Shown piece by piece: positions 1-64,000 of a stretch of 64,000 nucleotides of DNA (positions within the stretch are counted from its first letter, which is position 1; each line of letters opens with the position of its first letter). The translations under genes were made by a program, and so were the position numbers. The stretch spans positions 737,934-801,933 of the forward strand of contig CP060219.1 in NCBI GenBank assembly GCA_023898365.1. Reading direction: 5' to 3'. The DNA is from Candidatus Woesearchaeota archaeon (GTDB taxonomy: Archaea; Nanobdellota; Nanobdellia; Woesearchaeales; GCA-023898365). The notes beneath the pieces are model-generated. The model searched no databases. It was not told the origin of the DNA and saw only the letters and a program-made list of their open reading frames with translations.

Positions 1-399
1 CAAGATACTCTTGTGCTTGTACGTTATCATCACTTATTTGTTCTTTAACATATCTGACTCGTTCATTTTCTGCTTCAACTTTCTTTGCAAGATATGTTTG
101 CAAATCAGTTAGTGCTTCTTGCGTATTTCCTTCTTGAATTTTTGCTTGCAGCTGTTCTTTTTCTTGATTCCAATTCTCTTTTGCTGCTGCAACTTGTTCT
201 TTTGCTTGAACGTACCGGGCTTTTGCTTCTCGATAATCTTCTTTTGCCTGCACATCCATGGTATGAATTGTTGGGGATCTTGCCGCAACACTGATTCTTT
301 CTTGTCCCATCGTAACTGAGACTGCATTCGTACTTTGCACTGCAGTTACTACGCCACTAAGAGCGAGAAGAACGCAAAGTAACACTATGATTTTTTTCA
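1..399 (-). CDS. Secreted coiled-coil protein, 5'-complete but 3'-partial (runs off window start)
   Basis: ATG at 399 preceded by GGAGGT 7 nt upstream; MKKIIVLLCVLLALSGVVTAVQS signal peptide; no stop to position 1; track ORFs 85-327 are other frames inside it. Confidence 0.6.
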
Positions 400-499
400 T
401 CACACTACCTCCGAGCAAATATGGATTTTTTCTACAAATCAATGTTTAAAAAAGTTGTGCTTAAAAATACTTATAAATAAGTAATCGGTGAAGAAATGC

Positions 500-943
500 A
501 TGCAACGAAAGACGCTATCCAAATCTGAAATAAAAGAATTTTTCTCAACAGTCAACATTTCTCTACCACTGACAAAAAAGGATGTGGTGGTGCGCTATGA
601 TGATCGCATCACGATAAATGAAAAATCTGCATTTTTTCAAGCTGAAAACTTGTGGTATCCAACATTGTGGTTAGTTTCTTCATACGCGCTTTCTTTGCCA
701 AGAGTCATTGTTGACAAAGGCGCTATTCGGTTTGTCGTTAACGGTGCAGATGTGATGCGACCAGGCATTGTCGCTGCTGATGAGTTTATGCAAGAAGAAA
801 CGGTGTGCATAGTTGATCAAGATCATGGCAAAAAACTAGGTATTGGCAAAGCACTTTTCTCATCAAAAGATCTCTTAGCTTTAGAGAAAGGAAAAGTGGT
901 GCGCACTTTGCATGTTGTTGGCGACCAGTTTTGGAATACGTAA
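500..943 (+). CDS. PUA-domain RNA-binding protein (Tma20/MCT-1-like, archaeal type)
   Basis: Fold-like pattern ...RFVVNGADVMRPGIV...; track start 488 is GTG, first ATG at 500 lies ~25 bp downstream of TATA-like cttataaataag (leaderless). Confidence 0.6.
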   Translation: MQRKTLSKSEIKEFFSTVNISLPLTKKDVVVRYDDRITINEKSAFFQAENLWYPTLWLVSSYALSLPRVIVDKGAIRFVVNGADVMRPGIVAADEFMQEETVCIVDQDHGKKLGIGKALFSSKDLLALEKGKVVRTLHVVGDQFWNT

Positions 944-972
944 AGAATACAAGGTTAAACAAGAAAAAATAA

Positions 973-1194
973 TTACTTTCTTTCCATGTAACCGCACTTA
1001 CCACAGGTAAGACGATCTTTATGATCTGCTAAGAAAACGCCTGAACCACATTTGGCACAAGTCTTTTTTTTACGTTTGAAAGAATCGCCTGAAACATCGT
1101 AGAGGGTGTGGAGTTTTTGCGACGGTTTTTTCTTCTTACCGGTGGTCTTCGCTGGACCTTTTGCTGCTCCTCCGCCTTTCTTTTTCGCTGCCAT
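973..1194 (-). CDS. rps27ae: 30S ribosomal protein S27ae (eS31)
   Basis: Lys-rich N-term plus zinc ribbon [24 protein letters not shown] typical of S27ae. Confidence 0.9.
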
Positions 1195-1196
1195 GT

Positions 1197-1499
1197 TTAT
1201 TCCTCTTCTTTCTTCTCTTCTGCGATGAGATTATGTTTTTTGAGAACATATTTTGGCTCAATGACTTTCATGTCTTCCGCATTGTCATAGACGAACGCAG
1301 TTACTTCTGCTGATCCTTCGCCAAAATGATTATAGATTGATTTAATGATGAGGAGTTCTTTTGCAGCTTTGAGAAGTTTAGCAAGTTCTTCCCTTACTTC
1401 TTCTCGCTTTGGTGTTGCTCCATCGAAGAAAATTTTAACTTCGACTTCTTTTCTTGAGAGAAGCGGTCTTGCATATTCTTTTTGCACGTCAACTTTCAT
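1197..1499 (-). CDS. rps24e: 30S ribosomal protein S24e
   Basis: 100 aa; [11 protein letters not shown]...TPKR...[35 protein letters not shown] resembles S24e; acidic tail; 2-nt gap to S27ae. Confidence 0.85.
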
Positions 1500-1500
1500 C

Positions 1501-1686
1501 TTACTTTACCTTGATGGCATACTCACCTTTGACAGTGATGCCCATTTCTTGCGCGACAAGAGATTCTTTCGCGTCATGAATATAAACGAAACCTTGCCAG
1601 TTGGTAGCAAGTGACTGCTTTTTGCAAAGCGGGCACACATCGCCTTCAACAAGCGCTTTATCGTTTCGACATGCTTTCTTCTTCAT
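1501..1686 (-). CDS. spt4: Transcription elongation factor Spt4 / RNAP subunit E''
   Basis: 62 aa from internal ATG (1686): MKKKACRNDKALVEGDVCPLCKK...GKYAIKV, zinc-ribbon Spt4 pattern; immediately downstream of rpoE'. Confidence 0.75.
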   Translation of the reverse strand: MKKKACRNDKALVEGDVCPLCKKQSLATNWQGFVYIHDAKESLVAQEMGITVKGEYAIKVK

Positions 1687-1718
1687 AATGACCTGGAATG
1701 AAAGTTCATTTAAAAAAC

Positions 1719-2264
1719 TTATTTTTTCTTGGAGAGATCTTCTGAAACCCATTCAAGCTTTCCAAGGCCTGGTTGGCGCATGGTTAACCCAAAGCGTGGA
1801 TTGAGTTGATCCTTAAATGAAACTGCGATAACTTTTGCAAGGCATTTATCACCAATTTTAAGTGTTCGCTTTGTTTCTTTTCCAAGTAAGGCTTTATCTT
1901 TTGAGAAGGAAACATAATCATTCATTGCTTGAGAAATATGGATCATGCCATCGACGGGACCCATGCTAAAGAAAACGCCGAAATCAGCAATGTCTTTAAC
2001 TCTACCAATCATGATCTCTTTTAATTCTGGTTGGAAAACGATGAGAGTGAATTCAGTATCATAATACACGCCACCATCTCCCATGATGATTACGCCTTCA
2101 CCAATTTTTTCAACAGAAGAAACTTCGACAACAACGCCAAGATCTTTAGAAATAAAACCGTTGAATTTCGCCTTGACTTCGTTGATGATTCCAGCTGAAA
2201 CATCTTCGCCGAGTCGTTCTGGTGAAACCCGAACGTGATCCTTGACTTTTACGCGATAATACAT
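1719..2264 (-). CDS. rpoE: DNA-directed RNA polymerase subunit E' (Rpb7 homolog, S1 domain)
   Basis: From ATG at 2264: MYYRVKVKDHVRVSPERLGED...GEGVIIMGDGGVYYDTEF...MIHISQ...ALTMRQPGLGKLEWV matches RpoE'; start overlaps stop of the upstream PIN gene. Confidence 0.9.
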   Translation of the reverse strand: MYYRVKVKDHVRVSPERLGEDVSAGIINEVKAKFNGFISKDLGVVVEVSSVEKIGEGVIIMGDGGVYYDTEFTLIVFQPELKEIMIGRVKDIADFGVFFSMGPVDGMIHISQAMNDYVSFSKDKALLGKETKRTLKIGDKCLAKVIAVSFKDQLNPRFGLTMRQPGLGKLEWVSEDLSKKK

Positions 2265-2638
2265 TATATACCCAGAATTCGCTTTTGCTTTATAAACATT
2301 ACTCTTATGCCCCGTTCCGCACATGCTTTTTTGAGCAATTTATCGCTTGTAATCACCACCTCTTGCGTGGTAAGCTCTAAAAAGGCGTCATCGGCAGTCT
2401 GGAACGAGTTTTTTCCACGCAGGGGAACTTGTTCCTTTGCAATTATTTGTTGTGCCACGCGGGCATATTGGCCTCTTTTCGAGTCTTCTTTCGCAAGGCG
2501 CGCCAATTCTTTTTCGACAGCAGCGTGTAACGCAATAACGCATGGCTCAAGCACGACCCGTTTTATCTCTTCAAAGAGTGAGAACGTGCCACTACCAACG
2601 GCTAGCCATACATTTGTATCAGGATAAATCGTGGTCAT
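2264..2638 (-). CDS. PIN-domain protein of the archaeal rpoE' neighbourhood (Nob1/Fcf1-like small PIN)
   Basis: 124 aa; N-terminal DTNVW motif typical of PIN; conserved position upstream of rpoE'-spt4 in archaeal genomes. Confidence 0.55.
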   Translation of the reverse strand: MTTIYPDTNVWLAVGSGTFSLFEEIKRVVLEPCVIALHAAVEKELARLAKEDSKRGQYARVAQQIIAKEQVPLRGKNSFQTADDAFLELTTQEVVITSDKLLKKACAERGIRVMFIKQKRILGI

Positions 2639-3657
2639 GAGAGTAAGGTGCTTAAGCGTTTTTTTAGGAGAGGAAACTCTTCAGCAATGATTGAGCCGCC
2701 GCATGCATGCGTATGGCCTCCCCCACTTCCTTGGAGGCCTTCAAGAGCAATTTTTAACGCGCTGGCAAGGTCCTTTGTGGTGTTTCTTGCAGAAAATGCA
2801 ATTTGATCTCCTTTTTGTCTGCCAATAAGGACTGTTTTTTCAGGATACCTAATGAGTAATTCGTTTGAAAGATCTCCTGTAAATGATAATCCTTCATCTT
2901 GATACACGTGAGACACGAGTGGGCTTCTGGTCGCTTTAATTTGTCTTCTGATTTTATCGTACTGCACTTGAATTTTTTCTGCGTATCGGTACAAAAATTT
3001 ACCTTGCGACGTTGTTTGTTCAAGAATTTCACTCGCTTCTTTAATGCGCGTCATAATTTTGATGTTTTTTTTCACATCCTTTGTTGGTCCTTTCAAAATG
3101 AAATTGATCATGCGCACAAACGATCCCCAAATCGTGTCAAGATAGATGTCTTCCTGCTTGGTGACTGAAGGAGGGATTACTCCAGGATATGCTTTTTTGA
3201 ACTCTGCAAGGTGATGTGTTTGCCAATCGCCAATGATGCCGGTCATCGCAATCCACAAGGGTCCGCCAGCTAATTCATACGCCCAGTACGCAGTGCACGA
3301 ATTATCTTCATCATTAAACATACGTGGGTTAAAATAGGTGCACCCGGTGACTTGTTGCACCGGGTGATGATCTAAGTAGAAGACAGGTGCTTTGCACGCA
3401 TCAATGAACTCTTGCTCCACAACAGGTTTGTCAAGAATGAAAATGACATCCGGATGGTAACTGTTTATTTTGTCAATAAATGGTTCATTGTAGGTAACAT
3501 GAAGTTTTTGCATGATGCCTTTACCTTCTTTTACAAAGTGATACAAGAGAAGAAAACTTGAAAGACCGTCTGTATCCCCATCAAAAATGTATACTGGCCT
3601 CTGAGCGTTTTGTAATGCTTCTTTAAATTTTTTAATCAGCGCTTCTTTTTTCTCCAT
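2635..3657 (-). CDS. DHH-family phosphoesterase with DHHA1 domain (RecJ/GAN-like nuclease or nanoRNase)
   Basis: FDGDTDGLSS (DHH motif I), LDHHP, C-terminal GGGHTHACGG (DHHA1); start placed at ATG 3657 to avoid overlapping the upstream gene. Confidence 0.8.
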   Translation of the reverse strand: MEKKEALIKKFKEALQNAQRPVYIFDGDTDGLSSFLLLYHFVKEGKGIMQKLHVTYNEPFIDKINSYHPDVIFILDKPVVEQEFIDACKAPVFYLDHHPVQQVTGCTYFNPRMFNDEDNSCTAYWAYELAGGPLWIAMTGIIGDWQTHHLAEFKKAYPGVIPPSVTKQEDIYLDTIWGSFVRMINFILKGPTKDVKKNIKIMTRIKEASEILEQTTSQGKFLYRYAEKIQVQYDKIRRQIKATRSPLVSHVYQDEGLSFTGDLSNELLIRYPEKTVLIGRQKGDQIAFSARNTTKDLASALKIALEGLQGSGGGHTHACGGSIIAEEFPLLKKRLSTLLS

Positions 3658-3697
3658 GGATTCTCCTGGTCTGGACAAATATTTATAAGGATTTGCC

Positions 3698-4210
3698 TTA
3701 GCTGAGGATGAGGTTAAATGGTGCGGTGACAAGAACAACATACGCTCCGACAAACAGCACGCTTAGGGTTACAGGGATCCATCGTTTTTTGATAAACGAG
3801 CTGCAAAGAGCGCTGAGTAATGCTCCAAGAAGCGCCCAGCTACTTGAAAAGAACAGTTTACCCTTATAGTCTTGTTTTATGTTCTCAGGAAATGAAGAGG
3901 TGACTGTTTCTTCTTTGTTGTTGAGCACCATTTGTGTTTTGAGCTCATAGGTGCCAAAAGGAACTGCTCTTACGTTACACGTGGTGTGCAGGGTGACGCG
4001 ATCACCTGGTTCTAGACTTTCTTCGCCAAACGATTTGTCACAAAAGGTGCCTGCTACTTGTGCTGATGGTCGCAAGATAAGTTCTGCATCACCTTGTGCG
4101 CTGCGTAAAATGAAACTATCACAAAACGTCGTATTCGCAGATATGGTGCAGGCATAACTACTTGCGATCATGGCAAAGAAAAGCACGCCTGCAAGGAAGT
4201 ATTTCATCAT
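3698..4210 (-). CDS. Secreted/membrane-anchored hypothetical protein (signal peptide, C-terminal TM)
   Basis: MMKYFLAGVLFFAMIASSYAC signal peptide with lipobox-like SYAC; C-terminal hydrophobic helix. Confidence 0.5.
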   Translation of the reverse strand: MMKYFLAGVLFFAMIASSYACTISANTTFCDSFILRSAQGDAELILRPSAQVAGTFCDKSFGEESLEPGDRVTLHTTCNVRAVPFGTYELKTQMVLNNKEETVTSSFPENIKQDYKGKLFFSSSWALLGALLSALCSSFIKKRWIPVTLSVLFVGAYVVLVTAPFNLILS

Positions 4211-6153
4211 GCATACGGTATGCTGCTTGAAAGCTCTCCAAGACGAATGTCATCGTAGAGTTCCCTGATTGCATCGTAAATCATCATCCGTTCTTCTTTG
4301 TTAAACGGTGTCGATTCAAAAGATTCTTTGATAGCCATGTAATCTTTTTTTGCTTCATCAAAATTCTTTTCTTCTATTTTCTTTTTACAGGCATCAATAA
4401 GGGTAAAGAACTTGCTATGCTTAAACTCCATTTGCTTGGTGAATTTATCTTGTTTTCCAAATGGGTTGACTTCATCAATTTCGTCAAGTTTTTTCTCAAT
4501 GTATTTATGGAACCCAACTGTTTCGATATTCTTGCGCATATCGTCCATCTTCTTTTCTGCTTCTTTGATATAATCAAGAATTTCTTGTTCCTTTGCAAGA
4601 CTGAGACGAACTTGTTCTTCACGTTTACGCATGGATGCGTCGTGTTCTTGTTTATGTTTTTCAAACAAATCAGTTTTCTTTTCAAGCTCTCCAAGTTTTT
4701 GCGTGTATGCGGCTTGAAGTGAACGCAAGCGATCAGATTCTTTTTTAATTTCAAGTTCTTGCGCTGCTTTGAGTCGTTTTAGTGAAAGTGTTCCTTGTGA
4801 AAGAATGCCTTCTTGTTTTTTGATGTGTGCTGCTAATGCTGCTTTTTCTTTTTGATATGCGCGTTCATCATTTTGTAGTTTTGCAAGTCTGACTTCATAT
4901 GCCGTTTTTGTTTCTTGCGCTTCTTTAACTTTTGCTAGCATTGCAAGTCTTTCTTGTTCAAGTCGTTTTTCTTTTGTTTGTATAAGTTTTTCTTGCGTTT
5001 CAAGTGTCGCCATTTTTGACCGCACTTCTTTTTCTTTTGCTTCAAGGTCTGCTAGTTGCCTTTGCTTAAGCGCTCTAAACTCTTTTTCTTGGCGATGGGT
5101 TAATTCTCTCGCATGTTCTTCTTGATGAATAGTCTTATGGAGTTGCGCAAGTTCTTTCTTGTACAGATCATCTCCTTTTTTCGCAAGTAGCGTCAAGTAC
5201 GCGTCAAGCTCAGCTTTGAACTTCTTTACCGCTTGCTTTTCGTCTGTGTGTTTAATGCGAGACAGAAGGAATGCTTCTAATTCTTTTTTGCTGGTAAGTG
5301 CTCGTGCAAACGTTGGCGCACTCGTTTTTTCTAAAATTTTTAATGCGTCTTGTAATGATTTCGCTATGGTGCCATCTTGTTTGGTGAAAAGATTCCTTAT
5401 CTTTGTTTCAGGAGTTATTGTTTTGAGCGCTGCAATTGATTTTTTGTTTTTTGCTTGCAACTCTTTAAATGGATTTGGCGGTGCTTTTAGTGTTGTATGT
5501 TTTTTCACTATTTTTTTCTTAGCTCCTTTTTTAACGGCAACTTTTTTCTTCGCCACCTTTTTTTTGAGTTGCGTTTTCTTAATCGCTTTTTTCACGGCAA
5601 CTTTCTTTTTCGCAACTTTTTTCTTAAGAGGAACTTTCTTTACTGCTTTCTTCTGAGGAGCACTCACAATCTTCTTTTTTGCAATGTTTACTTTGAGTGG
5701 TTTTTTCATAACCACTTTCTTGTTTGCTTTTGTCGCCTTTTTTATTGCAGGTGACGTTTTCTTTTTTGCATCAATCGGTTTTGCTTTTGCCGCTTCACGT
5801 AATTTATCTAGTTTTCCAGTCTTTATTGTTTTTCGTAACTTCGCAATTTCATTTGGTTCAGAAGATGCCTTTTCAAATGAGCGAGAAATACTTACTGGTT
5901 TTTTTTCAGGAAGTTCAAGGGCTTCGCGGAGTTCATCAATGCTGACATCCGCGTTTTTTCCTTTAAAGAGTTTGTTGAAGAGGCCTGCTTTTTTTTCAGG
6001 AGTTTTTGTAGCGGGTTCAGGAGCACCTTTCCAAAACGAAGAACTATCTGCTTTTGTGCTGCTTTTTTCTTTAGTTGCAGTCTTTTTTGGTGGCTCGGGG
6101 ACACCAATTGTTTTCGGCCTACTTGGTGGTCTAATTATGTTTTCCTCAACCAT
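4207..6153 (-). CDS. Lys-rich coiled-coil protein with histone-H1-like (V/A)KKK tandem repeats
   Basis: 648 aa; N-terminal ~180 aa low-complexity K/A/V tract with a 21-aa repeat, then long heptad-rich coiled coil; ATG at 6153. Confidence 0.6.
   Translation of the reverse strand: MVEENIIRPPSRPKTIGVPEPPKKTATKEKSSTKADSSSFWKGAPEPATKTPEKKAGLFNKLFKGKNADVSIDELREALELPEKKPVSISRSFEKASSEPNEIAKLRKTIKTGKLDKLREAAKAKPIDAKKKTSPAIKKATKANKKVVMKKPLKVNIAKKKIVSAPQKKAVKKVPLKKKVAKKKVAVKKAIKKTQLKKKVAKKKVAVKKGAKKKIVKKHTTLKAPPNPFKELQAKNKKSIAALKTITPETKIRNLFTKQDGTIAKSLQDALKILEKTSAPTFARALTSKKELEAFLLSRIKHTDEKQAVKKFKAELDAYLTLLAKKGDDLYKKELAQLHKTIHQEEHARELTHRQEKEFRALKQRQLADLEAKEKEVRSKMATLETQEKLIQTKEKRLEQERLAMLAKVKEAQETKTAYEVRLAKLQNDERAYQKEKAALAAHIKKQEGILSQGTLSLKRLKAAQELEIKKESDRLRSLQAAYTQKLGELEKKTDLFEKHKQEHDASMRKREEQVRLSLAKEQEILDYIKEAEKKMDDMRKNIETVGFHKYIEKKLDEIDEVNPFGKQDKFTKQMEFKHSKFFTLIDACKKKIEEKNFDEAKKDYMAIKESFESTPFNKEERMMIYDAIRELYDDIRLGELSSSIPYA
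5497..5650. repeat. Imperfect ~63-nt tandem coding repeat (two copies) inside the Lys-rich gene
   Basis: acggcaactttt(t)tcttcgc(c/a)ac(c)tttttt... repeated; encodes IKKTQLKKKVAKKKVAVKKA twice on the minus strand. Confidence 0.6.
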
Positions 6154-6258
6154 GAAACTCCCTCAGTTTAAAAGCAGCGTACCGAGTATAAAAACTTTGC
6201 GCTACTCCTTTCAAGAAATAACAATACCTTTAAATGTCTCTTTTCTTTGCAGATTTGA

Positions 6259-6588
6259 ATGGAAGAGCAACTTGATGCGTTCGCCGACCAAGTATCCAGT
6301 ATGGAGAAACGTTTGCTTGCGCTCGAAAAAACGATGATCACGCTTGATGAGCTCACGTTGTTTCGGGAGAGGTTTTCCATCCAAGAAGGAGCAAAACTTT
6401 CCTCGTCTCTTTCTTTGCTTCGAGACCATTCAACATCGCTGGGTATGAGTATTTCTCTTCTCTCATCAGAGTTTGACCAGATGAAATTGCTTTTGAAAAA
6501 CTGCGTGGTGCGAGAGCAATTTGACGTGCTTAAGAAAAAAGTAGAAGCAATTCCTTTTGAACAATTCGTTGTTCGCTCACTTTTATAA
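6259..6588 (+). CDS. Hypothetical coiled-coil protein
   Basis: 109 aa ORF with ATG, TATA-like gagtataaaaac ~60 bp upstream; no recognisable domain. Confidence 0.45.
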   Translation: MEEQLDAFADQVSSMEKRLLALEKTMITLDELTLFRERFSIQEGAKLSSSLSLLRDHSTSLGMSISLLSSEFDQMKLLLKNCVVREQFDVLKKKVEAIPFEQFVVRSLL

Positions 6589-6605
6589 TTTTTGAGGTTT
6601 ACTGT

Positions 6606-6917
6606 ATGGATACTGACCAGGAAAAAAAAATAGATCGCATCACTGAAGAAAAGCTCGCCAAGTATTTTGCAATTACTCGAGAAGCAATAGCCATGATTGA
6701 AGAAAAAGGGTTTGCCTCAGGAAAAGAAGATGACGCTCGCGAAGTGCTTTCTATGGCACAAAATTACCTTTCGGACGCCACTACCCATTTTTATCCAAAA
6801 CAAGACTTTGTCAACGCGTTTGCCGCCATAAATTACGCGCATGGTTGGCTTGACGCTGGAGCACGTTTAGGGCTCTTTTTAGTCCACGATTCTCGCCTAT
6901 TTACTGTTGATGATTGA
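6606..6917 (+). CDS. Conserved archaeal small protein (DUF357-like, inference)
   Basis: 103 aa; ...AINYAHGWLDAGARLG... motif; ATG start. Confidence 0.45.
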   Translation: MDTDQEKKIDRITEEKLAKYFAITREAIAMIEEKGFASGKEDDAREVLSMAQNYLSDATTHFYPKQDFVNAFAAINYAHGWLDAGARLGLFLVHDSRLFTVDD

Positions 6918-6995
6918 CTCATGCTCTGTTGACTTGTCTGATCTTACAATTCGAGAACAAATAATTATATAAATACCTGCAATAAAAATCCTTCC

Positions 6996-7190
6996 ATGCC
7001 TGAGAAAGATGAAAACGAAGAAGCATTCGATGAACTTGATTCTGAAGAAGTTCAAGAAGCACTTGTCGAAGACGATGAAATAGATGGTGCTGAAGAAGGG
7101 GTTATCCGCGGTTATTACGAAGAGAAGAAAAAGAAAAAGGATGACAAACCCTCAAAAGGCGACCAAATGTACGAAGAATCGTTCGGTTGA
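6996..7190 (+). CDS. Small highly acidic protein
   Basis: 64 aa, Glu/Asp-rich; TATA attatataaatacc ~25 bp upstream of ATG (leaderless). Confidence 0.45.
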   Translation: MPEKDENEEAFDELDSEEVQEALVEDDEIDGAEEGVIRGYYEEKKKKKDDKPSKGDQMYEESFG

Positions 7191-7227
7191 TAAGAAATTA
7201 TTTTTTCACTTCTTTTCTTTGCTTATG

Positions 7228-8343
7228 TTACAAAGGAGCTAAGTCTCCTGCTGGAAGATTCTGCACGTATTCTCTTGGTTTGTTCTGTGGTTGCCTGTGA
7301 GGTGGTATGTCTTTTGATAGTCCATCTCGCGCCATTCTATATTTTATGAGGTGGTGCGAGAGTTCCAATGGTCTTGCACTTCTAAGTGTATTTATGATGT
7401 ATCCTTCTCCTTTCTTTTGAAGCACGCTAGGTCCTGAATGATAGAGTGCGATAAGTGCCTCGTCAAACGGAAGTCCTTCCACTCGCGAGAGTTTTTTCCC
7501 ATAGATGTTCATGAGATCTCGTATGTGAAGAAGTCCAACATAGCTACCAACGTCCGCATCTTTCCAAATGGCACTGCTCTGACTTCTTACAAGGTTTCTT
7601 CCAGGAAAACGTGCTGCTAGTTCTCTTTTGTGTTTTGCAACGGTGTTGTTCCAGGTTCTTGGAATCATTTGACTGATACTTTTCGCATTAGATTTTGGTG
7701 ATGCTGCCGTGCTTGAGTACCCTGATTCGATGCCGATCATTCCAAGATAGCTTTCGAGAGTAAATAATTGCTGTTGTTCTGGTGTTAACACTTCTTGATA
7801 ATTGTGGGCGAGTATGTCGCGGTGTTTGACAAAGTTTCTGTGAATGTGGGCTACTTTTATCTTTGTTGCTAAGCTGTACATGCTACTGAAGGCAAACACG
7901 TCGACAAATGCGGGTTGTACATTGCGCGTAATGAGGTTGAGTTGTTCATCGAGTGTGAGTGCTTTCGTGAGTTCTTCAGGCGGGGTGGTAGGAGTTGCTT
8001 GTTCTGGAACGGGGTCATTTTTTTCTTGACTCCATTGTTTAAACTTATCTGCTATGTCGCTTCCTTTTTCTCGTAATCGTTCAAGAAAGCTTCTTTCTTC
8101 TTTGGTGAGTTGATTTGCGGGGGAAATTGTTTGGGCTGCGACATTGTGTTGTTGGAGAAATTGTTTCTCTACTTTCTCTGACCAAGAGCCTTCTCTTTGC
8201 GGATACACCGTAATAGAATAGAGTAGTGCTGCAGTGGTAACTGTGGCTAGACTATAGGTTGCAACTGCCGATCTTCGTATTCGCTCAACAATATCCATAA
8301 CTACTCCATAGTGATTAATGATTTTTAAACATTTCGCTTTCAA
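7228..8343 (-). CDS. Membrane-anchored lytic-transglycosylase-like (SLT domain) protein
   Basis: N-terminal TM (VATYSLATVTTAALLYSITVY); C-terminal IGIESGYSSTAASPKSNAKSISQMIP ... ALYHSGP fits SLT motifs E-S / GLMQ / AYNAG. Confidence 0.5.
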   Translation of the reverse strand: MKAKCLKIINHYGVVMDIVERIRRSAVATYSLATVTTAALLYSITVYPQREGSWSEKVEKQFLQQHNVAAQTISPANQLTKEERSFLERLREKGSDIADKFKQWSQEKNDPVPEQATPTTPPEELTKALTLDEQLNLITRNVQPAFVDVFAFSSMYSLATKIKVAHIHRNFVKHRDILAHNYQEVLTPEQQQLFTLESYLGMIGIESGYSSTAASPKSNAKSISQMIPRTWNNTVAKHKRELAARFPGRNLVRSQSSAIWKDADVGSYVGLLHIRDLMNIYGKKLSRVEGLPFDEALIALYHSGPSVLQKKGEGYIINTLRSARPLELSHHLIKYRMARDGLSKDIPPHRQPQNKPREYVQNLPAGDLAPL

Positions 8344-8384
8344 AATCGAAATCTTTATATTGGTATACTCTTCAGTATATTGGT

Positions 8385-8516
8385 ATGGATATCGAAATTG
8401 ATTGTGATCATCATCTTAACGGCTTTTGTTTAGATCCAGAAATCAGCATACCAGGGATCATAGCACAAGAATGCAACCATTGCAGAAAAGCACGATCCTG
8501 TAAACGACACAGATAA
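8385..8516 (+). CDS. Candidate small Cys/His-rich (zinc-finger-like) protein, 43 aa
   Basis: MDIEIDCDHHLNGFCLDPEISIPGIIAQECNHCRKARSCKRHR; ATG 25-30 bp downstream of tttatat; below track size cut-off. Confidence 0.3.
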   Translation: MDIEIDCDHHLNGFCLDPEISIPGIIAQECNHCRKARSCKRHR

Positions 8517-8523
8517 GAATTCT

Positions 8524-8820
8524 TTACAACGCCTTTCTCATTTCACTCATCAAAGAAGCAATTTTCTTACCTTTCTCTGTGAGCTTAAGCACCTTTAATC
8601 GTCCCGTCTTCTCAAAAGAGATAAGACCAAACGTTTCCATTTCCTTGAGAACTTTAACAACATGTGAATACGTGCAATCGACATTTTTAGCAAGAGAAGA
8701 TGCATAGGTTTCATTTGGTGAACTGAACAGCTCAATCAAAATCATTGCTGGCTTTTCACGGAAAAAAGTTGTGAATATCTTCTTATTGTCTTTCAAAATA
8801 TCTCCCCCCAAGGAAAACAA
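8524..8820 (-). CDS. Winged-helix transcriptional regulator (ArsR/TrmB-like)
   Basis: ...SSLAKNVDCTYSHVVKVLKEMETFGLISFEKTGRLKVLKLTEKGK helix-turn-helix + wing pattern; track start is TTG (8820); alternative ATG at 8745 gives 74 aa. Confidence 0.55.
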   Translation of the reverse strand: MFSLGGDILKDNKKIFTTFFREKPAMILIELFSSPNETYASSLAKNVDCTYSHVVKVLKEMETFGLISFEKTGRLKVLKLTEKGKKIASLMSEMRKAL

Positions 8821-8865
8821 ACGAGTAAAAATTAAAAAATTATTTCTCTTTATAATAGTTTCGAC

Positions 8866-9276
8866 TTACGCACCGAAGAGGCCCATATACGTCAATACAG
8901 CTCCGCCAACAGCGAACAAGTACGTGACGATGCTATTCACAAAATTAGGCAAGGAAAAGCCAATGATGCCCATAGTATGCAGTAAAGGAATGCCCCCAGC
9001 GATAACGAATACGAACCCAAGACCGAACGAAAGAATGGCTTCGGTACCGTGGAACTTTCCATTCTTTAAACCATCCCACACGAAGAGAAGAGCAGCAACA
9101 ACAAGCAAGATGTACGTGACCAAACCAGGCAAACTAGGTATTTTTACGGCGATCTTACCAAGGCCATCAGTGCCACTGCCAAGGATAGCAAGCACACTGT
9201 ACACTAACAAAATCAAACCCAAAATAACACTGATCCACTCATGTGGTGTATCAGCAAGACCTCTCTTATTTAACAT
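8866..9276 (-). CDS. Polytopic membrane protein (hypothetical)
   Basis: 136 aa, 4 hydrophobic helices; ATG at 9276; the + strand ORF 8771-9337 is antisense and rejected. Confidence 0.55.
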   Translation of the reverse strand: MLNKRGLADTPHEWISVILGLILLVYSVLAILGSGTDGLGKIAVKIPSLPGLVTYILLVVAALLFVWDGLKNGKFHGTEAILSFGLGFVFVIAGGIPLLHTMGIIGFSLPNFVNSIVTYLFAVGGAVLTYMGLFGA

Positions 9277-9304
9277 AGTACTTCACCCCTCGAATAAAAA
9301 TGAA

Positions 9305-12300
9305 TTAGTCGAACTTGCCGTTGCGAAAGCGCATTGACCGAGCACGCTCAATAACATCCATTGGGTTGCCGCGAAGCTTTTTCTGCAACGCAGGACCAAT
9401 GTTTGACATGCCAATATGATCAGCACCTTGATAGCCATTAAGCATTTTTGTAATGACCGTAAACAAATATTTTGCAAGATTGTTAAAGTTTTGAATCGTT
9501 CCACCGTTTGCAACATTTTGCAATCCCTTCCTGATGGCCTCGTACAATCCGTACGCGTTGCCAAGATTTCTAAATAATGGTTGTCCTTTAGGAGACTTAG
9601 TTTGCAAGAATGCATCAACAAGAATAGCCCATTCAACAAGACTTGCTTTCGAAGTATCATCGAAAACAAACGATGCCTTTTGCATCTCGCGAAGCTTAGG
9701 TAAGATATCGTTTGCAAACGAAACAAATTCTTTTGGACCAACAAGAACTTCCGCAACGCCTTCTTCAGGAGGCTGAACTAGTTGTTCAAGAGGACTTGGA
9801 GGATGTTTTTCATCATCAGATGAAACCTCCTTACCCTCTCCAAGCTGCTTTACTTCTTGATGTTCCAGACGATGAACTTCCATGGCATACAACAAAATGA
9901 TGCTTATTTGAATCGTTTCAATCCAGAGCAATGTCACAGGTAATGATTCTACTATGTCAAGCAAAATAACAATTCTTTGTTGAGGATCTTGTTCATTTTG
10001 AAGACGTGCAAGACTTCTTTTTGAGGCAGAAAACATCTGCTGAGCCTCTTCTCGCGCTTCCTCGCCATACAAAGGTGATGTTGCGATAAGTTCAAGAACC
10101 CGCTGCAATTGGGTTTCCATATGGATTATACCATGAATAGTATTTTCAGCAAGCAAGCCTCCTTGTATTTGTGAGACAATCTGTTCCAAAGCAGTTCTTG
10201 TGTTTGCAATAAGTTGAGGTGAAAAGACTCTTTCGACTTCCTCTTTTCGCGTTACTAATGCGTTTTTGTCCAAACGTGCTTCAGGAAGTAGAAGAATTTG
10301 TCGTTCAAGCATGCCAAGTTGCAATCCAACACTTGTCGCAACATCTATAAATGCTCTGAGTTGCTTCGCTTTTCTCTTAGAAACCCACGTACGAACTGCT
10401 TCTTCTGTGTTTGCTGGTTTAAGCAAATTATTACTCTGCTTGATGATTTCCTTTGTTTTACCAGGAGGAAGAAGAAGTATGTCACTTGGACCTTCAGGAA
10501 GCAATAAACTTCCTTGAGATCTTAGCAAGAAGATTTGTTTAATGATACGAGGTAATGTTTTGAAGAATTCTGTGTTTTTTATTACTGTTTCAAGAGGGTC
10601 TTCCAGCACAACAAGAGCAGTACTCCTTAACTCTTCCGTAAGTTTTTCTTCTTGCTTGTTTTTTTCTTCAAGAAATTTTTCATACTCTTCAAGCCACTCT
10701 AAGATTTTATCAGCAAGCTCAAGAGCCTTTGTCTCAATTTCTTCAACTAAGGCACTCCACGTTAAGGTGGTTAAGAACTCGTGTTGTTCTCTTAGAGTCT
10801 TCTTTGCCGCATCATCCAGTTTAGAAAATTCAAAGACGAGTTGCAATCGTTCCTTTAATGAATTGCTACCTTCTTGAAGGAACTGTTTAAACAATGCAGC
10901 AGAACTATCTCTGTCCGCGTAGAAGCTCGATCTTTCTCGTTCATCAACGCTACCTTCTCGCACATCAAACCGAGAAATTTCTTTTCCGTACCGATCAACT
11001 AACACTTGTGCTTGCTTAAAAATTGCAAAACAGGTATAGAGCGCATCTTGGTTTAACCAACCAACAGTAGAATCCGCACCTTCAGTTTCTTTTGCTTTTT
11101 CAGAGAATTTCTTAACTAATTTCCTCCATAACTCAACGCGTTTAATGATTTGCGAAAGTGATTTTCCTTCAAGTTTATTTACTTCTTGAGACGAGCGAAC
11201 AAATTCTTTGAACTTTCTTTTGTCAATCTTTACTTTCTTAGGATCTTCTTTCTTTTTCTCGTTAAGCGCTTTTTTGATATGGTAACTAAGTGCTGTTATA
11301 GCTCTTCGTATCATAACAAGTCCTTCTTGGTGATCGATTATCTCGCCATAATGTGTTCTTGCCTGAATGATGAGTTCCTCTGCACTATCAATATCTTGCG
11401 CTTCAAGGAATGATGTTATTTTTGGAAGAAGATCTTGTTCGATGATGTTTCTTTGAGTCAATTGAACGTGTTCATATGTTTCAAGAACTGGTCCTATTTG
11501 TTGTTCTAATTCTTCAAGTTCTTCTTTCCAGGATTGGTATCTGCCATCCATTCGTGAGGGGTTGTCTTCAGGAATTTTTTCAAGCTGCTTTTGAACTGCA
11601 TTTAATTTCTCTGGAAGCGTACGCCAGTATTTTCCAAGTTCTCCAATCTTGTGAAGAATTATATTAATTTTATTAAGTAAATCTTCCTCTTTATTTATAG
11701 TATCGGGATCATCTGATGGGTTAGGTTCAGGAGGGGGTATAGGATCAGGATCTTGTTTTATTTTGTCAAGGATTTCTCTGAGTTGTGTTCGAATTTTTTC
11801 AAGCTCCTCATCCATCTTTGTTTTATGAGCTTCGTATTCATTTTTTAATTGTTTAACCTTATCATCAAGTGCTCGAACTGCTGCTTGTTGTTCTTCGCTT
11901 TTTTGTTCTAGAAGTTTTTTTATGCGTTCTTCCTGGGCGTCAACATATGCTTTTCCTTTTCGAGTAAGCTCTCCAATCGCATCATAAAGAGCTTTTTTGT
12001 ATACTGCTTGTAATTTGCGCAATGCATTTTTTTGCTTTTGGAGTTCTTCTTGCAAAGAAGTATTACTTTGTGCAATTGCATCTCGTAATTTTTCTTCAAG
12101 CGAAGCAAGTGCTTCCTGCATTTCTTGTTGCATGCGTTCTCGTTCACTTTGCATATCTTGTGTGAGTTCAAAGATTTTGTAATATAATTCTCTTCGGGTT
12201 AACTCTAACTCTGCTTTGAGTTCTTCAATCAGTTTTCTTAATTCTTCATTTTCTTCAGGAGTGCCACCGCCTTCTTGGAGTTTCTTGATAAGATCTTCTA

Positions 12301-12544
12301 ATTCCTTTATTTTTCTTTCATACACTTGAAGTTTATCAGCTAAGTCTTTATTTTGCTTTTCGAGACGATCGATAATATCTTGCCATTTCTTATCGTCTTC
12401 TGAGGAAGGAATTTTACCGCCGCCAGATCTCCAAGACTTGAATCCGCTGAAAATCGCCCAAATGATAAGGATGAAGAAAGATGTTTCTAAGAATGAGAGA
12501 ACGCCTTGAAAGATATTGATAAAAGTGATGCCGAATGTTGCCAT
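9305..12544 (-). CDS. Giant N-terminally membrane-anchored coiled-coil protein (1079 aa)
   Basis: N-terminal TM (FFILIIWAIFSGF) then >900 aa of heptad-rich E/K/L coiled coil and a Pro-rich linker; ATG 12544. Confidence 0.65.
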   Translation of the reverse strand: MATFGITFINIFQGVLSFLETSFFILIIWAIFSGFKSWRSGGGKIPSSEDDKKWQDIIDRLEKQNKDLADKLQVYERKIKELEDLIKKLQEGGGTPEENEELRKLIEELKAELELTRRELYYKIFELTQDMQSERERMQQEMQEALASLEEKLRDAIAQSNTSLQEELQKQKNALRKLQAVYKKALYDAIGELTRKGKAYVDAQEERIKKLLEQKSEEQQAAVRALDDKVKQLKNEYEAHKTKMDEELEKIRTQLREILDKIKQDPDPIPPPEPNPSDDPDTINKEEDLLNKINIILHKIGELGKYWRTLPEKLNAVQKQLEKIPEDNPSRMDGRYQSWKEELEELEQQIGPVLETYEHVQLTQRNIIEQDLLPKITSFLEAQDIDSAEELIIQARTHYGEIIDHQEGLVMIRRAITALSYHIKKALNEKKKEDPKKVKIDKRKFKEFVRSSQEVNKLEGKSLSQIIKRVELWRKLVKKFSEKAKETEGADSTVGWLNQDALYTCFAIFKQAQVLVDRYGKEISRFDVREGSVDERERSSFYADRDSSAALFKQFLQEGSNSLKERLQLVFEFSKLDDAAKKTLREQHEFLTTLTWSALVEEIETKALELADKILEWLEEYEKFLEEKNKQEEKLTEELRSTALVVLEDPLETVIKNTEFFKTLPRIIKQIFLLRSQGSLLLPEGPSDILLLPPGKTKEIIKQSNNLLKPANTEEAVRTWVSKRKAKQLRAFIDVATSVGLQLGMLERQILLLPEARLDKNALVTRKEEVERVFSPQLIANTRTALEQIVSQIQGGLLAENTIHGIIHMETQLQRVLELIATSPLYGEEAREEAQQMFSASKRSLARLQNEQDPQQRIVILLDIVESLPVTLLWIETIQISIILLYAMEVHRLEHQEVKQLGEGKEVSSDDEKHPPSPLEQLVQPPEEGVAEVLVGPKEFVSFANDILPKLREMQKASFVFDDTSKASLVEWAILVDAFLQTKSPKGQPLFRNLGNAYGLYEAIRKGLQNVANGGTIQNFNNLAKYLFTVITKMLNGYQGADHIGMSNIGPALQKKLRGNPMDVIERARSMRFRNGKFD

Positions 12545-12548
12545 TTCT

Positions 12549-13247
12549 TTAAACTCCTCCTAGGAACCCTTCAATGAGAGTAGTTGCAAACATGTCAAGG
12601 AAGTAGATAAAAATTAATCCTGCTATAACAACGAGAAGGCGCATGAACATAAGATAAAACGGATTTTGATTTTCAGTGGGAAGTTCCCTGAAGAAATAAT
12701 GAAACACCCCCCATGCGACGCCAAAAACTCCTGCCATAAGTATGATTAAGAACGGTAACAAACCTGCAAGAAAAACCGTTTGTACGGGCATAAGAACTGC
12801 TGTCATGAGCGCAAGAACAGCAGCAATGCCTCTTGCTTGTTTTTCTTTGCCTTGACCGAACAATTTAGTTGCGCCTAGTTCAAAGAGAAAGTACGTGAGA
12901 ACGAACAAGATAAGTCTAATGATGCCTTCTTTTGCTCGAGGATTTTGGAGCAATTCTCGAAGACTAAACACTTCACCAATACGAACAAACATTTTATCGG
13001 CAACACCAATGCCGCCACTATAATAACCGTAGTCGTTTTTTTGATAGTAGAAAAAGTTCGACGGATAGAAAACGACCGAGCTGGTTCCTTGCTCGTTGAC
13101 GTTCATCGTATCAGCATGAATATTAATTGTTGTTTCTTCATCTCCTAAGCCAACGACTCCTTGAAGCGAGAATACGAAGAAAAAGATCAATAGTGCGCTA
13201 ACCGCTAATAACACCACACGGTTTCCTTTCATCAAGCAAGAATGCAT
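12549..13247 (-). CDS. Membrane protein with signal peptide (hypothetical), cotranscribed with the giant coiled-coil gene
   Basis: 232 aa; N-terminal signal/TM, several C-terminal TM helices; 4-nt gap to downstream gene. Confidence 0.55.
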   Translation of the reverse strand: MHSCLMKGNRVVLLAVSALLIFFFVFSLQGVVGLGDEETTINIHADTMNVNEQGTSSVVFYPSNFFYYQKNDYGYYSGGIGVADKMFVRIGEVFSLRELLQNPRAKEGIIRLILFVLTYFLFELGATKLFGQGKEKQARGIAAVLALMTAVLMPVQTVFLAGLLPFLIILMAGVFGVAWGVFHYFFRELPTENQNPFYLMFMRLLVVIAGLIFIYFLDMFATTLIEGFLGGV

Positions 13248-13317
13248 CGTAAAAGTTTATAAATCTTTTGATTTCACCCGTTTAAAGACTTGCAGAGCTC
13301 ATCTAACAAGTTTTTAC

Positions 13318-13464
13318 AGCCCCATAGTGTAGCGGCCAATCATAGCGGACTCTGGCAACTGGTTACGCCCGTTGATGACAAGGAGCGACATTCCGCTTCG
13401 CTCCAGTCCCTCGGTTTTTCGTTGGAGACATCCGTTGACCCCGGTTCGAATCCGGGTGGGGCTA
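13318..13464 (+). tRNA. tRNA-Gln (anticodon CUG) with ~74-nt intron at canonical 37/38 position (intron 13356-13429)
   Basis: Acceptor AGCCCCA/TGGGGCT, discriminator A; D-loop GUAGCGGCCAAUC; anticodon stem GCGGA/TCCGT with loop CUCUGG|intron|A; T-arm CCCGG-TTCGAAT-CCGGG; intron ends CAAC...GTTG can pair; no encoded CCA. Confidence 0.6.
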
Positions 13465-13495
13465 TTACTGTTTAGCAGTATTGGTTACGTGTAAG

Positions 13496-14032
13496 ATGAA
13501 GCGAAAGATAATTCTTAATTTGGCTATGAGTTTGGATGGCTTTATTGCTGATTCGAATGGTGGCTTTGATTGGATTACGGGTGATGGCAAGAATTCTCTT
13601 GATACGAAGGACCAATTTGATTTTCCTGCATTCCTTGATGCTGTTGATGTTATTGTTATGGGTAAACGGTCATTTTTAGATTGTCCTAAAGAAACATTGG
13701 ATTCTTTTAAAGATAAGATGGTGTTCGTTGCTTCTAACGAGCCTTTCGAAACAGAACGTTCTTATGTGGTGCGTATTCAAGGCGATCTTGTCAAGCAAAT
13801 CACTGCGCTTCAACAGCAAAAAGGAAAACATATTTGGCTCTTTGGCGGGGCTGGTTTAACTGACGCTTTCATTAAGGCGAATGTTATCGATGAATACATC
13901 TTGGGTTTTATCCCTATACTTCTGGGGAATGGACGTCCTTTGTTTTTAGAGAATAATCCAACAGTACTGTTGCATCTAGAAGAAATAACTTCTCAAGAAG
14001 GTATTGTTGTTTTGAGATATGTAAGAAGATGA
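13496..14032 (+). CDS. RibD C-terminal domain / dihydrofolate-reductase-like family protein
   Basis: MKRKIILNLAMSLDGFIA...VDVIVMGKRSF...IWLFGGAGL matches RibD_C/DHFR-like fold; track start 13481 is TTG, ATG at 13496. Confidence 0.7.
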   Translation: MKRKIILNLAMSLDGFIADSNGGFDWITGDGKNSLDTKDQFDFPAFLDAVDVIVMGKRSFLDCPKETLDSFKDKMVFVASNEPFETERSYVVRIQGDLVKQITALQQQKGKHIWLFGGAGLTDAFIKANVIDEYILGFIPILLGNGRPLFLENNPTVLLHLEEITSQEGIVVLRYVRR

Positions 14033-14226
14033 TTGTTTTGATAGTGTGGTTGTGGTGCGTATTTATCCGATTAAATGTTTTAGTTGGTTTTTATTAGTGT
14101 GTTTCTAATGATGTCCTCGGAGAACAATGGTTAAAATATAGGTGTTCTGTCGCCACAATGTATTTAAAGAATGGCGAAAGTAGCACTACTTGGAACGCTA
14201 CATGTGTTCTTTTTTTCATTAAATAT

Positions 14227-14258
14227 CCACATATAGTGTTTTAATTCACTATATGTGG
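14227..14258. promoter_or_regulatory. Perfect 12-bp inverted repeat (CCACATATAGTG-N8-CACTATATGTGG) flanking the TATA-like spacer TTTTAATT upstream of nrdR
   Basis: Arms 14227-14238 and 14247-14258 are exact reverse complements; the spacer sits ~25 bp upstream of nrdR ATG (14269), so the IR brackets the putative TATA box. Confidence 0.55.
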
Positions 14259-14268
14259 GGGTGTGTGT

Positions 14269-14721
14269 ATGAGGTGTCCGTTTTGCGAAAGCGATGATAT
14301 TAAGGTTCTGGAGACGCGTGAGAGCGAAGATAATAAAACGCGAAGACGCAGAGAATGTTTGCGCTGCGCAAAACGATTTACCACCGAAGAACAAGTTATC
14401 AATGCGACCATGTTTGTGCAAAAAAAAGATGGTCGCCGAGAAGAATTTTCTCGCGAAAAACTTCTCAAAGGGGTTCTGATTGCTACAGGAAAACGCCCCA
14501 TTCCTCATGAAAAAATCATTCATCTTATTGAAGACACCGAAGCTCGTCTTCGCGAACTTAAAATTTCTGAAGTACCGAGTAAGCGTATTGGTCAAGAAGT
14601 GATTAAACGTCTCAAAAAACTTGACAAAATTGCGTATATTCGTTTTGCATCCGTCTATAAAGAATTAGACGTTGATGATCTTGAGAAAGAATTGGATAAA
14701 CTACGAGGAAAAGAACAATGA
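14269..14721 (+). CDS. nrdR: Transcriptional repressor NrdR (zinc ribbon + ATP-cone)
   Basis: MRCPFCESDDIKVLETRESEDNKTRRRRECLRCAKRFTTEE + ATP-cone (VQKKDGRREEFSREKLLKGV...); ATG at 14269 (track start 14263 is GTG); stop overlaps nrdJ start (ATGA). Confidence 0.9.
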   Translation: MRCPFCESDDIKVLETRESEDNKTRRRRECLRCAKRFTTEEQVINATMFVQKKDGRREEFSREKLLKGVLIATGKRPIPHEKIIHLIEDTEARLRELKISEVPSKRIGQEVIKRLKKLDKIAYIRFASVYKELDVDDLEKELDKLRGKEQ

Positions 14722-17700
14722 GCGGCATGACAGTTAAACGCATGTTTACCGAGAGCGGGAAAGACCCGCTTGGCACACTAACATTTGTAAAGGCAACAAG
14801 CGCCATTCGTGACCAGACAGGCAAAGAAATCTTCAAGAAAGAAAATGTCGAAGTACCTGACACGTGGTCGCAAGTCGCCATTGATATTCTCGCACAAAAG
14901 TATTTTCGCAAACAAGGCGTTCCCCAACGAGACGAACAGGGAAAGCCCCTGCTCAAAGATGGCAAGCCCATTCTTGGCAGTGAATCCAGCATGAAACAAG
15001 TTGCGCATCGTATGGCTTATACGTGGCGATATTGGGGGGAAAAACATGGATACTTTGCCTCTCCCGAAGATGCGCAAACTTTTTATGATGAAATGCTCTA
15101 TGTGCTTTCAAACCAAATTGCCGTTCCTAATTCTCCGCAATGGTTTAATACAGGATTAAATGCAGTTTATGGTATAACTCGTCCACCGCAAGGACATTAC
15201 TATGTTGAACCAGAATCAGGCGAAGTAAAACTTTCGGAAGATGCGTACACGCATCCACAACCTCATGCATGTTTTATTCAATCAGTAAAGGACGATTTAG
15301 TCAATGAAGGAGGAATTTTTGATCTCTTAACGCGAGAAGCACGTGTCTTCAAATATGGTAGTGGTTCCGGAACAAACTTTTCTTCTCTTCGTGGAGAAAC
15401 AGAACCGCTTTCTGGCGGAGGAAAATCAAGCGGCTTAATGTCCTTTTTGAAAGTCTTTGACGCAAGTGCTGGTGCCATCAAAAGCGGAGGCACAACACGG
15501 CGCGCTGCAAAAATGGTCACGCTTGATATTGATCATCCAGAAATTGAAAACTTTATCGAATGGAAAGCGCGAGAAGAAAAGAAGGTTGCCATGCTCGTTG
15601 CAGGAAGTCACGCGGTCAAGAACCTACTTGATGATGTCATGCGAATTGCTTACGAAACAAAATCAACCTCACTCAAAGAAAACGAACGTTTGAAACGAGC
15701 AGTCTTACAAGCGCTTAAAGCAAACGTTTCCCCAAACTATGTGCAGCGCGCACTCTATCTTGTCGAACAAGGCTATAAGTCGATGGACTTGTTTTATCTC
15801 ACCTCAGAATTTGAAAGCGAAGCCTATCAGACGGTTTCAGGTCAGAATTCAAACAATTCTGTCATGGTCACGAATGATTTTCTGAAGGCAGTTGAACAGG
15901 ACGAATCTTGGAAACTTATTCGAAGAACTGATGGCTCGGTGTGCAAAGTTATTCCTGCAAGAGACTTGTGGCAAAAAATCGCACTTGCTGCTTGGCACTC
16001 AGCTGATCCAGGCATCCAATTTCGTGACACCCTTAACGAATGGCATACTTGTCCAAATGATGGACCGATCAATGGATCAAATCCTTGCAGCGAGTATGTA
16101 TTCTTAGATGACACTGCGTGCAATTTGGCATCAATAAATTTGATGAAATTTTACGACGGCAAACAATTCAATGTTGATGCATTTCGTCACACCGTCAGAC
16201 TCATGACTGTTGTGCTCGAAATATCTGTGCTGATGGCACAATTTGCAAGTAAGGAACTCGCAAGGAAGAGTTTTGATTTTCGCACGCTCGGACTTGGCTT
16301 TGCAAACCTTGGCACTCTCCTGATGGTTCAAGGAATTCCGTATGATTCCACAAAAGGCCGATCATTTGCAGGAGCAATAGCGGCAATTATGACGGGAACA
16401 GCGTACGCGACAAGCGCAGCCCTAGCAGCACATCTCGGGCCCTTCCCTCGCTATTCGCAAAACAAGGATTCTATGCTTCGTGTTATTCGCAACCACCGAC
16501 GTGCAGCATACGATGATCCTGATGAATCCTATGAAGAGCTTACTATTACTCCCCAAGGTTTGCACCATGAAGAACTTGATAAGGCTCTTTCTGTTGCGGC
16601 AAAAAAATCTTGGGATGAAGCGCTCCAACTTGGAGAAAAATATGGTTATCGAAATGCACAGACCACGCTTATTGCACCAACGGGCACTATTGGTCTTGTG
16701 ATGGATTGTGACACGACAGGTGTTGAGCCAGACTTTGCCTTGGTGAAATTTAAGAAGCTTGCTGGCGGCGGCTATTTCAAAATTATTAATCAGAGCGTTC
16801 CTCGAGCACTTCAACACCTTGGCTATTCGTCTGAACAAATTCAAGACATTGAAAAGTATGCAACTGGTCATGGGACGATGAAGGGTTGTCCGCATATTAA
16901 TGAAACCACGTTAAGTGAGAAGGGCGTTCCAAAACCGGTTATCAAAAATATTGAAGCACAACTGAAAAACACGTTCGATATAAATTTTGTTTTTAACAAA
17001 TTCACCCTTGGTGAAGAGGTGTGTATTGATCTTGGTTTTACTAAAGATCAACTTGCTGACCCTTCATTAAAGATGCTTGAAGCGCTTGGCTTTTCTCGAA
17101 AAGAAGTAGCGCAAGCAAATGAATACATTTGTGGCTCGATGACCATCGAAGGGGCGCCTCATCTCAAGGAAGAACATTACGCTGTTTTTGACACGGCAAA
17201 TAAATGCGGCAAGAAAGGAACGCGCTTTATCAGTTATCTTGGTCATATCAAGATGATGGGTGCGGTGCAACCATTTTTGAGCGGCTCAATTAGCAAGACC
17301 ATCAACATGGAAAAAGAAGCTTCTATTTCTGATGTAAAAGAAGCGTACTTGACCAGTTGGAAACAAATGATTAAGGCAATTGCGTTGTATCGCGATGGTT
17401 CAAAATTAAGTCAACCACTGAATACGTCAAGTGAAGATGATGAAGAATTACTCTATCTTTTGGATGCTGCAAAGCAAATGCCCGACATTCCCGAACCCGA
17501 AGAAAAAATGGTATTTGCCTCAAAGCAGAAAATGCCAAAGCGACGAGGTGGTTTTGTTCAGGAAGCGGTTGTTGGTGGTCAGAAAATATTTTTGCGAACA
17601 GGAGAATATCCTGATGGTCGCTTGGGAGAAATTTTCATTGACACCTATAAAGAAGGCGCATCTTACGGCGCGCTCCTTAATTGCTTTGCGATAGCAATTT

Positions 17701-18101
17701 CGAAAGCATTGCAACATGGCGTTCCGTTAGAAGAATTTGTTGATGCCTTTACGTTTACTCGCTTTGAACCTGCAGGTGCGGTGCTTGGCCATGACGCGAT
17801 TAAACAGGCCACTTCGATTCTCGACTATGTCTTTCGTGTGCTTGGTTATGAGTATTTAGGACGCAAAGACTTCGTTCATGTGAAGTCAATGGAAACTGCT
17901 GATAAGAAGGAAAAACTTGCCGAGGAAAAACGTGAACTTCCTTCTGAAAAACAGATTCGCATTACTGACACAAAGGTTTTTGAAGCAAGAGCTAAAGGGT
18001 ATACGGGAGAACAATGCACGCAGTGCGGTAGTATGCGCGTCAAACAAAACGGCTCGTGTAGTTTATGTGAAGATTGCGGTACGACAACAGGTTGCAGTTA
18101 A
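14718..18101 (+). CDS. nrdJ: Class II adenosylcobalamin-dependent ribonucleotide reductase, long (~1100 aa) NrdJ type
   Basis: 1127 aa; N-term ...VEVPDTWSQVAIDILAQKYFRK..., C-terminal Cys-rich tail CTQCGSMRVKQNGSCSLCEDCG; no HN[CST] intein signature seen. Confidence 0.9.
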   Translation: MSGMTVKRMFTESGKDPLGTLTFVKATSAIRDQTGKEIFKKENVEVPDTWSQVAIDILAQKYFRKQGVPQRDEQGKPLLKDGKPILGSESSMKQVAHRMAYTWRYWGEKHGYFASPEDAQTFYDEMLYVLSNQIAVPNSPQWFNTGLNAVYGITRPPQGHYYVEPESGEVKLSEDAYTHPQPHACFIQSVKDDLVNEGGIFDLLTREARVFKYGSGSGTNFSSLRGETEPLSGGGKSSGLMSFLKVFDASAGAIKSGGTTRRAAKMVTLDIDHPEIENFIEWKAREEKKVAMLVAGSHAVKNLLDDVMRIAYETKSTSLKENERLKRAVLQALKANVSPNYVQRALYLVEQGYKSMDLFYLTSEFESEAYQTVSGQNSNNSVMVTNDFLKAVEQDESWKLIRRTDGSVCKVIPARDLWQKIALAAWHSADPGIQFRDTLNEWHTCPNDGPINGSNPCSEYVFLDDTACNLASINLMKFYDGKQFNVDAFRHTVRLMTVVLEISVLMAQFASKELARKSFDFRTLGLGFANLGTLLMVQGIPYDSTKGRSFAGAIAAIMTGTAYATSAALAAHLGPFPRYSQNKDSMLRVIRNHRRAAYDDPDESYEELTITPQGLHHEELDKALSVAAKKSWDEALQLGEKYGYRNAQTTLIAPTGTIGLVMDCDTTGVEPDFALVKFKKLAGGGYFKIINQSVPRALQHLGYSSEQIQDIEKYATGHGTMKGCPHINETTLSEKGVPKPVIKNIEAQLKNTFDINFVFNKFTLGEEVCIDLGFTKDQLADPSLKMLEALGFSRKEVAQANEYICGSMTIEGAPHLKEEHYAVFDTANKCGKKGTRFISYLGHIKMMGAVQPFLSGSISKTINMEKEASISDVKEAYLTSWKQMIKAIALYRDGSKLSQPLNTSSEDDEELLYLLDAAKQMPDIPEPEEKMVFASKQKMPKRRGGFVQEAVVGGQKIFLRTGEYPDGRLGEIFIDTYKEGASYGALLNCFAIAISKALQHGVPLEEFVDAFTFTRFEPAGAVLGHDAIKQATSILDYVFRVLGYEYLGRKDFVHVKSMETADKKEKLAEEKRELPSEKQIRITDTKVFEARAKGYTGEQCTQCGSMRVKQNGSCSLCEDCGTTTGCS

Positions 18102-18105
18102 ACCC

Positions 18106-18609
18106 ATGAGAATCACAACAAAGACCGGAGATAAAGGAGTAACGTCCACTGTTGGTGGCGAGCGCATTGAAAAAAGCCATCTCTATATCGAAGTTGCAGG
18201 TGTTATTGACGAAGTGGTAACGGTAATAGGGTTTGCACGATCGCTGCAACGGGACGAGGCAGTCAAAGATCGTTTGGAAAACATTCAGCGCGTTTGTTTT
18301 TCTTTGCTTCCTGCTCTTGATCAAGACCACGCTGCTACTTTTCCTTCGAAGGCGCTTGAAGAACTTGAACAAGAAATGGAACTTCTTGAGAAAAGGCGAT
18401 TGGTAAACGATTGGTTGATAACGGGCGCTACGCCCGACGCTGCAGCATTGGGCCTCGCACGCACAGCAACTCGTCGCCTCGAACGAGAACTCTCGCGGTT
18501 CGACAAGCACGTCTATGCGGTTGATGCGACCGTTAAAGCCTTCGTGAATCGCCTCTCCGACTACTTTTGGCTTTTAGAATCCCATCACTTTCCTTCGCAA
18601 CAAAAATGA
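18106..18609 (+). CDS. pduO: ATP:cob(I)alamin adenosyltransferase, PduO type
   Basis: MRITTKTGDKGVTSTVGGERIEKSHLYIEVAGVIDE... canonical PduO-type N-terminus; ATG at 18106, 5 nt after nrdJ stop. Confidence 0.85.
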   Translation: MRITTKTGDKGVTSTVGGERIEKSHLYIEVAGVIDEVVTVIGFARSLQRDEAVKDRLENIQRVCFSLLPALDQDHAATFPSKALEELEQEMELLEKRRLVNDWLITGATPDAAALGLARTATRRLERELSRFDKHVYAVDATVKAFVNRLSDYFWLLESHHFPSQQK

Positions 18610-18619
18610 TTTTGTATGT

Positions 18620-18730
18620 TCAGGCTTGCTCATCCCATTCGTTGAAAAGCATATAGTCAATAAATGCTCTTTCCGTTTCTTGTAAAAAATCCTCTCTTTC
18701 AAGAATGTTGCTCGTTATATATCCTCTCAT
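18620..18730 (-). CDS. Candidate small acidic protein (36 aa) with strong Shine-Dalgarno, immediately downstream of the previous small ORF
   Basis: AAGGGGGAGAAATT-ATG; MRGYITSNILEREDFLQETERAFIDYMLFNEWDEQA. Confidence 0.35.
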   Translation of the reverse strand: MRGYITSNILEREDFLQETERAFIDYMLFNEWDEQA

Positions 18731-18744
18731 AATTTCTCCCCCTT

Positions 18745-18885
18745 TCAGATAAGTTGAATTTCTTCAAAGTACGCTTTCATTAGTTCATGTCTGTTTAATC
18801 CTAAGTCGCGCTCGATAGTGAGTAAAACGTCCTCGAATGGCATTTCATCACCTGCAACGAGCAAACCCAGTTCGTTTATGTACAT
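18745..18885 (-). CDS. Candidate small acidic protein (46 aa) with strong Shine-Dalgarno
   Basis: GGGGGTGATCGTCA-ATG; MYINELGLLVAGDEMPFEDVLLTIERDLGLNRHELMKAYFEEIQLI; not in track (<60 aa). Confidence 0.35.
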   Translation of the reverse strand: MYINELGLLVAGDEMPFEDVLLTIERDLGLNRHELMKAYFEEIQLI

Positions 18886-19016
18886 TGACGATCACCCCCC
18901 AATTTGATCTATTTCAGTTGTGATATTCGCTGATAAATACTTTCTCAATATAGAAATAAAACAAATTATGTGGTATATTCTAAATATTTATAAGTATGAA
19001 AGCATATACTTTTTGT

Positions 19017-19982
19017 ATGGAATATCGAAAGCTCATCAAATTCGGGAAAAACAGTTTTGTTATCTCTCTTCCTAAATCTTGGATTGAAAAAAACCATTTG
19101 AAAAAATCAGACCTTCTCTACCTAGCAGTTGAAAGTGACCAACTGGTTATTACGCCAGAACCAAAGACTGGAATGAATGAAGAACGAGAATTATCTGTTG
19201 ATGTCGATCGAGTAGTTCCAGGATCGTTGCGTCGTCGATTAAAAAGTTCTTATATTGATAATTATCATGTCATTACTTTTTTTGGAAAAACAATTCCTCA
19301 ACAAGCAGATCATATTCGAGAAGAAGTTAATGATCTAATGGCACTTGAAATTGTTGAACAAACACCAACGAAAATTGTTGCAAAGAATTATTTGAACATG
19401 AATGAGATTTCGTTATCTGAAACCTTGCGAAAAGTTGACAATATCTTGCGATATGAATTTGTAATTCTTAAAAATATTCTAACTAAAAAAATTGAGGGAA
19501 CAAAGGAAGATGTTATCAAAGAAGCCTATCGCATGGATGGAGATATTAATCGCCTCATGTTTCTCTTACTTCGCACGGTAAAGTTTTTAAGCAACACGGC
19601 AGAAATTAGCAGAGGAAAAAATGTCATCAACAATGAAGACTTGTTACGTATTTGGATGCTGATTAGTGTACTTGAAAAAATTGGTGACGAACTAAAGCGA
19701 CTCATAAAAAAACTCATTTCTGCTAAACAACTCGTAAAGGAAAAAGACCTATTGTTTATTGTAGATCAGATTGAAGATGCGTTCAAGCAAGCAATGAAGA
19801 GCTTTTATTTGAAAGATGTCGAACTCGCCTTTAAAGTTTCAGAAGATAATAAAGTGCGATTGAAAAAACTCATTCTTGATTTTTTAGAAAAAAACACTTC
19901 AAATGTTTTTGTTGCTTCAATGAGGGAAAATTTTGTCAATCTCTATTATAATATTGTCGAAATTCCTCGTCTACAATATTAG
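19017..19982 (+). CDS. AbrB/SpoVT-domain + PhoU-like regulator (archaeal PhoU-family)
   Basis: MEYRKLIKFGKNSFVISLPKSWIEKNHL swapped-hairpin N-terminus followed by helical PhoU-like repeats; TATA atatttataa ~25 bp upstream of ATG 19017 (leaderless); track start 18996. Confidence 0.65.
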   Translation: MEYRKLIKFGKNSFVISLPKSWIEKNHLKKSDLLYLAVESDQLVITPEPKTGMNEERELSVDVDRVVPGSLRRRLKSSYIDNYHVITFFGKTIPQQADHIREEVNDLMALEIVEQTPTKIVAKNYLNMNEISLSETLRKVDNILRYEFVILKNILTKKIEGTKEDVIKEAYRMDGDINRLMFLLLRTVKFLSNTAEISRGKNVINNEDLLRIWMLISVLEKIGDELKRLIKKLISAKQLVKEKDLLFIVDQIEDAFKQAMKSFYLKDVELAFKVSEDNKVRLKKLILDFLEKNTSNVFVASMRENFVNLYYNIVEIPRLQY

Positions 19983-20516
19983 GCGTTCTTTTATAGCGAA
20001 CTCTTTTGTTTCTTTTAAACGAAGCTGCACGTTTTTTGGTGCGTGAAGTTTATCGCTCACGTCAGGTGATTTTCCAAGAACGGTAAATGGAAGTTCTATT
20101 TGTTTATCATGGGCGAGGACAGCAAGCTCATGCAGGTCAGCGAGCAATTTTTCCTCATAAGAACTTGCTTCGTAACTTTTTTCATCAATGCACATTATGA
20201 GGCGAAGTGCTTTTTCTGAGTTAATGGTGCTGCTAGAAAGTACTTCTCGAGCAATTTCTTTTGCTGTGCTTGTTCGATGTTTGGGATCGAATGAGTGTAA
20301 GATGCCCAGATCATGAAAAAAGAGAGCTGCGAGACCTTCTGCTGATATGCTTTTCTCAAACTTTCCTTTTTTGATAACGCCAAAGAGACTGGCGAGATGA
20401 GCAAGGAGTGACTGAGCAACTTCTGAAGGTAATTGGGTGATTTTTTCAAAGAAGAAATTCTCAACAAGCATCACCTCCTTTGCTTGTGGCGTGTTTTGAT
20501 AGGTGTGGGTGAACAT
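19971..20516 (-). CDS. HD-domain-like hydrolase (weak assignment)
   Basis: ...AALFFHDLGILH...LIMCIDE...LAHDK: H..HD...D pattern only. Confidence 0.4.
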   Translation of the reverse strand: MFTHTYQNTPQAKEVMLVENFFFEKITQLPSEVAQSLLAHLASLFGVIKKGKFEKSISAEGLAALFFHDLGILHSFDPKHRTSTAKEIAREVLSSSTINSEKALRLIMCIDEKSYEASSYEEKLLADLHELAVLAHDKQIELPFTVLGKSPDVSDKLHAPKNVQLRLKETKEFAIKERLIL

Positions 20517-20579
20517 GAATAAAAAAAAGAAAAAAGAAATTATAAGAGTTACTCGTTAGTTTTCGGAAATCTTACGCAT

Positions 20580-21872
20580 CTACTCCGAAGCACTAATAAA
20601 TTTAGTCTTACTCACTTTCCAAGGAAATAACCCAAGGAATTTTGCTTCTTCGCTGTACCTGACTTCGTACGTTGCAATGCCGTCTCGCATGTCAAGGGTT
20701 ACTGACTCGATGTTTTCTGCGTAGTCTTTAATTTCGTGTGGTGCGACGGTAAGTTCTTTTGCTTCTGTGCCGTCGTAGACAACGAGCTTCTCATCAGTTT
20801 TTTCAATGTCAAGATTTTTTGCGCCAACGACGGTGATTCCATCGCTTTCAATTTCTTTATGATCTCCTACGTCTGAGATGCGGACAGTTGCAAGTTTATG
20901 GTTTTGGGCAACAATAATTTGACTATTGTCAGCTTGCTGTGTCGCTGCAAGAAGTTCCTGTTTCATTTTCTCATATTCTTCTTGAGTCATGGTGTTGCTC
21001 AAAGAATTTGGATCTTCTTCTTTGAACTCTTTTTTGATAATTGTTTCCTTTGCATCAATCGTGTAGGTGGTTTTTGGATCAACCGTTAAGACCACTTTGG
21101 TACTTTCGTGTGTGCCGTCCGCATCAATCCATAATTCTGAAGCAACATAGGTGAATTGTACTTTGATTGTTGCGTCGTTGAAAGGAAGTTCAATTTCATC
21201 AAATAATCCAATTTCATATTTTGCTGGATCATAAACCGCGGTTGCAGCGCAATCATCACGTTCATAGCAAAGATTTGTCTGAATAACTAGTGTTGCTTGT
21301 TGTGTTGTTGGCTCATACGCTGCTAATTCGAATGTAAATGCTTTGTATGACTCCAGGTCACTTTGACCATCTCTATTCACCAACACGACTCGTCCTGTCC
21401 AAGAATTGTCTTCACGGTAGTCCTCATGGTCTGACGTATCGTCATCTGCTTCGTTTGAGTCCTCTCGTGCATCATCGGAACTTCTTCCTTCTGATAATTT
21501 TAGTGTTCCAAACGTAAATGATGCCATTGCTTGAGCAGCTGTTGTTGCATCACCTTGCGTGATTGCATCAAGTCGAACGTAAAAATCATCTGCAAATTTT
21601 TTCACTTCGCCAATCTCAAGTTTTTCATCATTGTCGTTTGCAATAACAACAGCAGTTTCAGGGGTGATTTGGGCAACCATTACTTTGTTTCCCAAAATAG
21701 TAATTATTTCTCCTTGAGCGAGTTGTCTGGGCATTGCGATGCCTTGATTGCCTTGTTCTTGTTCGTTTGCACCAGTTGATTCTGATGCATAGACTCCACT
21801 TACCATGCTAATGCTTAGAATGGCAAGAATAAACATGCTAATTAGGTAATTGATTGTTGTTTTTCGTTTCAT
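20580..21872 (-). CDS. Secreted acidic protein with N-terminal signal anchor (hypothetical)
   Basis: Start taken at MKRKTTINYLISMFILAILSISMVSGVYA (ATG 21872, GGAGGAAAG upstream); longest ORF extends to 21917. Confidence 0.5.
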   Translation of the reverse strand: MKRKTTINYLISMFILAILSISMVSGVYASESTGANEQEQGNQGIAMPRQLAQGEIITILGNKVMVAQITPETAVVIANDNDEKLEIGEVKKFADDFYVRLDAITQGDATTAAQAMASFTFGTLKLSEGRSSDDAREDSNEADDDTSDHEDYREDNSWTGRVVLVNRDGQSDLESYKAFTFELAAYEPTTQQATLVIQTNLCYERDDCAATAVYDPAKYEIGLFDEIELPFNDATIKVQFTYVASELWIDADGTHESTKVVLTVDPKTTYTIDAKETIIKKEFKEEDPNSLSNTMTQEEYEKMKQELLAATQQADNSQIIVAQNHKLATVRISDVGDHKEIESDGITVVGAKNLDIEKTDEKLVVYDGTEAKELTVAPHEIKDYAENIESVTLDMRDGIATYEVRYSEEAKFLGLFPWKVSKTKFISASE

Positions 21873-21995
21873 TTTGTCGTGCTTTCCTCCATTTTTTGTG
21901 TTATGCCTTGGTGGCATGATTTGTTTTATCGTGACGCTTTCTTTTAAGGCTTATGTGGAATAACGTGGAATGACTGGGTGAAAACGTGGAATTTT

Positions 21996-22862
21996 TTATG
22001 TTTCTTTTTTTGCAGGGTTTGGTTTTCCTTGGTAGAGAATGCGCTTGTTCATGCCAACGCGTGCGGTGATGATGAGTTGTTTTGCTTCCAGTTTTTTGAG
22101 TGTCCGTGAGAGGGTGCTTTTTGGAAGGAGTGTTTCTTCGAGGAGTTTTTTCTGTGTGGTGTTCTTGTTCTGTTTCATTATTCGAAGAATCGTGTACTCA
22201 TTTTCGGTGAGTAAGTGCTTCATTTCTTCAAGTTCATCTTTTTCTTCTTTTTTTGGCTGTTTTTTTTCTATGTCTTTGTTTTTCTCGTCCTTCGCATCAT
22301 TTCTTTTTACAACGATGAAGAGGAAGAGTGCTCCAAGGATGATAATGATTGCTGTAATTGCGATTGTTGGCGGGGTGTTGTTTGTTGGCGAGATTGCCCA
22401 GCGAACGTCAATTGCTTCTTGGGTGTTTGCACTGGTGAGGATGAGTTTGCCGCTAAAACTGTGCACGCTCGCGTTTTGCGGTATCGTTTCAATAATTGCG
22501 TTTTCGGGAAAGGTAATAACTAGATTTGTGCTTTCTTCGCTCCACCACGATTCGGGAATGGTAATGTGCCAGATGTCTCCAGATTTGCTTGTTATTGTTG
22601 ACGTGGTAAATGATAGTTCTATTCCAGCTGCTCTTGTGAAAATGACTTCATTTCCTCTCAGGTCTGTTCCTTGTGCAAGTTCTAAATCGTGATAGGTTTC
22701 AGGAAGTTGAAACTGTACTTGAGGTGTTGTTTGCGAGTAGTAGATGGTTATGTGCACTTCTCCAGTCTCCTCAATGGTTGCGTCAATTTCTTGAAATGCG
22801 TGCGCGCTTGCAATAAGAAGAAGGAGTATTCCAAGCAAGAGCATACTTTCTCTTCGGTTCAT
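21996..22862 (-). CDS. Single-pass transmembrane transcriptional regulator: signal peptide, extracellular domain, TM, cytoplasmic winged HTH
   Basis: MNRRESMLLLGILLLLIASAHA signal; TM TIAITAIIIILGALFLFIVV; KE-rich linker; C-terminal TENEYTILRIMKQNKNTTQKKLLEETLLPKSTLSRTLKKLEAKQLIITARVGMNKRI (MarR/wHTH-like). Confidence 0.65.
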   Translation of the reverse strand: MNRRESMLLLGILLLLIASAHAFQEIDATIEETGEVHITIYYSQTTPQVQFQLPETYHDLELAQGTDLRGNEVIFTRAAGIELSFTTSTITSKSGDIWHITIPESWWSEESTNLVITFPENAIIETIPQNASVHSFSGKLILTSANTQEAIDVRWAISPTNNTPPTIAITAIIIILGALFLFIVVKRNDAKDEKNKDIEKKQPKKEEKDELEEMKHLLTENEYTILRIMKQNKNTTQKKLLEETLLPKSTLSRTLKKLEAKQLIITARVGMNKRILYQGKPNPAKKET

Positions 22863-23043
22863 GGGGTTATCTTTGATTTCTTTCTTTAAAACTCTTATCG
22901 TTCTTTTCGGAAGTTTCCGGGTTGAAGGGGTTTTTGGCTTTATCGCATCCGCTCTTTATAAATTAACTATTATATAGTGGTGAAAATGGAAAACTATATA
23001 AATAAGAGGTGTGTAAGAACAAATACGAAACCCACAAGGTGAT

Positions 23044-23628
23044 ATGATGGCTATGACTATGCAAGAACTTTTGGCGGATAAACAATTCGAAAAAGCATTA
23101 ATCAGAGCAGGCGAGCAAGATCCTACCCTCTTCGTCCTTGGTGATTCAGGCCGGCAGGAGGTTACTGATGTCTTATTTGATTTGTTAGGGCAAGAAGTTA
23201 CGTTTCCTCAATTTCCCATTTGTTTTGGTCCTTTTGAGCGTGATGCCTATGCCATGGCGCTTAAGTATATGTCCCATGCTTCGGGAGCACGAGCATTTAT
23301 TGAAGCGACCATCAGTTTGCCAAATGGAAACGTATCAGTTCTTGGTGTAGATGTTCCAAATATGTACCGATTTGAATTAGAAGTTGCTCGGCATGGAAAG
23401 ACGCCTATTTTAGAAAAGCGACGGTTTACTGGTCCGTATGAAAATCCTTTGGCCCATCTTGCCGACCTTCCTCTTGTTGGAGATTCAGTTCGCAGTATTT
23501 TGCCAAAAGGATTACAACACCGATTGATGCTTGAAGAAAGCTTTCACAGAAACGTACGAGGGTATGTTGCACGTAACCTCTTTCTTGCTCAGCAACTTGC
23601 TCAGCAACTTGCACAGAACGGAGTATAA
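23044..23628 (+). CDS. Hypothetical protein
   Basis: 194 aa ORF, AAGGTGAT upstream of ATG; no recognisable motif. Confidence 0.45.
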   Translation: MMAMTMQELLADKQFEKALIRAGEQDPTLFVLGDSGRQEVTDVLFDLLGQEVTFPQFPICFGPFERDAYAMALKYMSHASGARAFIEATISLPNGNVSVLGVDVPNMYRFELEVARHGKTPILEKRRFTGPYENPLAHLADLPLVGDSVRSILPKGLQHRLMLEESFHRNVRGYVARNLFLAQQLAQQLAQNGV

Positions 23629-24591
23629 ATGGAACGAACATTCTCTTTCTTTGGTCTTGAAGACAGAACACAAGAAATACTTTCTTATGAAGATCGAGCC
23701 CCTTCACAACAATCACTTGATGCGGCATTGCTTGTTCAACGAGATCGTTTTCTTCGTGAAGTAGATAGGCATCTAGCTGATCTTCCAGGGTTTCACCGAG
23801 CTACGTTTCAAGAAAATTATGGAACTCTTCTTGGTATTTTCAGGCAATTAGAAGAAAACAACATATCACTTTTTGATGATCAGGCAGCAGATTATTTGGC
23901 GCATGAACTGAGTGCAAATCTTTCACCTATGAGAAAACGACTTCTTCTTCCTACTTCTCCAGATAAACAACTAATTCTTAACACCATGGGTGCTTCTCTT
24001 CAAAGAAATTTAACCAATCCTCTTGACAGGGCACTATTTGCAATTGTAAGTTACTCGCTTGCTTTTGAAACGTCTTCATATCAAGCAACTATTATGGCAG
24101 AACTTGTTGCAAACGCTGTTTTGTCTGCACATTGCCTTCCACTGATCGCTCTTGATTTTGAAAATAGAAGCGAGGCATTTCAACACGGACAGGCAGTAGA
24201 TGCAGCGAAGCCTTTTTTGAAAGCAAGAACGTTTCAAATGCGAGATTATGCGAATGAAGAAGCTGTAGCTGCCTATGCAGATTATATTGCTGGAAAAGTT
24301 GTTCTTGCAACGTATTCTTTGCAGTTTGTTCCCACACCTCAAGATCATGTTATTGCATACAAGGGTGATAAAGGAGTTGCTATTGCAGTTGCAAGTCAAC
24401 TAGACGCGCGCCTAAAGCATAATCCTGCATATCAGGGAATGGGTGTTTCTGCAAAGGTAACTGGTAATTTTATCCATGTTCTTGGCCCTGAAGAGGGGAC
24501 GGTCTATGAATCTCAAGCAAGAGATATTCTCTCGGGAATGCGAGGCAGAAAACGATTTCACTTCTTAAAATCTGAGAATAAAAAAGAATAA
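23629..24591 (+). CDS. Hypothetical protein (TAA-ATG coupled to upstream gene)
   Basis: 320 aa; start abuts previous stop; no recognisable motif. Confidence 0.45.
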   Translation: MERTFSFFGLEDRTQEILSYEDRAPSQQSLDAALLVQRDRFLREVDRHLADLPGFHRATFQENYGTLLGIFRQLEENNISLFDDQAADYLAHELSANLSPMRKRLLLPTSPDKQLILNTMGASLQRNLTNPLDRALFAIVSYSLAFETSSYQATIMAELVANAVLSAHCLPLIALDFENRSEAFQHGQAVDAAKPFLKARTFQMRDYANEEAVAAYADYIAGKVVLATYSLQFVPTPQDHVIAYKGDKGVAIAVASQLDARLKHNPAYQGMGVSAKVTGNFIHVLGPEEGTVYESQARDILSGMRGRKRFHFLKSENKKE

Positions 24592-24662
24592 GCCCTTGGA
24601 GGGATTTGAACCCTCGACCTGCGCTTTACGAGAGCACCGCACCACCACTATGCTACAAGGGC
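24591..24662 (-). tRNA. tRNA-Thr (anticodon CGU)
   Basis: Reverse complement GCCCTTG-TA-GCAT-AGTGGTG-GTGC-G-GTGCT-CTCGTAA-AGCGC-AGGTC-GAGGG-TTCAAAT-CCCTC-CAAGGGC-T folds as cloverleaf; no encoded CCA. Confidence 0.8.
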
Positions 24663-24663
24663 A

Positions 24664-24816
24664 TTAGAGTTTTTCACGTAATTCTTTGATCGGATGTTGT
24701 TGTTGACAGGTTGCACACACGACATGTTTCTTTCCTTTTTCATCGCGAAGGTACGTTCCGTTGATTTTTTCAAGGAAGAGTATTTCAATTTTTTGTCCGC
24801 AAACTGCACATTTCAT
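24664..24816 (-). CDS. Candidate small C4 zinc-ribbon protein (50 aa)
   Basis: MKCAVCGQKIEILFLEKINGTYLRDEKGKKHVVCATCQQQHPIKELREKL; CxxC...CxxC; abuts the tRNA-Thr 5' end; below track cut-off. Confidence 0.4.
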   Translation of the reverse strand: MKCAVCGQKIEILFLEKINGTYLRDEKGKKHVVCATCQQQHPIKELREKL

Positions 24817-24940
24817 GCTTTGTGAGCAACCAGGAGTGCTTTAAGAAGTTTGCGCCTTTCGATTTCTCACTTTCAAATAGAAAACTTTATATATTACTGT
24901 CATTTAGCAACACTTTATAAAACCAAGGGGTTTGGTGAGC

Positions 24941-26209
24941 ATGAAATACGCATTTATGGTTGTACTATTAAGTTTATTTGTTCTGGCGTCATGTACGACA
25001 CAGCAAATTGGGAACACTGACAGTGCCATTACGGGCAACATCGTTCTTGATGAGAATAATAACTTTGTTCTTATTGTAGATAATGGAACAGACACGGGCA
25101 ACCAGTCCGATGTCCCAAGCGGAGTTGATGATCAAGATCAATCCGATACCTCGCAAAATACTGGTCAAGATGATGGCGCGTCATTTGATCCTGACAACTC
25201 TCCTTCAAAGCAATATTACTCAGAGATTATTGTAACGGAAGGAGATCTTGTTGAGTTTTCTCCAGAAGTTATCGATCCCGACGGTGACGACATTTCGATA
25301 ACGTTTTCTGCTCCTCTCTCCGAGGATGGTGTTTGGCAAACCAACATTGGCGATGCAGGAACGTATGAAGTTGAGATGACTGCATCAGACGGTCTTCTTG
25401 TTTCAAAAGAACTTGTGCTCTTAGTTGTTGAACGAATGAATCGTGCGCCAACCATTGAATGTGACACGGTGCAATACGCGAAAGAAGGTGAAGCCCATTC
25501 TCTTGGTTGTAAGATTTACGACGTTGAGGGAGATGAGTTTACTGTTTCGTATGAAGGATTTCGCAGTGAAGCATTCTTCACGCCAACATTTACTGAGGCG
25601 GGTGAACAGCTCATTGTTGTTCGCGCAACCGACAGCTTCAACCAAGAAAATGAAGTTGCCATTACCTTGTTTGTCGAAGATGTGAATCGTGAACCTCTTG
25701 TCTACTTTGAAAGTCCAGAACTTACTGTTTTGGAAGGTGATCTTGTGACCATTCCCGTAACGGTTGCTGATCCTGATGGTGAAGATGTATCAGTATCGTA
25801 CTCAACTCCTTTTAGTCAGGATGGAACGTGGCAAACAGGAGAAGGCGATGCAGGAACGTATGTAGTTACCGTTTCAGCATTTGACGGTGTGATGACCTCA
25901 GAACGTGAGATCTCGGTTATTGTTTCAGCTCGAAACGAACCTCCTGCCTTGCTTATTGGTGACACCGAAATCATCGTTGAGGAAGGAGATCTTATCACTC
26001 TAGATGTCAGCGCTTTTGATCCTGAAGATGAAGAAGTGACGTTGACGGTGAGTGGATGGATGAACGAACTTTCTTACCAGACAACTTTCACTGATGCTGG
26101 CGAGTACGAAGTATATGTTACCGCATCTGATGGTGAGAAAGAGACAACGGCAACTGTTTTGGTAACCGTACTCAACGTGAATCGACCACCGGTCTTTGTC
26201 CAAGGCTAA
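24941..26209 (+). CDS. Secreted lipoprotein with four tandem Ig-like (He_PIG/cadherin-like) repeats
   Basis: Signal MKYAFMVVLLSLFVLASC (lipobox LASC); ~90-aa repeat EGDLV.F...DPDGDD.S.S.S.P.S.DG.WQT..GDAGTY.V...ASDG x4; ATG 24941 with GGTGA 6 nt upstream (track start 24932 is TTG). Confidence 0.7.
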   Translation: MKYAFMVVLLSLFVLASCTTQQIGNTDSAITGNIVLDENNNFVLIVDNGTDTGNQSDVPSGVDDQDQSDTSQNTGQDDGASFDPDNSPSKQYYSEIIVTEGDLVEFSPEVIDPDGDDISITFSAPLSEDGVWQTNIGDAGTYEVEMTASDGLLVSKELVLLVVERMNRAPTIECDTVQYAKEGEAHSLGCKIYDVEGDEFTVSYEGFRSEAFFTPTFTEAGEQLIVVRATDSFNQENEVAITLFVEDVNREPLVYFESPELTVLEGDLVTIPVTVADPDGEDVSVSYSTPFSQDGTWQTGEGDAGTYVVTVSAFDGVMTSEREISVIVSARNEPPALLIGDTEIIVEEGDLITLDVSAFDPEDEEVTLTVSGWMNELSYQTTFTDAGEYEVYVTASDGEKETTATVLVTVLNVNRPPVFVQG

Positions 26210-26321
26210 TTTTTTTTATTCCTTTTATTTTCCTTCTTTTCTCAGTTTGCATCTTGTCGCAAAGTTTATAAATAATCAAACCTCGATACAGAATAGACCA
26301 CAACGTGAGGTGAGAGTGTTC

Positions 26322-26684
26322 ATGGTTGCAAAGTCTAAACGAATAACGAAGAAAACTCCAGTAAAAAAGAAAGCTAGTGTGAAAAAGGTTGCAAAGAAAG
26401 CACCTGCAAAGAAAAAAGCAGTTGTGAAAAAGAAAGCAGTTGTAAAGGCAAAAGCAGTAAAGAAGACTCCTGCAAAAAAGAAGGCTCCAGTGAAAAAGAA
26501 TGCAGTGATTGTTGCATCAGCTCCTGCAAAAAAAGAAACTGCCGCACCAATGGCAACTGCATCAGTGCAAACAAAGCCAAAAACGGTTGAATGCGCTGCC
26601 TCTTCTTACCATTTGGCGCTTATTAGCATCATTGCCATAGTGATAATCGTTCTTATCATCGTTTATCTGTTTGGTAAGCTCTAG
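26322..26684 (+). CDS. Tail-anchored Lys/Ala-rich basic protein (histone-H1-like repeats + C-terminal TM)
   Basis: MVAKSKRITKKTPVKKKASVKKVAKKAPAKKKAVVKKKAVVKAKAVKKTPAKKKAPVKK... then ALISIIAIVIIVLIIVYLFG TM; ATG 26322 with GTGAGGTGA upstream. Confidence 0.55.
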   Translation: MVAKSKRITKKTPVKKKASVKKVAKKAPAKKKAVVKKKAVVKAKAVKKTPAKKKAPVKKNAVIVASAPAKKETAAPMATASVQTKPKTVECAASSYHLALISIIAIVIIVLIIVYLFGKL

Positions 26685-26745
26685 AAAACTTTAAATAGAT
26701 GCAAAGATTCCTTTTTTTTCTCATTTATTGTTCATTGGTGCTCTT

Positions 26746-27417
26746 ATGCGGTATAAGAAACAAAAGTTAGTAAAGCAAATTGCTGAAAAGGAAGAGTTGC
26801 TTCGAGACAAAACAGTAACCATCGTCGGACTTGGTGGCGTTGGCAGTGTTCTTGCAGATATGTTTGTCCGATCAGGCATTAACGTGCGCATTGTTGATCG
26901 AGGCCGAGTAGAATCTGAGGATTTGCAAAAGCTCGCTCTCTTTTCTGAAGATGATGTTTCTAAGTTTAAGGTCAAACAAGCAAAGAAAATTCTTGAAAAA
27001 ATCAATCCGAAACTTAAAATTAAAGCATTTCATGAAGATCTTTCAAGTGATAACATGTTTTTGATCGATGCGGACATTGTTATTGATGCAACGAACGAAC
27101 TTTCTCTTTCTCTTCAAATTGACAAGTATTGTGCCAAAAAGAAAATCCCGTTGATTTTCACCCACGTTGCAGGAAGCAGGGGTGGCGTGTACTTAACACA
27201 GAAAACAAAAACTCTCTCAGATATTAGCGATTATTTGAAGGAACATTTCAGTCAGCAAGAAGGGATCTTGAGTCAGACCGTGCATGGCACAGCAGCCATT
27301 GCCGCTTCAAAAACATTCAAAGTGCTTCTTGGCGAGAAAGTTGCAAAGAGCGTTCTCTTCTTTGACATTTGGGATTACTCAATTGACACAGAAATTGCAA
27401 AGAAAAATAAAAAATAA
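26746..27417 (+). CDS. ThiF/MoeB/E1-like adenylyltransferase family protein
   Basis: TVTIVGLGGVGSVLADMFVRSGINVRIVDRGRVESEDL Rossmann GxGxxG of ThiF/HesA family; first ATG 26746 (track start 26728 is TTG). Confidence 0.75.
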   Translation: MRYKKQKLVKQIAEKEELLRDKTVTIVGLGGVGSVLADMFVRSGINVRIVDRGRVESEDLQKLALFSEDDVSKFKVKQAKKILEKINPKLKIKAFHEDLSSDNMFLIDADIVIDATNELSLSLQIDKYCAKKKIPLIFTHVAGSRGGVYLTQKTKTLSDISDYLKEHFSQQEGILSQTVHGTAAIAASKTFKVLLGEKVAKSVLFFDIWDYSIDTEIAKKNKK

Positions 27418-27425
27418 TTTTCTTC

Positions 27426-28289
27426 TCACTGTAAGAGTAATGGTGATTGTGGTATAAGAGAAATACGCACGTCACCTGAGAGAATATCAAATAAACTCTT
27501 TTCAGTTTCAAAGCGAACAAACACTGCTTCTTCTCCAAGAACTTGAGCAAGATGTTCTTGTACTTGCACTTGTCCTCCAAGTTCATCTACGAGGCCAAGG
27601 TTATATGCTTCGACTCCAAGAAAGAACGATCCAGAGGTGATAAGTTCGTATGACTCATCATCTTTAGAAAGATGTCTGTTCTCGTAGACTTCTTGAATAA
27701 AGTAATCATGAATCATATCAAGTTTTTCTTGAAAGATATCTCGCTCTTCGTTTGTAACTTTCCTAAATGGCGTGCCAAGATCTTTGTATTCTCCTGAAAC
27801 AAACCGTTCATAACTAACATTGTACCGTTCGATAAATCCGCTAAAATCAAGAAAGCTTGCAATAACTCCGATGCTTCCTGTCATGCTCATGCGATTTGCA
27901 ACAATATAATCGGTTGTTGAAGCAATCCAGTATCCTCCCGATGCTCCCACTTCTCTAATGTGTGCTACGGTTGGCAGATCAATTGCTTTTATTGCCTGAC
28001 CAACTTCGTCGCTTGCTACTGCAGAGCCTCCAGGAGAATTGATTTCAAAAACAATTGCTTTGATGCGAGGGTCACGTGTTGCTTTATCAATAAGTTCAAG
28101 AACTTCATCAGATGAAACAACAGAATCTTGAAAAACGCCACTCTCGCCCGTTGCTACAATCGTTCCTTGAACAGGAATAACTGCCACGTTGCCATTCTTT
28201 ATGTCGTCTTGCGCTCCCAAACTAAAAAGTTGAGCGAGAATAAATAATCCAATAATAATCGCTGATGCCATAATCCATTTTTGTTTCAT
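27426..28289 (-). CDS. sppA: Signal peptide peptidase SppA (S49 family, 36K type)
   Basis: N-terminal TM; FEINSPGGSAVASDE and GASGGYWIA motifs typical of SppA. Confidence 0.85.
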   Translation of the reverse strand: MKQKWIMASAIIIGLFILAQLFSLGAQDDIKNGNVAVIPVQGTIVATGESGVFQDSVVSSDEVLELIDKATRDPRIKAIVFEINSPGGSAVASDEVGQAIKAIDLPTVAHIREVGASGGYWIASTTDYIVANRMSMTGSIGVIASFLDFSGFIERYNVSYERFVSGEYKDLGTPFRKVTNEERDIFQEKLDMIHDYFIQEVYENRHLSKDDESYELITSGSFFLGVEAYNLGLVDELGGQVQVQEHLAQVLGEEAVFVRFETEKSLFDILSGDVRISLIPQSPLLLQ

Positions 28290-28717
28290 GCAACCACCCG
28301 TTCATATGTTGAGTCGGTCCATCGTTCAAGGAGTCGTTTCTTCCATCCAAGAAGTGCGATGGGTTCAATAAGTATGAGAAGATTAAGCGGAAAGAAAGGA
28401 ATAAGATAACAATTTCGAAGAAAAGCGGAAGAAAGCGTGTTCTGTCCTGAAATTGAAATTTTTGTAATGGCCATCCCAATTGTTGCGCCAACAAAACGTT
28501 CAAAGAGCACAAAGTAAAAAAAAGTAAGTAAAGCAAGAAGAGCGGTTGTTGTCGTTGCATGAAAATTTTCTGCGAGCGAATCGGATAATCGTTTGGCCAG
28601 AGGCCACCCAATAATATTTACCGCAATAAAGAGATCAATAACGAAACTGAGCAACCGAAACCAAACTGAAGCTGGTTGCACTTGTTTTTTCTTTTTTGCA
28701 CTCTCTTTTTTTTGCAT
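28286..28717 (-). CDS. RDD-family membrane protein
   Basis: 143 aa, 3 TM, K-rich N-terminus; RDD-like arrangement; ATGA overlap with sppA. Confidence 0.5.
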   Translation of the reverse strand: MQKKESAKKKKQVQPASVWFRLLSFVIDLFIAVNIIGWPLAKRLSDSLAENFHATTTTALLALLTFFYFVLFERFVGATIGMAITKISISGQNTLSSAFLRNCYLIPFFPLNLLILIEPIALLGWKKRLLERWTDSTYERVVA

Positions 28718-28820
28718 AATTGCACTGACTTCTCCCGTATTAAAAAGCTTACGAAAAGCGTGTATTTACTTCCTTAAAAAGGCAACGCTTATAAAGAACG
28801 ACCCCTTTTCTCATTGCTAT

Positions 28821-29147
28821 ATGAGACCTCAAAACAACGCACAAGATGAGGAGTTTATTCGTGTGAAGGTTCCTCGAAAAACTGAGGTACTTGGCATTCT
28901 CGACTCTCGACTTGGTGGAGGTCGCTGTCGCGTTCGTTGTTTTGATGGAAAAGTTCGTGTCTGCAGAATTCCTGGGCGATTAAAACGTCGATTATGGGTG
29001 CGAGAAAATGATATTGTTCTTGTTGAACCTTGGGAGCTGAGCGGAGACGAAAAGGGCGATATTATTTACAAATATCGACCAAATCAAGTTAAATGGTTAA
29101 AAGATCGCGGCTATTACAAAGAAGTCGAAGAGTTTGACCAATTCTAA
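28821..29147 (+). CDS. eif1a: Translation initiation factor 1A (aIF-1A)
   Basis: ...EEFIRVKVPRKTEVLGILDSRLGGGRCRVRCFDGKVRVCRIPGRLKRRLWVRENDIVLVEPWELSGDEKGDIIYKY S1-like fold; ATG 28821 (track start is alt codon). Confidence 0.9.
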   Translation: MRPQNNAQDEEFIRVKVPRKTEVLGILDSRLGGGRCRVRCFDGKVRVCRIPGRLKRRLWVRENDIVLVEPWELSGDEKGDIIYKYRPNQVKWLKDRGYYKEVEEFDQF

Positions 29148-29254
29148 GTTATATCTTTGGTTGCTTACCAAGTCAGACGTATTCTCTTTACTTTCTCAGA
29201 AAAAATTATTGCTTGTAAGAAGACTTGTTTTTAACAAAGAAAACTCAAATGTCT

Positions 29255-29905
29255 TTACGGTTCTGCAGCTAAGTAGAACACCGCAAGAAATGCAATAATA
29301 AACAAAATAATAAATCCAAGAACTTTGGGATGCGTAAGCGTGTTTGCAATGTTTGTAGCAACGCTTGTTGTTGCAGTTAATTCTGCTTTTCGATCAGGAT
29401 CAAAGTGCGTGCTTGAACCACTGCTAGACGAACCACTTTCTCCGCCAACAGTGGTGGCACCAGTTGTTTGCCCATCAGTAATCGCAGTTGATGCAAGCAA
29501 ATCATTACCAAATGAAATAACCATGCCGATAACAACGAGTGTGATAAAAATACCAATAAGCCATCCTCTGATCGTCGCATCCTTTGTAACTGCGTTGACC
29601 ATGCTCTCATCCTTAAGACCGAACATCTTGAGCACGAAGAGAATGAAAAAGATGGCAATCGTAATGATCATAAACCAAGGAACAAGCAAGCCAACAATGA
29701 TAGTGAACGTCTTTGAAAGAATAGCGATAAACGCGATGAGCACAGCAATAATTGCTGCAAGTCCCGTTGAACTGTCCTTATCTCCAAAGATCCCAAAAAA
29801 TCCTGTTTTTTTTGAAAACCCATAGACAACTACGAAGACGAATAAGAACGTGATCATAGGAAGCAAACGTTCCATGATTGTTGCGCTAAATAATGCAGTT
29901 GCCAT
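29255..29905 (-). CDS. Paralogous polytopic membrane protein (family member 1 of 4, divergent)
   Basis: 216 aa; LLPMITFLFVFVVVYGF aligns with conserved DVLLPF..F segment of the three downstream paralogs; Gly/Ser-rich loop. Confidence 0.55.
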   Translation of the reverse strand: MATALFSATIMERLLPMITFLFVFVVVYGFSKKTGFFGIFGDKDSSTGLAAIIAVLIAFIAILSKTFTIIVGLLVPWFMIITIAIFFILFVLKMFGLKDESMVNAVTKDATIRGWLIGIFITLVVIGMVISFGNDLLASTAITDGQTTGATTVGGESGSSSSGSSTHFDPDRKAELTATTSVATNIANTLTHPKVLGFIILFIIAFLAVFYLAAEP

Positions 29906-29907
29906 TG

Positions 29908-30552
29908 TTAGTTTTTGTCAAGAGCGTCGTATAATTTTGCAAGTCTTTTTGCCTCAAGTTCTTTTATTTTATTTTTTCTCGCTTCTCCTTCAAGTCCTTT
30001 GAGCGAATCATCCTCGTTGCTACCCACAATGAACTTGTAAATGAGGCCAAAGACTAAGACCATGATTAAAAGCGACTGCGTGTTTCGATCTCGAAGGAAA
30101 CTCAGCCAACCGGGAAGAATGACAACGTTTGCTGCAGTTAAGAAAATGTAGACGACTGCTATGAGTGCTACCCACGGAATAAAAGTTTTTGAAATAAATG
30201 CAAACTTTCCTGTGCCAAGCACATTGAGCATGATCAGAAGCATGATAACTGCAACAATAACAACAGAAACATTTGGAAGCGCCTTGTTCATAATGTCAAC
30301 GACATCCATCCCGTTTGGATAGCCGCCTGTGACGTGCGGGATGATGACGCCAAGTGCGAGCGCAAACGAGATCATTGCGTTAAAGCCACGAACCCGTTTT
30401 GCTTTGTTTTGATCACTGTTCTTTGGATCGCCAAGAATTTTTGTTTTTTGCAAGATAGCAAAAACTATAGTAAATACGAGTACGAACGGTAAGAGTACGT
30501 CCGAGAGGCCAATGTCGTCCAAGGCGCGTACGCCATCTTCAAGTAAAGTCAT
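29908..30552 (-). CDS. Paralogous polytopic membrane protein (member 2 of 4)
   Basis: MTLLEDGVRALDDIGLSDVLLPFVLVFTIVFA...; shares N-terminus and hydrophobicity profile with 30588-31187 and 31258-31836. Confidence 0.6.
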   Translation of the reverse strand: MTLLEDGVRALDDIGLSDVLLPFVLVFTIVFAILQKTKILGDPKNSDQNKAKRVRGFNAMISFALALGVIIPHVTGGYPNGMDVVDIMNKALPNVSVVIVAVIMLLIMLNVLGTGKFAFISKTFIPWVALIAVVYIFLTAANVVILPGWLSFLRDRNTQSLLIMVLVFGLIYKFIVGSNEDDSLKGLEGEARKNKIKELEAKRLAKLYDALDKN

Positions 30553-30587
30553 TTTCTTGTTTAGTAGGATGTTAGGTTGTTACATAC

Positions 30588-31187
30588 TCATCCTTCAGTT
30601 TTTTCTTCGACAGGAGTAGAGCCTGTTTTTTTGCCAATTCCGTGCCAATCAAAATACTCTTTTTCTTTTTTCTCACCACCACCAACAATAAATCGGTAGA
30701 TGAGGCCAAAGACTAAGATCATAATAATAAGTGATTGCGTGTTTTTGTCACGCAAAAAATAGAGCCAGTTTGGAATGTTTGTAATATTTGCCGCGCTTGT
30801 AAAAATATACACAACAATCACTAAGGCAATCCAAGGAACCCATGTTGCGACAAGTCCACCAAAGGTTCCTTCGCCAAAGATGTTTAGCATGATAAGCACC
30901 ATAACAAGCGCAATTACTACGAGTGAAATGTTTGGCAAGGCGGTATTGAGAATAACAACAATGTCTGCGTTATGCGGATACAGGCCTTTGACATGCGGGA
31001 TGATGACGCCAATTGCCATGGCAAGCGCAATCATCGCATTGAATCCCTTTGCTTTATCATCAGTTCCAAGAATGTTTGATTTTTCTAAAACAGCAAAGAC
31101 GATAGTAAAGATAATGATAAAGGGGAGGAGCACATCGCTTAATCCTAAATCCTCAAGGGCGCGTACGCCGTCTTCAAGTAAGCTCAT
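30588..31187 (-). CDS. Paralogous polytopic membrane protein (member 3 of 4)
   Basis: MSLLEDGVRALEDLGLSDVLLPFIIIFTIVFAVLEKS...NAMIALAMAIGVIIPHV. Confidence 0.6.
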   Translation of the reverse strand: MSLLEDGVRALEDLGLSDVLLPFIIIFTIVFAVLEKSNILGTDDKAKGFNAMIALAMAIGVIIPHVKGLYPHNADIVVILNTALPNISLVVIALVMVLIMLNIFGEGTFGGLVATWVPWIALVIVVYIFTSAANITNIPNWLYFLRDKNTQSLIIMILVFGLIYRFIVGGGEKKEKEYFDWHGIGKKTGSTPVEEKTEG

Positions 31188-31257
31188 TTTCTTTTGTCTA
31201 CCTCACGAATGTGTAATGATTTTCCTTGTTGTGATATAAAAACTTTGTTGTTTTGCA

Positions 31258-31836
31258 TTAATCTCCTTGTTTGTCTCCGCTGCTGCTCTTAGTTGATCCG
31301 CCCATGACCAGCCACATGATGCCGCCAAGAAGCACGAGAAGCACAACCGCCCCTCCTGATTCATTACTCCAGATGCTTTTGATGAATCGACTGATGTAGT
31401 CCATCCATCCAACGGCATCAAGGAATATGACCAGGACTGCGATAAGTGCAAAGATTAGAAAGAATGTTTTTGTCCAACCTTCTAACGCAAACGATTTATC
31501 AGACCCATCGTGGGTGAGTGCCCCGTAGAGCAACATAAAGGCAAAGACGATGACAAGCACCAGGACTGTGCGAGAGAGCATGATGCTAATGTATTCAACA
31601 AGTTGCAAAGATGCAACAACAAAGAGCGCAATTGAAAACGCAATCATTGCGTTTAAGTTCTTTCTTGTGGTTGTCTCTGTTTTATCCGTATTTCTGTTCG
31701 TGAATGTTTCTTTCCCAAAGAACTGCGTCTTTTCAAGAAACGCATATACGAGAGTAAATATGACTAAGAAGGGGAGTACGACGTCGTACACACCAATGTC
31801 ACTCATAAATTCTACGCCGCTTCGAAGCAAGCTCAC
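31258..31836 (-). CDS. Paralogous polytopic membrane protein (member 4 of 4), GTG start
   Basis: VSLLRSGVEFMSDIGVYDVVLPFLVIFTLVYAFLEKT; GTG start at 31836 supported by paralog alignment (conserved SLL..GV....G..DV.LPF). Confidence 0.55.
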   Translation of the reverse strand: MSLLRSGVEFMSDIGVYDVVLPFLVIFTLVYAFLEKTQFFGKETFTNRNTDKTETTTRKNLNAMIAFSIALFVVASLQLVEYISIMLSRTVLVLVIVFAFMLLYGALTHDGSDKSFALEGWTKTFFLIFALIAVLVIFLDAVGWMDYISRFIKSIWSNESGGAVVLLVLLGGIMWLVMGGSTKSSSGDKQGD

Positions 31837-32023
31837 CGATCATTCACCCTGCTTTTTAAAGAGTAGCGCCATATATAAATCTTTTTGTTTTGACAAGGGA
31901 TTTTACTTCGATCAAAGAAAGCGATGTGCAAAGAAGCTCTTAAACGGCTTTTTTTGTTCGCGTGAGAAAAAACTTTTTAAATGTGAGTTTTCTAAATGAT
32001 TTTTGTAAGTGGTGAGAGCTTTC

Positions 32024-33238
32024 ATGGCAAAAAGAAAGAGAGGGGAGTTGGTAAAGGTTTGGGAGTATGATGCGAAAGCTCCTCTCTTGTCTGCACCAAC
32101 ACCTGCTGTTCTCAATGATACGCGTGGCGTGATTATTGCAACTGCTGATGGTCATGTTCAGTTTGTTGACAAAGATGGAAAGCTCGTCTGGTCTTTTGCG
32201 GCTGTTGCGAAGGTTTCTGCGCAGGAAAGCATGTTTCTTGAGCAAGAAAAAGTGAATGCGATTATTGGCCCTCCTATTGTTGTTGATGTTAACGCTGATG
32301 GCAGTCCTGAAATAATTTTTGGCACTGAGCACGGCATGTTATACACGCTTGATTCTGATGGAAAAAAACTTTGGGAGTTTGCAGCAAAAGGACCGATCAG
32401 ATCGTCGCCTCTTGCTACTGATCTTACTGGTGATGAAGGATTAGAAATTGTGTTCGGTTCTTCAGATAAGCATTTATACATATTAACAAATGAAGGAAAG
32501 CTCATCTCTCGCTACGCATATGATGTGGGAATTGAATCAACGCCTGCACGCATCGGAAGACAAATCATATTTGGAGATAATGATGGCGTCGTTCATTCTC
32601 TTGGACCGAAAGGAGAAGATAATTGGACGTTTGAAACCGGAGCGCGCATCGTAACCGAACCTCTTATTGTGCGTTTGCTCGATGACGAGTTCTACGTTCT
32701 TGTCGCTTCAACAAACGGCATTCTTTTCGCACTACATCTTTCCGGCGATTTGCTTTGGAAATTTGAAACGGGTGGTGCTATTATTGGACAACCAGTAGTT
32801 CACGATCTTGATGGTGATGGCAAACCAGAAATTGTTGTGGGCTCGTGTGATAATTTTGTCTACGCAATTAGAAATAATGGCGATTTGTATTGGTCGTACG
32901 AAACCAATTTTTGGATAGCGTCCTCTCCCATTGTTAAAGATCTTGATGGTGATGGCACGCCGGAAGTTATCGCGGGAAGTTACGATCATCATATTTATGT
33001 GCTTGCAACCGAAGGAAATTATAATTTAGATTATGTTCCCGGTATTGCAGGGGTAGTCAATCAAGCATCCTATTATTCGGAAGTCATGACTGACGAACCT
33101 GGCACGATGGTTGCAAAGCTTATTTGGAAGTATAAAACCGAAGGCATGTTGGTTGGTGGCGTGTTTCTGCCCTATAACCATAATTTGGTAATGGCTTCAA
33201 AAAACGGTATAGTTACGGTGCTTGCGCATCGTGAATGA
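32024..33238 (+). CDS. Beta-propeller repeat protein (PQQ-like / FG-GAP-like DxDGDG repeats), no obvious signal peptide
   Basis: Repeated ~40-aa units with D.DGDG.PEI(V/I)(F/V)G and (L/F)(Y/W)..(T/S)G; ATG 32024 with GGTGA 9 nt upstream (track start is GTG 32009). Confidence 0.6.
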   Translation: MAKRKRGELVKVWEYDAKAPLLSAPTPAVLNDTRGVIIATADGHVQFVDKDGKLVWSFAAVAKVSAQESMFLEQEKVNAIIGPPIVVDVNADGSPEIIFGTEHGMLYTLDSDGKKLWEFAAKGPIRSSPLATDLTGDEGLEIVFGSSDKHLYILTNEGKLISRYAYDVGIESTPARIGRQIIFGDNDGVVHSLGPKGEDNWTFETGARIVTEPLIVRLLDDEFYVLVASTNGILFALHLSGDLLWKFETGGAIIGQPVVHDLDGDGKPEIVVGSCDNFVYAIRNNGDLYWSYETNFWIASSPIVKDLDGDGTPEVIAGSYDHHIYVLATEGNYNLDYVPGIAGVVNQASYYSEVMTDEPGTMVAKLIWKYKTEGMLVGGVFLPYNHNLVMASKNGIVTVLAHRE

Positions 33239-33253
33239 TGAGGTGAAGAGTTT

Positions 33254-34069
33254 ATGGTAGAACAAATTGTTTCGAGTCCAGATGAAATTCGTAGAGTGAG
33301 AACCTACATTGAAGGGTTTGATGAGCATTTGCAAGGAGGAATTCCTCACGGGCATATTTCGCTTATCGCAGGAAGTGCGGGTACGATGAAGTCGTCCGTT
33401 TGCTTTAACATTTTGTATGGTGAAGCAGTAAATGGTCGCATCGGTTTGTATCTTTCTTTAGAACAGAGCCATCAATCTATCCTAAACCACATCATTAACA
33501 TGGGATATAATCTTAACCTGGTTAATATTGTGGTCATAAAGGATCTTGCTGATTTCCAACAAGATGTTGCAAAGGTGAAGAACTCCCATGATAAAGGAAC
33601 AATCATCATTGTAGATATTGGCGTTATTCGAAAAGAAGTAAAGGATGTAAAGATTGATGAGAATCGAAGTTGGCTTAATGTCATAAAGAATGTGGTTAAG
33701 ACAGTAAAAGACACTGTCGGACTTGATGTGTTCACTCTTGATTCGATGAGCGCACTCTATGTCCTTAGCAGATTCAAGAATCCTCGCATCGAACTCTTTT
33801 ACATTTTCGAGTTCTTACGTGATGCAGACGTAACATCGCTGCTCATCTCAGAAGCACCTTCTGACGGATCCCGCTATGGAGAGTTTGATGAAGATTTCTT
33901 AAGCGACGGCATTATTCATTTGCGTCTTGCCGCGTTTCGTCGACGAATTGTTAGAGAAATATCTGTGGTAAAAATGCGTACGACGAAGACAAATAATGAT
34001 TTGTTCAGTCTCGAATTTGAAGGTGGACGTTTTAAAGCAATGTACGGCGGACAGAATCCTCTGCTTTAG
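33254..34069 (+). CDS. KaiC/RadB-like RecA-superfamily ATPase with degenerate Walker A
   Basis: YIEGFDEHLQGGIPHGHISLIAGSAGTMKSSVCF (KaiC-like N-terminus, Walker A with G->M: GSAGTMKS), Walker B IIIVDIG; 15-nt gap after upstream gene. Confidence 0.7.
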   Translation: MVEQIVSSPDEIRRVRTYIEGFDEHLQGGIPHGHISLIAGSAGTMKSSVCFNILYGEAVNGRIGLYLSLEQSHQSILNHIINMGYNLNLVNIVVIKDLADFQQDVAKVKNSHDKGTIIIVDIGVIRKEVKDVKIDENRSWLNVIKNVVKTVKDTVGLDVFTLDSMSALYVLSRFKNPRIELFYIFEFLRDADVTSLLISEAPSDGSRYGEFDEDFLSDGIIHLRLAAFRRRIVREISVVKMRTTKTNNDLFSLEFEGGRFKAMYGGQNPLL

Positions 34070-34110
34070 AGACCAAACCTTTTTAAATCTGTATTGACAG
34101 GGAATATTTC

Positions 34111-35694
34111 ATGGTAGATAGTGTGCTCGATCAATTAGAACGTCCTGATGAAGCAGCAAAGCTTCTTGTCAAGCACGGTTTCATCAAGAGCAGCCATATG
34201 AGCAAATACAAAAAGGATGATGCAAAAGGCTTCATGCTTACAAAAGAAGCAATAGAAAAATATTATCCTGGAAAATCTATCCTAGTCGATCCCGCACATG
34301 CTGATGAAGAAATTGATGAAGAAATTACAGTGCGCATGGCCGGTCAGTTCATGAAAACAGGGTATCCCAAACCCTACAAACGATGGCGACTATCTTTTGA
34401 AAGTATGAATGAAACACCTGAAGAAATGTATTACTGGGTGCTTGACCATTTGCGACTTGACGGAGGATTTCCAAACTATATTAAGATAACTGATGTGATG
34501 AGTGCCTCTGAACAATCGACCTTGTTTGGTAATCACCAGCAAAAACTTGCCGCGCAGCAAGACCGCGCAGCAAATTATTTGCGAGGAATCAGTGAACTTA
34601 TCAGAACACTCTTTACTATTGTCAGAGAAATTCGTGTCATCAAAGAACGTTTAATGATTTATGAAAAAGCACCAAAAGACAAGAACTACGATGTTACGCT
34701 GAAAGGAATTTATGTTGATTTTGCAGAAGGCGGCGCGCAAAATCCTTCAAGTGTGTTCGGTCTTGCAAACAAGGTGGGGTTCACGCTCCTTCCCGATGTG
34801 TTCTTTAACACCATGGTCTATGACGATAATCAATTGTCAAAAGCAATTGATGGAACAAAAAAAGACAACGGCATGGAATTTAACGAACAATTCAAAAATA
34901 CGGTGCGCAGAAAATTATCTTCCTACATTAATTGGAAGTTGCACACTGAAAAAGAACTTCATTCTCGTCAAAAATATCAACTCGCGTATTTGCGCCAACA
35001 CTGGAATGTGATCAAGCTCTACGCGGATTGGCTTAAACCATACTTAAAAGTTTCACGTCGCATGCAACAAAATCCTCGCCATCAAGACAGTGTTGATTTG
35101 ATAGGTGCATTTCAAGGTGCGATGACTGATATCGAATTCTTAGCATACAAACCAGGAAAAGTTATGCCTGTCGTGCTTGCAACCTTTCATTATCGATCAC
35201 GGCCAACCATGTCTTACCAGCAAGAATATCAGCGAGCAGCTGCATTCACAGGACGAGTCGATATGGATCTTCGTGCTTATGGATGGACTGCTGATGATAT
35301 CAAGAGTTATGTTCGTATGCGCCAAGAAGAAGATCTTGAGATACTGTCCTGGGCAGACAAAAACATTGAAGCGGCCATGGAGAGTTTTGGAGATGAACTA
35401 CGCAATTACTTAGACGAAGCAGAAAATTTAGGAAAGAAAAAAGACGATGGGGATGCGTCAAAGAAAAAATCATCTAGTACAACAATTAATGTCCTTGAAC
35501 CATTCATATCGCTCTTTGGCGGATTTGGAGAAATGGGAAAAATGGTTGGCAGCGTTTTTGCACCTTTCAAGCCAACAAAGAAAGCAAAAAGTTCAGGTTC
35601 TCCGGATCGTATCAAACCAGCAAAGATGGCATCAGGAGCAGCGTTTAATATGATCAAGTTCTACAAAAAAAGTCACGGCATGATGACGTGGTAA
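34111..35694 (+). CDS. Hypothetical 527-aa protein (operon member, no recognisable domain)
   Basis: ATG 34111 ~25 bp downstream of ttttaaat; C-terminal Gly/Lys-rich tail. Confidence 0.5.
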   Translation: MVDSVLDQLERPDEAAKLLVKHGFIKSSHMSKYKKDDAKGFMLTKEAIEKYYPGKSILVDPAHADEEIDEEITVRMAGQFMKTGYPKPYKRWRLSFESMNETPEEMYYWVLDHLRLDGGFPNYIKITDVMSASEQSTLFGNHQQKLAAQQDRAANYLRGISELIRTLFTIVREIRVIKERLMIYEKAPKDKNYDVTLKGIYVDFAEGGAQNPSSVFGLANKVGFTLLPDVFFNTMVYDDNQLSKAIDGTKKDNGMEFNEQFKNTVRRKLSSYINWKLHTEKELHSRQKYQLAYLRQHWNVIKLYADWLKPYLKVSRRMQQNPRHQDSVDLIGAFQGAMTDIEFLAYKPGKVMPVVLATFHYRSRPTMSYQQEYQRAAAFTGRVDMDLRAYGWTADDIKSYVRMRQEEDLEILSWADKNIEAAMESFGDELRNYLDEAENLGKKKDDGDASKKKSSSTTINVLEPFISLFGGFGEMGKMVGSVFAPFKPTKKAKSSGSPDRIKPAKMASGAAFNMIKFYKKSHGMMTW

Positions 35695-35696
35695 CC

Positions 35697-36299
35697 ATGG
35701 AAGATCTTGAAGGCTTATCAACAAAAGAAAAACTTGAACTCTTGCGTAAACGACGTCAACGCGTAGAAAAAGAAGCAGAAGAGCGCATACAAAAAGAAAA
35801 AGAAGACGAAGAAAAGCAACTTAAAGCAATAGAAGAATTGCTTGCACGAACGGAAAAGGAAGCGCGAGAAGAACTCGAAGAACGACTTCGCGAAAGCGCA
35901 TCTGAAGCGCCACTTGACGCACTTGAAGAAGAACTCATGCAGCAAACGCATGAAGACTATGAACAAAAAAAACCCGAAGAACCACCCGTTGTCGCCTATA
36001 ACGAAGAAGGTTTTGGTACGCAAGATAAGTATGCGCCGCTCACGTCAGGCGGATCAGTTGGAGATTTTTTATCATTGCGAAAAGAAAGTCAATATCGCTC
36101 CTTAAGTGTCGAGGAACAAAGCTTCGTCTCACTCATGAGCTATCATGTCAATGTCTCAAACGCAGAGTTTTTAGGATCGCAAAAACAAGGCGGCATCGAA
36201 GAATTAGCATCGTATGCCACGCCCACTCTTAACGTTGAAGTGCTGCGCATGGTCGACGCGCCAAAACAAAACGACGTGTACAAAACAGAAGACAAATGA
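35697..36299 (+). CDS. Acidic Glu/Lys-rich coiled-coil protein
   Basis: MEDLEGLSTKEKLELLRKRRQRVEKEAEERIQKEKEDEEKQ...; ATG 35697, 3 nt after upstream stop (track start 35688 is GTG). Confidence 0.5.
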   Translation: MEDLEGLSTKEKLELLRKRRQRVEKEAEERIQKEKEDEEKQLKAIEELLARTEKEAREELEERLRESASEAPLDALEEELMQQTHEDYEQKKPEEPPVVAYNEEGFGTQDKYAPLTSGGSVGDFLSLRKESQYRSLSVEEQSFVSLMSYHVNVSNAEFLGSQKQGGIEELASYATPTLNVEVLRMVDAPKQNDVYKTEDK

Positions 36300-38314
36300 T
36301 ACATCAAGATGATTTGCCCGATAATATTTTTCGCGAACACCGCATAGAACAACCCATATTCTTAGAAGAAGACTTTACCAAAGGAGAAACAACTTTTGGA
36401 CCAAAACAAATAGGAACAACCACCAACCCCATGGCAAGTCCTCTTGAATCATTCAAAGCAAAATTGCGCGAAGGAGTAGGAAAAATAGAATTTGGCTTTC
36501 TTGGTTCAGGAAAAACAAGCAGCCAACAACCTTCGCCAGAAGCAGTCAGCGCAGAAGAACGCTTAGCGCTTAGAAATTTAGTGCGTATCAACAAAGTGCG
36601 CACCTCAACACACGCCGCTGTCCACATGGGTGGACTCGGCGGATTCAACCCAGAATCAGGAAGCTTCTCAGACGCTGCACGTGGACGAACCCTTCGAGAA
36701 ATCGAACGAGCAGTAGACTTCGCTGCTGACGCAACAGACGGCGGCGCCATCGTCTTTCACGTAGGAGAATTTACGCGGCCAGTAAGTGAAATCAAAGAAA
36801 AAACTGGTGACAAACTTTTCGAAACCTACGAAGACGAAGGGAAAACAGGACAAGAACTCATCGTTGACACCACGACAGGAAAAGTCACGGGTCTACCAAA
36901 AGATCAACCAATCATTATTCCGAAGTGGACTTTGGCAAAAGATAAGGGGTTGAAGGTAGGTCAAAAATACGAATCGGTAAATGGAGATCAAGTCGTTCTT
37001 CGAGAAGGAGACTACATTGATCAAATTGGAAGAATCATTCCAAGATATGATCTAAACAATTATGATAAACGTATTCCTGAAGGAGAGCTTAGCAAAGATA
37101 AGTACGAAACTGAAGAACTCAATTGGGAAAAACTAGGTAAGCGTGCCGAACAAGAAAATAAGTACATTGCCCAATGGAATAAAGAACATCCTGATAAGCA
37201 AGTTGCAGAAGTAACTGCAGCGGTGCTTTTTGCTCGATTACAAAAAGAACAACAACTCCTTCAAGCAGAAGGACAAATTAATTATTATCAGCAAGGGTAT
37301 GAAGGATACATAAGGCGATTGGAAGAAGAAAAGAAAATTCCTGAATATGAAAAAGAAATTGAAACATTATCAAAAATTGTTCGTGACGAAAAGGTGCCTC
37401 AGAAAGATAGAGAAAACTATTATCAACGGTTGATTCAACTTCAGAATAGAGTGGATTCAATTCCAGAAGAAGTAAGGGATGCGCGACGTCACTTTAGTCA
37501 CGCTCACGCATCAGTCACTGCTGCTACTGCTCAGCGTGAGCAGGCGAAAAAGGAGTGGAATGCATTACAAGATCCTGAGACGTATGCAGTAAAGCGTGCT
37601 GCGGAAACCATTGCCAAAGTTGGTATGGAAACGTATTACAAAACAAAACAGATCAAACCAAAGGAAGCGTTTTTTGCAGCTCCTGAACATTGGGCGATTG
37701 AAAGTTTTGGTTCGCATCCTGAGGAACTCAAAAAATTGGTGCTTTCTTCTCGTGAACAAATGGTTAAGCAACTTGTCAAAACAGGTGTGAACGAAGAAGA
37801 AGCTAAGAAGCTTGCAAAAACACATATTAAGGCAACGATTGACACGGGTCATTTGAATATGTGGCGCAGTAGGTTTAAGCGCAATCCTGGCGAGTCCGCT
37901 GAAGATCGTGATAAGCGGTATCATAAATGGTATTTGGAACATATGGAAAAGCTTGCGAAGGAAGGCATTGTTGGTCATGCGCACTTGGCTGATAATTTTG
38001 GGTGGGATGATGAACACTTAACTCCTGGTCAAGGTAATGCTCCTATTAAGGAGACGATGAAAATCTTTGAACGGTTTGGCATGAATGATACGGTTGTTGA
38101 ACCGGGTAGTTTTAATCCGCTCACTGCCATGCCCGAAACGTGGCGTATGCTTGGCAGCCCTATTTATGCTGTTTCTCAACCGGGGAGATCTTCGTGGCGC
38201 AGTATTTATCAGGCAGATTCAGGTTTTGGACGTGCTCCATCGCAATATATGCAAGGAGAGTATGTGCCCAGTAAAGAAAACTGGCAGTTATGGAGTCAGA
38301 CTCCTTTGGAATAA
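36296..38314 (+). CDS. Xylose-isomerase-like TIM-barrel (sugar-phosphate isomerase/epimerase, AP-endonuclease-2 fold) split by a ~350-aa coiled-coil-rich insertion
   Basis: N-part ...GGAIVFHVGEF...; C-part IDTGHLNMW ... GHAHLADNFGWDDEHLTPGQGNAPIKE (cf. lDtGH and H.H..D....H..PG.G.i motifs); start ATGA-overlaps upstream stop. Confidence 0.5.
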   Translation: MIHQDDLPDNIFREHRIEQPIFLEEDFTKGETTFGPKQIGTTTNPMASPLESFKAKLREGVGKIEFGFLGSGKTSSQQPSPEAVSAEERLALRNLVRINKVRTSTHAAVHMGGLGGFNPESGSFSDAARGRTLREIERAVDFAADATDGGAIVFHVGEFTRPVSEIKEKTGDKLFETYEDEGKTGQELIVDTTTGKVTGLPKDQPIIIPKWTLAKDKGLKVGQKYESVNGDQVVLREGDYIDQIGRIIPRYDLNNYDKRIPEGELSKDKYETEELNWEKLGKRAEQENKYIAQWNKEHPDKQVAEVTAAVLFARLQKEQQLLQAEGQINYYQQGYEGYIRRLEEEKKIPEYEKEIETLSKIVRDEKVPQKDRENYYQRLIQLQNRVDSIPEEVRDARRHFSHAHASVTAATAQREQAKKEWNALQDPETYAVKRAAETIAKVGMETYYKTKQIKPKEAFFAAPEHWAIESFGSHPEELKKLVLSSREQMVKQLVKTGVNEEEAKKLAKTHIKATIDTGHLNMWRSRFKRNPGESAEDRDKRYHKWYLEHMEKLAKEGIVGHAHLADNFGWDDEHLTPGQGNAPIKETMKIFERFGMNDTVVEPGSFNPLTAMPETWRMLGSPIYAVSQPGRSSWRSIYQADSGFGRAPSQYMQGEYVPSKENWQLWSQTPLE

Positions 38315-38370
38315 TTTTATAAAGTTCATGTGCATTATTTTTTGTTACGAGGTGGGTTTGTGAAGCGATC

Positions 38371-39148
38371 TATGCATACAACGGCGCATAAACATGATAA
38401 GGAAGCTATTACGCTTGCGTATGAATTTGCAAAACACTTACATCGTGAAGTGCATGATTTTGTAAAGGCCATTGTGCTTTTTGGTTCTCAAGCAAAATCA
38501 AACAAGCCCGGTCATGACATTGACCTTCTCATTGTTGTTGATGATGTTGCGGTGCATATTGATGATGAAACTGCAGAAGCCTATCGCATTATTGTTGAAA
38601 AAATTATGCTCAAAGTTAGTAAACGTTTGCATGTGACTACTTTGCGTTTTACTTCCTTCTGGGAATATGTGCGAAGCGGTGATCCTGTTGCTATGAACAT
38701 GCTGCGCGATGGGTTACCCTTAATTGACACGGGTTTTTTTGAACCTTTGCAACTCTTACTCAAACAGGGAAGAATATTTCCAAGTGAAGAAACAATGTGG
38801 TTGTACTTGCAACGCGCAAAAAACAGTTTGCAAAATTCTCAAAAACGTATTGGCGGCGCACTTGTTGATTTGTATTGGGGGGTTGTTGATGCAGCCCACG
38901 CAGCGCTTATGCGACTCAATGTTTCTCCCCCTTCACCTCTGCACATTCCTGCATTGCTTGAAAAAGAAATGGTGGCAAAAAGTTACTTAACAAAGGCAGA
39001 TGTTGAGCTTTACAAAACGTTGTATGCTATTTCAAAACGTGTTGAACAAGGAAGAAATGATTTTCGCTCATCAGATTTTGAAGAATTATCACATAAAGCA
39101 AAACTCTTTGTTGAAAAAATTGATCACTTTCTTAGCGGAAGACCTTGA
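38371..39148 (+). CDS. Minimal nucleotidyltransferase (Pol-beta superfamily) with helical C-terminal (HEPN-like?) domain
   Basis: AIVLFGSQAKSNKPGHDIDLLIVVDD = GS...D.D NTase motif; ATG 38371 (GTG alternatives 38330/38359 in track). Confidence 0.65.
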
Positions 39149-39167
39149 ATAACAAAACCAGATTCTT

Positions 39168-39743
39168 TCACTCTCTTTCTCTGTAGCGATATACTGCTTT
39201 GCGGATGGCAAGATCTCCAGCGTTTGTGCGAAATCGTCGATTGAATTCTTCGGTGATGCGCAGTATGTCTCTGCGGTTGTTACCTATAGCATACTCAGGA
39301 TCTTCTGCTCGTTCTCGAACAAACGCGATGCGAGTTGGTGTCCAGTTGAGATATCCTCTTGCTTGATGTCCTTTTTTTCCAAATTCAGACATTTTTTCTG
39401 GATGTCGCTTTTTATAGTCTGCAAGATGACGAGAAACTTTTTTGCCGGTTGCCTGCGCAACACGTTCATTTGCCAGTGCTCGTTCTTCGTCGGTGAGAAG
39501 GCCTTTGTACGGAGTTCTTCTTCCTTTGCGAAAACTCCCATCGTATCCTCGTAAAGCAAATTTCACGGCGGAACACGCAAGAGGAAAATTAACTTGATAT
39601 GTATCGGTGAGTCCAAGAATGTTTACTATTTCTCCACTTGAAAACCCTGCAACTTTCATATCGCCAACAAGAGGAAACGTGTCTGCAATTCTTTTTCCGA
39701 TTCCGATCGCTTTGTTAATGGCAAATATTTGTTCAAGTTCCAT
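39168..39743 (-). CDS. Hypothetical basic protein
   Basis: 191 aa, Arg-rich C-terminus (possible nucleic-acid binding); ATG 39743. Confidence 0.45.
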   Translation of the reverse strand: MELEQIFAINKAIGIGKRIADTFPLVGDMKVAGFSSGEIVNILGLTDTYQVNFPLACSAVKFALRGYDGSFRKGRRTPYKGLLTDEERALANERVAQATGKKVSRHLADYKKRHPEKMSEFGKKGHQARGYLNWTPTRIAFVRERAEDPEYAIGNNRRDILRITEEFNRRFRTNAGDLAIRKAVYRYRERE

Positions 39744-39763
39744 ATTGCATAGAAAAAACTCTT

Positions 39764-42055
39764 CTAGCCATAGTAACTGGGGAGCTGGTCCTTCATTTCT
39801 TTGGCTTTTGCTTTGGTAAACTGCGTTTTGAGTTCTTCATACATTTTTTCAATTTCTGGCGTTACTGACGATGTTACTTTTTTGAGCGCCTCATCGAAGT
39901 CTTCTTGGGTAACATTTCCTGTTTTCATATCGCGGCGTAATGCCATAATTGCTGCTTCTCGACAGAGTGATTCAATGTCTGCGCCAACGTAGCCTTTTGT
40001 TGCAGCCACCATTTTTTTCAGATCAATTTCATCGGTAGGGATGTTTTTGAGGTGGACTTTGAAAATTTCTTCTCTTGCTTTTTCATCAGGTGCCGTGACA
40101 AGGACAATTCTGTCAAACCGTCCCGGTCGCAGAAGTGCAGGATCTAAAATGTCTGGTCTGTTTGTTGCCCCAATCACGATAACATCATTTAAGTCTTGCA
40201 AGCCACCCATTTCGGTTAAGAGTTGATTAATAATGGAGTCATAATATTGCGCGCTGTTGTTTTGCAATCCTCTGCGCGTTGCGATGGCGTCGATTTCATC
40301 AAAGAAAATTATTGAAGGTGATGTTTGTCGTGCTTTTTTGAAAATGTTACGAATACCTTTTTCGGTTTCGCCAATGTACATGTTCATTAATTCTGGACCT
40401 TTAATGGAGATAAAGTTTGCTTCACTCTCATTAGCAACAGCTTTTGCAAGCATAGTTTTTCCCGTGCCTGGTGGTCCATAAAGCAGAATGCCTCGTGGCG
40501 GTTTAATACCGAGTCGTAAGAAACCTTCTTTGTTGTTTAGTGGCCATTCAACTGCTTCTTTAAGTTCTTGTTTGACTGTTTCTAATCCGCCAACATCATC
40601 CCATTTCACATTTGGTACTTCAACGAGCACTTCGCGAAGTGCAGATGGACGGACTACTTTGAGTGCTTCAAGAAAGTCATTCATCGTAATACGCATCTTT
40701 TCAAGTGACTCTCGAGGAATACTTTCTGTCTCGTCAAGTTTTAAGTCAGGTAAGATTCTTCGAAGAACGATCATTGCTGCTTCTTTAGCGAGGCTGTATA
40801 AGTCTGCGCCAACAAAACCATGGGTGATCTCTGAAATTTTTTCTAAGGAAACATTTTTGTGCAAGGGCATGTTTCTGGTGTGGATCTTGAGAATGTTTAA
40901 TCGTCCTTCTTTTCCTGGCACGCCAATTTCGATTTCTCGATCGAATCGTCCGGGTCTGCGAAGTGCGGGATCAATTTGATTTGGGATGTTGGTTGCTGCA
41001 ATAACGACAACTTTTCCTCTGCTCTTCAATCCATCCATCGTGGTGAGCATTTGCGCGACGACTCGTCGTTCAACTTCTCCTTTGGATTCTTCACGTTTTG
41101 GCGCGATCGCGTCGATTTCGTCAATGAAGATGATTGATGGCGCATTTTTTTCTGCTTCTTCAAATTTCTTTCTTATGTTTTGTTCACTTTCGCCGTAGAA
41201 TTTACTCATAACTTCTGGTCCGTTGATCAGAATAAAGTTACTGTTTGTTTCATTTGCGATTGCTTTTGCAAGCAACGTTTTTCCTGTGCCTGGTGGGCCA
41301 TGGAGTAAGACGCCTTTTGGTGCGTCAATGCCGAGTGCTTCGAAAACTTCAGGATGTTTTAATGGTAATTCTACCATTTCGCGAATTTTTGAGAGTTCTT
41401 CGTCAAGGCCACCAATATCTTCATATGAAATATCTGGCACGACCGTGTCTTCTTTGAGTTCTACTGCTTGCGGGTTGTATTCAATTTCTGTATGTTCAGT
41501 AATTAAGACTGCGCCTTTTGGTTGTGTGTCAACGACGATGAATTTGAGGTCGCCCAATCCAAAATTAAGAAGATCTTTATCTAGTCTGCTAAAAATTTCA
41601 TCAAAGTAAGGCGTGCCGGTCATCGTGGTGCGTCGGCGTTTTGCTCCGCCTAAACTAACAATATCTCCTTTGATGACTGCTCTGCCAAGAAGTCCTTGTT
41701 TGAAAATGACTGGTGAGGCGCGCACGAGAATGCCTTCGCGGGCGGGTGCGATAAAGACTTTTTTTGCATCTTTTACTTCTGCTGGTTTGACTTTGACCAT
41801 TTCACCAATGGAGGTTTTTGCGTTTCGTCGAACAACACCATCCATGCGAATGATGGGGAACCCAATGTCTCCTGGGAGGCTTCGGTCAACAATGCCAACG
41901 GTGCTGCGTTCGCCAATGATTTCGACGATATTGCCTGGTCTGATGTCGAGTTCTCGCATGAAGGAGGAATCAACTCTGACAATGCCTTTGTTGACATCAT
42001 CTTGGATACTTTCGACTACTTTTAATTCAACATGTTCAGGCTTTTTTTCCGTCAT
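39764..42055 (-). CDS. cdc48: CDC48/VCP-like AAA+ ATPase (N-domain + two AAA domains)
   Basis: 763 aa; two Walker A GPPGTGKT(L/M)LAKA, two Walker B ([11 protein letters not shown]; [11 protein letters not shown]), CDC48 N-domain; + strand ORFs 40041-42080 are antisense artefacts. Confidence 0.95.
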
Positions 42056-42119
42056 AGTAAACCACCAGTGTTATTTCTAGCTGGAATCGATCTGGGTTTA
42101 AAAAGGTTAAGAAAAAAAT

Positions 42120-42539
42120 TTATTTCTTTGCTTCTTTAAAGCTCACGCCACTTAAGCGAATAGGGCTTGGCAATCCAATATCTTTTGCAAGGCCAATTCC
42201 TTGTACGTTACAGTGGTAGAGAACGTAATCAAGCACTTCTTTGACTACTTCTTTTGGAAGCGGAGCTTTGCTGTCTGCTTTTTTAAGTAAATCTTCTGCT
42301 TTTTTTGTTTCAGCAAAATACAAGAGGTCTCCGATAAGTACGATTTCAGCAACGTCTGGTTCGTATTCAGCTTTCCACGTAAACTCAATTCTAATAGGTA
42401 TATTATTTTCTGGTACGCGAGCTGTCGTTTTGGCTATTTTTCCAAGCTCAACACCTGTCTTGATGTTTTTAAGTGCTCGTGGGTCACTTTTTTTCTTTGT
42501 TCCGCTAATTTTTGCAAAGCTTAGTCCTGCGATGGGCAT
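42120..42539 (-). CDS. Hypothetical protein
   Basis: Start placed at MPIAGLSF (ATG 42539, AAGGTGAT 5 nt upstream), immediately after the upstream stop; longest ORF runs to 42665. Confidence 0.45.
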   Translation of the reverse strand: MPIAGLSFAKISGTKKKSDPRALKNIKTGVELGKIAKTTARVPENNIPIRIEFTWKAEYEPDVAEIVLIGDLLYFAETKKAEDLLKKADSKAPLPKEVVKEVLDYVLYHCNVQGIGLAKDIGLPSPIRLSGVSFKEAKK

Positions 42540-42543
42540 GGTA

Positions 42544-42861
42544 TCACCTTTGTAGTTTAACAGCTGTTCCGTAGGCAAGCACTTCTGCCGCACCTGGCAT
42601 AACTTCTGCAGTGACCAGTCGCATGCAAATGATTGCATCAGCGTTAAGTTCTTTTGCTTGTGCAATCATGCGATCAAGTGCTTCTTCTCGCGCTTCGTTA
42701 ATCATCGACGTGTAGCTTTTTATTTCTCCACCAATGAGGGTTTTAAATCCTGCCATGATGTCTCTACCTATGTGCTTGGCTCTAATAGTGCTGCCTCGCA
42801 CAACGCCGAGGATTTTCGTTGCCTTTTTTCCCGGAATAGTTTCTGTTGTTGTAATAATCAT
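42544..42861 (-). CDS. YbjQ/UPF0145 (DUF74) family protein
   Basis: 105 aa; MIITTTETIPGKKATKILGVVRGSTIRAKHIGRDIMAGFKTLIGGEI...EEALDRMIAQAKELNADAIICMRL characteristic of UPF0145. Confidence 0.7.
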   Translation of the reverse strand: MIITTTETIPGKKATKILGVVRGSTIRAKHIGRDIMAGFKTLIGGEIKSYTSMINEAREEALDRMIAQAKELNADAIICMRLVTAEVMPGAAEVLAYGTAVKLQR

Positions 42862-42952
42862 TACGTTCTTGGAACCTGTTCTTCAATAAAAAGCTTTCGT
42901 AAATAGTCCAGAATACAAAAGTTTAAAAAAAGGTTACTACTCAAGAAGAAGT

Positions 42953-45595
42953 ATGGGGGTTGCGATCGAACGATTTGTAGATGGGGGTTCTGTTTCTCAA
43001 AAAGGTTTGGAAGATAGAGTGAAAGCTTTTGTTCTTGACACGAATGAACTCATTAACGATCCTACAGTTATCGAATCTCTTGGAAAGGATAATGTTATTG
43101 TTCTTCCAAAAATGGTTCTTGAAGAACTCGACAAATTAAAAATATCTACTGGTCCCGCTCGTTCTGCAGCAATCGAATTTTGGCAATATTACGATCGATT
43201 AACACAAGGTCTTGAGACAAGATCTGAGCTTGTTGGTCATAATAAAATTAATTCTATTATGACGTTACCAACCGGTTTGCGCATAGTAACTTTTGATTAT
43301 GCTTCTCGACGATCAGAACTTGCAGTTAACACGCCGCCTGATGACGCCATCATTAAATCTGCTGAGTTGTTAAACGAGGCTTTGAAATCTCTCTATGCTT
43401 CAGAAGAAGGTGAAGAGAAGAAGGAAATCTCTCCTGAAGAAGAAGAAAGAGAAAAAGAAATTGCTTCTGCTCGTGAGGTTATGAACGCGCTTGGAAACAT
43501 TTCTGCTGTTGAAGTTATTTCAGAAGATAGGGGTTTACGTTCACTTGCACGAGGAAGGGGTCTTCGAGCAGAACCTTTACTTCAAGAGCAGCGATACTAT
43601 GAGCCTCGGTCTGAACGGGAACATAATCTAGTATATTTGCTTGCAGGAACTGATGCTGGATTTACCAAAAGACATCCTGATGCAGTTGTTATAGAAGATC
43701 CTGAGCTTCATGCTCGTTTTTTTCATGACTTGAAACCAAAGCGAGATTCTTTTTATGCTGATAAGGTCTCCAAAGATCATACAAAACAACCTTCTTTTGT
43801 CGTGCTTACTGACCCTGCTGGTGTAAAAAGATATTTTCGCCTCGTGAAAGGAGTTGTTGATTCAGAAAATATGTACGTTGATATGCCTATCAATATCGTG
43901 CCTACTCGCTCAGGGCATCGTATTTTTCAAAAGATTGCGGGAGGAAAACTTCCACATAGTTCTCTCTTTAGTGAAGGCATGATTAATATTGTTTCTTCAA
44001 GAACTGATCCGAACAGCACTTCAGCATTTTTTGTAGTTGTGGAAAAAGCAGGAAGGCAGAAAAAAATTATTACTGTTTCTCCCGAAGCATTACCAAAAAG
44101 AAAAAACAATGCAATAATGGGTTCTATAAAGCGAGAACTTACTCAAAGAAATCTTCTTGCTAAACGATATCCAATAGATGTTGATCCAAACGGTTTTTTA
44201 GTCTTGCTTAGAAATGGTGGCAGAGAAGAAGTTATATTGATGAAAACTGACGGACATTATGAAGTTGTGCGTGACCCTTACAATCGACCTCTTGGTGCAA
44301 CGCCTCCTTCTCAAGATCATGAAGGATTTCCCGGTATAACTCCTCGAAACAGAGAACAGGCAATTCTCCTCGCAGCTCTTACGAACAATTATAATCTCAC
44401 CAATTTTCCAAATAAGATATTTGCAATTGAAGGTCCCGCTGGTTGCGGAAAGACGCTTCTTGCATTTGCAGCAGCGTTATATCGTCAAGCAATGTCTCTA
44501 AAAATTTCTTCTAAAGCTGCTCTTGGAAAAAAATTAAATGATCTTGAAGATAAACTAGATGATGCGCGTTCAGATGCTGAGAAAGCACACGCACATTTCT
44601 ATCATCGTCATGAACCAAAGAAAACCTTGACCAATAAAGCCGATAAAGAGTTCATTGCAAAATTAAAGGATTCCTTAGGTGTTCGGTGGGATGAGTATTA
44701 TACAAATTTTAGACTTATTGTGGAACGTGCTCACGAAGTTGAACAAAGTTCGCAAGGCCCTTCCCATAAGAGAAAGAAACGCACGAGTTATTATGTGAAA
44801 AGAAGACATGCTCCAAGTGGAAAAATGGTTTCCTGTCTTGACTTTGAAAAGTTTTTTGAGCAGCAGGGTTTGAGCGGTGGGCGTTTATCAAGAGTGGATG
44901 TTTCTGACATAAATGAATATGTACGACTAGAACAACTGCTAATTGATGATGCCTATGAACGAGGAATCTATCGAAAAGAAAAAAAAGTTGCCGAACTTTC
45001 AGAAGAAATTGAACGAGTTAAGTTACAGCTCAAAGATGCTCCTGAAGAATCGCAGCCATTGAAAGTTTACTTGGTCAAACCATCTATTCATGCTGAAGGA
45101 GAAGATCATGGGTTCCTTCCTGGTGATAAGGCGAAAAAAACTGCTCCGTGGCAAGGAAATTATCGAGATTTGTTTGAAAAAATTGTTGGCTGGTTTGGCT
45201 CTGTCGATAAAGGCGGGTTGTTGCCGTTTGGTACCTATGATGCTTATGTGAACAGTGGTTTGCTTGAATTTTCTATTCTCACCGAATTGATGAGTAAGTC
45301 GCTTGACAATTCAATAGTTCTTGTTGATGAAGCGCAGGACATTCGACGAAAGCAACTGAAAGATGCAGTTTTAACAAGACTGGGTTATAATTCGTCTGCC
45401 ATTCTCACCGGCGATCATCTGCAAGTGCATCATCAAGGATTGTCTCGAGGAAAAGGAACTGAAATAGGATTAAAGCATGTAGTTAATACGTTTTTGGATG
45501 ATCCTGATTTGCGTGACGATCGCAAATACTTTGCTCACGTTAATTTGTGGCGAATTGAGCGAAGCGAATTGGCAAAACTCGCCGTCAAATTTTAA
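42953..45595 (+). CDS. PIN-PhoH (YlaK-like) ATPase, double length because of large insertions
   Basis: N-terminal PIN (FVLDTNELINDP...VIVLPKMVLEELDKLK); Walker A FAIEGPAGCGKTLLA (res ~490); Walker B/PhoH motif IVLVDEAQDI...ILTGDHLQ (res ~790); ~250-aa helical insertion between them. Confidence 0.75.
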   Translation: MGVAIERFVDGGSVSQKGLEDRVKAFVLDTNELINDPTVIESLGKDNVIVLPKMVLEELDKLKISTGPARSAAIEFWQYYDRLTQGLETRSELVGHNKINSIMTLPTGLRIVTFDYASRRSELAVNTPPDDAIIKSAELLNEALKSLYASEEGEEKKEISPEEEEREKEIASAREVMNALGNISAVEVISEDRGLRSLARGRGLRAEPLLQEQRYYEPRSEREHNLVYLLAGTDAGFTKRHPDAVVIEDPELHARFFHDLKPKRDSFYADKVSKDHTKQPSFVVLTDPAGVKRYFRLVKGVVDSENMYVDMPINIVPTRSGHRIFQKIAGGKLPHSSLFSEGMINIVSSRTDPNSTSAFFVVVEKAGRQKKIITVSPEALPKRKNNAIMGSIKRELTQRNLLAKRYPIDVDPNGFLVLLRNGGREEVILMKTDGHYEVVRDPYNRPLGATPPSQDHEGFPGITPRNREQAILLAALTNNYNLTNFPNKIFAIEGPAGCGKTLLAFAAALYRQAMSLKISSKAALGKKLNDLEDKLDDARSDAEKAHAHFYHRHEPKKTLTNKADKEFIAKLKDSLGVRWDEYYTNFRLIVERAHEVEQSSQGPSHKRKKRTSYYVKRRHAPSGKMVSCLDFEKFFEQQGLSGGRLSRVDVSDINEYVRLEQLLIDDAYERGIYRKEKKVAELSEEIERVKLQLKDAPEESQPLKVYLVKPSIHAEGEDHGFLPGDKAKKTAPWQGNYRDLFEKIVGWFGSVDKGGLLPFGTYDAYVNSGLLEFSILTELMSKSLDNSIVLVDEAQDIRRKQLKDAVLTRLGYNSSAILTGDHLQVHHQGLSRGKGTEIGLKHVVNTFLDDPDLRDDRKYFAHVNLWRIERSELAKLAVKF

Positions 45596-45656
45596 GTTTC
45601 TTAACTGGTCACGTCGATTCGTAAGGTTTATAATATCTGTTTGTTTTATTGGATGT

Positions 45657-48386
45657 ATGGTTTGGCGTGGTGTGTTTTCCGTAGTCTTTGTTTTGCTCGT
45701 CGTAGCGGGCATTGGCATTGGTGTTGATGCCGCGCTTTCAGTCCAGGATCATCATTGTTTTACCGTTGCAGATAAACTTGTTCTTGATCAAGAAACAAAT
45801 CCTCTTCTTTCGGTTGCTATTTATGATGAGACCGTTCTTTCATCTTGTCTGTCCGATGTGCGTTCGCAAACGGAGACGGTTATTTCTGCAAATGGTCATC
45901 TTTCGCTTTTTTCTGTGCTTGACAAAGACGGATCCTTTCTTGTTCGCGAATCGTTAGAACAAGATGGTGTTGCTTATCTTGTTAAGATAAAGACTGGCGA
46001 GTATGATGTGCGTAATCCAGAGGTGCAAAGGAAATTGCTCTCTTTGCTTGCAGACTATGGTGGTTCATTCGATCGAGTCATTGGTTACTCGAAACAATGG
46101 GTTCGGGTGAAGCTTCCTGTTAGCGCTGCAAACAATTTTTTCTCTGAGCATGATTGGCTTATTGAGGAACAATATGAAGAACGATTGCTTTCTCCACAAC
46201 TTGATCAGAGCGTGCCTCGCATTGGTGCGAATCTTCTTCGAGACGATCTTGGGCTAACAGGAGAAGAAGTAACAATTGGCGTTATCGATTCTGGTTTTTC
46301 ACCAAGTACGGGTTCACACATGACCGCTCCTGCTTCGCAAGGTATGTTCGGTGGGCATGCGATTGATGGAACAACGTTTGCTTATGTGCATCAACAAAAT
46401 GATAACGCTATTCGCAGTTACGCAACAGTGCCATTGGATGAAGCATTTGTCTACGTGACAAAGCATTGGTTTGCCGGTGGAAGTTTGTTTGTTCGTGCAT
46501 ATGCCAATGGTCCTCAGTCAACTATTTCTTTCTCTGCGCCTCGTGAAGGAGGACAAACATTTTCTTTTTCTGATCGCACCCAAGATCCCTTTGGTTCGTT
46601 CTTTGCAGAAATTGAACAACCAGCTTTTATTGGGCGAGTTAAGATTGATGATGATTTGTTAAACGAAGCATATTTTCGTTGGGAGGAAGATCAAGTTGGG
46701 GGATTTACTGTCACTGATGTTAATCCGTATTATCATGGTCTTGTAGTGAGCAACTATCCTTATTTCCTGCTTCTTGACCTTTCCGAACTCGAAGTGCAAC
46801 CCTACGATCCTTCGACGGGTCTTGACGAACCACTTGATGGGGTGCAACGTGTTGGCAGTTTTTCTGTGCGAGGCGAAACATATAATTTTATTTTGTATGA
46901 TCGAGAAGAAACACTTGTCGAAGAAATCAATCCTTCGCTTTTTCGCGCAACATATGAGGGTGTTGACACAATCGCTTTCGATCTTGACCATGACAGCGCT
47001 GGCATCTACGAATATCAACTCACTCGTGGTAGTGATGGTACGCACGAATATTGTTTTGATCAATCTCGCTTAACCGGTCTTGGAAATTATGATCCTTGCT
47101 TTGATCCGTTCAGCACCTATTATTTTAAAGTTGATGAAGAAGGAAATGACGTGCCCATTCTTGGCTATCCTCAGTTGAATGATCGCTATGTGTTGTTGTT
47201 TGCACCAGAGCAAGAGTTTGTTTCATATGCGCGCACATCAGAAGATTATCTTGCGCATGAATCAACGCTTGCATCCGTCTTGTTTTCACGCGATTCGGTA
47301 TATACAGGAATTGTTCCTGACGCAACGTACTTTTCAGAAAAAACACATGGCTTATCGTATGGCATAGATCCGAGCGAAGGTACCTTATCGCTACGTAATG
47401 CAATTATGGATGTAACCGATCCAGTTAGTGTGTATGTAACGACGCGTTCATCAGTTCCAGAATCTTATTTTATAGAAAGTATTCATGACTTGGCGTCGCA
47501 AGGTGCGCACATTGTCTTGCTTTCTTCAAACACCGATCCTGCAGGTGCAGAGTATCCTGAATTATATTGTGATGAGTTTCCCTTGGCTGAAACCATGCAT
47601 TCCTATGCTTTGCACGCAAACATGCTCTTTGTTGTTCCAGCAGGAAACATTCCTTTTTTTATGATGAACCCAGAGCTTGACGCAATTTTATATCCTGGTT
47701 GCGCCTCCTCTGCCCTCACGGTTGGTGGTGCGTCCCGAGGAAGCACTGTTTTAGAACTGTCTGGTCACGCTCCTAATTTTAATCCGCTTAAACCAGAGAT
47801 TGTTGCGCCAGGTGGTGATGTGCCGCTCTCTTCAGTTGTTGATGAAATCTATTATGATAATGGCAACGCATTGTCACTTTTCTTTCCTATGACTGCTTCA
47901 TCGTATTTAGGACTTGTTGATCCTGTCCAACTTGGCTCTGCGCGTCGAAGCACGGGAACAAGTTTGGCAGCAGCACATGCAGCAGGCGTTGCTGCGCAGC
48001 TGATGCAAGCAAATCCTAATTTATGCTGGTATGAATATCGTGCCATTTTGCAAGAGACCGCAACTGATCTTGGCGCGCCAACGTATCGTCAAGGCAGTGG
48101 GTTGCTTAATGCGTCTGCAGCGTATGCTCGCTTGGTTGATCCGAACGCTTACTTTGATTATTGTTTTGATGAAGAATTGTTTTGTGATGATGGCACAACG
48201 CTTAATTCTTGTTCGGTAGATAATGATCCATATTTCTGTGCGTTCACACCAGAGGACGGTGTTGCGCTTGTTGCTTCGTGCCAACGCTGTGGTTGTCCGC
48301 AAGGGTATGCGTGCGTTGAAGAAAACGAACTCGTTGGCTATTGCGAATGCGTTGGTTCACACTGCGAGCAAGAATTTATTTGGTGA
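45657..48386 (+). CDS. Secreted subtilisin-like serine protease (S8) with Cys-rich C-terminal module
   Basis: Signal MVWRGVFSVVFVLLVVAGIGIG; Asp motif VTIGVIDSGF; Ser motif GTSLAAAHAAGVAAQL; C-terminal CxxC-rich ~90 aa; ATG 45657 ~25 bp after TATA ggtttataatatc (leaderless); track start 45498 rejected. Confidence 0.75.
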   Translation: MVWRGVFSVVFVLLVVAGIGIGVDAALSVQDHHCFTVADKLVLDQETNPLLSVAIYDETVLSSCLSDVRSQTETVISANGHLSLFSVLDKDGSFLVRESLEQDGVAYLVKIKTGEYDVRNPEVQRKLLSLLADYGGSFDRVIGYSKQWVRVKLPVSAANNFFSEHDWLIEEQYEERLLSPQLDQSVPRIGANLLRDDLGLTGEEVTIGVIDSGFSPSTGSHMTAPASQGMFGGHAIDGTTFAYVHQQNDNAIRSYATVPLDEAFVYVTKHWFAGGSLFVRAYANGPQSTISFSAPREGGQTFSFSDRTQDPFGSFFAEIEQPAFIGRVKIDDDLLNEAYFRWEEDQVGGFTVTDVNPYYHGLVVSNYPYFLLLDLSELEVQPYDPSTGLDEPLDGVQRVGSFSVRGETYNFILYDREETLVEEINPSLFRATYEGVDTIAFDLDHDSAGIYEYQLTRGSDGTHEYCFDQSRLTGLGNYDPCFDPFSTYYFKVDEEGNDVPILGYPQLNDRYVLLFAPEQEFVSYARTSEDYLAHESTLASVLFSRDSVYTGIVPDATYFSEKTHGLSYGIDPSEGTLSLRNAIMDVTDPVSVYVTTRSSVPESYFIESIHDLASQGAHIVLLSSNTDPAGAEYPELYCDEFPLAETMHSYALHANMLFVVPAGNIPFFMMNPELDAILYPGCASSALTVGGASRGSTVLELSGHAPNFNPLKPEIVAPGGDVPLSSVVDEIYYDNGNALSLFFPMTASSYLGLVDPVQLGSARRSTGTSLAAAHAAGVAAQLMQANPNLCWYEYRAILQETATDLGAPTYRQGSGLLNASAAYARLVDPNAYFDYCFDEELFCDDGTTLNSCSVDNDPYFCAFTPEDGVALVASCQRCGCPQGYACVEENELVGYCECVGSHCEQEFIW

Positions 48387-48398
48387 TTTCCTTTTCTG

Positions 48399-48563
48399 TT
48401 ATACTTTTAATCTCTCTGTTGCCTTGATAACTCTACACTTACCTTGCAAGCCTTGGTTTTCTTTTACTTCTCTGACTACGCGTTCATATTTCTCAAATAT
48501 TGATCTGAATGTAGTTCCTATATACGGTAGCGAATCAATAACTGTTATCTTTTCCACTTTCAT
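48399..48563 (-). CDS. Candidate small protein (54 aa) translationally coupled to the esterase
   Basis: ATGA overlap with upstream stop; MKVEKITVIDSLPYIGTTFRSIFEKYERVVREVKENQGLQGKCRVIKATERLKV. Confidence 0.3.
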   Translation of the reverse strand: MKVEKITVIDSLPYIGTTFRSIFEKYERVVREVKENQGLQGKCRVIKATERLKV

Positions 48564-49117
48564 AGGGATGTTATCCAACTCTTAATGATCTCACTAACTT
48601 CTTCAAGATTTGTGAATTCGTGTCCTTGTTCACTTTCTACAAGAGTTATGTTCGAGCAAGAATTTGCTATTTTCTGGGAGTTGACGAATGGAATTTTTTT
48701 GTCTTTTCTATCGTGAATAATGAGAATTGGTTTTTTGTGTTTCTTGATGAACTCCTTGGTCACCACATTATCAAAAAACGAAGATAGATGCTTTAGTTGT
48801 GTATTTTCATGGAACTTATCTTCTTCTCCAAATTGAACTGCTGGCGCAAGCAACACTAGACGCTTTACAGATTCATGTGGTGATACTAGTGCGACTCCAC
48901 CTCCAAGACTTCTTGCTATGACAACCCATTCATTTCCAGAATCTTCGATTTCTTTGAAAAACGACTGTTGAATCTCACTTAATGTCAGATTCGCCAATTC
49001 ATTAATTGATGACCATTTTTCGAAATCAGTAATTCTCTTATCTAACTGCTCAGAGAGGATGCTGCTGATTCTCCCTTTTTCTTCATGAACTCCTTGTATG
49101 TACATCCATTTCAACAT
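48560..49117 (-). CDS. Alpha/beta-hydrolase fold esterase
   Basis: VVIARSLGGGVAL nucleophile elbow (AxSxG variant), downstream Asp/His candidates; ATG 49117. Confidence 0.55.
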   Translation of the reverse strand: MLKWMYIQGVHEEKGRISSILSEQLDKRITDFEKWSSINELANLTLSEIQQSFFKEIEDSGNEWVVIARSLGGGVALVSPHESVKRLVLLAPAVQFGEEDKFHENTQLKHLSSFFDNVVTKEFIKKHKKPILIIHDRKDKKIPFVNSQKIANSCSNITLVESEQGHEFTNLEEVSEIIKSWITSL

Positions 49118-49118
49118 T

Positions 49119-49235
49119 TTATGTGGTTATTGGTCTTGCTTGAAGATAATAAATCTTTCCTTCTTTAACACAGAACTCAATATCTGCTGGTTTTTGCAGC
49201 GCTTCTTCAACAATTTTGTAATCTAAAAACCCTCT
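49119..49235 (-). pseudogene. Remnant of a PEP-utilising-enzyme N-terminal (PPDK_N/ATP-grasp) domain gene: last ~38 codons only
   Basis: Minus-strand frame RGFLDYKIVEEALQKPADIEFCVKEGKIYYLQARPITT* matches the ...P.DIEW...GK.Y.LQARPIT C-terminus of PPDK_N domains; in-frame stop immediately upstream, no start. Confidence 0.35.
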
Positions 49236-49367
49236 TTAAAGCTTTGTGGAATCTTTTCGTAATTTTTACGGGTGTGTTCGGAAAAAAAACGAGTGGTTTT
49301 CAAAATACGTAATTATTTTCCATATAGAAATTAATTAATCTTTAACAAATTATTTAAACTTCAGAAT

Positions 49368-49379
49368 CACTATATAGTG
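49368..49379. promoter_or_regulatory. Perfect palindrome CACTATATAGTG between a TATA-like element (aaattatttaaac) and the ATG at 49382
   Basis: Same CAC-(A/T)5-GTG motif as the two arms of the nrdR upstream inverted repeat. Confidence 0.4.
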
Positions 49380-49381
49380 GT

Positions 49382-50899
49382 ATGAACTGGGGGATGCGAA
49401 AAGTAGCGCCGTTGGTGGCAGCCATTCCTTTAGCGTTAGCAGTGCCACAAGCAGATGCAGCAAATATTCATGTTGTCGACGGCACCACCATGCAACCTGT
49501 CTCAAATTTTCCTCTTGCTGTGACGTACGATGGGCAAACTGAAACACAGTATTCTGATCTTGAAGGAATTATTACCGTAGATCCGACAACTGCGGTTGCA
49601 GATCCCCAAACACCTTCGCGTAGCACACATCTTGATTTTTTTCGCACCATGCATGACTATGGCGTTCCTAACGCTAGGGCTGAGGTGTACAATATTCAAG
49701 GTCGGCGTGAAGGATCAATTTCTGCAATGAACGAACTTACTGATTTCGCACTTGCGCCGGGAACTTATTTTTTGCGTGATCAAAAAACGGGTGCGTTAGA
49801 AAAAATAACCTTGCTTGAACGAGGCGCTATGCCTGCTCTTCATTCTTGGCATCACTTACCCTCTCCCTATCATGCCGGCCAGCGATTGCAAACGGCAAGT
49901 TCTCGCGATGGAGAAAGTTTTGAAGTTGCCATGGCCATACCTGATAATGAAGAACATGCAGTAAATGTAAATGGCGCAGATTATCTTTCAGATGTTGGCG
50001 CACTCTGGCACATTCCAGGTGGCTATACTGAAGCGAACCGTAGTGAACTGTTAGCAACAAGTATGGATGATGATTACTTGCACGGTCTTATCGGTATTGA
50101 TCGAGATGGAACGATCACCCAATCAATAAATGCCTCGCTTGAACCAGACGAAGATTATTTCTTATCCGTCATTCCTTATGATCGAGTGACGTTGCCAAAT
50201 GGTGGCGAGAGCAGCAAACGAAGTTTTTTAGAATCAGTGTACAGCGCATATCCTGGAGGAGATTTATTTCGACACCTTAACGATTCTTTAAATGTCTTCG
50301 TATACATGGGCGTCTCGCAACCAATTGAATTTTTTAACAATGACACGCTCACCACTGCAATAGATAAATTTATTGATCTTCATGCAGTGGATGGATATAA
50401 TTTTTTTGACCATATTGAGGGAACGCCAACGTACGCAGAACCTATGTCTGATGACACTCCCCGTCATGTGTTCTTTGGCTATGATCGTGTTGGCAATGAT
50501 TTTTGGTCACTCTTAGAACCCTACGATCCTACGATCATTTGGGCAACGCACAGTTATGAACATCTTGCAGGTCGCAATGTGAACGCAATCACCAGTGATG
50601 ATTTTGTGCGGGGACTTAACAAAGCATTTTTGCTCACCTCATTACTCGATGTGCAAGAAGGGCCTGGTTATGATCCAGAAGCAGCACGTCCCTTCATCTA
50701 TGCATTGCACGCCTTAGGTTTTCACGTCAAACCATACGGATCAGCAAATTTGTTTGGACTAGCTGGCAGTCCTGAAGAGCAAACACCCGAAGTCTTAGAA
50801 AGCAAACTTCTAAACAGATCATACGACTCGCAAGCAACAAGTGCGCAACAATACAAAGGACTTGTGAATGATCAACCCGCACCCTACACTGGCGAGTGA
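49382..50899 (+). CDS. Secreted hypothetical protein (paralog-like to 52270-54210 in N-terminal module)
   Basis: Signal MNWGMRKVAPLVAAIPLALAVPQADAA; N-terminal ~90-aa module ...THLDF...Y.I.GRR...ELT.F...GTYF resembles that of the 52270 protein. Confidence 0.55.
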   Translation: MNWGMRKVAPLVAAIPLALAVPQADAANIHVVDGTTMQPVSNFPLAVTYDGQTETQYSDLEGIITVDPTTAVADPQTPSRSTHLDFFRTMHDYGVPNARAEVYNIQGRREGSISAMNELTDFALAPGTYFLRDQKTGALEKITLLERGAMPALHSWHHLPSPYHAGQRLQTASSRDGESFEVAMAIPDNEEHAVNVNGADYLSDVGALWHIPGGYTEANRSELLATSMDDDYLHGLIGIDRDGTITQSINASLEPDEDYFLSVIPYDRVTLPNGGESSKRSFLESVYSAYPGGDLFRHLNDSLNVFVYMGVSQPIEFFNNDTLTTAIDKFIDLHAVDGYNFFDHIEGTPTYAEPMSDDTPRHVFFGYDRVGNDFWSLLEPYDPTIIWATHSYEHLAGRNVNAITSDDFVRGLNKAFLLTSLLDVQEGPGYDPEAARPFIYALHALGFHVKPYGSANLFGLAGSPEEQTPEVLESKLLNRSYDSQATSAQQYKGLVNDQPAPYTGE

Positions 50900-50957
50900 T
50901 TCATAAACCAAAGTAAAAAACCTTTATTCACTATCATCGCAATCTTTATAAATAACT

Positions 50958-52130
50958 TTGCGTGAAGTAATTTCTGTGTTAGCGAGAGTGTGTTTCGGAG
51001 TTTTGATCTTATTCTTACTTCCCACAGTAATTGGATTAGCAGGTCCGCCACCTGAAACAATGCCAGAAGAACTTCCTGTACTCAATCCGGTGTACGCATT
51101 TCAAGAAAACTATGATTGTTACTTTGACTTTAACACCGTTCCCGGAAGTGTTGAAGCAGGCGTCATATATGCTAACTACTCTGACTTTGACGTAGACCTT
51201 GGTATCACCGGCGATGTTGATAACGCACACTTCGAACAAGGTTTGAAGACGTTGTTTTGTCCAGATTGGGCATCATCACCAGGGCACACCCTTGGTCATC
51301 CACAAACCGTTGACACCATCATCGGCTACGAGCTTGACGGTCACTTCAACATAACTGACTCGCAAGGCATAATGAACCCTATCGAACTCCCACTCTATGA
51401 ACGATCAGGATTTGACACCGTTGAATATAAAAACGCATGGACTGAAGATTGCTCCAAAGGCTACGCCTGTTTATTTTATGCATCTGATGTTGGCAACGCA
51501 CACGTCGCATCCTGTGATGGAGACAACCCCTACAACTTCTCCGTACTCGTCTGTGCACGAACCGCACCGCTTGAGAATTGTTACAACAGCATCGATGACA
51601 ATTACGACGGATTCATCGACTGTGTAGATTCAGACTGTCATGCTGCTGCAATCGAACAAGCAGTAGATGCGTTTTACTGTGATAATTCTGCATTGCCAGC
51701 TGGAAGTATGTTAACAACAGACTTTTGCGTGAACAATCCAACGCTGTGTAATAATACTGAAGAAGCAATCGAAGGAACTGATCCTGTTGAGTATGGAGTG
51801 TCTTACTATTGCTCGTATGTTGAAGAGGATGATCCTGTGTTAAGCAATCGAGAAGCATATTGTTGCCCGCAAGGATATTACCCTCAACGAGTGTCTCCTT
51901 GGGAATATAAATGTCTAGAAACTGCTACTTGTTATGATGAGAGTCAGCCAGAGTTTTGCAATTCCATGTTTCATCTCTTTGCAGAATTCCCTGCGTGGTC
52001 AACGGAAAACAACCCTTTAGATCTTGACTGTAACCAATACAACGAACCAACGGGAAGCGAAGCTTGTTGCCTGGTGAGTCGTTGGGGTGGAGTAGATTAT
52101 TTTGACACGGCAAATGTCAGAGTGTACTAA
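50958..52130 (+). CDS. Secreted Cys-rich hypothetical protein, non-ATG start
   Basis: No in-frame ATG before the signal peptide (VLARVCFGVLILFLLPTVIGLAG); TTG 50958 / GTG 50975 / GTG 50987 possible; ~30 Cys. Confidence 0.5.
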   Translation: MREVISVLARVCFGVLILFLLPTVIGLAGPPPETMPEELPVLNPVYAFQENYDCYFDFNTVPGSVEAGVIYANYSDFDVDLGITGDVDNAHFEQGLKTLFCPDWASSPGHTLGHPQTVDTIIGYELDGHFNITDSQGIMNPIELPLYERSGFDTVEYKNAWTEDCSKGYACLFYASDVGNAHVASCDGDNPYNFSVLVCARTAPLENCYNSIDDNYDGFIDCVDSDCHAAAIEQAVDAFYCDNSALPAGSMLTTDFCVNNPTLCNNTEEAIEGTDPVEYGVSYYCSYVEEDDPVLSNREAYCCPQGYYPQRVSPWEYKCLETATCYDESQPEFCNSMFHLFAEFPAWSTENNPLDLDCNQYNEPTGSEACCLVSRWGGVDYFDTANVRVY

Positions 52131-52269
52131 GACCACTTCTTTCTCGTAAACTTTTCGGAACTCATCGAACAACCAATAGTAATTTTAGAGGTAATGCTCC
52201 TTATTGTAAAACTTTTTTTTTGGGGTTCTATTTTTTTTAAAGAAAGAAAAGTGAATATAACATCCGGAA

Positions 52270-54210
52270 TTACTTGTTGTTGTATGCGTTTATAACTTGA
52301 CTAACTGGTTGTTGTGCTGCTTCTGGATGTGTTGCAACGTACGCTTTGAGTTCGCTTACCTTGATTGTTTTTCCTTGCTCGGTAAGTTCTTCAATGCTTG
52401 GTCCCGTACTTGAGAATCTACTTTCTCTCGTTTCTGTTGCTTGTAGACCTGGCATTTGTGCTTGTCCCAGGTCGCTTTGTCGTAACTGTCTTCCTGCAAG
52501 GTTGCGGTATGCCATCATTGAGCGTAGTACCCAACCAGGTCCTCCTGTTCCGTCTGTTACATAGATGTCTCCCACTGTTGAATAGCCGAAGTCATCGTCC
52601 ATTTGGTCAATGTCTGCTCCTCCAAGGAGTCCTGCGCTTTCTGCGAATTCTTGTGCTCTTACGGGTGATGGTTCTCCAATGTTAAATGATTGTTCACTTC
52701 TTACTAAGTAATCTGCCCAAATATCATCTGGGTTTGCACTGTTTGCGTTGCCATTTGGCGCTCCTGAGTCAAACCACATCCAGTTTTTGTAACGAGATCC
52801 AACCTCGTTTGGTAATTCTGTTGTTGCGGTAAGCTCACTTGCGTATTGTCGAAGAGTGTCTTGTCCGATAGCAAAGAATCCTGGCACGACTTGTTCATGA
52901 AAGTTATAATATGTGAGGAGTTGTTCCGCAGTGAGTTCTTGTCCGTTGTCCCAGTTAATCGGATACATCCACCGTTGCCAGTCAGGACCTATCATGAAGA
53001 TAGCTCTGAGATGGCTTCCCCAGGCGTTGTAGTTGTTGTGGTCTTCTGCGCTACCGCGGAGTCCTTCTGTTCGTTTGACGAAGATGGTTGCAAATCGGTC
53101 GTCTGGATGGTCGTCATTGATGAATCTGAATGGTTGGCCGAAGTACTCGTTAAGTGACCAGCTGCCATTTCCTTGTGGATAATTTGCAACGATAGTACTT
53201 GTTGTGTCGTTGCTTGTGATGTGGTCACTGACGTCTGTGCCGTTGTTTGCCCACCACATGCCAATATCTGGTCTGGTGAGTACTGCGTTAATGTTTGGAA
53301 ATACGCTTTGATCGGGTGTGTCGACGTTCATGCGAAAGTAATCGTTGATGTTGATTGCTTCTCCTGTTCGTTCATCTCGTGTTTCTCCGTCTTGTTCAAT
53401 CGTGCTTTGTGCGTTTGCGGGCACTAATCTTGTTCCTAACGTTCTTGCTTGTTTTGCTGCTTTGTTCCAGTTTTTATAGCCTTCAAGTACTTGTCCGTGT
53501 GCGACGGTGATGCCTTCTGCGAATGGGGAATCTGTTCCTTGAATGAAGTATTTTCCTGAGGATAGTCCGAGTGTGTTGATTTCGTCCATTGATTTGATGT
53601 TTGCTACGCGTCGTCCTAGGACATCGTAGATTGTTGCTTGGGTTAGCCCTGTTGCAGAGAAATAATCAAAGTCAAGGTGGGTGTTGTTTCGTTGTTGTGG
53701 CACGCCAGTGTCTTCATCTAGGGGGATGCGTAAAAACCCATCTGCGTCTGAGGTGTAATGCGTGGTGTCTCCTGTTGCACTGTTAATTAAATCTACGGAA
53801 AAATCTGGTACGGGTATAAATCCTTGTGAGGGGTTTGTTAACAATTCTTGATTGGGAATGCTAAGCATATTAATAAGCAGTGTGTCGGGGTCTGTTCGTG
53901 CACTGACTCTGTACCATCCTTGTCCGTTGCCAACTGCGCCAACATCTGTTAAGAAGGTGTCTGCTGTTGTTGCAAGTGGTAAGAAGTTGTTTGGGTTGTG
54001 TGGATCGTGACTTGCTTTGTCAACGTGATAGTCTCGTGCACGATCAACTCGTGTCCAGTTAAGAAGGACGTCGCCTCCTTGTGCTCTGATCGAAAGATCT
54101 GGTGTGGTGCCTACGCCTTGTGCGAATGCTGGCTGTCCTAGTGTTGCGCCGAGCAAGAGTATTTTTGCTGCTGTGTTAATCCTTGTAAGGAGTGAGTCTT
54201 TCTTGACCAT
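52270..54210 (-). CDS. Large secreted hypothetical protein
   Basis: Signal MVKKDSLLTRINTAAKILLLGATLGQPAFAQG; 646 aa; N-terminal module similar to 49382 protein. Confidence 0.55.
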   Translation of the reverse strand: MVKKDSLLTRINTAAKILLLGATLGQPAFAQGVGTTPDLSIRAQGGDVLLNWTRVDRARDYHVDKASHDPHNPNNFLPLATTADTFLTDVGAVGNGQGWYRVSARTDPDTLLINMLSIPNQELLTNPSQGFIPVPDFSVDLINSATGDTTHYTSDADGFLRIPLDEDTGVPQQRNNTHLDFDYFSATGLTQATIYDVLGRRVANIKSMDEINTLGLSSGKYFIQGTDSPFAEGITVAHGQVLEGYKNWNKAAKQARTLGTRLVPANAQSTIEQDGETRDERTGEAININDYFRMNVDTPDQSVFPNINAVLTRPDIGMWWANNGTDVSDHITSNDTTSTIVANYPQGNGSWSLNEYFGQPFRFINDDHPDDRFATIFVKRTEGLRGSAEDHNNYNAWGSHLRAIFMIGPDWQRWMYPINWDNGQELTAEQLLTYYNFHEQVVPGFFAIGQDTLRQYASELTATTELPNEVGSRYKNWMWFDSGAPNGNANSANPDDIWADYLVRSEQSFNIGEPSPVRAQEFAESAGLLGGADIDQMDDDFGYSTVGDIYVTDGTGGPGWVLRSMMAYRNLAGRQLRQSDLGQAQMPGLQATETRESRFSSTGPSIEELTEQGKTIKVSELKAYVATHPEAAQQPVSQVINAYNNK

Positions 54211-54337
54211 GACTAAATAGATGCATTCTAGATTTATAAACTTTTCTCTTATTTACTTTTAAGTAGTGAATTTATTTATAAATTGCATATTGCCTTCGCA
54301 ACCAGAAAACACTTCAAAGAAATAGACGGGATTACGA

Positions 54338-54862
54338 TTATTTCGTATTAATAGCAAGAGCACTCCAAAGCTTCTCAAGAATGCCTAGTGCTAGCTCATT
54401 TTCTGCATACGCTCCCTTATACTTCGCATACAATTTTTCCATACGTTGATTGATCTTAGCAAATGACAATCCTTCTTTTCCTTCAGCAAAATAACGAAAT
54501 CTGACCACTTCAGGAATAAATAAAGACAGTCCATCAGCACACCGGAACAGTTTTCCCTCTTTCGTTTTTGGATTACCGCCAGAACCATGTTCTGCAATAC
54601 ACTCTCTTGCAACAGCGTCAAGTAAAAAATCTTGCTCGAGCATAAGTAATCCTTGACGAGCATGATCTTCCTCGCCTCGCACCTTACCTACATCATGCAC
54701 CCACGCAACAGCGATCAACTCATCACGAGAACATGATAAGAGTTCAAGCGCAGCAATAATGCCCCTAGAATGTATTGTATTCCACTCTTGCATGAGAGGA
54801 TCAAGTTCAGAGAACTTCTCCTTCGCATACTCCTTTGCAGCAGTAAGTGTTAGTTTATTCAT
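54338..54862 (-). CDS. HD-domain phosphohydrolase
   Basis: ...HSRGIIAALELL...AWVHDVGK...D... (H..HD...D). Confidence 0.55.
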   Translation of the reverse strand: MNKLTLTAAKEYAKEKFSELDPLMQEWNTIHSRGIIAALELLSCSRDELIAVAWVHDVGKVRGEEDHARQGLLMLEQDFLLDAVARECIAEHGSGGNPKTKEGKLFRCADGLSLFIPEVVRFRYFAEGKEGLSFAKINQRMEKLYAKYKGAYAENELALGILEKLWSALAINTK

Positions 54863-55214
54863 GGTTTTATTGTTGTTATTGGTCTAGTTTGAAAGCAGTA
54901 AAACCTGTCCTTAACAACTCCAAATTCTATGTCTTGCGGATAGTTAATAATTTTTCTATTATGTTTTTTTTGCTACAGATACTATGATATCGGAATTTTT
55001 TTTAGATCTTTCACGAATATTTATAATATGAAAGTAATGTTTTCAAAATATTAATTTATTTTTTAAGGAGGTTGAAAATTGAAGTTAGATATTATTTTTT
55101 TGAATAGTGTCAACAACTATGGCGAAAAGGATTTGTCGTTGAAACTGTTGACGTTGCAAGTTAGGTTGATCAGTTAACGAGAATTCTATCGAACAAATAA
55201 TTTTTTTATCTGTC

Positions 55215-55688
55215 TTACTGTTTCATTTCGTATTCTTTCTTCACCTTTATCACTACGGGTGAACAGGCTTTCTTAATTTCTGAAACGGTAATTTCTAATA
55301 AGGTGTGCATATCACCACCGCCAACAAACACGCTCAGATCATCGGGTAAACTTTCATCAACAATGAATGTTGCGTCAAACCCAAAAGGTGGCACGCCTCC
55401 TGCGGGAAATCCACACACCTTCACAACTTTTTCAAAAGGAACCAGTCGAAGCTTTGAGCAAGAAAACTGTTCGCGGATTTTGTTTTTATCAACGAGATCT
55501 TTACCAAAAAGTATGACGGCAAACAACCGTTCTTCTTTGTCTTCGAGCAACACTGTTTTTACTATTTTTTCAAGAGGAATGCCTGACGCACGTGCTGAAT
55601 GAACAGAACTATGCACGGATGCGGAAAATTCGTGTAGGGTAAACATATAGTGTTTGCGCAGTTCACAAATTTTTTCTCTAGGTGTCAT
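55215..55688 (-). CDS. YbaK/ProX-type aminoacyl-tRNA deacylase domain protein
   Basis: VCGFPAGGVPPFG and FIVDESL motifs typical of YbaK/ProX; ATG 55688 (track start 55694 is TTG); 11-nt overlap with upstream gene. Confidence 0.7.
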   Translation of the reverse strand: MTPREKICELRKHYMFTLHEFSASVHSSVHSARASGIPLEKIVKTVLLEDKEERLFAVILFGKDLVDKNKIREQFSCSKLRLVPFEKVVKVCGFPAGGVPPFGFDATFIVDESLPDDLSVFVGGGDMHTLLEITVSEIKKACSPVVIKVKKEYEMKQ

Positions 55689-56352
55689 CTTCAAGAAACT
55701 CTATTTCGTGTTCAAACAAAATACCTTTTTTGAGCGGAACGGGCCGATAGGTGTCAAGCACCACTTCTGCTTCTAGCCATGAGCCAAGCTCTTGCGGGTT
55801 GCCAATTGTTGCGGACAATCCAATAAGTTGCACCGAAGGAAATCTTGTTTTCATTATGGTAAGAACAATTTCAAGAGCAGGACCTCTCCCTGGATCGGTA
55901 AGTAAATGAATTTCATCAGCAACAACGCATCCAATACTGCCAATCCACAGCGGTCGATGGCGTAAGAGTGAATCAAACTTTTCAACCGTTGCAATAATAA
56001 TATCATATGATGCTAAATAATCGTCACTCGTGTCAAGATCGCCTGAGCTAATACCGATGCGACACGCGGCGCCATATTTTTTCTTAAAATCCTGATACTT
56101 CTCACTTGCAAGCGCTTTGAGCGGCACGAGATAAATTGCTTTACGACCTTTTTCTAACACGGCATTGAGCATGGCAAGTTCTGCAACTAATGTCTTTCCA
56201 GAACCCGTTGGTGAACAGACCAGAATATTTTTTGAAGAAAATAGACCTTTGTCAATGCTCATGCGTTGACAAGCGCGAAGCTCTCGCTGTTTCGTTTTTT
56301 CGCTTAGTATTGCAAACACTTTTGTTGGAATTACTGCTCTTGCTTTTTCCAT
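55678..56352 (-). CDS. Stand-alone DEAH/Ski2-type helicase RecA1 domain (224 aa; truncated Hel308-like)
   Basis: Q-like motif, Walker A CSPTGSGKT, Walker B DEIH, SAT motif; no RecA2 domain follows. Confidence 0.65.
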   Translation of the reverse strand: MEKARAVIPTKVFAILSEKTKQRELRACQRMSIDKGLFSSKNILVCSPTGSGKTLVAELAMLNAVLEKGRKAIYLVPLKALASEKYQDFKKKYGAACRIGISSGDLDTSDDYLASYDIIIATVEKFDSLLRHRPLWIGSIGCVVADEIHLLTDPGRGPALEIVLTIMKTRFPSVQLIGLSATIGNPQELGSWLEAEVVLDTYRPVPLKKGILFEHEIEFLEDDT

Positions 56353-56930
56353 GTGGTAAATCTCCTCACTAACACAGCGAGTTTTTTATGGGTTGTTGAT
56401 AGTTTTTCATTTGCAATAGCAACCGCGCGAACAACATACGTGTCATCGACAAGTTTGTCTTTGCCAACTTTCACCGGCGCATCCATGCGTTCATTAAAAA
56501 ACATCTCAACCATGATCCGTCCTGTTTTTGAAAATGACACGATGCCTGAATGTTTTAATCCTTCTTCTCTACAGAGTTCTAAAAGTTTTTTTGCTGCGTC
56601 AAGATCTTTGCACGCAACGTGTAAGATTGCCGATTCTTGCCGCAAATACAACGTCGAGCCTTCATCAATGGACAATTCAACGTTTAGAAGATCCTGCGCA
56701 TCCACAACTGCATGACTAACAAAGAGCCAGCGTGCTTCGTGCTTCTTTTTTGAAGCGGGTTCTTCAAGAAGGACGATGCGTCCTGAACAAGATGACGTGG
56801 TGTACAATACATCAATTGCATTTATTGCGGTAAGTAATGGAATAATTTCTTTATCAACATCTCCTTTTTTTGATTTGTCAGGTGAGAACAATTTGGCAAG
56901 GACGCGTTTTTTATCTTCAGCAAATGGCAT
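56331..56930 (-). CDS. taw3: tRNA wybutosine-synthesis protein TYW3/Taw3
   Basis: Conserved SSCSGRI motif and overall length (~200 aa) of TYW3. Confidence 0.75.
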   Translation of the reverse strand: MPFAEDKKRVLAKLFSPDKSKKGDVDKEIIPLLTAINAIDVLYTTSSCSGRIVLLEEPASKKKHEARWLFVSHAVVDAQDLLNVELSIDEGSTLYLRQESAILHVACKDLDAAKKLLELCREEGLKHSGIVSFSKTGRIMVEMFFNERMDAPVKVGKDKLVDDTYVVRAVAIANEKLSTTHKKLAVLVRRFTTWKKQEQ

Positions 56931-56966
56931 ACGTGAGAAGAAAACCTTTCTTGTTTAAATAAGTGT

Positions 56967-57431
56967 TTATGGATGCTTCTTTTTTCTTTGTAAAGAAAAT
57001 TCGTAGAGGATGATAAGCACGATACTAACTGAAAGCAGCGCATCAGCAACGTTAAAGACGGGAAAGAAACCTAGATCAATGAAATCAGTAACGAATCCAA
57101 AAAAAATCCGATCAAGAATGTTACCAACACCGCCTGCAAAAAAAAGGCTTTCGCCAAGCCAGCTTCGCCGATCAAATTGAGAAAATGCAAGCCAACACAT
57201 GCCAAGAATGATGATGCTAAGCCCAAGAAACAAGAGATTTTTTCCAGGAAATAAGCCCCACGAAACACCGGTGTTTGCAACAAAATGCAAGTGAAGAACA
57301 CCAAAGGAAACATCCAACCCGTTGCGAAACAAAAACTTGGTACTTTGATCAACAAGCACTGCAAGAAGAAATGCAAGAACTACTTTACCAGGAAATTTCA
57401 TCCCTTTTTGTTTGCTTTGACGTGCCATCAA
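56967..57431 (-). CDS. lspA: Lipoprotein signal peptidase II (LspA)
   Basis: 4 TM; conserved FNVAD motif and NxxDR-like NILDRIFFGF segment; alternative start at 57401 (MKFPGK...). Confidence 0.75.
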   Translation of the reverse strand: MMARQSKQKGMKFPGKVVLAFLLAVLVDQSTKFLFRNGLDVSFGVLHLHFVANTGVSWGLFPGKNLLFLGLSIIILGMCWLAFSQFDRRSWLGESLFFAGGVGNILDRIFFGFVTDFIDLGFFPVFNVADALLSVSIVLIILYEFSLQRKKKHP

Positions 57432-57771
57432 CGATCTTCTCTATTTTTTGTAAACGCAAATTTACTCCGTCAAGTTCGCTCTTGATCATATCAAGTTTTG
57501 CAAGTATTAACTCAATTTCTCGCGAAGAATTTTGCGACAGGCCTGGTTCTTGCCGGGCACCACTCATCATAGGATCTCGATACTCTCGCTCTTTTATCGG
57601 TTCGCCAATTTGTCCCCCTGGTTGTCGTGGCGTGCCAAGAATAGGGTCATTCGCGAAGGGATCGTTTGCTTGTTGAGATGATCCTGAATCTCCGAATAAA
57701 TTATCGTCAAGGCCGGGATCAAATGCCTGTTCTTCTTTTCGTTTAAACAAATTTTTAATTCCCATCGTCAT
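57385..57771 (-). CDS. Hypothetical Gln/Pro-rich protein with C-terminal coiled coil
   Basis: ATG 57771 (track start 57810 is TTG); short overlaps with both neighbours. Confidence 0.4.
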   Translation of the reverse strand: MTMGIKNLFKRKEEQAFDPGLDDNLFGDSGSSQQANDPFANDPILGTPRQPGGQIGEPIKEREYRDPMMSGARQEPGLSQNSSREIELILAKLDMIKSELDGVNLRLQKIEKIVDGTSKQTKRDEISW

Positions 57772-58522
57772 CGCCACGCAACCGCTCGCCAAGTGATTGG
57801 CCGATTGCAAAGGTCTTGTCTCCGGCCATTTTCAAATAAGAAAACACGATCTTCGTCGGTTTGACTGTAATCGAATCCTCTCTGATGCCATCAAGAAAAA
57901 ACATGCCGCCTTGTTCTTCAAGCGCGTTTTTAACAAGTCCTGCGAACACCACCGATTTAAGATCTTGACCTGTGCCATACAACTCTTCGATTGCTGTTCT
58001 TGCTGCTACTTTTTCTTCATCAGATAAGGAGTCATAGCCTGGCGTTCTTGTTTGGGTAACATACCCAATTGGATCTTCTTGTGAAAGAACCTCAAGTAAG
58101 AATTCATTTGATAAGTCTTTACCAAAGGGGCCTTTTGTTTGCACTGTTACATTGTCAATTGCTTCTTTGCTGATGATGAACGTTAAGTAATACTCTTTTG
58201 GAGGTTCTTGCAAAGGAAAAGAGGCAAGTTCTTCTGCTGAAAAAATTGTTTCTTCATCCTCAAAAGCACCTATGTGGAATCCTGCAAGTACCTGTTCGTC
58301 TTCAACATACAAAAACGCCTTTTCCTTACTGGGGAAGTCTTCTTTGAACGATTTGACTTCTTGGTAGACGTTGATGCCGAAAATCGCACTCAGTAAAATG
58401 ACAACGACAACAACAACGAGCACTGCTTTGAGCACGCTCTTGATAAGTTTAAAGGAGAGAAATATGACAATTGCAAGGATGACGCCAAGGATCAAAGGAT
58501 TCGCGAATAATTCAGTTAACAT
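57755..58522 (-). CDS. N-terminally membrane-anchored hypothetical protein
   Basis: MLTELFANPLILGVILAIVIFLSF...AVLVVVVVVILLSAIFG two TM then soluble domain; divergent from the HerA-like gene. Confidence 0.5.
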   Translation of the reverse strand: MLTELFANPLILGVILAIVIFLSFKLIKSVLKAVLVVVVVVILLSAIFGINVYQEVKSFKEDFPSKEKAFLYVEDEQVLAGFHIGAFEDEETIFSAEELASFPLQEPPKEYYLTFIISKEAIDNVTVQTKGPFGKDLSNEFLLEVLSQEDPIGYVTQTRTPGYDSLSDEEKVAARTAIEELYGTGQDLKSVVFAGLVKNALEEQGGMFFLDGIREDSITVKPTKIVFSYLKMAGDKTFAIGQSLGERLRGDDDGN

Positions 58523-58624
58523 CTCACCACCTCCAGACAGATAGATCGGGACTGCTTCTTTAAAAAACTTCTTGTTGCGTTCTCACCCATTAACTTTAAA
58601 TAAGCACTCAGTTTAGCATCTCTT

Positions 58625-60583
58625 ATGCTCCTTGGAACGCTCTTTGGAAAGATAACCACGAACAAATTTTCATTTGCCGCAACTACGACGGTAAAAAAGT
58701 TTGATTATGTGCAGGTGATGCATGACGAGTACGGGTTTGTTCTTAGTCAAATTGTTGAAGTGACGCGCGATAAAGGAAAAACCCTTGCAACCTGTCAAAT
58801 TATTGGGTTTCTTGACAATGGCAAACTTACGCGTCTTCGCACTCCTTTTGCAGAAAACTCCGAGGTTCTCTTAGCTGAGGATGATGTGGTCAAAGAAATT
58901 GTCATGGCGGCAATTCCCCAGCACGGCTTTTTTCTTGGCAGACTTGATGGTCGCTACGTTGATGTTCTTCTCGATCCGGATATTGTCTTAACAAAGCATC
59001 TTGCTATTCTTGCAAAATCGGGAGCAGGAAAATCGTATGCGGCGGGCGTCCTTCTTGAAGAGATGCTTGAAAAGAATGTTCCTGTTCTCATTTTTGATCC
59101 CCATGGAGAATACGCAACCCTTAGCGAAAAAGCTGAACCGAGCGAAGCGTTAGCAAGTTTCGGCCTTGATCCAAAGCGCTATAAAGTAAAAACGTGGGGT
59201 GATCCAACGGTTGTTGCGAATGCAACGCCCATTTCCCTTCCACCACCCGCAACTGCACATGATCTTTTTGATTTGCTTCCAGGAAAGCTTTCCCCTTCCC
59301 AGCAAGCTCTCTTGCACACCGCATTGAAAGGGCTATCACAGTTCACGTTTGACGATCTCCTTGCCATTCTTGATCTTGAAGAGTCCACATCAAAGTTTCA
59401 ACTCATGGGAATGATCACCTACCTTAAAGAACTAAAACTCTTCTCCCAAGCAAGGCCTGCACACAACGAATTCGTTAAACCGGGCAGGGCGAACATTATC
59501 AATTTCAAAGGGTTCTCTCCTGACGTACAAGAAATTATCGCTTCTAAATTATTAACTGATTTGTTTAAGCTTCGAAAAGAAAACAAGATTCCTCCTTTCT
59601 TTTTGGTGCTCGAAGAAGCGCATAATTTTTGTCCTGAAAGAAGTTTTGGAGAGAAAAAATCTTCGAAAATTATTCGCACATTAGCTTCTGAAGGAAGAAA
59701 ATTCGGTCTTGGACTGTGCGTTATTAGTCAGCGTCCTGCACGTATTGATAAATCGGTATTAAGTCAGTGTTCAACAAACATTATTTTGAAAGTGACAAAC
59801 CCGCAAGATGTCAGAGCAGTCATGGCAAGCGTTGAAGGTGTAACTGATGCTTCGGAGACTGAAATTCAGCAGCTTCCTATTGGCAGCGCAATGATTTGCG
59901 GCGTTACAGATGTTCCTCTCTTCATTTCTGTTCGTCCGAGAAGAACAAAACACGGCGGCGAAACAGTACGTATTCTGCAACAAGAAGAATCATTTACCAA
60001 CCAACAACAATCATTTCAGGAGGCAGAAGTGTTGCCCTTGATCAAACCAGAAATGTCGTTGCAAGATGCACGCATTGTTCTTGACAAGCAAGATGCGGGC
60101 GTTGAGTTAGTGCCTGCAATTCAAGTTGTCTGTTCTGAAAATAATGAAACCTTTCATGTTCTTGTTGAACTCATCGAAGGAGGAATTGTTGCAAACAGAG
60201 ACACGTTCGAAAAAAAATTCATCCCCTCATTTCAAGGACTCTTACCTCTTGCTGTTCAAATATTGCGCTATGCAAACAAAGCAGAACGCTTCTTACCAAG
60301 CGCATTGTATTCTCTTGGGGCTGCGCGAGAACGATCAAAAGCACTTGCTCAATTACTTGAAAAAGGATATGTGATACGAGATGGCGAGCACATTGCCCTT
60401 TCACCACAGTTCTTATTCAAGAAGCTTTCAAGCGTGAAAGATTTTGGCAAACTCCAATATGAAAGCATCGCTTACAAAGAAAAACTAGCTCCCCTTCTCC
60501 AAGCAAAAGAGGTGCAAGAACAATTTGCAAAATTTGTTTCAGTCATTGAAACAAATGAGTGTTTCTTGGTGCGTTACATATAA
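58625..60583 (+). CDS. HerA-family (FtsK/HerA superfamily, DUF87-type) ATPase with extra ~200-aa C-terminal domain
   Basis: HAS-barrel-like N-term (FDYVQVMHDEYGFVLSQIVEV...); Walker A HLAILAKSGAGKSYAAG; VPVLIFDPHGEY; Walker B FFLVLEEAHNF; ISQRPARID Arg-finger; C-terminal 450-652 unassigned. Confidence 0.7.
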   Translation: MLLGTLFGKITTNKFSFAATTTVKKFDYVQVMHDEYGFVLSQIVEVTRDKGKTLATCQIIGFLDNGKLTRLRTPFAENSEVLLAEDDVVKEIVMAAIPQHGFFLGRLDGRYVDVLLDPDIVLTKHLAILAKSGAGKSYAAGVLLEEMLEKNVPVLIFDPHGEYATLSEKAEPSEALASFGLDPKRYKVKTWGDPTVVANATPISLPPPATAHDLFDLLPGKLSPSQQALLHTALKGLSQFTFDDLLAILDLEESTSKFQLMGMITYLKELKLFSQARPAHNEFVKPGRANIINFKGFSPDVQEIIASKLLTDLFKLRKENKIPPFFLVLEEAHNFCPERSFGEKKSSKIIRTLASEGRKFGLGLCVISQRPARIDKSVLSQCSTNIILKVTNPQDVRAVMASVEGVTDASETEIQQLPIGSAMICGVTDVPLFISVRPRRTKHGGETVRILQQEESFTNQQQSFQEAEVLPLIKPEMSLQDARIVLDKQDAGVELVPAIQVVCSENNETFHVLVELIEGGIVANRDTFEKKFIPSFQGLLPLAVQILRYANKAERFLPSALYSLGAARERSKALAQLLEKGYVIRDGEHIALSPQFLFKKLSSVKDFGKLQYESIAYKEKLAPLLQAKEVQEQFAKFVSVIETNECFLVRYI

Positions 60584-61026
60584 CTCGAAATGCTTGGCGT
60601 GATAACGTCAAGATTGAGAAAGAGCACGAGAACAATGCCTGCCATAAACACGAGCATGGAAATAACATAACTTTGCAGTGCAACTTGAAAGGATGTTTCT
60701 TTGTCAACTTTTGCGATAAGGTTACACAGCTTATATGCGCAAATCGAAAATAAAGCAAGACCAATGCTGACACTTGCAAACTCACTCATAATCAACGTAC
60801 AAGCAGTTGTAGCAACTAAAAACACAAGAGAACTAACACTGACAATAAATAGGATGTCTGCTCGCTGTTGTTTTTTGAGAAAGAGGCGAAATAAGAGGAG
60901 CTCGAGAGGAATCAAGAGTAGCGTAACAATGCCAATAAGAAACACTTGAGCACTAAACTGGGCAAGCATGAAGGGTAACGGCAGGTGAGGATTTATATAG
61001 GCATCGTTTTCGGGCAACTTCTCCAT
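60574..61026 (-). CDS. Polytopic membrane protein (hypothetical), convergent with the HerA-like gene
   Basis: 4 TM; ATG 61026 (track start 61050 is TTG). Confidence 0.5.
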   Translation of the reverse strand: MEKLPENDAYINPHLPLPFMLAQFSAQVFLIGIVTLLLIPLELLLFRLFLKKQQRADILFIVSVSSLVFLVATTACTLIMSEFASVSIGLALFSICAYKLCNLIAKVDKETSFQVALQSYVISMLVFMAGIVLVLFLNLDVITPSISSYM

Positions 61027-61119
61027 GGTAAAAAGAGCCGATTTTGTCAAGGACTTTCGGGAAAAATTTTTAAATGGAGAAGATGTTATTTTCTCGTAGA
61101 GTACATGAGGGGAATGAGC

Positions 61120-62532
61120 ATGAAATATACATTATTTGCATCTTTGCTATTGGTCTTGGTGTCGTCGTTTGTTCTTGCAGACGCGTTTCATTATGAAGCA
61201 GGAGCCGTACGATCGGTTGTTTTACCTGGATCGCCAGTCGTGTTCAACCTTTCGATCACTAATTTGCAAAGTAGCACTGATGTTGTTTCCTTTTCTCCTG
61301 TAGAAAGTACGAACTGGATAACGACTCCAAGTTCGGTCTCCGTGCTTCCCCAAGAAACAAAAGTAGTCACCCTCACTATCACTCCTGCACAGGTCTTTGT
61401 TGGCTCGTTTACCGTTGACATTGATGCGCACTCAAGAAACACCAGAGAAATCTCTCGTATTTCTCTTTTTACGCGATTTACGACATCAAGCCCTGCGCAA
61501 TCATATGTCAAAAACGTTGGGGTTGTGGTAGCAACTGATGAAGTGTATGATCCTCGTGAGCAAGTGAAAGTTCGCTTTTCTCTTACTAACAGAAACCCAA
61601 TTCTTATCGATCCGGTGCGCATTGTCGTACTCTCAGACGGACTCTTTGAAGATGAATTTACCATCTCCCTTGATCCTCTTGAACAAGAAGATATTAATCG
61701 CTACTACGTCATCGACCCACTTCAAGCGCCAGGAGAGCATGAACTTATTGTCAATGTCTTCCTTGATAATGAATCCGTTGCGTACAAGAGTGTACAGAAA
61801 CTATTCTCGGTTGAAGAATACGGTGACATCTCTTTTACGCTCACCACAGAAAAAGATGGATTGTTATCACGACGCTTAGTTGAAGTGTTCACCAACACAG
61901 GAAATATTCCTCTTGAAAAAACATTCATGATTCCTGTTGGTGGATTTCGCAAATACTTTTCTTCAACAGACCCATCGTACAAGGTCGTAAAAGATTTGAA
62001 TGGAAACAATTATTATGAAGTCGGCGTTTCCTTAGCACCTAACACATCAACAGAAGTTGTCTTTACAGAAAATTTCTGGCCTCTTGTCTCTACCATCCTT
62101 GTTATTATCGTCAGCATTGTTGCATACTTTGTTTTCAGACCGCAAGTTGTTATTCGAAAATCATATTCGACACTCGGAGACAATGAGAAAGATGGCACGC
62201 AAGTACTTCGCGTACGACTCATTGTTCGAAACCGTTCAAGAACGCCAGTTTCAAACTTATCAGTCTTTGACAAGGCACCGCACATCGTTGACATCAGTGT
62301 TGATGACAAGCCAGGCGTGCTTATGCCAACAAAAATTACAAAGAATGACAAACGAGGAGCGATCGTTAAATGGGATATTGACTTGTTTGATGGCTTTGAA
62401 GAACGCATCCTCGTCTACAAACTCAAAACAAAACTCAACGTCATAGGAGATATGACCTTGCCACGGGCAAAAGCAAAATTTGTGAGCAAATTCGGTGCGC
62501 AAACAACGGTGCAAAGTAAGCGTGTTTTCTAA
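61120..62532 (+). CDS. Secreted beta-rich protein with C-terminal TM anchor (S-layer/COG1470-like, inference)
   Basis: Signal MKYTLFASLLLVLVSSFVLADA; TM WPLVSTILVIIVSIVAYFVF near residue 350; ATG 61120 with GAGGGG upstream (track start 60985 rejected). Confidence 0.6.
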   Translation: MKYTLFASLLLVLVSSFVLADAFHYEAGAVRSVVLPGSPVVFNLSITNLQSSTDVVSFSPVESTNWITTPSSVSVLPQETKVVTLTITPAQVFVGSFTVDIDAHSRNTREISRISLFTRFTTSSPAQSYVKNVGVVVATDEVYDPREQVKVRFSLTNRNPILIDPVRIVVLSDGLFEDEFTISLDPLEQEDINRYYVIDPLQAPGEHELIVNVFLDNESVAYKSVQKLFSVEEYGDISFTLTTEKDGLLSRRLVEVFTNTGNIPLEKTFMIPVGGFRKYFSSTDPSYKVVKDLNGNNYYEVGVSLAPNTSTEVVFTENFWPLVSTILVIIVSIVAYFVFRPQVVIRKSYSTLGDNEKDGTQVLRVRLIVRNRSRTPVSNLSVFDKAPHIVDISVDDKPGVLMPTKITKNDKRGAIVKWDIDLFDGFEERILVYKLKTKLNVIGDMTLPRAKAKFVSKFGAQTTVQSKRVF

Positions 62533-62620
62533 AGAGAGGTGAGGAAAAACGGTTCTTGAAAGCATCCTCCCTTCGGGTTGGCTCGAGCGGAGGCTACGTT
62601 ACGTATTCTTTCTTGGTAGT

Positions 62621-63400
62621 GTGTATTCCGTCATAGGCATTCTCATTGCACGATTGTTGTTTCCAAATAATCCTTCGCTGGTGTCAGTTGCATTCACTTC
62701 CTTGCTTCTCCTGCCTTCATTAAGTAAAATCTTTTCTCTTGAAACAAGACAACAAGCAAGAGAAAAGCGGTTTAGTTTTCGCAAACTCATCTATGACGAG
62801 TACGATTTTGTTGGCGTCTACCTCATGCTCATGCTTGGCGTCTTTGTCACGTATTTACTGGCAGCTGTTGTGCTCCCCAATTTCGAAGTTAACAGCTTGT
62901 TTGCAGCCCAACTAACAACAGGGGATATTGCGGGCTTTGCAACCTTTAATTCAGGGCTCTTTTCTCTCATACTGCTCAATAACTTCTTTGTCTTACTTGC
63001 GTGCTTCTTGCTTTCGTTGTTGACTGGTGATGGAGGTTCATTCCTTCTTATCTGGAATGCATCGCTTTGGGGATCTGTTTTTGGCATCACTGCAAAAAAT
63101 GCGGCGTTCTACTTAGGACAAAATCCTTTCTTTGTTATCTTCATGATTTTACTTGTTGTCTTTCCTCATGCCCTTCTAGAAATGTTCTCTTATATTTTGG
63201 GAGCTATTAGCGGAGGAATTATTTCAAAAAGCTTTCAGCACGGTATTGTTCAGAAAAAAAACGAGCTCTTCATGTATAACTTTTGGACTTTCTTTATTGC
63301 GTTTGCAGTTCTTATCATTGCAGCGCTTGTTGAAACATTCGTATTGCAAAACGCATCGACGTACGCGTCAATTGCGCATCTTGCGAGGTTCGGGCCGTGA
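62621..63400 (+). CDS. Polytopic membrane protein (SpoIIM/DUF95-like, weak), GTG start
   Basis: 6 TM; in-frame stop at 62540 and no ATG before the first TM leaves GTG 62621 as start. Confidence 0.45.
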   Translation: MYSVIGILIARLLFPNNPSLVSVAFTSLLLLPSLSKIFSLETRQQAREKRFSFRKLIYDEYDFVGVYLMLMLGVFVTYLLAAVVLPNFEVNSLFAAQLTTGDIAGFATFNSGLFSLILLNNFFVLLACFLLSLLTGDGGSFLLIWNASLWGSVFGITAKNAAFYLGQNPFFVIFMILLVVFPHALLEMFSYILGAISGGIISKSFQHGIVQKKNELFMYNFWTFFIAFAVLIIAALVETFVLQNASTYASIAHLARFGP

Positions 63401-63666
63401 AACTGACGAGCTATCTTTTTTCTTTTGAGCGGTTTGCCATTCACTTGCTCATACTCATCCTTCTTGGAGGCGTGCAGCTCCTGCAACAACTTCTTTCTTT
63501 AGATAAAATCTTGTTTTGGTATGATTATGTGTTGATGTTCTTGTTCTTGCCCTCGCTTTACCTTCCAGGGTTTTTTGGCATTTTTCTCACGTATGTCTAC
63601 TTTCACGTGCTTGCCTGCGTTGCAACTGTTGCGTATTTGTTCGCTCGTGAAAACATGAAGAAATAA
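63397..63666 (+). CDS. Small membrane protein (GTGA-coupled to upstream gene)
   Basis: 89 aa, 3 hydrophobic helices; GTG start overlapping upstream TGA. Confidence 0.35.
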   Translation: MKLTSYLFSFERFAIHLLILILLGGVQLLQQLLSLDKILFWYDYVLMFLFLPSLYLPGFFGIFLTYVYFHVLACVATVAYLFARENMKK

Positions 63667-63677
63667 AAACTGGTTGA

Positions 63678-64000
63678 TCAGAACCGTTGTAAGTTCAGAT
63701 ATGACCTAACTTCAAGAAGGAGCCGGTCAACATCTTCTCCAACCATCTTATCATAATGTGACGAATAGACTTTGTAGATGAATTTATCAAAAATAGTTTT
63801 CATAAAGAGCATGACCGCGTTGTTATCCCATTTGTTCTCAAGATCGGTAACAACATATGCGTCAGTTGTAATGGTAACTTCTCCTTTCCAGAGTTTTTTC
63901 TTTCGCACACCATCTTCAACTTCTGCTTCTTGAAGTTTGCGAAAATTGATGACCAGATGTATTTCAAGCTTTGCTTCCGGATTGAGCAGACGGTAGGGGA
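63678..64000 (-). CDS. Hypothetical protein, 3' part only (open frame continues past window end)
   Basis: Frame open from 64000 to stop at 63678; track ORF 63678-63908 is its C-terminal portion. Confidence 0.5.
   Translation of the reverse strand, partial: PYRLLNPEAKLEIHLVINFRKLQEAEVEDGVRKKKLWKGEVTITTDAYVVTDLENKWDNNAVMLFMKTIFDKFIYKVYSSHYDKMVGEDVDRLLLEVRSYLNLQRF

Follow-up and report, generated by a model that had tools for sequence, protein, structure and literature searches.

Within a 64,000-nucleotide stretch of a Candidatus Woesearchaeota chromosome (the window), we identified a gene whose product carries a divergent lytic transglycosylase (SLT/GH23) domain of the kind found in gp144, the endolysin of phage phiKZ. 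The reading we favor, with a probability of roughly 0.55, is that this DPANN protein is exported or tethered to the cell surface and that its domain acts on bacterial peptidoglycan. That the C-terminal half of the protein is a true SLT/GH23 homolog we hold with high confidence.

The gene occupies an uninterrupted open reading frame (ORF) at 7228..8343, on the minus strand like all features described here, which in the ORF list encodes 371 aa if started at TTG. The ordered motifs that had first drawn attention to it, IES, SISQMIP(RTW) and YHSGP, are present in this frame. However, 7228-8343 is the maximal ORF from the upstream TTG, and the ATG at 8298 is the better-supported start, since it is preceded by a GGAG and a TATA-like box and agrees with both the NCBI record and the Logan assembly, each of which calls a protein of 356 aa. 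From the ORF list and these gene calls, the most likely coding sequence is 7228..8298 (356 aa; the stop codon, 7228-7230, is included in the coordinates). The GGAG, a possible ribosome-binding site, lies 6-9 nt upstream of the ATG (8304..8307), and the TATA-like box TTTAAAAA, a putative promoter element, 24-31 nt upstream (8322..8329). A second TATA-like box and candidate promoter element, ATATAAAG, is located at 8353-8360. The GC content of the gene (0.435) is close to that of the window (0.411). Residue numbers below refer to the 371-aa ORF; Glu206-Ser207 corresponds to Glu191-Ser192 in the 356-aa protein.

From its N-terminus onward, the protein is predicted to consist of a weak signal or anchor, a charged helical stalk whose linker is rich in Pro and Thr, and a highly divergent SLT/GH23 domain. 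The N-terminal element detected by hydropathy, SAVATYSLATVTTAALLYSITVY (8203..8271), follows RIRR and comprises 23 Ser/Thr/Ala-rich residues that are helical in a low-confidence single-sequence AlphaFold model. A reading made from the DNA letters without database searches (the sequence-only reading) had taken it for a membrane anchor. A weakly hydrophobic segment is present, but with a Kyte-Doolittle maximum of 1.38 and no clear transmembrane helix it is better read as a putative signal for secretion (Sec- or Tat-like) or as a weak signal-anchor. The combination of RR, a hydrophobic N-terminus and the Pro/Thr linker is compatible with putative export; the weak hydrophobicity of the segment counts against it, and the protein is nonetheless probably secreted or surface-tethered. 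The stalk (7954..8202), which matches no Pfam or NCBIfam family, includes the Pro/Thr-rich stretch DPVPEQATPTTPPEE (7972-8016). The gp144-type SLT/GH23-like domain spans residues ~156-322 (7378..7878), as delimited by PHROG, HHalign, AF2 and Foldseek, and the protein ends in a Pro/Gln-rich tail (7231..7326) that is predicted to be disordered from its sequence and a pLDDT <50. No peptidoglycan-binding module was recognisable in the protein.

Whole-protein searches of Pfam, NCBIfam, PADLOC and PDB sequences returned no SLT match, and hmmscan with the whole protein did not report PF01464 even at E<=10. For the isolated domain, PF01464 was the top Pfam match and aligned over the correct block (profile positions 20-58), though at 13.2-13.5 bits (E ~0.05-0.07) it fell short of the 21.3-bit gathering threshold. 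The sequence-only reading had named the lack of a significant SLT HMM hit as grounds for giving up its domain assignment and, taken literally, this is what both the whole protein and the isolated domain returned. Profiles of phage families, however, do detect the domain. The PHROG family phrog_4067 ('transglycosylase') matches residues 156-245 (E=7e-6), and phrog_3201, a giant tail-fiber family, matches residues 197-238 (E=2e-5). HHalign gave a probability of 95.7% and E=9.5e-9 over 113 columns (residues 199-321). A query-free HMM of the gp144-type family scored the protein at 33.3 bits, compared with at most 8.8 bits for 5000 shuffles and 4.3 bits for 476 other real ORFs, and the motif set is therefore above chance. 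This bridging family matches the solved structures of gp144 (E=2e-30) and MltE (E=1.6e-4), whereas the pairwise similarity of our protein to MltE is not significant (E=0.68). Weak tblastn matches in phages fell without exception (30/30) in transglycosylase, tape-measure, tail-fiber or internal-virion proteins, and the match lay inside a PF01464 domain in three of the four phage proteins checked. These comparisons place the protein nearest to the phage and prophage clade of phiKZ gp144 type and not to the Slt70-type enzymes; the link to SLT reaches significance only via phage-family profiles, and support for it is to this extent indirect. The domain originally proposed thus stands as a member of the SLT/GH23 lysozyme-like superfamily by profile homology, with gp144-type kinship and an intact Glu-Ser pair, but not as a PF01464 member defined by sequence.

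Alignments place the predicted catalytic acid at Glu206-Ser207 (7723..7728), within I-E206-S207-G-Y. Glu206 aligns with gp144 Glu115, MltE Glu64 and Slt70 Glu478 (Slt70 numbering checked), and, as the sequence-only reading had anticipated, it is conserved in homologs, being invariant among all 120 nearest-family members (121/121 sequences in the alignment column). The Glu and the Ser that follows it end the helix before motif II, as in the E-S motif of family-1 lytic transglycosylases. Motif II, SPKSNAKSISQMIPRTW (7651..7701), is equivalent to the family pattern S-x-A-x-G-L-x-Q-F-x-x-x-T-W and to Slt70 SPVGASGLMQIMPGT; it reads S218-N-A220-K-S222-I-S-Q225-M-I-P, retaining the Ser, Ala and Gln while the invariant Gly is replaced by Ser222 and the Leu by Ile. 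Motif III, DADVGSYVGLLHI (7522..7560), which corresponds to Slt70 DPETNINIGTSYL and the family DP...M..AY, is partly conserved, with Ala263 in place of Pro and His273 in place of Tyr. In motif IV, LYHSGP (7429..7446; family Y-L-A-H-F-x-G-P), residues His302, Gly304 and Pro305 of L-Y301-H302-S-G304-P305 agree with the gp144-type family. Ala299 occupies the column of gp144 Tyr197, and Tyr301 stands two residues further on. LYHSGP also resembles A-Y-N-A-G-P, which we take to be the classical Slt70-type motif and in which the spacing of Tyr to G-P presumably equals that of Tyr301.

Across the domain, the protein retains Glu206-Ser207, Ser218, Ala220, Gln225, Thr230-Trp231 and His302-x-Gly304-Pro305, and keeps 23 of the 67 strongly conserved family columns. 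The protein departs from the gp144-type family at three columns where that family is 100% invariant: Ser222 replaces Gly, Leu277 replaces Asn, and Ala299 stands in the Tyr197 column. Roles for gp144 residues, including that of Tyr197 in catalysis, have been described (PMC5406664). With three family-invariant residues replaced, enzymatic activity could be reduced, altered or lost.

Structural modeling points to the same family. An MSA-guided AF2 model (pTM 0.72, core pLDDT ~87-94) was searched with Foldseek against the PDB, and the top 43 matches were all lytic transglycosylases, with gp144 first, at modest E-values (3e-3 or worse). Against viral structures, the matches were endolysins and LT_GEWL proteins. 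Guidance of the AF2 model by an SLT-family MSA makes its fold match circular in part; the single-sequence AlphaFold model, which is free of this bias, was uninformative (pLDDT 35). The PDB list also contains crystal complexes of gp144 and MltE with chito-oligosaccharides and, lower down, a GH19 chitinase.

The best fold match is the catalytic domain of the gp144 endolysin (PDB 3BKH/3BKV, 9XPS), whose relatives include jumbo-phage endolysins, T7 gp16-like internal virion proteins, the SLT domains of tape-measure proteins, and proteins of ~230 aa named 'transglycosylase SLT domain-containing protein'. Blocks common to this family and our protein are h-h-G-h-E-S-G, S-x-A-x-(G/S)-(L/I)-x-Q-x-I-x-x-T-W, D-(P/A)...(M/V/G)... 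and H-x-(x)-G-P. Identity is ~20-30%, and the protein departs from the family at the Gly, Asn and Tyr197-column residues given above. Moreover, gp144 is phage-encoded and begins with a PG_binding_1 domain, whereas our protein is encoded on an archaeal chromosome and has a signal or anchor and a stalk instead.

Since the archaeon has no murein, bacterial peptidoglycan is the most likely target. We infer that the domain would bind the MurNAc-beta-1,4-GlcNAc glycan strands of bacterial peptidoglycan where two cells meet and would cleave them, with Glu206 as its only general acid/base, as is the case in other family-1 lytic transglycosylases. Through such cutting, a bacterial host, prey or competitor may become easier for the archaeon to attach to, to access or to lyse. 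A weapon against bacterial neighbors or hosts, as the sequence-only reading had put it, is the most plausible role, and one already published for Woesearchaeota (PMC8204110, PMC9723730).

Alternatively, the SLT domain may be catalytically degenerate and act as a glycan-binding adhesin that holds on to the peptidoglycan, or some other GlcNAc polymer, of a partner cell and leaves it uncut. This would be in keeping with the three replaced invariant residues, one of them in the column of the catalytic gp144 Tyr197 (PMC5406664), with the number of conserved family columns kept (23/67), and with the need of DPANN archaea to attach to partner cells (PMC8204110). However, the protein keeps its catalytic Glu-Ser pair and the greater part of motif II. 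In GH23 enzymes a single Glu is the main catalytic requirement, and Tyr301 lies two residues from the lost Tyr column with what is presumably the G-P spacing of A-Y-N-A-G-P. We therefore regard a purely adhesive role as unlikely, if worth keeping in mind.

GH23-type activity might also be directed at a substrate other than peptidoglycan, either chitin or chito-oligosaccharides for amino-sugar scavenging, or the pseudomurein or S-layer glycan of an archaeal host. GH23 also holds chitinases and goose-type lysozymes, and the chito-oligosaccharide complexes of gp144 and MltE and the lower-ranked GH19 chitinase in the Foldseek list lend this some weight. In addition, the cultivated DPANN archaea known so far have archaeal hosts (PMC8204110). 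Nevertheless, the closest relatives by sequence and fold are all peptidoglycan-specific phage or bacterial enzymes, and no chitin-use genes were seen in the neighborhood. Pseudomurein, with its beta-1,3 linkages to N-acetyltalosaminuronic acid, withstands enzymes of the lysozyme type. Activity on such substrates appears improbable.

The protein is a complete sequence orphan. A word index of 5.8-billion clusters returned only the protein itself, whether queried with the full protein or the domain alone; an exhaustive phmmer search over 1.84 billion representatives yielded no homolog, and DNA-level scans of viral and metagenome contigs did not find the protein. One candidate, P0002 (E=2e-4), is a tandem-repeat tape-measure-like protein and was rejected as a homolog, its score arising from a weak 29-residue match multiplied ~20 times. 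Synteny via the class II RNR neighbor retrieved two distant loci, neither with an SLT-like ORF, and the adjacent 1079-aa protein had no relatives in metagenome contigs. Orphan status, the sub-threshold Pfam score and the loss of several invariant residues would be expected of a decaying remnant of phage or bacterial DNA, or of a spurious or non-functional ORF with motif likeness but no current function. We consider this quite improbable: the frame runs unbroken for 356 codons behind a plausible promoter and ribosome-binding site, its GC content is host-like with no prophage signature among its neighbors, and the domain is homologous from end to end with functionally key residues retained. That the 1079-aa neighbor is likewise an orphan suggests a poorly sampled lineage rather than decay.

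The genomic setting is an ordinary archaeal chromosome. The record that annotates the protein is a 1.13 Mb contig of a Candidatus Woesearchaeota MAG, and within ~10 kb are genes for a wHTH regulator, a small membrane protein, orphan coiled-coil proteins, DUF357 and DHH proteins, RpoE'/Rpb7, Spt4, S24e, S27e, RibD_C and a class II RNR; CDC48 is also encoded in the neighborhood. These genes confirm the archaeal host that the sequence-only reading had assumed. Contamination or mis-binning was rejected given that archaeal information-processing genes share the contig, as was a provirus or mobile-element setting, with no integrase or relaxase seen and host-like GC. Apart from a generic wHTH regulator and one weak match to a coiled coil, comparison of the neighbors with PHROG gave nothing meaningful. 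Specialised lytic transglycosylases accompany T4SS, T3SS and flagella in bacteria, and the window does contain a HerA/DUF87 ATPase, but a VirB1-like or pilus-associated 'space-making' role in a DNA-transfer, secretion or surface-appendage apparatus, the other use the sequence-only reading had offered, is very improbable: that ATPase gene lies ~50 kb off, the idea is unsupported because no transfer or secretion genes are nearby (no VirB4/VirD4/TraG-like ATPase, pilin, relaxase or integrase within ~10 kb, where the neighbors are housekeeping genes and orphans), and the archaeon itself lacks the murein that such an enzyme would have to open.

A bacterial or phage origin of the gene is plausible, as all detectable relatives are bacterial or phage; however, no donor can be named because close homologs are lacking and the GC content of the gene is near that of the window, so the earlier statement that the gene likely came from bacteria is better put in these weaker terms. 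We think it possible, though less likely than not, that the protein is a lineage-specific, fast-evolving anti-bacterial or host-access lysin, taken from the phage pool of gp144-type endolysins and diverged beyond the reach of Pfam and CAZy censuses.

Archaea make no murein, and a murein-cutting enzyme is therefore a genomic marker of interaction with bacteria, be it attachment, predation or competition. As this idea has already been published for Woesearchaeota and Pacearchaeota, whose lytic transglycosylases are read as acting on bacterial walls (PMC8204110, PMC9723730), and has been shown by experiment for other archaeal hydrolases, our case opens no new question. It adds that such enzymes can be small and too divergent for standard annotation, and it adds the relationship to phiKZ gp144. 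The family fam00969 comprises DPANN extracellular transglycosylases of up to ~3000 aa that are Pfam-detectable and widespread in Woesearchaeota and Pacearchaeota (PMC8204110). These giants come from the same host lineage and enzyme superfamily and, like our protein, are proposed to bind or degrade the walls of bacterial cells. They are detectable with Pfam or CAZy, whereas our 356-aa protein escapes standard annotation and no paralog or ortholog of it could be detected, so that its size, Pfam detectability and spread set it apart from fam00969 as described there. Should it prove active, a protein of this size would be simpler to express than the DPANN giants, and the range of bacteria it lyses could point to the partners or prey of an uncultured DPANN archaeon. 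If the lysin reading is true, archaeal and especially DPANN peptidoglycan-degrading arsenals would be systematically under-counted, and the small soluble domain would be a tractable reagent for finding the bacteria that the archaeon targets.

Archaeal peptidoglycan hydrolases kill bacteria in experiments, as shown with the M23-type PGHs of Halogranum salarium (PMC12352652), and the GH25 muramidase of Aciduliprofundum boonei is a further experimentally validated example (cited in PMC12352652). These cases and ours share one idea: an archaeon without murein encodes a secreted enzyme that degrades murein and that probably came by horizontal transfer. They belong to different catalytic classes (M23 peptidase and GH25 muramidase there, a predicted GH23 lytic transglycosylase here), and those proteins have peptidoglycan-binding domains and clear bacterial sister clades, whereas ours has neither.

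Family-1 lytic transglycosylases such as E. coli Slt70, MltE/EmtA, MltC and MltF (PF01464, CAZy GH23) share the fold class predicted for our protein by modeling, and SISQMIPRT resembles GLMQIMPGT of Slt70, although our protein is without the superhelical domains of Slt70 and without a lipoprotein anchor. Slt70 Tyr597 sits in a C-terminal helix, GYVKNVLAYDAYY, outside the AYNAG motif. By inspection, GEGYIINTL of our protein resembles this helix.

The SLT-like gene is an uninterrupted minus-strand open reading frame (ORF) of 371 codons (8343 to 7228) with a TTG start. Its product is listed publicly as 'MAG: hypothetical protein H6502_03630 [Candidatus Woesearchaeota archaeon]' on a 1.13 Mb contig; this record and an independent Logan assembly of SRR12358676 agree on a 356-aa protein from the ATG at 8298. 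This ATG appears to be the better start, because GGAG and a TATA-like element (TTTAAAAA) lie 6-9 and 24-31 nt upstream of it on the minus strand, and the TTG is just ~10 nt from another TATA-like element. Residues are numbered here on the 371-aa ORF; subtracting 15 gives positions in the 356-aa protein. The three motifs described in the sequence-only reading are present, in the order it gave: I-E206-S207-G-Y, S-I-S-Q225-M-I-P and Y301-H-S-G-P305. Its N-terminal membrane anchor held in part: RIRR is followed by a hydrophobic segment (SAVATYSLATVTTAALLYSITVY), but this is weakly hydrophobic (Kyte-Doolittle maximum 1.38) and resembles a putative secretion signal or weak signal-anchor more than a firm transmembrane helix. 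Next come a charged helical segment and a linker rich in Pro and Thr (DPVPEQATPTTPPEE).

Searches with the whole protein returned no SLT match in Pfam, NCBIfam, PADLOC or PDB sequences, even at E<=10. With the isolated domain, PF01464 was the top Pfam match and covered the correct block (profile positions 20-58), at a sub-threshold 13.2-13.5 bits versus a cutoff of 21.3. The PF01464 search proposed as a check on the SLT assignment therefore gave no significant match. This measure is too strict for so divergent a protein, and other comparisons show the SLT homology to be real. Pre-built PHROG phage profiles, which are independent of the alignments constructed in this analysis, matched the query at E=7e-6 (phrog_4067 'transglycosylase', residues 156-245) and E=2e-5 (phrog_3201, a giant tail-fiber family, residues 197-238). 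Among 50,697 phage genomes, tblastn gave 30 weak matches, all in proteins annotated as transglycosylase, tape measure, tail fiber or internal virion protein; a 2236-aa Phikzvirus 'tail fiber' that was weakly matched is probably of the same kind as the phrog_3201 proteins. The match fell inside the PF01464 domain in three of four phage proteins examined, and all four pairwise alignments set G-I-E-S-G...S-x-A...Q...T-W of the query against E-S-G...S-x-A-x-G-L-x-Q-F...T-W of the phage.

Searching with a profile made from the query and four phage domains brought in 443 proteins. The bridging proteins obtained in this way, which link the query to solved lytic transglycosylases, are ~230 aa long and derive from phages and prophages, some bearing the name 'transglycosylase SLT domain-containing protein' or 'putative endolysin'. 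They are themselves borderline for PF01464 (16-24 bits), so much of this clade lies at or below the Pfam threshold. Many members of the gp144-type set (P0003-P0122) are on contigs of ~42-47 kb and start almost at the E-S motif. An HMM built from 120 bridging-family proteins, with the query left out, scored the query at 33.3 bits; the top score was 8.8 among 5000 shuffles and 4.3 among 476 other real ORFs taken from the window and from two further loci. HHalign, comparing the query as a single sequence with the family alignment lacking it, gave 95.7% probability (E=9.5e-9) over 113 columns (residues 199-321), which indicates homology over the whole catalytic domain and not one motif alone. The bridging-family profile in turn matched the solved phiKZ gp144 structures (3BKH/3BKV, 9XPS; E=2e-30) and E. 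coli MltE (E=1.6e-4). The PHROG, query-free HMM and HHalign results uphold an SLT-type domain.

AlphaFold reached a pLDDT of 35 from the single sequence; with the family alignment as MSA, residues 131-371 gave a pTM of 0.72 and a core pLDDT of ~87-94. The high-confidence core takes in helices that precede the E-S motif, in a region that most MSA rows appear not to cover. In Foldseek searches of the PDB with the MSA-guided model, the top 43 matches were all lytic transglycosylases, with gp144 first, followed by MltE, MltC, Slt70, MltF, Cj0843 and phi6 lysin (TM scores 0.4-0.56; best E-value 3e-3). Top BFVD matches were jumbo-phage endolysins (E=1e-5), LT_GEWL proteins and PRD1 P7.

Glu206 aligns with gp144 Glu115, Slt70 Glu478 and MltE Glu64 (residue roles at the active site from PMC5406664). 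This Glu does not vary across the 121 aligned sequences. Of the 67 family columns conserved at 85% or more, the query matches 23, keeping Ser207, Ser218, Ala220, Gln225, Thr230, Trp231, His302, Gly304 and Pro305, and departs from the family at three 100% invariant positions. The family-invariant Gly of the 'GL.Q' motif is Ser222, a family-invariant Asn is Leu277, and the gp144 Tyr197 column holds Ala299, with Tyr301 two residues later. The spacing of 'YHSGP' looks closer to that of the classical 'AYNAGP' motif. 'SISQMIPRT' resembles 'GLMQIMPGT' of Slt70; by inspection only, 'GEGYIINTL' resembles 'RGYVKNVL' of Slt70. Catalytic competence of the domain is plausible.

The protein has no homologs beyond itself in 5.8 billion protein clusters, and a DNA-level scan of IMG/VR viral contigs and JGI metagenome contigs found none. 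An exhaustive HMMER scan of 1.84 billion representatives likewise found no true homolog besides the query. Its single extra match (P0002, a protein outside the window; E=2e-4) was rejected: in this 1230-aa protein a 24-aa unit (AAGIADVQSAIEGIPDDEAVITLK) is repeated exactly, in tandem, about 20 times, and a weak match is summed over the repeats, illustrating that repeat proteins can yield false matches. A 1079-aa neighbor is also an orphan in metagenome contigs, and the class II ribonucleotide reductase (RNR) neighbor retrieved just two loci, both distant; the host lineage is poorly sampled. All detectable distant relatives of the SLT-like protein are phage or bacterial. Acquisition from the phage/bacterial gene pool is the economical reading. 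A bacterial or phage origin is plausible, with no identifiable donor; such a transfer would not have been recent.

An anti-bacterial or host-interaction role holds up as the inferred function. Lytic murein transglycosylases have been noted in Woesearchaeota and Pacearchaeota since Rinke 2013 and Castelle 2015 (both as cited in PMC8204110). PMC8204110 discusses them as large extracellular proteins with a possible role in binding or degrading bacterial walls, and PMC9723730 presents them as evidence of predatory lifestyles. Bacterial killing has been shown for archaeal peptidoglycan hydrolases of other classes (PMC12352652). The concept of an archaeal enzyme that cuts bacterial walls is therefore already known; this protein stands out as a small (356 aa versus up to ~3000 aa; PMC8204110), Pfam-invisible, gp144-type orphan version.

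The gene sits in an ordinary archaeal chromosome. Beyond its 3' end come a 64-aa acidic ORF, DUF357, an orphan Lys-rich coiled-coil protein, DHH/DHHA1, PIN, RpoE'/Rpb7, Spt4, S24e, S27e, PUA and transketolase, and the opposite flank carries a wHTH regulator, a 136-aa predicted membrane protein, the orphan 1079-aa coiled-coil protein, RibD_C and the class II RNR. The sequence-only reading had offered a VirB1-like role as its alternative to a weapon. That role is unsupported: no T4SS/conjugation ATPase, pilin, relaxase or integrase was seen near the gene, and a HerA/DUF87 ATPase (58625-60583, plus strand) is ~50 kb away, too far to support a linked transfer apparatus. A provirus origin is similarly unsupported, since the neighbors are archaeal and show no prophage signature and GC is close to that of the window (0.435 versus 0.411); the same GC and chromosomal setting leave contamination unsupported. 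As a whole, the earlier observation is confirmed and its interpretation is partly supported.

The 64-aa ORF (6996-7190, plus strand), highly acidic (Asp/Glu-rich, with a Lys run) and also called in the source assembly, converges on the 3' end of the SLT-like gene and has no family match. Just upstream of that gene, four genes are tightly packed on the minus strand: the wHTH regulator (8524-8820), the 136-aa protein (8866-9276), the 1079-aa protein (9305-12544) and a 232-aa ORF (12549-13247). The 1079-aa protein has a hydrophobic N-terminus, a very long Glu/Lys-rich coiled coil and no Pfam family. A 648-aa protein (4207-6153, minus strand) without a family match has an extremely Lys-rich N-terminal half of repeated 'KKVAKKKVAVKK'-like units, then a coiled coil; it might bind nucleic acid or be a surface protein.

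Elsewhere in the window, the class II (B12-dependent) RNR (locus L006; 14718-18101, plus strand) ends in a TSCPD domain. The best match to it in species-representative genomes, at 58% identity, lies on a contig labelled as a 'Bradyrhizobiaceae bacterium' MAG, suggesting mis-binning or inter-domain transfer. A PKD/Big_9 domain protein (24941-26209) and an FG-GAP/PQQ-like beta-propeller (32024-33238), both on the plus strand, are likely secreted or surface proteins, and are further candidates for cell-cell interaction in this DPANN genome. An 880-aa PIN-PhoH fusion protein (42953-45595, plus strand) overlaps at its 3' end by ~100 nt with the maximal ORF of a subtilase (Peptidase_S8; 45498-48386, plus strand, 962 aa), so the subtilase probably starts further downstream. 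A 328-aa protein (18996-19982, plus strand) carries both a MazE/AbrB-type antitoxin domain and a weak PhoU domain.

Follow-up and report, generated by a model that had tools for sequence, protein, structure and literature searches.

A block of four genes in the genome of a Candidatus Woesearchaeota (DPANN) archaeon, a metagenome-assembled genome (MAG) of 1.13 Mb, raises the question of whether its deoxyribonucleotide supply was taken over from bacteria. The preliminary description of this DNA read the block, at positions 13496 to 18609, as a self-contained bacterial cassette that had been acquired horizontally. The window analysed here is the whole stretch of 64 kb, and all positions refer to it. 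Our analysis makes it likely that the locus is a resident, NrdR-controlled dNTP-supply operon of the archaeon and not a recent bacterial import.

Gene content and coupling of the locus

All four genes were recovered on the + strand, essentially at the coordinates described before, and were identified with Pfam and NCBIfam models. The gene order is RibD_C-fold gene, nrdR, nrdJ and pduO.

13318 to 13464, + strand: tRNA-Gln(CUG) with a 74-nt intron at the canonical 37/38 position (ARAGORN, introns allowed)
13496 to 14032, + strand: YyaP-like 'dihydrofolate reductase family' protein with a RibD_C fold, 178 aa (Pfam RibD_C, E 1.8e-22)
14269 to 14721, + strand: nrdR, repressor, 150 aa (Pfam Zn_ribbon_NrdR, E 1.7e-15; ATP-cone, E 1.2e-16)
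14718 to 18101, + strand: nrdJ, long class II (adenosylcobalamin-dependent) ribonucleotide reductase (RNR), 1127 aa (Ribonuc_red_2_N, PF08471; barrel, PF02867; TSCPD, PF12637)
18015 to 18098, + strand: Cys-rich C-terminal tail of NrdJ (C1100, C1103, C1114, C1117, C1120, C1126), zinc-finger and redox-shuttle motif
18106 to 18609, + strand: pduO, PduO-type ATP:cob(I)alamin adenosyltransferase, 167 aa (Pfam Cob_adeno_trans, E 7.9e-35)

The archaeal context was borne out by the genes for Rpo7/E', TYW3 and CDC48 in the window and by the intron-bearing tRNA-Gln, which precedes the RibD_C-fold gene by 31 nt. An intron at position 37/38 of a tRNA is an archaeal hallmark. This tRNA was called neither by default ARAGORN nor by the Rfam gathering search.

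The TGA of nrdR overlaps the ATG of nrdJ by 4 nt in the ATGA arrangement noted earlier, and the pduO ATG lies 4 nt past the TAA of nrdJ. With this overlap and this gap nrdR, nrdJ and pduO are, judged from the sequence, very probably co-expressed, which places the B12-activating enzyme together with its client reductase as had been proposed.

The NrdR protein scored 150.3 bits against TIGR00244 (NCBIfam cut-off 124.65) and aligned over its full length with the solved NrdR structures 9fzf, 9fvr and 7p37. The Zn-ribbon shows CxxC at residues 3-6 and 31-34 and RRRR at 25-28 (MRCPFC...RRRRECLRC) and is followed by the ATP-cone. The gene is intact, with every Zn-ribbon and ATP-cone feature kept. The view of NrdR as a bacterial regulator is too narrow: it is reported from 22% of archaeal and 77% of bacterial genomes (PMC13584703), and the best matches to the window's NrdR include many from Woesearchaeota and Micrarchaeota.

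NrdJ belongs to the long PRK07562 type (NF005736, 1762 bits, cut-off 1737; TIGR02504, 591 bits, cut-off 400), and its residues 4-903 align with PDB 7b9p at 1130 bits. It contains neither an ATP-cone nor an intein. The protein is 100% identical to USN46048.1, for which NCBI places the start three codons later, giving 1124 aa. The tail follows the pattern CxxC...CxxCxxC...C (residues 1100-1126), and none of its six Cys columns varies among 21 DPANN relatives. The presence of this tail was correctly described, but it does not point to Actinobacteria, Chloroflexi or Deinococcus, as a Cys-rich tail domain is found in the majority of class II RNRs (PMC5704485).

The pduO product is predicted to function as an adenosyltransferase. 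It passes TIGR00636 barely (109.2 bits, cut-off 108.45), but the catalytic signature is retained, with the N-terminal T-K-x-G-D-x-G-x-T ATP motif present as ITTKTGDKGVT. Of the family-conserved positions 24 out of 28 are kept; the changes are L to C64, F to W103, P to T106 and R to S159. The PDB matches include the archaeal enzymes PH0671, TA0546 and ST1454, which share the single-domain Cob_adeno_trans fold and the N-terminal TKTGDKG ATP motif, although the match is distant (E 2e-16 to 6e-11) and the gene of the window is translationally coupled to nrdJ. An exhaustive HMMER search of 1.84 billion representatives returned 7118 family members, the best non-self match having 44% identity, and a word-indexed search gave 12 weak matches only. 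The protein is an orphan-like, highly divergent member of its family, and it points to no donor or sister lineage, since none of the 7118 members exceeds 44% identity.

The gene upstream of nrdR is not ribD

The first gene of the block had been taken for half of the classical bacterial nrdR-ribD synteny. However, its product stayed below the cut-off of every riboflavin-reductase model, with scores of 37.2 against 150 bits for TIGR00227, 25.8 against 156 for TIGR00326 and 20.8 against 186 for TIGR01508. The closest solved structures are 3jtw, named 'dihydrofolate reductase', and 2gd9, YyaP; NCBI also names the product a DHFR family protein. An identity as RibD or as a pyrimidine reductase of the riboflavin pathway was therefore rejected. 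The gene is separated from nrdR by a gap of 236 bp that holds nrdR's own promoter region. Because the RibD models failed, the YyaP/'DHFR' structures matched best and the gap bears a promoter, the arrangement is not the bacterial synteny.

The nrdR-ribD(-ribE-nusB) synteny of bacteria is well known, and the likeness lies in a RibD_C-fold gene that adjoins nrdR. Here the order is reversed, the deaminase domain is missing, the archaeal riboflavin-reductase models failed along with those of RibD, and the protein groups with the YyaP/Rv2671-like 'DHFR family'. No RibD_C-fold gene was found beside nrdR in the related Woesearchaeota or in any other related locus among those compared. It probably forms a separate transcription unit and is a doubtful member of the nrdR-nrdJ-pduO module.

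NrdJ lies on the archaeal side

Loci of relatives were collected by exact-protein look-ups and by scanning metagenomes with an alignment of 21 sequences. A scan of genome collections with the single NrdJ returned two loci, both bacterial, and no archaeal context.

In the unrooted NrdJ tree, a split between Woesearchaeota plus Micrarchaeota and the FCB bacteria (Ignavibacteria, Bacteroidota, Kapabacteria) was recovered in 300/300 bootstraps, with the window on the DPANN side. The window's NrdJ was grouped with Woesearchaeota in 190 of 300. Placement within a bacterial clade, as a genomic island from a donor of the other domain would show, was not seen for NrdJ. By identity the protein is almost equidistant from Woesearchaeota (63.9%), Micrarchaeota (63.2%) and FCB bacteria (62.6%). 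Rooting on a 38%-identical outgroup was unstable, with Woesearchaeota monophyletic in 34 of 200 rooted replicates, and we therefore relied on the unrooted splits. The tree of the 150-aa NrdR is star-like, with the window on a long basal branch, and so has no bearing on the origin.

The gene order pointed in the same direction. Four other Woesearchaeota loci (L003, L004/L005, L007 and L008) keep nrdR next to nrdJ among archaeal neighbours, in the same order and with NrdJ proteins that are 62-65% identical to that of the window. These loci contain neither pduO nor the RibD_C-fold gene, so that the part of the block that recurs in related archaea is nrdR-nrdJ. They are flanked by MetRS ... MJ1341_C upstream and UvrD/RQC downstream. 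This conserved neighbourhood is absent in the window, which shows that the locus has been rearranged here. Among 80 metagenomic loci with the same long NrdJ type, nrdR adjoins nrdJ in one, a Woesearchaeota contig, and PduO is found in one, 2.7 kb downstream of nrdJ. In the closest bacterial loci of this set none of nrdR, pduO and RibD_C was found alongside nrdJ.

These results leave room for a transfer between the domains in the distant past, either of the long NrdJ and possibly NrdR from bacteria to an early DPANN ancestor or from DPANN to FCB bacteria, with vertical inheritance since. We regard such a transfer as quite possible, if a little short of probable. It would account for the DPANN and the Ignavibacteria/Bacteroidota/Kapabacteria proteins being mutual nearest neighbours at 59-66% identity, and it fits the preponderance of NrdR in bacteria and the notorious mobility of RNR genes across domains (PMC3019208). 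On the other side, the unstable root fixes neither direction nor timing, and DPANN NrdRs have RNR genes of class II (long and short) and of class III as neighbours, which favours long residence over the arrival of one cassette. The matter is one of ultimate origin and is compatible with a resident operon.

Composition and marks of mobility

A recent arrival of the whole RibD_C-nrdR-nrdJ-pduO block as one mobile cassette should be visible in its composition. The impression that the block is richer in GC was weakly true: its GC is 0.429 compared to 0.411 for the window, a difference of 1.7 points. Among 5.1-kb windows it is in the top 3%, but at only +1.65 SD and below the maximum of 0.438. The GC3 of the four genes is 0.30-0.44 (other genes 0.356 +/- 0.051), few codon-usage distances in the window are as low as that of NrdJ (0.194), and while the tetranucleotide distance of the block is 0.158 compared to 0.154 +/- 0.025, its dinucleotide distance is the same as the mean. 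The composition is thus native, and a discontinuity of the kind that had been suggested, and that would mark a genomic island, was not found. A mild outlier is pduO alone, whose GC of 0.484 (+2.8 SD; GC3 +1.5 SD) exceeds that of every other gene in the window. Taken with its lack of close relatives, a separate and later origin of pduO is a possibility.

tRNA genes are classic integration sites, and one lies directly upstream of the block. However, no copy of the 3' end of the tRNA-Gln and no flanking direct repeats (att) were found in the window, and no integrase domain among the scanned ORFs. A tRNA-linked island was therefore rejected. The import of the block is also what the missing Woesearchaeota synteny would suggest, and nrdR has moved with an RNR gene from bacteria to Halobacteria before (PMC3019208). 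Against this stand the archaeal placement of NrdJ, the average codon usage and oligonucleotide signature, the nearest bacterial nrdJ loci with none of the other three genes, the reductase-fold gene that is not ribD and is set off by a promoter region, and the want of a donor-like PduO. The recent-cassette model is largely refuted, and we consider it very improbable. The preliminary description had itself named archaeal phylogenies for all three of NrdJ, NrdR and PduO, together with an even composition, as evidence against import, and this is what NrdJ and the composition show.

A bacterial contaminant or a chimeric join of the assembly, to which the bacterial-sounding annotations and the metagenomic source might point, is scarcely credible. 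Against it speak the archaeal tRNA 31 nt away, the archaeal or DPANN-type genes on both flanks, the uniform composition and the large DPANN contigs that carry the nearest NrdJ homologues. In addition, a separate Logan assembly of run SRR12358676, which may share its reads with the MAG, agrees at 100% identity over a stretch of 15.2 kb that covers the block and 10 kb downstream.

Two NrdR boxes precede nrdR

The promoter region of the presumed resident operon was searched with the conserved positions of the 16-bp NrdR box (C4, A6, A8, T9, T11, G13), taken from PMC13584703.

about 14160 to 14168, + strand: alternative TATA-like element TATTTAAAG, read from the sequence
14217 to 14225, + strand: candidate archaeal TATA element CATTAAATA, abutting NrdR box A
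14224 to 14239, + strand: NrdR box A, TATCCACATATAGTGT, 6/6 conserved positions
14246 to 14261, + strand: NrdR box B, TCACTATATGTGGGGG, 6/6 conserved positions, ending 7 nt before the nrdR ATG

The boxes are 22 bp apart from start to start, with a spacer of 6 bp, and the pair contains an inverted repeat of 12 bp without a mismatch, CCACATATAGTG-N8-CACTATATGTGG. The core motif matched 10 times in the 64 kb, where 18.7 matches are expected by chance; two of the 10 are boxes A and B, which are the sole 6/6 pair in the window. A 12-bp perfect palindrome at 49368, CACTATATAGTG, was considered as a further box. Its C-to-G distance is 7 and not 9, and it is unpaired. Being out of register and without a partner, it was left out of the regulon. 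A B12 riboswitch or other RNA element was not found in the Rfam gathering search.

The related loci have a different geometry. In six of them box 1 is preceded, at a distance of about 20-28 nt, by a TTTATAAA-like element. In the Woesearchaeota loci L003, L004, L007 and L008 a TTTATAAA-like TATA box is followed after about 27 nt by box 1, and a spacer of 16 bp separates box 1 from box 2; the same plan was found in an archaeal locus (L011) and in a Micrarchaeota locus (L006). The boxes of the four Woesearchaeota loci have the canonical 32-bp offset and long leaders, with box 2 ending 33-162 nt before the ATG, unlike in the window. Across the 80 related loci the offsets of box pairs peak at 31-33 bp (37 pairs), and there are just two 22-bp cases, with weak boxes. 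With a matrix built from the relatives' boxes, those of the window scored 6.6 and 8.0 bits, which is moderate compared to the relatives' own 8.7-21. A partner at +/-31-33 or +/-42 bp of box A or B was sought; only a 5/6 site at 14195 was found, with a 29-bp offset to box A, and a canonical box pair was therefore rejected.

Do the boxes then act as an operator? Spacers known to work measure 15-17 and 24-27 bp, corresponding to 3 or 4 helical turns from centre to centre, and reporters in E. coli were derepressed when the spacer measured 13 bp or less, the in vitro tests there reaching down to 12 bp (PMC12051234). The 6-bp spacer lies outside this range, and repression by the predicted operator is accordingly no more than putative. 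The repeat could be a remnant of decayed regulation, a site for another factor or an RNA hairpin in the 5' leader. Its spacing outside all working ones, the offset peak of the relatives and the moderate box scores speak for this, yet we consider it unlikely. Both boxes are complete, as a pair they are unique in the 64 kb, they are placed as expected for an autoregulated nrdR promoter, and nrdR itself is intact. Moreover, 22 bp is about two helical turns, which puts both boxes on one face of the DNA in line with the integer-turn rule (PMC12051234).

A bolder alternative, which we hold to be rather improbable, is a remodelled operator with two perfect boxes two turns apart, overlapping the likely TATA element or start site. 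If it works, its NrdR-DNA geometry would have to differ from the three-turn, doubly kinked U-turn of the Streptomyces and E. coli complexes. One option is an NrdR tetramer that bridges nearly straight DNA, since 22 bp measures about 75 A and the two DNA-binding sites of the tetramer are about 80 A apart. This would be a new binding mode for a near-universal repressor, on an archaeal promoter. The 6-bp spacing offers a natural test case for the rule of integer helical turns and for a bacterial-type repressor on an archaeal TATA promoter.

A proposed model for a resident operon

In the proposed resident operon, a single promoter upstream of nrdR would give one translationally coupled nrdR-nrdJ-pduO transcript. 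NrdJ would reduce ribonucleotides with adenosylcobalamin, its Cys-rich tail feeding reducing equivalents to the active site, and PduO would adenosylate salvaged cob(I)alamin to provide the cofactor. The ATP-cone of NrdR is predicted to read the balance of dATP and ATP. At high dATP, NrdR would bind the two boxes at or near the TATA element or start site and switch off its own operon, and this control may stand in for the allosteric ATP-cone that NrdJ is missing. The nrdR-nrdJ pair was presumably inherited within Woesearchaeota, with pduO and the upstream YyaP-like reductase as lineage-specific neighbours.

The locus would represent a compact dNTP supply of a reduced archaeal symbiont, in which a single B12-dependent reductase would be transcribed together with the enzyme that activates its cofactor and a repressor that senses nucleotides would take over from allosteric control. 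The RNR regulon found here is likely an established part of Woesearchaeota biology, and bacterial-looking genes in a DPANN genome need not be recent imports.

Comparison with known systems

The closest parallel for the control is the nrdRJ operon of Streptomyces coelicolor, an NrdR-autoregulated class II RNR (Rozman Grinberg et al. 2022, PMC9110341). There too nrdR lies directly upstream of a class II nrdJ, with which it is co-transcribed, and the promoter has two 16-bp NrdR boxes for a Zn-ribbon and ATP-cone repressor that senses dATP and ATP. The window differs by its archaeal host with a putative TATA/BRE-type promoter, by the box spacer of 6 bp instead of 15-16 bp and by the appended pduO; in addition, the nearest bacterial relatives of its NrdJ subtype have no adjoining nrdR.

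For the cofactor, the parallel is the nrdJ-cbrS-cbrT-pduO cluster of Lactobacillus delbrueckii, a presumed B12 auxotroph (Santos et al. 2018, PMC5997447), where an AdoCbl-dependent reductase is likewise clustered with the PduO that makes its cofactor. In the locus described here no gene for ECF-CbrT or another B12 transporter and no B12 riboswitch were found, whereas the control by NrdR and the archaeal host are its own. The coupling of a B12-activating enzyme to its client reductase is already known from L. delbrueckii.

Gene content and setting of the block

The block is composed of four forward-strand genes that follow a tRNA gene.

13318-13464 (+), tRNA-Gln(CUG), interrupted at the canonical position by a 74-nt intron (ARAGORN intron search)
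13496-14032 (+), RibD_C-fold gene, 178 aa
Between the RibD_C-fold gene and nrdR, intergenic region of 236 bp
14269-14721 (+), nrdR
14718-18101 (+), nrdJ, 1127 aa
18106-18609 (+), pduO, PduO-type adenosyltransferase gene, 167 aa

The genes had been correctly described beforehand as NrdR, a class II NrdJ with a Cys-rich tail and a PduO-type gene, including the ATGA in which the nrdR stop overlaps the nrdJ start. NrdJ contains the class II N-terminal, barrel and TSCPD domains ahead of the Cys-rich tail, and neither an ATP-cone nor an intein was found in it. Many DPANN homologues (P0007, P0020, P0024, P0026, P0048, P0050, P0059, P0075, P0105 and P0117) are swollen to 1500-1900 aa by one or two inteins that contain homing endonucleases of the LAGLIDADG type (PF14528, PF14890). 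The tRNA-Gln(CUG) was missed by default ARAGORN and by Rfam at the gathering threshold and was recovered by the intron search alone; it looks unannotated. The RibD_C-fold gene starts 31 nt downstream of it, so its transcription may come from tRNA read-through or from a promoter inside the tRNA gene.

The proteins of the block were 100% identical to USN45131-45133 and USN46048, entries from the 1.13-Mb contig of a Candidatus Woesearchaeota MAG. The archaeal context of the block is secure because genes for RNA polymerase subunit E'/Rpo7, TYW3, CDC48, a KaiC/RadA-like ATPase and HerA also lie in the window, and the tRNA contains an intron. The Logan assembly of run SRR12358676 was 100% identical over 15.2 kb, covering the block and 10 kb downstream, although this run possibly shares reads with the MAG and counts less than an independent sample. 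This identity, the uniform composition and the archaeal flanks jointly make a chimeric join in the MAG unlikely.

Origin of NrdJ, NrdR and PduO

The preliminary description had proposed that this genome acquired the block horizontally as a bacterial cassette. The best non-self matches of NrdJ were from Woesearchaeota, Micrarchaeota and Diapherotrites (61-66% identity), closely followed by Ignavibacteria, Kapabacteria and Bacteroidota (59-61%). Neighbour-joining trees separated Woesearchaeota plus Micrarchaeota from the bacteria in 300/300 bootstraps, and the window NrdJ joined the Woesearchaeota set in 190/300. Directly upstream of nrdJ, nrdR was found in four other Woesearchaeota loci (L003, L004/L005, L007 and L008), which have MetRS, an MJ1341_C protein and a UvrD/RQC helicase as a common neighbourhood. 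When 80 metagenomic loci of the long NrdJ type were inspected, nrdR accompanied nrdJ in only one, itself the Woesearchaeota contig of L005. These loci indicate, at the level of gene order, that the nrdR-nrdJ pair characterizes Woesearchaeota and does not mark the closest bacterial relatives. In the same set, a PduO gene was present in one locus, 2.7 kb downstream of nrdJ, and the RibD_C-fold gene in none. The PduO-type gene of that single locus (L035, 11310-11831, +) lies at the contig end.

The composition of the block was close to average for the window. Its GC content was 0.429 versus 0.411 for the window (+1.65 SD of 5.1-kb windows; window maximum 0.438), the tetranucleotide distance was 0.158 versus 0.154 +/- 0.025, and the dinucleotide distance equalled the mean. 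The GC3 values were 0.307 for RibD_C, 0.298 for NrdR, 0.372 for NrdJ and 0.435 for PduO, compared to 0.356 +/- 0.051 for 46 other ORFs, and in codon usage NrdJ was among the genes closest to the remaining window (distance 0.194). The sole mild outlier was pduO (GC 0.484, +2.8 SD), chiefly at codon positions 1 and 2. No repeat of the tRNA-Gln 3' end was found, nor an integrase domain among the ORFs scanned. With the archaeal-side NrdJ split, the Woesearchaeota nrdR-nrdJ pairs and the native composition, acquisition of a bacterial cassette by this genome was not upheld. The one transfer option that survives is an ancient one: since the root of the NrdJ tree was unstable with a distant outgroup, the NrdJ subtype may once have crossed between the domains, from DPANN to FCB-group bacteria or the other way.

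NrdR homologues at 50-61% identity included many Woesearchaeota and Micrarchaeota entries, and the NrdR tree gave no resolved placement of the window protein. NrdR is present in 22% of archaeal genomes (PMC13584703). On other DPANN-like contigs it is partnered by a short class II RNR (L011) or by nrdDG (L012). The latter contig has DPANN-like neighbours and carries an nrdR-nrdD-nrdG operon at 6001-9289 with a 4-nt nrdR/nrdD overlap and a single clear NrdR box upstream, ACACTATCCATAGTGT; this operon shows that NrdR has partners from different RNR classes in small-genome lineages.

For PduO, an exhaustive HMMER search collected 7118 family members, the best non-self match having 44% identity. 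Of 28 family-conserved residues the protein retains 24, the TKTGDKG motif among them. By these alignments the window PduO is strongly divergent, and matches at <=44% identity assign it no origin. PduO-type enzymes have long been known from archaea, and the archaeal structures PH0671, TA0546 and ST1454 were among the matches.

The RibD_C-fold gene

The nrdR-ribD neighbourhood had been read as a classical bacterial synteny. This was rejected because the RibD_C-fold gene lies upstream, with the nrdR promoter elements in between, and is missing in all related loci. It also scored below all cut-offs of the riboflavin-reductase models (37 vs 150, 26 vs 156 and 21 vs 186 bits). Its product matched the YyaP/'dihydrofolate reductase' structures 3jtw, 2gd9 and 2xw7 and is named a DHFR family protein by NCBI. 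It might conceivably act as an alternative dihydrofolate reductase for dTMP synthesis.

Predicted NrdR boxes in front of nrdR

Two 16-bp sites were predicted, each with all six conserved positions C4, A6, A8, T9, T11 and G13 of the NrdR box (PMC13584703).

14224-14239, NrdR box A, TATCCACATATAGTGT, 6/6 conserved positions
14246-14261, NrdR box B, TCACTATATGTGGGGG, 6/6 conserved positions

They account for two of the ten core-motif matches in the 64 kb and together make up the perfect inverted repeat CCACATATAGTG-N8-CACTATATGTGG; box B stops 7 nt short of the nrdR ATG. In the four Woesearchaeota loci, the archaeal locus L011 and the Micrarchaeota locus L006, a TTTATAAA-like TATA box is followed after about 20-28 nt by box 1, a 16-bp spacer and box 2. 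The box offset was 32 bp in 6/6 related archaeal promoters, whereas boxes A and B are 22 bp apart from start to start, with a 6-bp spacer. Among 80 further NrdJ loci, the offsets peaked at 31-33 bp (37 pairs) with a minor group at 41-42 bp; just two were of 22 bp, both with weak sites. NrdR was found to bind at spacers of 15-17 and 24-27 bp, derepression was observed in E. coli at <=13 bp, and the in vitro spacers tested reached down to 12 bp, none being shorter (PMC12051234). As 22 bp corresponds to about two helical turns, the integer-turn rule is respected by this candidate operator, to which NrdR may or may not bind. Judged by the TATA-box layout of the relatives, the boxes would cover the expected start site, which fits repression by blocked RNA polymerase recruitment at an archaeal promoter.

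At 49368-49379 (+), a perfect palindrome of 12 bp was noticed, CACTATATAGTG. It lies downstream of a TTATTTAAAC TATA-like element and is separated by 2 nt from the ATG of an ORF of 505 aa (49382-50899) that matched no Pfam family. It has the CACTATA half-site in common with the NrdR boxes but was rejected as one, being 2 bp short of the register and unpartnered.

Other features of the window

The following genes were also observed.

9305-12544 (-), coiled-coil-rich protein of 1079 aa, membrane segment at the N-terminus, without real family match
12549-13247 (-), 232-aa membrane protein, 4 nt upstream of the preceding gene
18620-18730 (-) and 18745-18885 (-), ORFs of 36 and 46 aa, convergent to pduO
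18996-19982 (+), 328-aa fusion of an AbrB/MazE/SpoVT-type DNA-binding domain and a PhoU-like region
42953-45595 (+), 880-aa PIN-PhoH fusion
45498-48386 (+), 962-aa S8 subtilase ORF, its listed start about 100 nt inside the PIN-PhoH gene

The first two form the kind of 'dark' surface or cytoskeletal pair that is typical of DPANN. Gene calling on the Logan assembly included both small ORFs, which are located before the AbrB/MazE gene and gave no family assignment; they may be a small module of two genes or nothing at all. The AbrB/MazE fusion gene had the lowest GC among the window genes (0.327).

Proposed operation and comparison with known systems

The block is of modest interest overall; its exceptions are the non-canonical spacing in the operator and the strong divergence of PduO. 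We infer that nrdR-nrdJ-pduO is co-transcribed, repressed by NrdR and linked to B12 salvage. By analogy, NrdR loaded with dATP and ATP would bind the operator and switch the operon off, and NrdR with ATP only would let go of the DNA; the model for this dATP/ATP control is nrdRJ of S. coelicolor (PMC9110341). PduO would turn salvaged cob(I)alamin into AdoCbl for NrdJ. The proposed functional coupling of pduO to nrdJ was supported by the pduO ATG, 4 nt past the nrdJ TAA, and by the nrdJ-cbrS-cbrT-pduO cluster of L. delbrueckii (PMC5997447), where the same logic of PduO supplying NrdJ is known.

Follow-up and report, generated by a model that had tools for sequence, protein, structure and literature searches.

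The perfect inverted repeat that precedes nrdR in the window, by which we mean the whole 64-kb stretch of archaeal DNA analysed here, is probably an autoregulatory NrdR operator of the nrdR-nrdJ-pduO operon and, judging from its sequence, a rare variant in which the two NrdR boxes lie two helical turns apart. Most bacteria have NrdR as the master regulator of their dNTP synthesis. Binding by NrdR had been put forward in the earlier note as a fallback suggestion, and it has become the best explanation of the repeat: both halves fit the NrdR box, and the cognate nrdR gene lies directly downstream. The gene identities given in that note are borne out by the protein families, namely NrdR (Zn-ribbon plus ATP-cone), a class II ribonucleotide reductase (RNR) and a PduO-type adenosyltransferase:

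14269..14721, forward strand: nrdR, 150 aa, the presumed cognate repressor (Pfam Zn_ribbon_NrdR and ATP-cone)
14718..18101, forward strand: nrdJ, class II B12-dependent RNR of 1127 aa, its start overlapping the nrdR stop
18106..18609, forward strand: PduO-type cob(I)alamin adenosyltransferase (family match), which makes the NrdJ cofactor

The NrdR protein matches the solved NrdR structures with E values of about 1e-30 (E. coli) and 1.7e-24 (S. coelicolor). Its open reading frame is intact, as are its Zn-ribbon (four Cys, R17, RRRR and R37) and its ATP-cone. The closest homologues, from DPANN archaea and Patescibacteria, are 50-59% identical, and no relative with an NrdR more than 60% identical was found that could serve to footprint the window's own site. 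Residue 15 is E, not D; the NrdRs of many Patescibacteria and of some DPANN archaea with canonical boxes likewise have E at this position. Within residues 41-43 an E stands directly after RFTT in place of the near-universal Y/F/H, a substitution that is unique among 119 homologues; two residues beyond that E there is Q for R/K, and one residue is deleted near the C-terminal VYxxF motif. The changes after RFTT lie at the start of the interdomain linker, a segment that has been speculated in the literature to set spacer tolerance. In the same part of the window a tRNA-Gln(CTG) with a 74-nt intron in its anticodon loop (13318-13464, forward strand) lies directly upstream of a RibD_C-type gene; it was missed by default ARAGORN and by Rfam and was found by ARAGORN with intron search. 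This intron-containing tRNA and the CDC48-type and HerA-type genes are in keeping with an archaeon, and the identical NrdR protein is recorded at NCBI from a Candidatus Woesearchaeota MAG.

The repeat itself is real, and the coordinates first reported for it are right. A repeat finder returned CCACATATAGTG (14227-14238), an 8-nt spacer TTTTAATT (14239-14246) and CACTATATGTGG (14247-14258) as a 12-nt inverted repeat of 100% complementarity. Ten nucleotides separate its end from the nrdR ATG at 14269, GGGTGTGTGT standing 3' of CACTATATGTGG and the ATG following. It is the sole perfect 12-bp inverted repeat with a spacer of 3-40 nt in the window. In random sequence of the same first-order composition 0.44 such repeats are expected per 64 kb, and 27% of random sequences have at least one, so that the repeat is unremarkable at the scale of the whole window; the chance of such a repeat within this 236-bp intergenic region is about 0.0008. 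The region is identical (100%) in two further assemblies from separate sequencing runs, which excludes an assembly artefact and at the same time makes a strain-level comparison uninformative.

The earlier note held that the motif does not fit the NrdR-box consensus. That misfit arose because the wrong C was taken as the conserved one; the critical C4 is the first C of CCAC, and in the correct 16-bp register both halves have everything that experiment requires of a box:

14224..14239, no strand assigned: NrdR box 1, TATCCACATATAGTGT, at -45 to -30 from the ATG, with all six critical positions
14240..14245, no strand assigned: linker TTTAAT, 6 bp (canonical 15-16 bp)
14246..14261, no strand assigned: NrdR box 2, TCACTATATGTGGGGG, at -23 to -8, an inverted copy of box 1 with the six critical positions
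14227..14258, no strand assigned: the perfect 12-bp inverted repeat, its arms being box positions 4-15 and 2-13

According to a 2026 mutational study, C4 and G13, 8 bp apart, are critical in a functional NrdR box and binding is lost when the distance is 7 bp; A6 and T11 are also necessary, the bases from C4 to G13 must be at least 63% AT in between, positions 3, 5, 7, 10 and 14 are tolerant of change, and two boxes are required for function (PMC13584703). Both 16-mers have C4, A6, A8, T9, T11 and G13. C4 and G13 correspond to C14227 and G14236 in box 1 and to C14249 and G14258 in box 2, 8 bp apart in each, and six of the eight bases between them (75%) are A or T in either box. The deviations that the boxes do have (C5 or G12 singly, and the edge positions 3 and 14) are tolerated in vitro (PMC13584703). 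Over positions 4-15, box 1 matches box 1 of S. coelicolor nrdRJ (TCCCCACATCTAGTGG) at 11 of 12 bases, the sole mismatch falling at the non-conserved position 10, and box 2 resembles the validated box 1 of S. coelicolor nrdAB (ACACAACATCTGGGGG). The nearly palindromic look of each arm, which had been remarked on earlier, results from the CC/GG with which the two boxes, themselves partially palindromic, end on their outer sides.

The six-position core occurs 10 times in the window against about 19 expected at random, and the pair upstream of nrdR contains the only two cores that lie within 45 bp of each other; the probability of at least two cores in this intergenic region is about 0.002. Scored against a position weight matrix derived from archaeal boxes with at least 13 of 16 consensus matches, the window's boxes reach only 5.9 bits, no better than several coding-region sites, the matrix's own boxes scoring 13.5-24. 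The low score follows from the weak outer halves of both boxes, and we judge that the matrix is fitted too closely to strong boxes, since those validated by experiment are far more degenerate. By eye, half-box-like sequences CCACAATGTATTTAAA and GCACTACTTGGAACGC can also be seen in the same intergenic region, at 14153-14168 and 14183-14198 with a 30-bp offset; their left halves are good and their right halves degenerate, and they may be remnants of an older canonical pair. The 16-mer at 14181 (TAGCACTACTTGGAAC), two bases off the register of the second half-box, has 2 core mismatches.

What sets the site apart is its spacing, which had gone unnoticed in the earlier note. With a linker of 6 bp the centres of the boxes are separated by 22 bp, which at 10.5 bp per turn makes 2.1 helical turns, compared with the usual 31-32 bp. 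Linkers of 15-16 bp (three turns) are the rule, with 25-26 bp (four turns) in streptococci (PMC12051234), and older sources give 31-32 bp or an "integral number of turns" (including PMC4009431); an integral number of helical turns is the spacing rule for the three- and four-turn classes (PMC12051234; PMC4009431). The 22 bp seen here come close to such a number and lie inside the tolerance of 1-2 bp in either direction that three-turn sites show. In vitro, over a range of 12-27 bp, four NrdRs bind spacers of 14-17 and 24-27 bp and others up to about 300-fold worse, spacers of 12-13 bp being bound 10-100 times worse and 12 bp being the shortest in the series (PMC12051234). The genome survey in the same paper, which covered bacteria and allowed any gap, distinguished classes of 14-17 and 24-27 bp and placed the rest under "other". 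The window's linker falls outside both ranges, and the site is therefore classed as a variant, not as a canonical NrdR operator. No partner or third box was found at canonical offsets around the pair. We found no description of a two-turn NrdR operator in the literature searched; Rodionov and Gelfand (2005) might mention one.

Upstream regions of nrdR were compared in 80 genomic loci, and about 90 relatives were considered overall (including L001-L086). Textbook 16-bp NrdR boxes are very often found upstream of nrdR in the 80 loci. In the archaeal ones there are typically two boxes whose starts are 32 bp apart, and they lie close behind a TTTAAATA-type TATA box or around it. About 20 DPANN archaeal nrdR genes have NrdR-box pairs at the same place as the window's pair, with linkers of 15-16 bp, and in three loci (L081-L083) a TTTTTAAATA TATA element lies inside the 16-bp linker. 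All 12 pairs with perfect critical positions (8 archaeal, 4 bacterial) have a 15- or 16-bp linker. P0089, P0040 and P0008, the relatives that come nearest to the window's NrdR in their Zn-ribbon (E15-T16-R17 type), have canonical pairs as well. A 6-bp linker was not found upstream of nrdR in any of the approximately 90 relatives, where the spacing is 15-16 bp. From the relatives' canonical boxes before nrdR it follows that autoregulation through NrdR boxes is ancestral in this neighbourhood. NrdR or NrdR boxes are given as absent from archaea in a 2014 review and a 2025 preprint; NrdR is encoded in about 22% of archaeal genomes (PMC13584703), and a literature search returned no experimental work on archaeal NrdR. 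One ETR-type archaeal relative (L057) is without canonical boxes and has, at -22 to -1 of nrdR, a single 22-bp imperfect palindrome (GAGTTCACTATTTAGTAAACTC) between TATA box and ATG.

The two-turn arrangement does recur beside nrd genes elsewhere. When metagenomes were scanned for pairs of perfect cores that have GTG/CAC on their inner sides and lie 6 bp apart as boxes, 117 stretches matched. Among the 96 ORFs that flank 66 distinct sites (first 80 loci), the commonest Pfam families are the ATP-cone (6), RNR barrel (3) and RNR all-alpha (3), followed by NRDD, PFL-like and NrdR Zn-ribbon (2 each), and the frequency of nrd families beside these sites is far above what would be expected of random sites. 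The pair lies upstream of nrd genes on about ten independent contigs:

L089/L170, L127, L155: 6-bp-linker pair upstream of nrdD
L091/L173, L102, L157, L203: 6-bp-linker pair upstream of the RNR large subunit
L116, L137: 6-bp-linker pair upstream of nrdR
L159: 6-bp-linker pair upstream of glyA-nrdR

Six of these (L089, L091, L102, L127, L155 and L203) are three- or four-box arrays that also contain an offset of 31-33 or 43 bp. The two-turn pair stands alone, with no canonically spaced third box, in L116, L137, L159 and L157 (in L157 up to the contig end). The site in L116, CCGCCACATGTAGTGG-aaccaa-CCACTACATGTGGTGG, has almost the architecture seen in the window. The nrdR genes of L116 and L137 are 82% identical and their intergenic DNA is no longer alignable; the perfect cores and the 6-bp linker are nevertheless kept in both, a conservation that amounts to a small phylogenetic footprint in these sequences. 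The NrdRs at two-turn sites are of different types (actinobacterial in L116 and L137, E. coli-type in L159, DPANN in the window), so that no special protein feature is implied, and a search for one among interdomain linker length, residue 15 and the C-terminus found none in common; the window's Y-to-E change is not shared.

In viral contigs the same pattern gave at least 120 matches with a 16-bp linker and at least 120 with a 26-bp linker, 7 with a 5-bp linker and 1 with a 6-bp linker, the out-of-phase controls of 11 and 21 bp giving 11 and 4. The viral scan thus recovers the known three- and four-turn classes, and two-turn pairs are rare and at background in phage DNA. The case for a functional class consequently rests on the stand-alone nrd promoters and on the L116/L137 comparison rather than on overall enrichment. 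None of the viral loci has nrd genes, which makes them uninformative as a control for nrd adjacency.

Several further observations came from these scans. Among the matches listed (L205-L324), phage sites with the 16-bp linker adjoin portal (10 ORFs) and large and small terminase genes, not RNR genes; the 26-bp-linker loci in phages are L342-L420. Phages may tie their packaging or late operon to NrdR, the dNTP sensor of the host. An NrdR-box-like pair with a 6-bp linker, CGCTATATATTGTGT-ttctgg-ACACAATATATAGCG, stands in three metagenome loci (L092, L131, L162) at the start of a gene for a pyruvate formate-lyase-like glycyl-radical enzyme, not an RNR. Tandem arrays of NrdR-box-like palindromes with a 22-bp period (ACACAAAATTTTGTGT and others) were seen on short metagenome contigs (L099, L104, L112, L142, L149, L160, L168, L191; L164; L165). 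A conserved element of about 44 nt, GGAATGCCATATATTGTGCCGTTAGGCACTACATATTGGTAGAA, is present on many unrelated contigs (L148, L185, L193, L199, L167, L194, L196), with a variant in L114, L144 and L178, and may be part of a conserved RNA or gene.

Within the window, leaderless-type genes have a TATA 8-mer that begins -29 to -31 from the ATG, and leadered genes have TATA at -45 to -57 together with a GGTG(A) Shine-Dalgarno sequence at about -6 to -15. The nrdR gene fits both patterns equally well:

14239..14246, forward strand: TATA candidate A, TTTTAATT, beginning at -30 (leaderless reading)
14219..14226, forward strand: TATA candidate B, TTAAATAT, beginning at -50 (leadered reading), with a predicted transcription start near 14249, inside box 2
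14257..14263, forward strand: Shine-Dalgarno-like GGGGGTG, at -12 to -6

According to the earlier note, no TATA-like element other than the spacer lies at the right distance, and nrdR is leaderless. The first claim does not hold and the second loses its certainty, since TTAAATAT and GGGGGTG fit the leadered pattern just as well and TTAAATAT matches the cTTAAATAc of relatives' nrdR promoters. The spacer fits the promoter pattern, and close relatives have a TATA-like element between their boxes, so that its assignment as the TATA box survives as one of two readings. The boxes extend from -45 to -8, the pair ending 7 nt short of the nrdR start codon. Whichever TATA assignment is taken, they overlap the core promoter, covering both TATA candidates or the predicted start site. 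The proposal that the repeat is an operator overlapping the nrdR core promoter is very probable.

A different account of the repeat had been built on its arms, which were read as a lineage-specific CAC-W5-GTG palindrome that recurs in the window. Only the two arms match this motif across the window, and 12 of 100 shuffles likewise reach two matches; sites matching CAC[AT]{5}GTG, which the earlier note had proposed for a genome-wide search and which was run here on the 64-kb window, are not more frequent upstream of other genes than chance. Searches of the window with the arm (up to 2 mismatches) and with the 16-bp textbook NrdR-box consensus (up to 3 mismatches) each returned the arms and chance-level matches only. 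The site at 49368, CACTATATAGTG, which was described as the same palindrome, is CAC-W6-GTG and so differs in spacing; it is the single copy of that form in the window, and 34 of 100 shuffles yield at least one. Read as an NrdR box, it carries a C at the critical position 6; it has no partner box, and the gene at 49382 belongs to no recognisable family. The related site at 22974 is half a motif that lacks the critical C4 in NrdR-box register and is not above chance. A window-wide motif is unsupported by the evidence. The core of the L057 palindrome resembles the 49368 site (CAC-W6-GTR).

These results bear on whether the operator belongs to some other dimeric regulator of this lineage, for example a wHTH protein of this genome, that reads the 12-bp arms and to which the NrdR-box likeness is coincidental. 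Perfect 12-bp symmetry with an 8-nt spacer is what one would look for at the site of a classical HTH repressor that binds as a dimer or tetramer; none of the NrdR complexes characterised to date has this spacing, and the archaeal-box matrix score is low. The arm, however, has no second copy in 64 kb, the six NrdR-critical positions are present in both halves with the correct internal spacing, and the same architecture stands before nrd genes in unrelated bacteria that would not share such a regulator; we regard this explanation as very improbable. About as improbable in our estimation is a role as an RNA hairpin (12-bp stem, 8-nt loop) that would form in the 5' leader or in transcripts reading through from upstream and would affect the translation, processing or stability of the RNA. 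The segment 14215-14275 does fold at -21.5 kcal/mol (z = -4.8), none of 200 shuffles being as stable, and the stem abuts the GGGGGTG run. With either TATA candidate, however, transcription would begin within the repeat or beyond it and the complete hairpin would not be transcribed, and the T7 run upstream at 14211-14217 could terminate read-through; moreover, relatives conserve boxes, not hairpins, and no Rfam family matches the intergenic region.

The most serious rival is a decayed operator: a degenerate or non-functional remnant, either a canonical operator that has lost about 10 bp of its linker or a palindrome made by template switching, to which NrdR does not bind productively. The uniform 15-16 bp linkers of relatives and the background frequency of two-turn pairs in phage DNA speak for it, and the divergence of this NrdR (at most 59% identity to any homologue, and the unique Y-to-E change after RFTT) could reflect relaxed constraint. 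We consider it unlikely all the same, as perfect 12-bp symmetry with all twelve critical bases kept is unlike decay, the NrdR reading frame is intact with its DNA-contact arginines and ATP-cone kept, and stand-alone two-turn pairs at nrdR are conserved between diverged species.

From the features of the site, its position and its recurrence elsewhere we infer NrdR binding, its nucleotide dependence and repression, as follows. Two 16-bp NrdR boxes in mirror orientation with a 6-bp linker would form the operator of nrdR-nrdJ-pduO. When dATP is plentiful, NrdR loaded with dATP/ATP would occupy both boxes through pairs of Zn-ribbon domains and kink the DNA, by analogy with bacterial NrdR, which bends it by about 90 degrees at each box (PMC9110341). 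Since the boxes span -45 to -8, bound NrdR would sandwich the TATA box if TTTTAATT is used and would cover the region from the TATA edge through the transcription start if TTAAATAT is used; in either case the assembly of TBP, TFB and RNA polymerase would be blocked. When dNTPs fall, NrdR carrying only ATP would pass into non-binding oligomers, and the RNR, the cofactor-activating enzyme and NrdR would be expressed. The analysis suggests that in this organism NrdR, the B12-dependent RNR and the enzyme that makes adenosylcobalamin may be co-repressed by dATP. That NrdR forms a productive repression complex on boxes two turns apart, as a third spacing class in which an archaeal TATA box would be clamped between kinked boxes, is a tentative proposal, somewhat less probable than its contrary. 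If true, it would require a tetramer geometry or an oligomeric state unlike those of the solved complexes, and it would reveal how a nucleotide sensor of bacterial type is connected to the basal transcription machinery of an archaeon.

The site shares much with the canonical bacterial operators of NrdR, such as those of S. coelicolor nrdRJ and of E. coli nrdAB, nrdHIEF and nrdDG: two boxes with the same determinants and an AT-rich centre, overlap with the core promoter of an RNR/nrdR operon and the presence of a cognate Zn-ribbon/ATP-cone protein; the nrdR-nrdJ gene order is shared with S. coelicolor. The canonical operator has a 15-16 bp linker and an offset of 31-32 bp (three turns) and is bound by a dATP/ATP-loaded tetramer, whereas the window's site has 6 bp and 22 bp (about two turns). 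It further differs in that its two boxes are exact inverted copies of each other, that NrdR has E15 where the bacterial model proteins have D15, and that its archaeal host has a TATA/TFB-type promoter rather than the bacterial sigma-70 -35/-10 elements. Archaeal MDR1, Phr, TrmB-type and Lrs14-type repressors occlude TATA/BRE or the start site, and the mechanism proposed here is of the same kind, TBP/TFB or RNA polymerase being kept off a compact promoter by steric hindrance. Those proteins, however, are of HTH or Lrp type, whereas the repressor presumed here is a nucleotide sensor of bacterial type with a Zn-ribbon and an ATP-cone.

Neighbouring boxes at a 22-bp offset are found in nrd promoters with multi-box arrays (three boxes in Thermotoga nrdJ, two pairs in L. 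monocytogenes nrdAB, and the metagenome arrays); these arrays also have a canonically spaced partner, whereas the window, L116, L137 and L159 have the two-turn pair only. If two-turn operators are real, regular-expression and matrix searches limited to linkers of 14-17 and 24-27 bp miss true sites, and natural stand-alone operators of this kind would extend the helix-phase rule and put a hard limit on the compression of the NrdR tetramer. A parallel in this respect is provided by the long-spacer sites of Streptococcus pneumoniae (25-26 bp, four turns; PMC12051234), from which it is apparent that NrdR spacing classes differ by whole turns and that the tetramer must flex. The pneumococcal sites add one turn and their binding has been measured; the window's site, known here from its sequence, removes one turn, and it would extend current NrdR work in a directly testable way without amounting to a system of a new kind.

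Follow-up and report, generated by a model that had tools for sequence, protein, structure and literature searches.

Endonuclease IV of E. coli (Nfo) holds three metal ions through nine ligands (H69, H109, E145, D179, H182, H216, D229, H231, and E261), and R37, Y72, and L73 are its DNA-inserting residues. In the structure paper on MJ1311, a protein of M. jannaschii, the nine ligands of endonuclease IV (EndoIV) were reportedly conserved and the DNA-binding groove was missing. Trinuclear metal sites are also known in phospholipase C-type enzymes. In Mre11-Rad50 and HerA-NurA, an ATPase is paired with a nuclease. Woesearchaeota and their relatives are abundant, uncultured organisms with minimal genomes, where almost any gene that is conserved can be expected to matter.

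The locus described here lies in a 64,000-nucleotide stretch (hereinafter the window) of a Candidatus Woesearchaeota MAG, a source in accordance with the DPANN origin suggested by the first-pass annotation. All five ORFs called on the plus strand were recovered (g1 to g5; Table 1), with junctions of 15 nt, 41 nt, +2 nt, and an ATGA overlap by their coordinates; the g3/g4 junction becomes a 7-nt overlap instead of +2 nt if g4 starts at GTG 35688. Pfam searches agreed with the protein types first assigned, returning a beta-propeller for g1, KaiC for g2, no family for g3 and g4, and AP_endonuc_2 for g5. The G+C content of the g1-g5 region was even with that of its flanks, where ribosomal, replication, and proteostasis genes were located.

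Table 1. Features of the locus (positions within the window).
Feature	Position	Strand	Basis and assignment
TATA-box-like CTTTTTAAAT	31973..31982	+	Upstream of g1; putative promoter of module A
g1, cytoplasmic beta-propeller (PQQ/FG-GAP type), 404 aa	32024..33238	+	Pfam; module A
g2, single-domain KaiC-like RecA-superfamily ATPase, 271 aa	33254..34069	+	PF06745; module A
Second exact CTTTTTAAAT	34079..34088	+	Within the 41-nt g2-g3 spacer; putative internal promoter of module B
g3, basic protein (pI 9.1), 527 aa	34111..35694	+	Module B
g4, acidic protein (pI 4.6) with E/K/R-rich N-terminal helix, 200 aa	35697..36299	+	Module B
g5, xylose-isomerase-like TIM barrel, MJ1311/endonuclease IV type, 672 aa	36296..38314	+	PF01261; putative catalytic component of module B
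g6, Pol-beta-type nucleotidyltransferase with helical C-terminal half (MNT/HEPN-like)	38360..39148	+	PF01909; frequent fourth gene of module B

The tight spacing had been read as a sign of one transcription unit, which was not borne out: the 10-mer CTTTTTAAAT was located upstream of g1 (27 nt ahead of GTG 32009 and 42 nt ahead of ATG 32024) and again in the g2-g3 gap (23 nt ahead of the g3 ATG), and no further exact copy was present in the window. As judged from the sequence, the two copies may act as promoters of two modules, A (g1 propeller and g2 KaiC-like ATPase) and B (g3-g4-g5, often followed by the nucleotidyltransferase [NTase] g6). Of 35 other loci with the KaiC-like gene, 32 had a propeller gene immediately before it in the same orientation (median gap, 70 nt); of the 65 g3 loci with room, 58 had g5 following in the same orientation. 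Neither a KaiC-like nor a propeller gene occurred upstream of g3 in any of 65 loci (upstream flank sampled, 2.5-8 kb), and neither g3 nor g5 occurred downstream of the KaiC-like gene in any of 30 loci (downstream flank sampled, 3-6 kb). Of the gene neighborhood, the two sub-modules were thus each strongly conserved, but the whole five-gene order was not; the single five-gene module first proposed was absent from every other genome sampled, the arrangement recurring only in L001 and L002, two additional assemblies of the source organism. Identity across genomes was 58-72% for KaiC versus 30-45% for g3 and g5, indicating that modules A and B evolve at different rates. The best explanation is that the interval comprises two independent Woesearchaeota/Nanoarchaeia modules, each vertically inherited, which are simply neighbors in this genome.

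For module A, g1 exceeded the cut-offs of two propeller-fold models (Beta-prop_ACSF4, 137.4 bits against 133; Beta-prop_CGLA, 125 against 26.8) and also matched FG-GAP_3 and PQQ_2. No N-terminal signal or TM segment was apparent in its translation as judged by eye. Assignment to BamB was rejected (65.9 against a cut-off of 285). The g2 product matched PF06745 with 117.3 bits (cut-off, 26.6; E 9e-34), and its PDB matches comprised KaiC and the single-domain archaeal proteins PH0186, PH0284, and SSO2452. The Walker A sequence GSAGTMKS was located at residues 40-47 (nt 33371-33394); it departs from the canonical GxxxxGK[ST], with Met aligned to Gly of GTPGTGKT in KaiC. This had been described as a degenerate P-loop whose conservation should be checked. 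GxxGxMK[ST], including Met45, was kept in 119 of 120 homologues (58-72% identity), indicating a fixed variant and not decay. The Walker B Asp (LDS), the catalytic Glu (SLEQ), and the KMR Arg (VKMR) were conserved in at least 98% of the 120 homologues and aligned with KaiC. With these residues conserved and Met45 fixed, the suggestion of an inactive or regulatory NTPase appears weak, and the module A ATPase probably remains an oligomeric switch that binds nucleotide. The double-domain clock KaiC was rejected as an identity for the one-domain g2 (circ_KaiC, 45.9 against 546), as were ArlH (40.4 against 215) and RadB (17.6 against 172).

In module B, g5 matched PF01261 (AP_endonuc_2) with 43.4 bits (gathering cut-off, 31.1), as did 25 of 25 members of its family (best E 8e-21), and the motifs IDTGHLNMW and GHAHLADNFGWDDEHLTPGQG pointed out at first pass were found in it. 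The predicted model contained a complete (beta/alpha)8 barrel with all eight strands. The insertion reported in this barrel was present, but it spanned about 270 aa (residues ~160-426, nt 36773-37573) and not ~350 aa, and the model shows a beta-rich subdomain and a helical bundle in place of coiled coil alone. In the model, it occupies the beta4-alpha4 loop at the catalytic face. In addition, g5 carried an N-terminal extension of ~35 aa and a conserved C-terminal tail of ~70 aa.

Nine residues of g5 (H106, H155, E464, D516, H519, H563, D572, H574, and E602) were conserved in 57-64 of 64 species. In an hhalign comparison with Nfo (sequence identical to 1QTW), which was not significant (E 0.13-0.17), D516, H519, H563, D572, H574, and E602 aligned with D179, H182, H216, D229, H231, and E261, respectively. 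H106, H155, and E464 were located at the ends of model strands 3, 4, and 5, and two of them aligned to the matching strands of MJ1311; the pairings of these three N-terminal ligands are based on the order of the strands and on the weak alignment to MJ1311, with no significant alignment to Nfo. Mapped in this way, g5 appears to keep counterparts of all nine trinuclear-metal ligands of endonuclease IV and would be predicted to bind metal. None of the NCBIfam endonuclease IV models matched g5 at E<=0.1. Among other candidates, the curated ketose 3-epimerases were rejected (best NCBIfam match, fructoselysine 3-epimerase with 17.2 bits against a cut-off of 305), as was MNIO/DUF692 (MbnB, TglH), which was neither the closest fold match nor a family-model match.

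The g3 protein had been listed as an orphan, a status that did not hold: 741 representatives were found at 50% clustering, with about 460 tblastn-confirmed stretches among species-representative genomes. It matched no Pfam model, had no relatives on viral contigs, and gave no significant PDB fold match with Foldseek; its beta core yielded faint, non-significant matches to lipid-binding folds (Cyt toxins and START domains; E>=0.12, TM-score<=0.2). The protein has a beta-sheet core and three helices of 50-60 residues, and the long three-helix stalk bears a conserved tip motif. Its C-terminal part carries a hydrophobic segment between Lys-rich linkers (residues ~457-485, nt 35479-35565), with the conserved pattern L-x-P-F-x3-F-x-G-F-x-E-x-F. 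No TM segment or signal peptide was found in g3, g4, or g5. The conserved tails of g3 and g5 were left disordered in the AF2 models, as would be expected for interaction segments. In 34 of 83 loci, the gene immediately preceding g3, in the same orientation, was of Kef type (Na_H_Exchanger+TrkA_N).

Divergent g3 homologues were also present without g5 at two loci (L134 and L137), so g5 need not be the sole partner of g3. At L134, the homologue was preceded by four small genes; several of these encode apparent hydrophobic or TM segments, and one showed only a weak Peptidase_S24 match. A g3 homologue was found on a sigma-70-bearing bacterial contig with 23% G+C, which is possibly CPR-like.

No Pfam match was obtained for g4. 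An HMM of its family (45 members) recovered about 57 genes, including g4 of the window at E 6.5e-5 with biased composition. The g4-like genes separated g3 from g5 or else came next after g5; the association of the three genes thus persists despite the change of order (g3-g5-g4), which favors a functional link over passive synteny. The NTase noticed downstream of g5 proved real, with the start placed at 38360 by the gene caller: g6 matched PF01909 (28.6 bits; cut-off, 21), GS...DxD was invariant, and its C-terminal half had no HEPN model or PDB match. Of 51 loci, 26 encoded an NTase no more than 5.5 kb downstream of g3; this linkage, seen in only about half of the loci, could be plain synteny. 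The cluster cls.004259, "MNT fused to HEPN," is DPANN-wide (PMC6393860), and g6, matched by description only, probably belongs to it. With PADLOC, g6 alone gave a match, to the candidate NTase family PDC-S09; neither PADLOC nor PHROG models matched g1-g5. As noted at first pass, no profile library placed the locus in a characterised system. The defense role raised there gained no support, given the lack of PADLOC and PHROG matches and of viral-contig relatives, the G+C content shared with the flanks, and the syntenic housekeeping setting.

Tentatively, and at somewhat less than an even chance, we regard module B as a housekeeping metallo-phosphoesterase complex with coiled-coil partners. In this proposal, g5, a barrel of the MJ1311/endonuclease IV branch, would be the catalytic part and would carry out metal-dependent phosphoester hydrolysis on an end or lesion of a polymer. 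The favored polymer would be nucleic acid, with AP-site or 3'-end cleaning as by endonuclease IV, in housekeeping and not in defense. The insertion of g5 would probably act as a lid or docking platform, and g3 and g4 may be non-enzymatic partners that join g5 via coiled coils, placing or gating it. The membrane-targeting-like segment of g3 and the Kef-type antiporter gene upstream of it count against a DNA role and point to the membrane.

A membrane-associated module B, in which g3 would be a peripheral scaffold and g5 would hydrolyze or rearrange a phospholipid head group or a membrane-bound phospho-sugar (for example, in remodeling of scavenged host lipids in lipid-auxotrophic episymbionts), is rather unlikely. 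The basic g3 with its conserved hydrophobic segment between Lys-rich linkers, the upstream Kef-type gene, the small genes with apparent hydrophobic or TM segments at L134, and the faint Foldseek matches to Cyt toxins and START domains are consistent with it, as is the occurrence of trinuclear sites in phospholipase C-type enzymes. However, TM segments and signal peptides were missing from all three proteins, the Foldseek matches stayed at the low level given above, and the Kef linkage, seen in under half of the loci, may reflect synteny within one clade; moreover, no lipid-metabolism gene was linked, and the enzymes structurally closest to g5 have DNA or sugars, free or phosphorylated, as substrates. 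It is quite improbable that g5 is an ordinary small-molecule sugar(-phosphate) isomerase or epimerase of the D-tagatose/psicose 3-epimerase type, with g3 and g4 as unrelated syntenic neighbors. The E-D-H-E tetrad of that family is indeed a subset of the conserved g5 residues, and NCBI annotates g5 homologues only as "TIM barrel protein," but five extra His/Asp residues, mapped to the additional EndoIV metal sites, were conserved in 57-64 of 64 species; to our knowledge, single-metal epimerases lack these five ligand positions. The NCBIfam epimerase models remained far under their cut-off, the company of g3, g4, and g5 survived the change of gene order, and this assignment accounts for neither the 270-aa insertion nor the disordered yet conserved tail.

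That all five genes form one system, the KaiC-like ATPase driving or regulating a g3-g5 complex in the manner of ATPase-plus-nuclease repair or defense, is highly improbable. Tight spacing on a single strand, the same arrangement in L001 and L002, and a RecA-superfamily ATPase beside a putative nuclease and coiled-coil partners, which recalls Mre11-Rad50 and HerA-NurA, would fit such a system, whereas the neighborhood counts (0/65 and 0/30), the TATA-like box inside the g2-g3 spacer, the differing rates of evolution, and the zero PADLOC matches for g1-g5 argue against it. A more speculative view, which we consider doubtful, is that g3-g4-g5 is an undescribed multiprotein machine confined to ultra-small episymbiotic prokaryotes, in which a membrane-tethered coiled-coil g3 scaffold of new fold would present the trinuclear-metal g5 at the cell envelope. 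If so, it might, for example, handle lipids or nucleic acids taken from the host during symbiosis and be part of the long-sought DPANN acquisition apparatus.

Modules A and B are each widely conserved yet uncharacterised in tiny DPANN archaea. Module B was confirmed at about 460 sites in species-representative genomes. Two of the three core proteins of module B lack a Pfam family, and no paper describing the module was found in the literature. The conserved EndoIV/MJ1311-type metal site of g5, its unique predicted lid, and its dedicated partners provide a testable handle. Its substrate, once worked out, would give MJ1311-type barrels in general a function, tell whether Woesearchaeota own an unconventional AP-site or end-processing enzyme, and help to annotate hundreds of genomes. 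Splitting modules A and B, in turn, keeps a wrong "five-gene system" annotation from spreading.

Compared with known proteins, g2 aligned over its full length with PH0186 (2ZTS), PH0284 (2DR3), and SSO2452 (2W0M) (E 1e-13 to 7e-9) and, like single-domain archaeal KaiC-like proteins, has one RecA-like domain of about 250-270 aa. It differs from these three in the Met that replaces Gly before the P-loop Lys, in g2 itself and 119 of its 120 homologues, and in its strict pairing with a beta-propeller gene. The g3 protein resembles prefoldin and other coiled-coil hairpins, in a non-significant match over about a fifth of its length; it has no sequence relationship to them, and its remaining fold matches are generic coiled coils.

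The only significant PDB sequence match of g5 was MJ1311 (3WQO, "D-tagatose 3-epimerase-like protein"; E 3e-9 to 5e-10), a predicted EndoIV homologue of M. jannaschii (PMC2770678). The significant similarity covered only about 50 residues, the HxHxxDNxGxDDEHLxxGxGN region; both proteins have the His residues of strands 3 and 4 as well as the DIGHxN motif. MJ1311 is a compact barrel of 293 residues, to which g5 adds the ~270-aa insertion after strand 4, the N-terminal extension, and the C-terminal tail. Ketose 3-epimerases and sugar isomerases (8XIV, 7DZ2, 5ZFS, and 6WN6) have neither the insertion nor partner proteins, and g5 differs from them in its five additional conserved residues of metal-ligand type. 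With endonuclease IV (1QTW), g5 appears to share conserved counterparts of all nine mapped trinuclear-Zn ligands; unlike Nfo, it has no evident counterpart of R37, Y72, and L73, carries an insertion over the catalytic face, and is encoded with two coiled-coil partners.

The interval from 32024 to 38314 holds five ORFs on the + strand, separated by tight junctions, as read at the first pass. Identical proteins in NCBI were named in a Candidatus Woesearchaeota MAG (locus tags H6502_03780/85/95), which confirmed the proposed DPANN origin, and G+C content was flat throughout the region (0.41-0.43). When the Pfam, NCBIfam, PADLOC, and PHROGs libraries were run on all seven proteins, g3 had no match in any of the four and g4 had weak, compositional matches at most. 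NCBIfam gave sub-threshold matches alone.

Genes and other features of the interval, its surroundings, and homologous loci (window coordinates unless a locus is named)
Feature	Position	Strand	Size	Junction to next gene	Pfam family or description
Paralogous genes (four, tandem)	29255-31836	-	216, 214, 199, 192 aa		adjoin g1 upstream
g1	32024-33238	+		15 nt	PQQ/FG-GAP-type beta-propeller
g2	33254-34069	+	271 aa	41 nt	KaiC, PF06745, E 9e-34
g3	34111-35694	+	527 aa	+2 nt, or 7-nt overlap if start is GTG 35688	no family assigned
g3 motif VEGGxKNPxSVYGLA	34717-34806		residues 203-232		most conserved in g3
g4	35697-36299	+	200 aa	ATGA overlap	no family assigned
g5	36296-38314	+	672 aa		AP_endonuc_2 (PF01261), limited to residues 504-602
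g5 strand-8 motif IVExGSFNxxTA...GSPIY	38093-38170		residues 600-625
g6	38360-39148				NTase, PF01909; next gene after g5
CTTTTTAAAC	42096-42105	-	10 nt		41 nt upstream of CDC48 start 42055
Kef-type antiporter gene	L003:6207-7901		~565 aa		Na_H_Exchanger + TrkA_N; also at 33 further g3 loci
g3 homologue, archaeal	L137:8001-9569				GCA_964576505.1
g3 homologue	L134:8001-9644				ENA ERZ27237583 k141_437621 (80.8 kb)

Gene neighborhoods were gathered by look-ups of g3 homologues, look-ups of KaiC homologues, and genome and metagenome scans, and the window proteins were compared with the sampled loci by tblastn. Three loci with divergent g3 homologues, found by exact-protein look-up, contained g3, a gene of ~200-230 aa, and a PF01261 gene of ~670-700 aa, with unrelated genes upstream of g3. 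Two loci with KaiC homologues contained the propeller and KaiC genes, then unrelated genes. When the g3 alignment was used to scan GTDB species, each represented by a single genome, about 460 tblastn-confirmed stretches resulted, from which 80 loci were retained; the metagenome scan with g2 yielded 46 loci. Among loci with at least 3 kb of room, g5 lay 3' of g3 on the same strand in 58 of 65. Neither KaiC nor propeller was found upstream of g3 (0/65). An NTase gene was located within 5.5 kb of g3 in 26/51. The propeller gene was immediately upstream of KaiC on the same strand in 32 of 35 cases (median gap 70 nt), and g3 or g5 was downstream of KaiC in none of 30. ORF clustering across the g3 loci recovered four families, namely g3 (83 loci), g5 (72), a 200-aa family (45), and NTase (39). 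An HMM of the 200-aa family found about 57 genes, including g4 of the window (E 6.5e-5), placed between g3 and g5 or just 3' of g5. Persistence of the trio despite this altered order argues for functional linkage. The interval therefore consists of two modules, g1-g2 and the conserved trio g3-g4-g5. Its genomic setting is housekeeping, not mobile; no g3 relatives were found in viral contigs. Each module was conserved on its own, and the linkage of KaiC with the split TIM barrel, for which the neighborhood search had been proposed, did not hold in the sampled loci. The single five-gene system of the first-pass annotation, whose layout recurred only in two further loci from the same organism, is very improbable given these counts.

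The AF2 model of g5 (pLDDT 79, pTM 0.76) contained eight barrel strands. Strand 4 is separated from helix 4 by an insertion made up of a beta-rich subdomain (residues ~186-275) and, at 277-423, a helical bundle. The insertion had no Pfam matches when 25 g5 members were run individually. Residues 1-30 and 604-672 were conserved, yet were modeled with low confidence. In comparisons with known structures, g5 scored 20.8 against MJ1311 of Methanocaldococcus jannaschii (PDB 3WQO; 20% identity), 18.9 against E. coli endonuclease IV (Nfo), 18.7 against T. thermophilus endonuclease IV, about 19 against ketose 3-epimerases, and about 13 against DUF692/MbnB. MJ1311 was also the sole significant PDB sequence match (E 3e-9 to 5e-10). 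Using an Nfo query identical to 1QTW, hhalign paired g5 D516/H519/H563/D572/H574/E602 with Nfo D179/H182/H216/D229/H231/E261. H106, H155, and E464 close strands 3, 4, and 5, where the Nfo counterparts are H69, H109, and E145, and the two histidines align with the corresponding strands of MJ1311. The N-terminal register that hhalign gave for a trimmed g5 barrel was dropped in favor of this strand-order mapping because it contradicts the g5 strand count. Among 64 full-length homologues, H106, H155, E464, D516, H519, H563, D572, H574, and E602 were conserved in 62, 62, 64, 64, 63, 62, 57, 64, and 57, respectively. The barrel of g5 is complete; it conserves metal-ligand residues at nine positions and bears an insertion on its catalytic face. 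An HxH motif in the insertion was rejected as an extra ligand because it was not conserved.

The partners g3 and g4 represent undescribed families. Although called an orphan at the first pass, g3 belongs to a family of 741 representatives at 50% clustering, in addition to the tblastn-confirmed stretches. No Pfam family was assigned to any of 50 members run individually (chance matches at most), a profile search against PDB gave nothing better than E 0.23, and the best Foldseek hit in PDB had E 0.12 with TM<=0.2. The g3 model (pLDDT 79, pTM 0.64) showed beta structure in two segments (66-132 and 337-392) and three long helices, each of 50-60 residues (137-186, 259-318, and 394-448). It also had a conserved tip (LKG..D..EGG.KNP.SV.GLA..VGF..LPD.FF), a linker that is disordered, and a confidently modeled final helix, at the end of which stands a nearly invariant Trp. 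Residues 457-485 formed a conserved, Gly/Phe-rich hydrophobic segment flanked by Lys-rich linkers. The g3 protein is basic (pI 9.1); g4 is acidic (pI 4.6), with an E/K/R-rich N-terminal helix. The most conserved g3 motif resembled the strand-8 motif of g5, which was treated as probably chance (hhalign Prob 1.3%, E 0.04).

Divergent g3 homologues also occurred without g5. The archaeal homologue in L137 (29% identity) had no g5 nearby and was followed 3' by genes for a TP_methylase and a small mechanosensitive channel. Another, in L134, was full-length (29% identity over 498 aa) and kept the C-terminal motifs, with neither g4 nor g5. Its contig (23% G+C, uniformly 19-25%) looks bacterial, perhaps CPR-like, because it encodes a complete sigma-70 factor; four small genes precede g3 there, several with apparent hydrophobic/TM segments and one with a weak Peptidase_S24 match.

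In the other module, g2 aligned with KaiC domains; its alignment to PH0186, PH0284, and SSO2452, archaeal proteins with a single domain, spanned the entire g2 sequence. Met45 occupies the position of the Gly preceding the P-loop Lys in this alignment. The P-loop had been regarded as degenerate, but GxxGxMK[ST], including the Met, was kept in 119 of 120 homologues (58-72% identity), and the Walker B LDS, the SLEQ Glu, and the VKMR Arg were at least 98% conserved in the same set. Judged from these sequences, the site is not decaying; it is a fixed lineage-specific variant on which purifying selection is strong. Combined with its propeller partner, the variant constitutes a new feature at the subfamily level. 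By eye, no signal peptide was apparent in the g1 translation.

The exact 10-mer CTTTTTAAAT, which looks like an archaeal TATA box, had only two copies in the window, one upstream of g1 and one in the spacer between g2 and g3, 23 nt ahead of the ATG of g3; the latter suggests that g3-g4-g5 may be transcribed independently. A one-mismatch copy, CTTTTTAAAC, near CDC48 is consistent with the 10-mer as a promoter element in this genome. In the g5-g6 spacer, a TATA-like TTTTATAAAG lies just past the g5 stop, and a Shine-Dalgarno-like GAGGTGG precedes the GTG of g6. Bacterial promoter and terminator scans were discarded as irrelevant to an archaeal host.

The g6 protein retains GS...DxD and had only weak NTase-core matches in PDB. 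Compared by description alone, it fits the DPANN-wide 'MNT fused to HEPN' cluster (cls.004259/NEQ050), reported in a housekeeping context as a priority unknown (Makarova et al., 2019; PMC6393860). A Kef-type cation/proton antiporter gene adjoined g3 upstream in 34/83 loci (same strand in 32 of 35 copies, median gap 69 nt), a position taken in the window by the propeller-KaiC pair. The four paralogues preceding g1 appeared hydrophobic and membrane-protein-like by eye and shared the N-terminus M[ST]LLEDGVRAL.D.GLSDVLLPF. None had a Pfam family on record, and tblastn with the 192- and 199-aa members gave no match when about 130 further Nanoarchaeia loci were searched.

As a tentative reading, somewhat short of even odds as a whole, g5 would bind three metals and hydrolyze phosphoesters in a polymeric substrate, assembling with g3 and g4 via helices and conserved disordered tails; the favored role is the processing of nucleic-acid lesions or ends. 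The main rival, a membrane-associated phosphoesterase, draws on the C-terminal segment of g3 and on Kef synteny, and is considered unlikely. Single-metal epimerases use just four of the nine ligand positions. That g5 is an ordinary sugar isomerase is accordingly quite unlikely, because of its five extra ligands and its linkage to g3 and g4 independent of gene order.

Literature searches, within the sources available, found no description of the g3-g4-g5 cassette, nor any report on DPANN or Woesearchaeota with the TIM-barrel fold or endonuclease IV. The cassette is conserved genomic dark matter and a good experimental handle, its function predicted at most. No canonical nfo gene was found in 1.62 Mb of sampled loci, a low-power sample. 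Unlike Nfo proper, g5 has no match to the family model and so is not a member, and there was no evidence in it for the DNA-contact residues of Nfo. MJ1311 reportedly likewise retains all nine ligands. It has been predicted to be the EndoIV homologue of M. jannaschii (PMC2770678). Given its nine conserved positions and its relationship to MJ1311, the most fitting description of g5 is a multinuclear-metal barrel of the MJ1311/EndoIV type that bears a unique lid; the superfamily is known, and the enzyme is a new variant within it.
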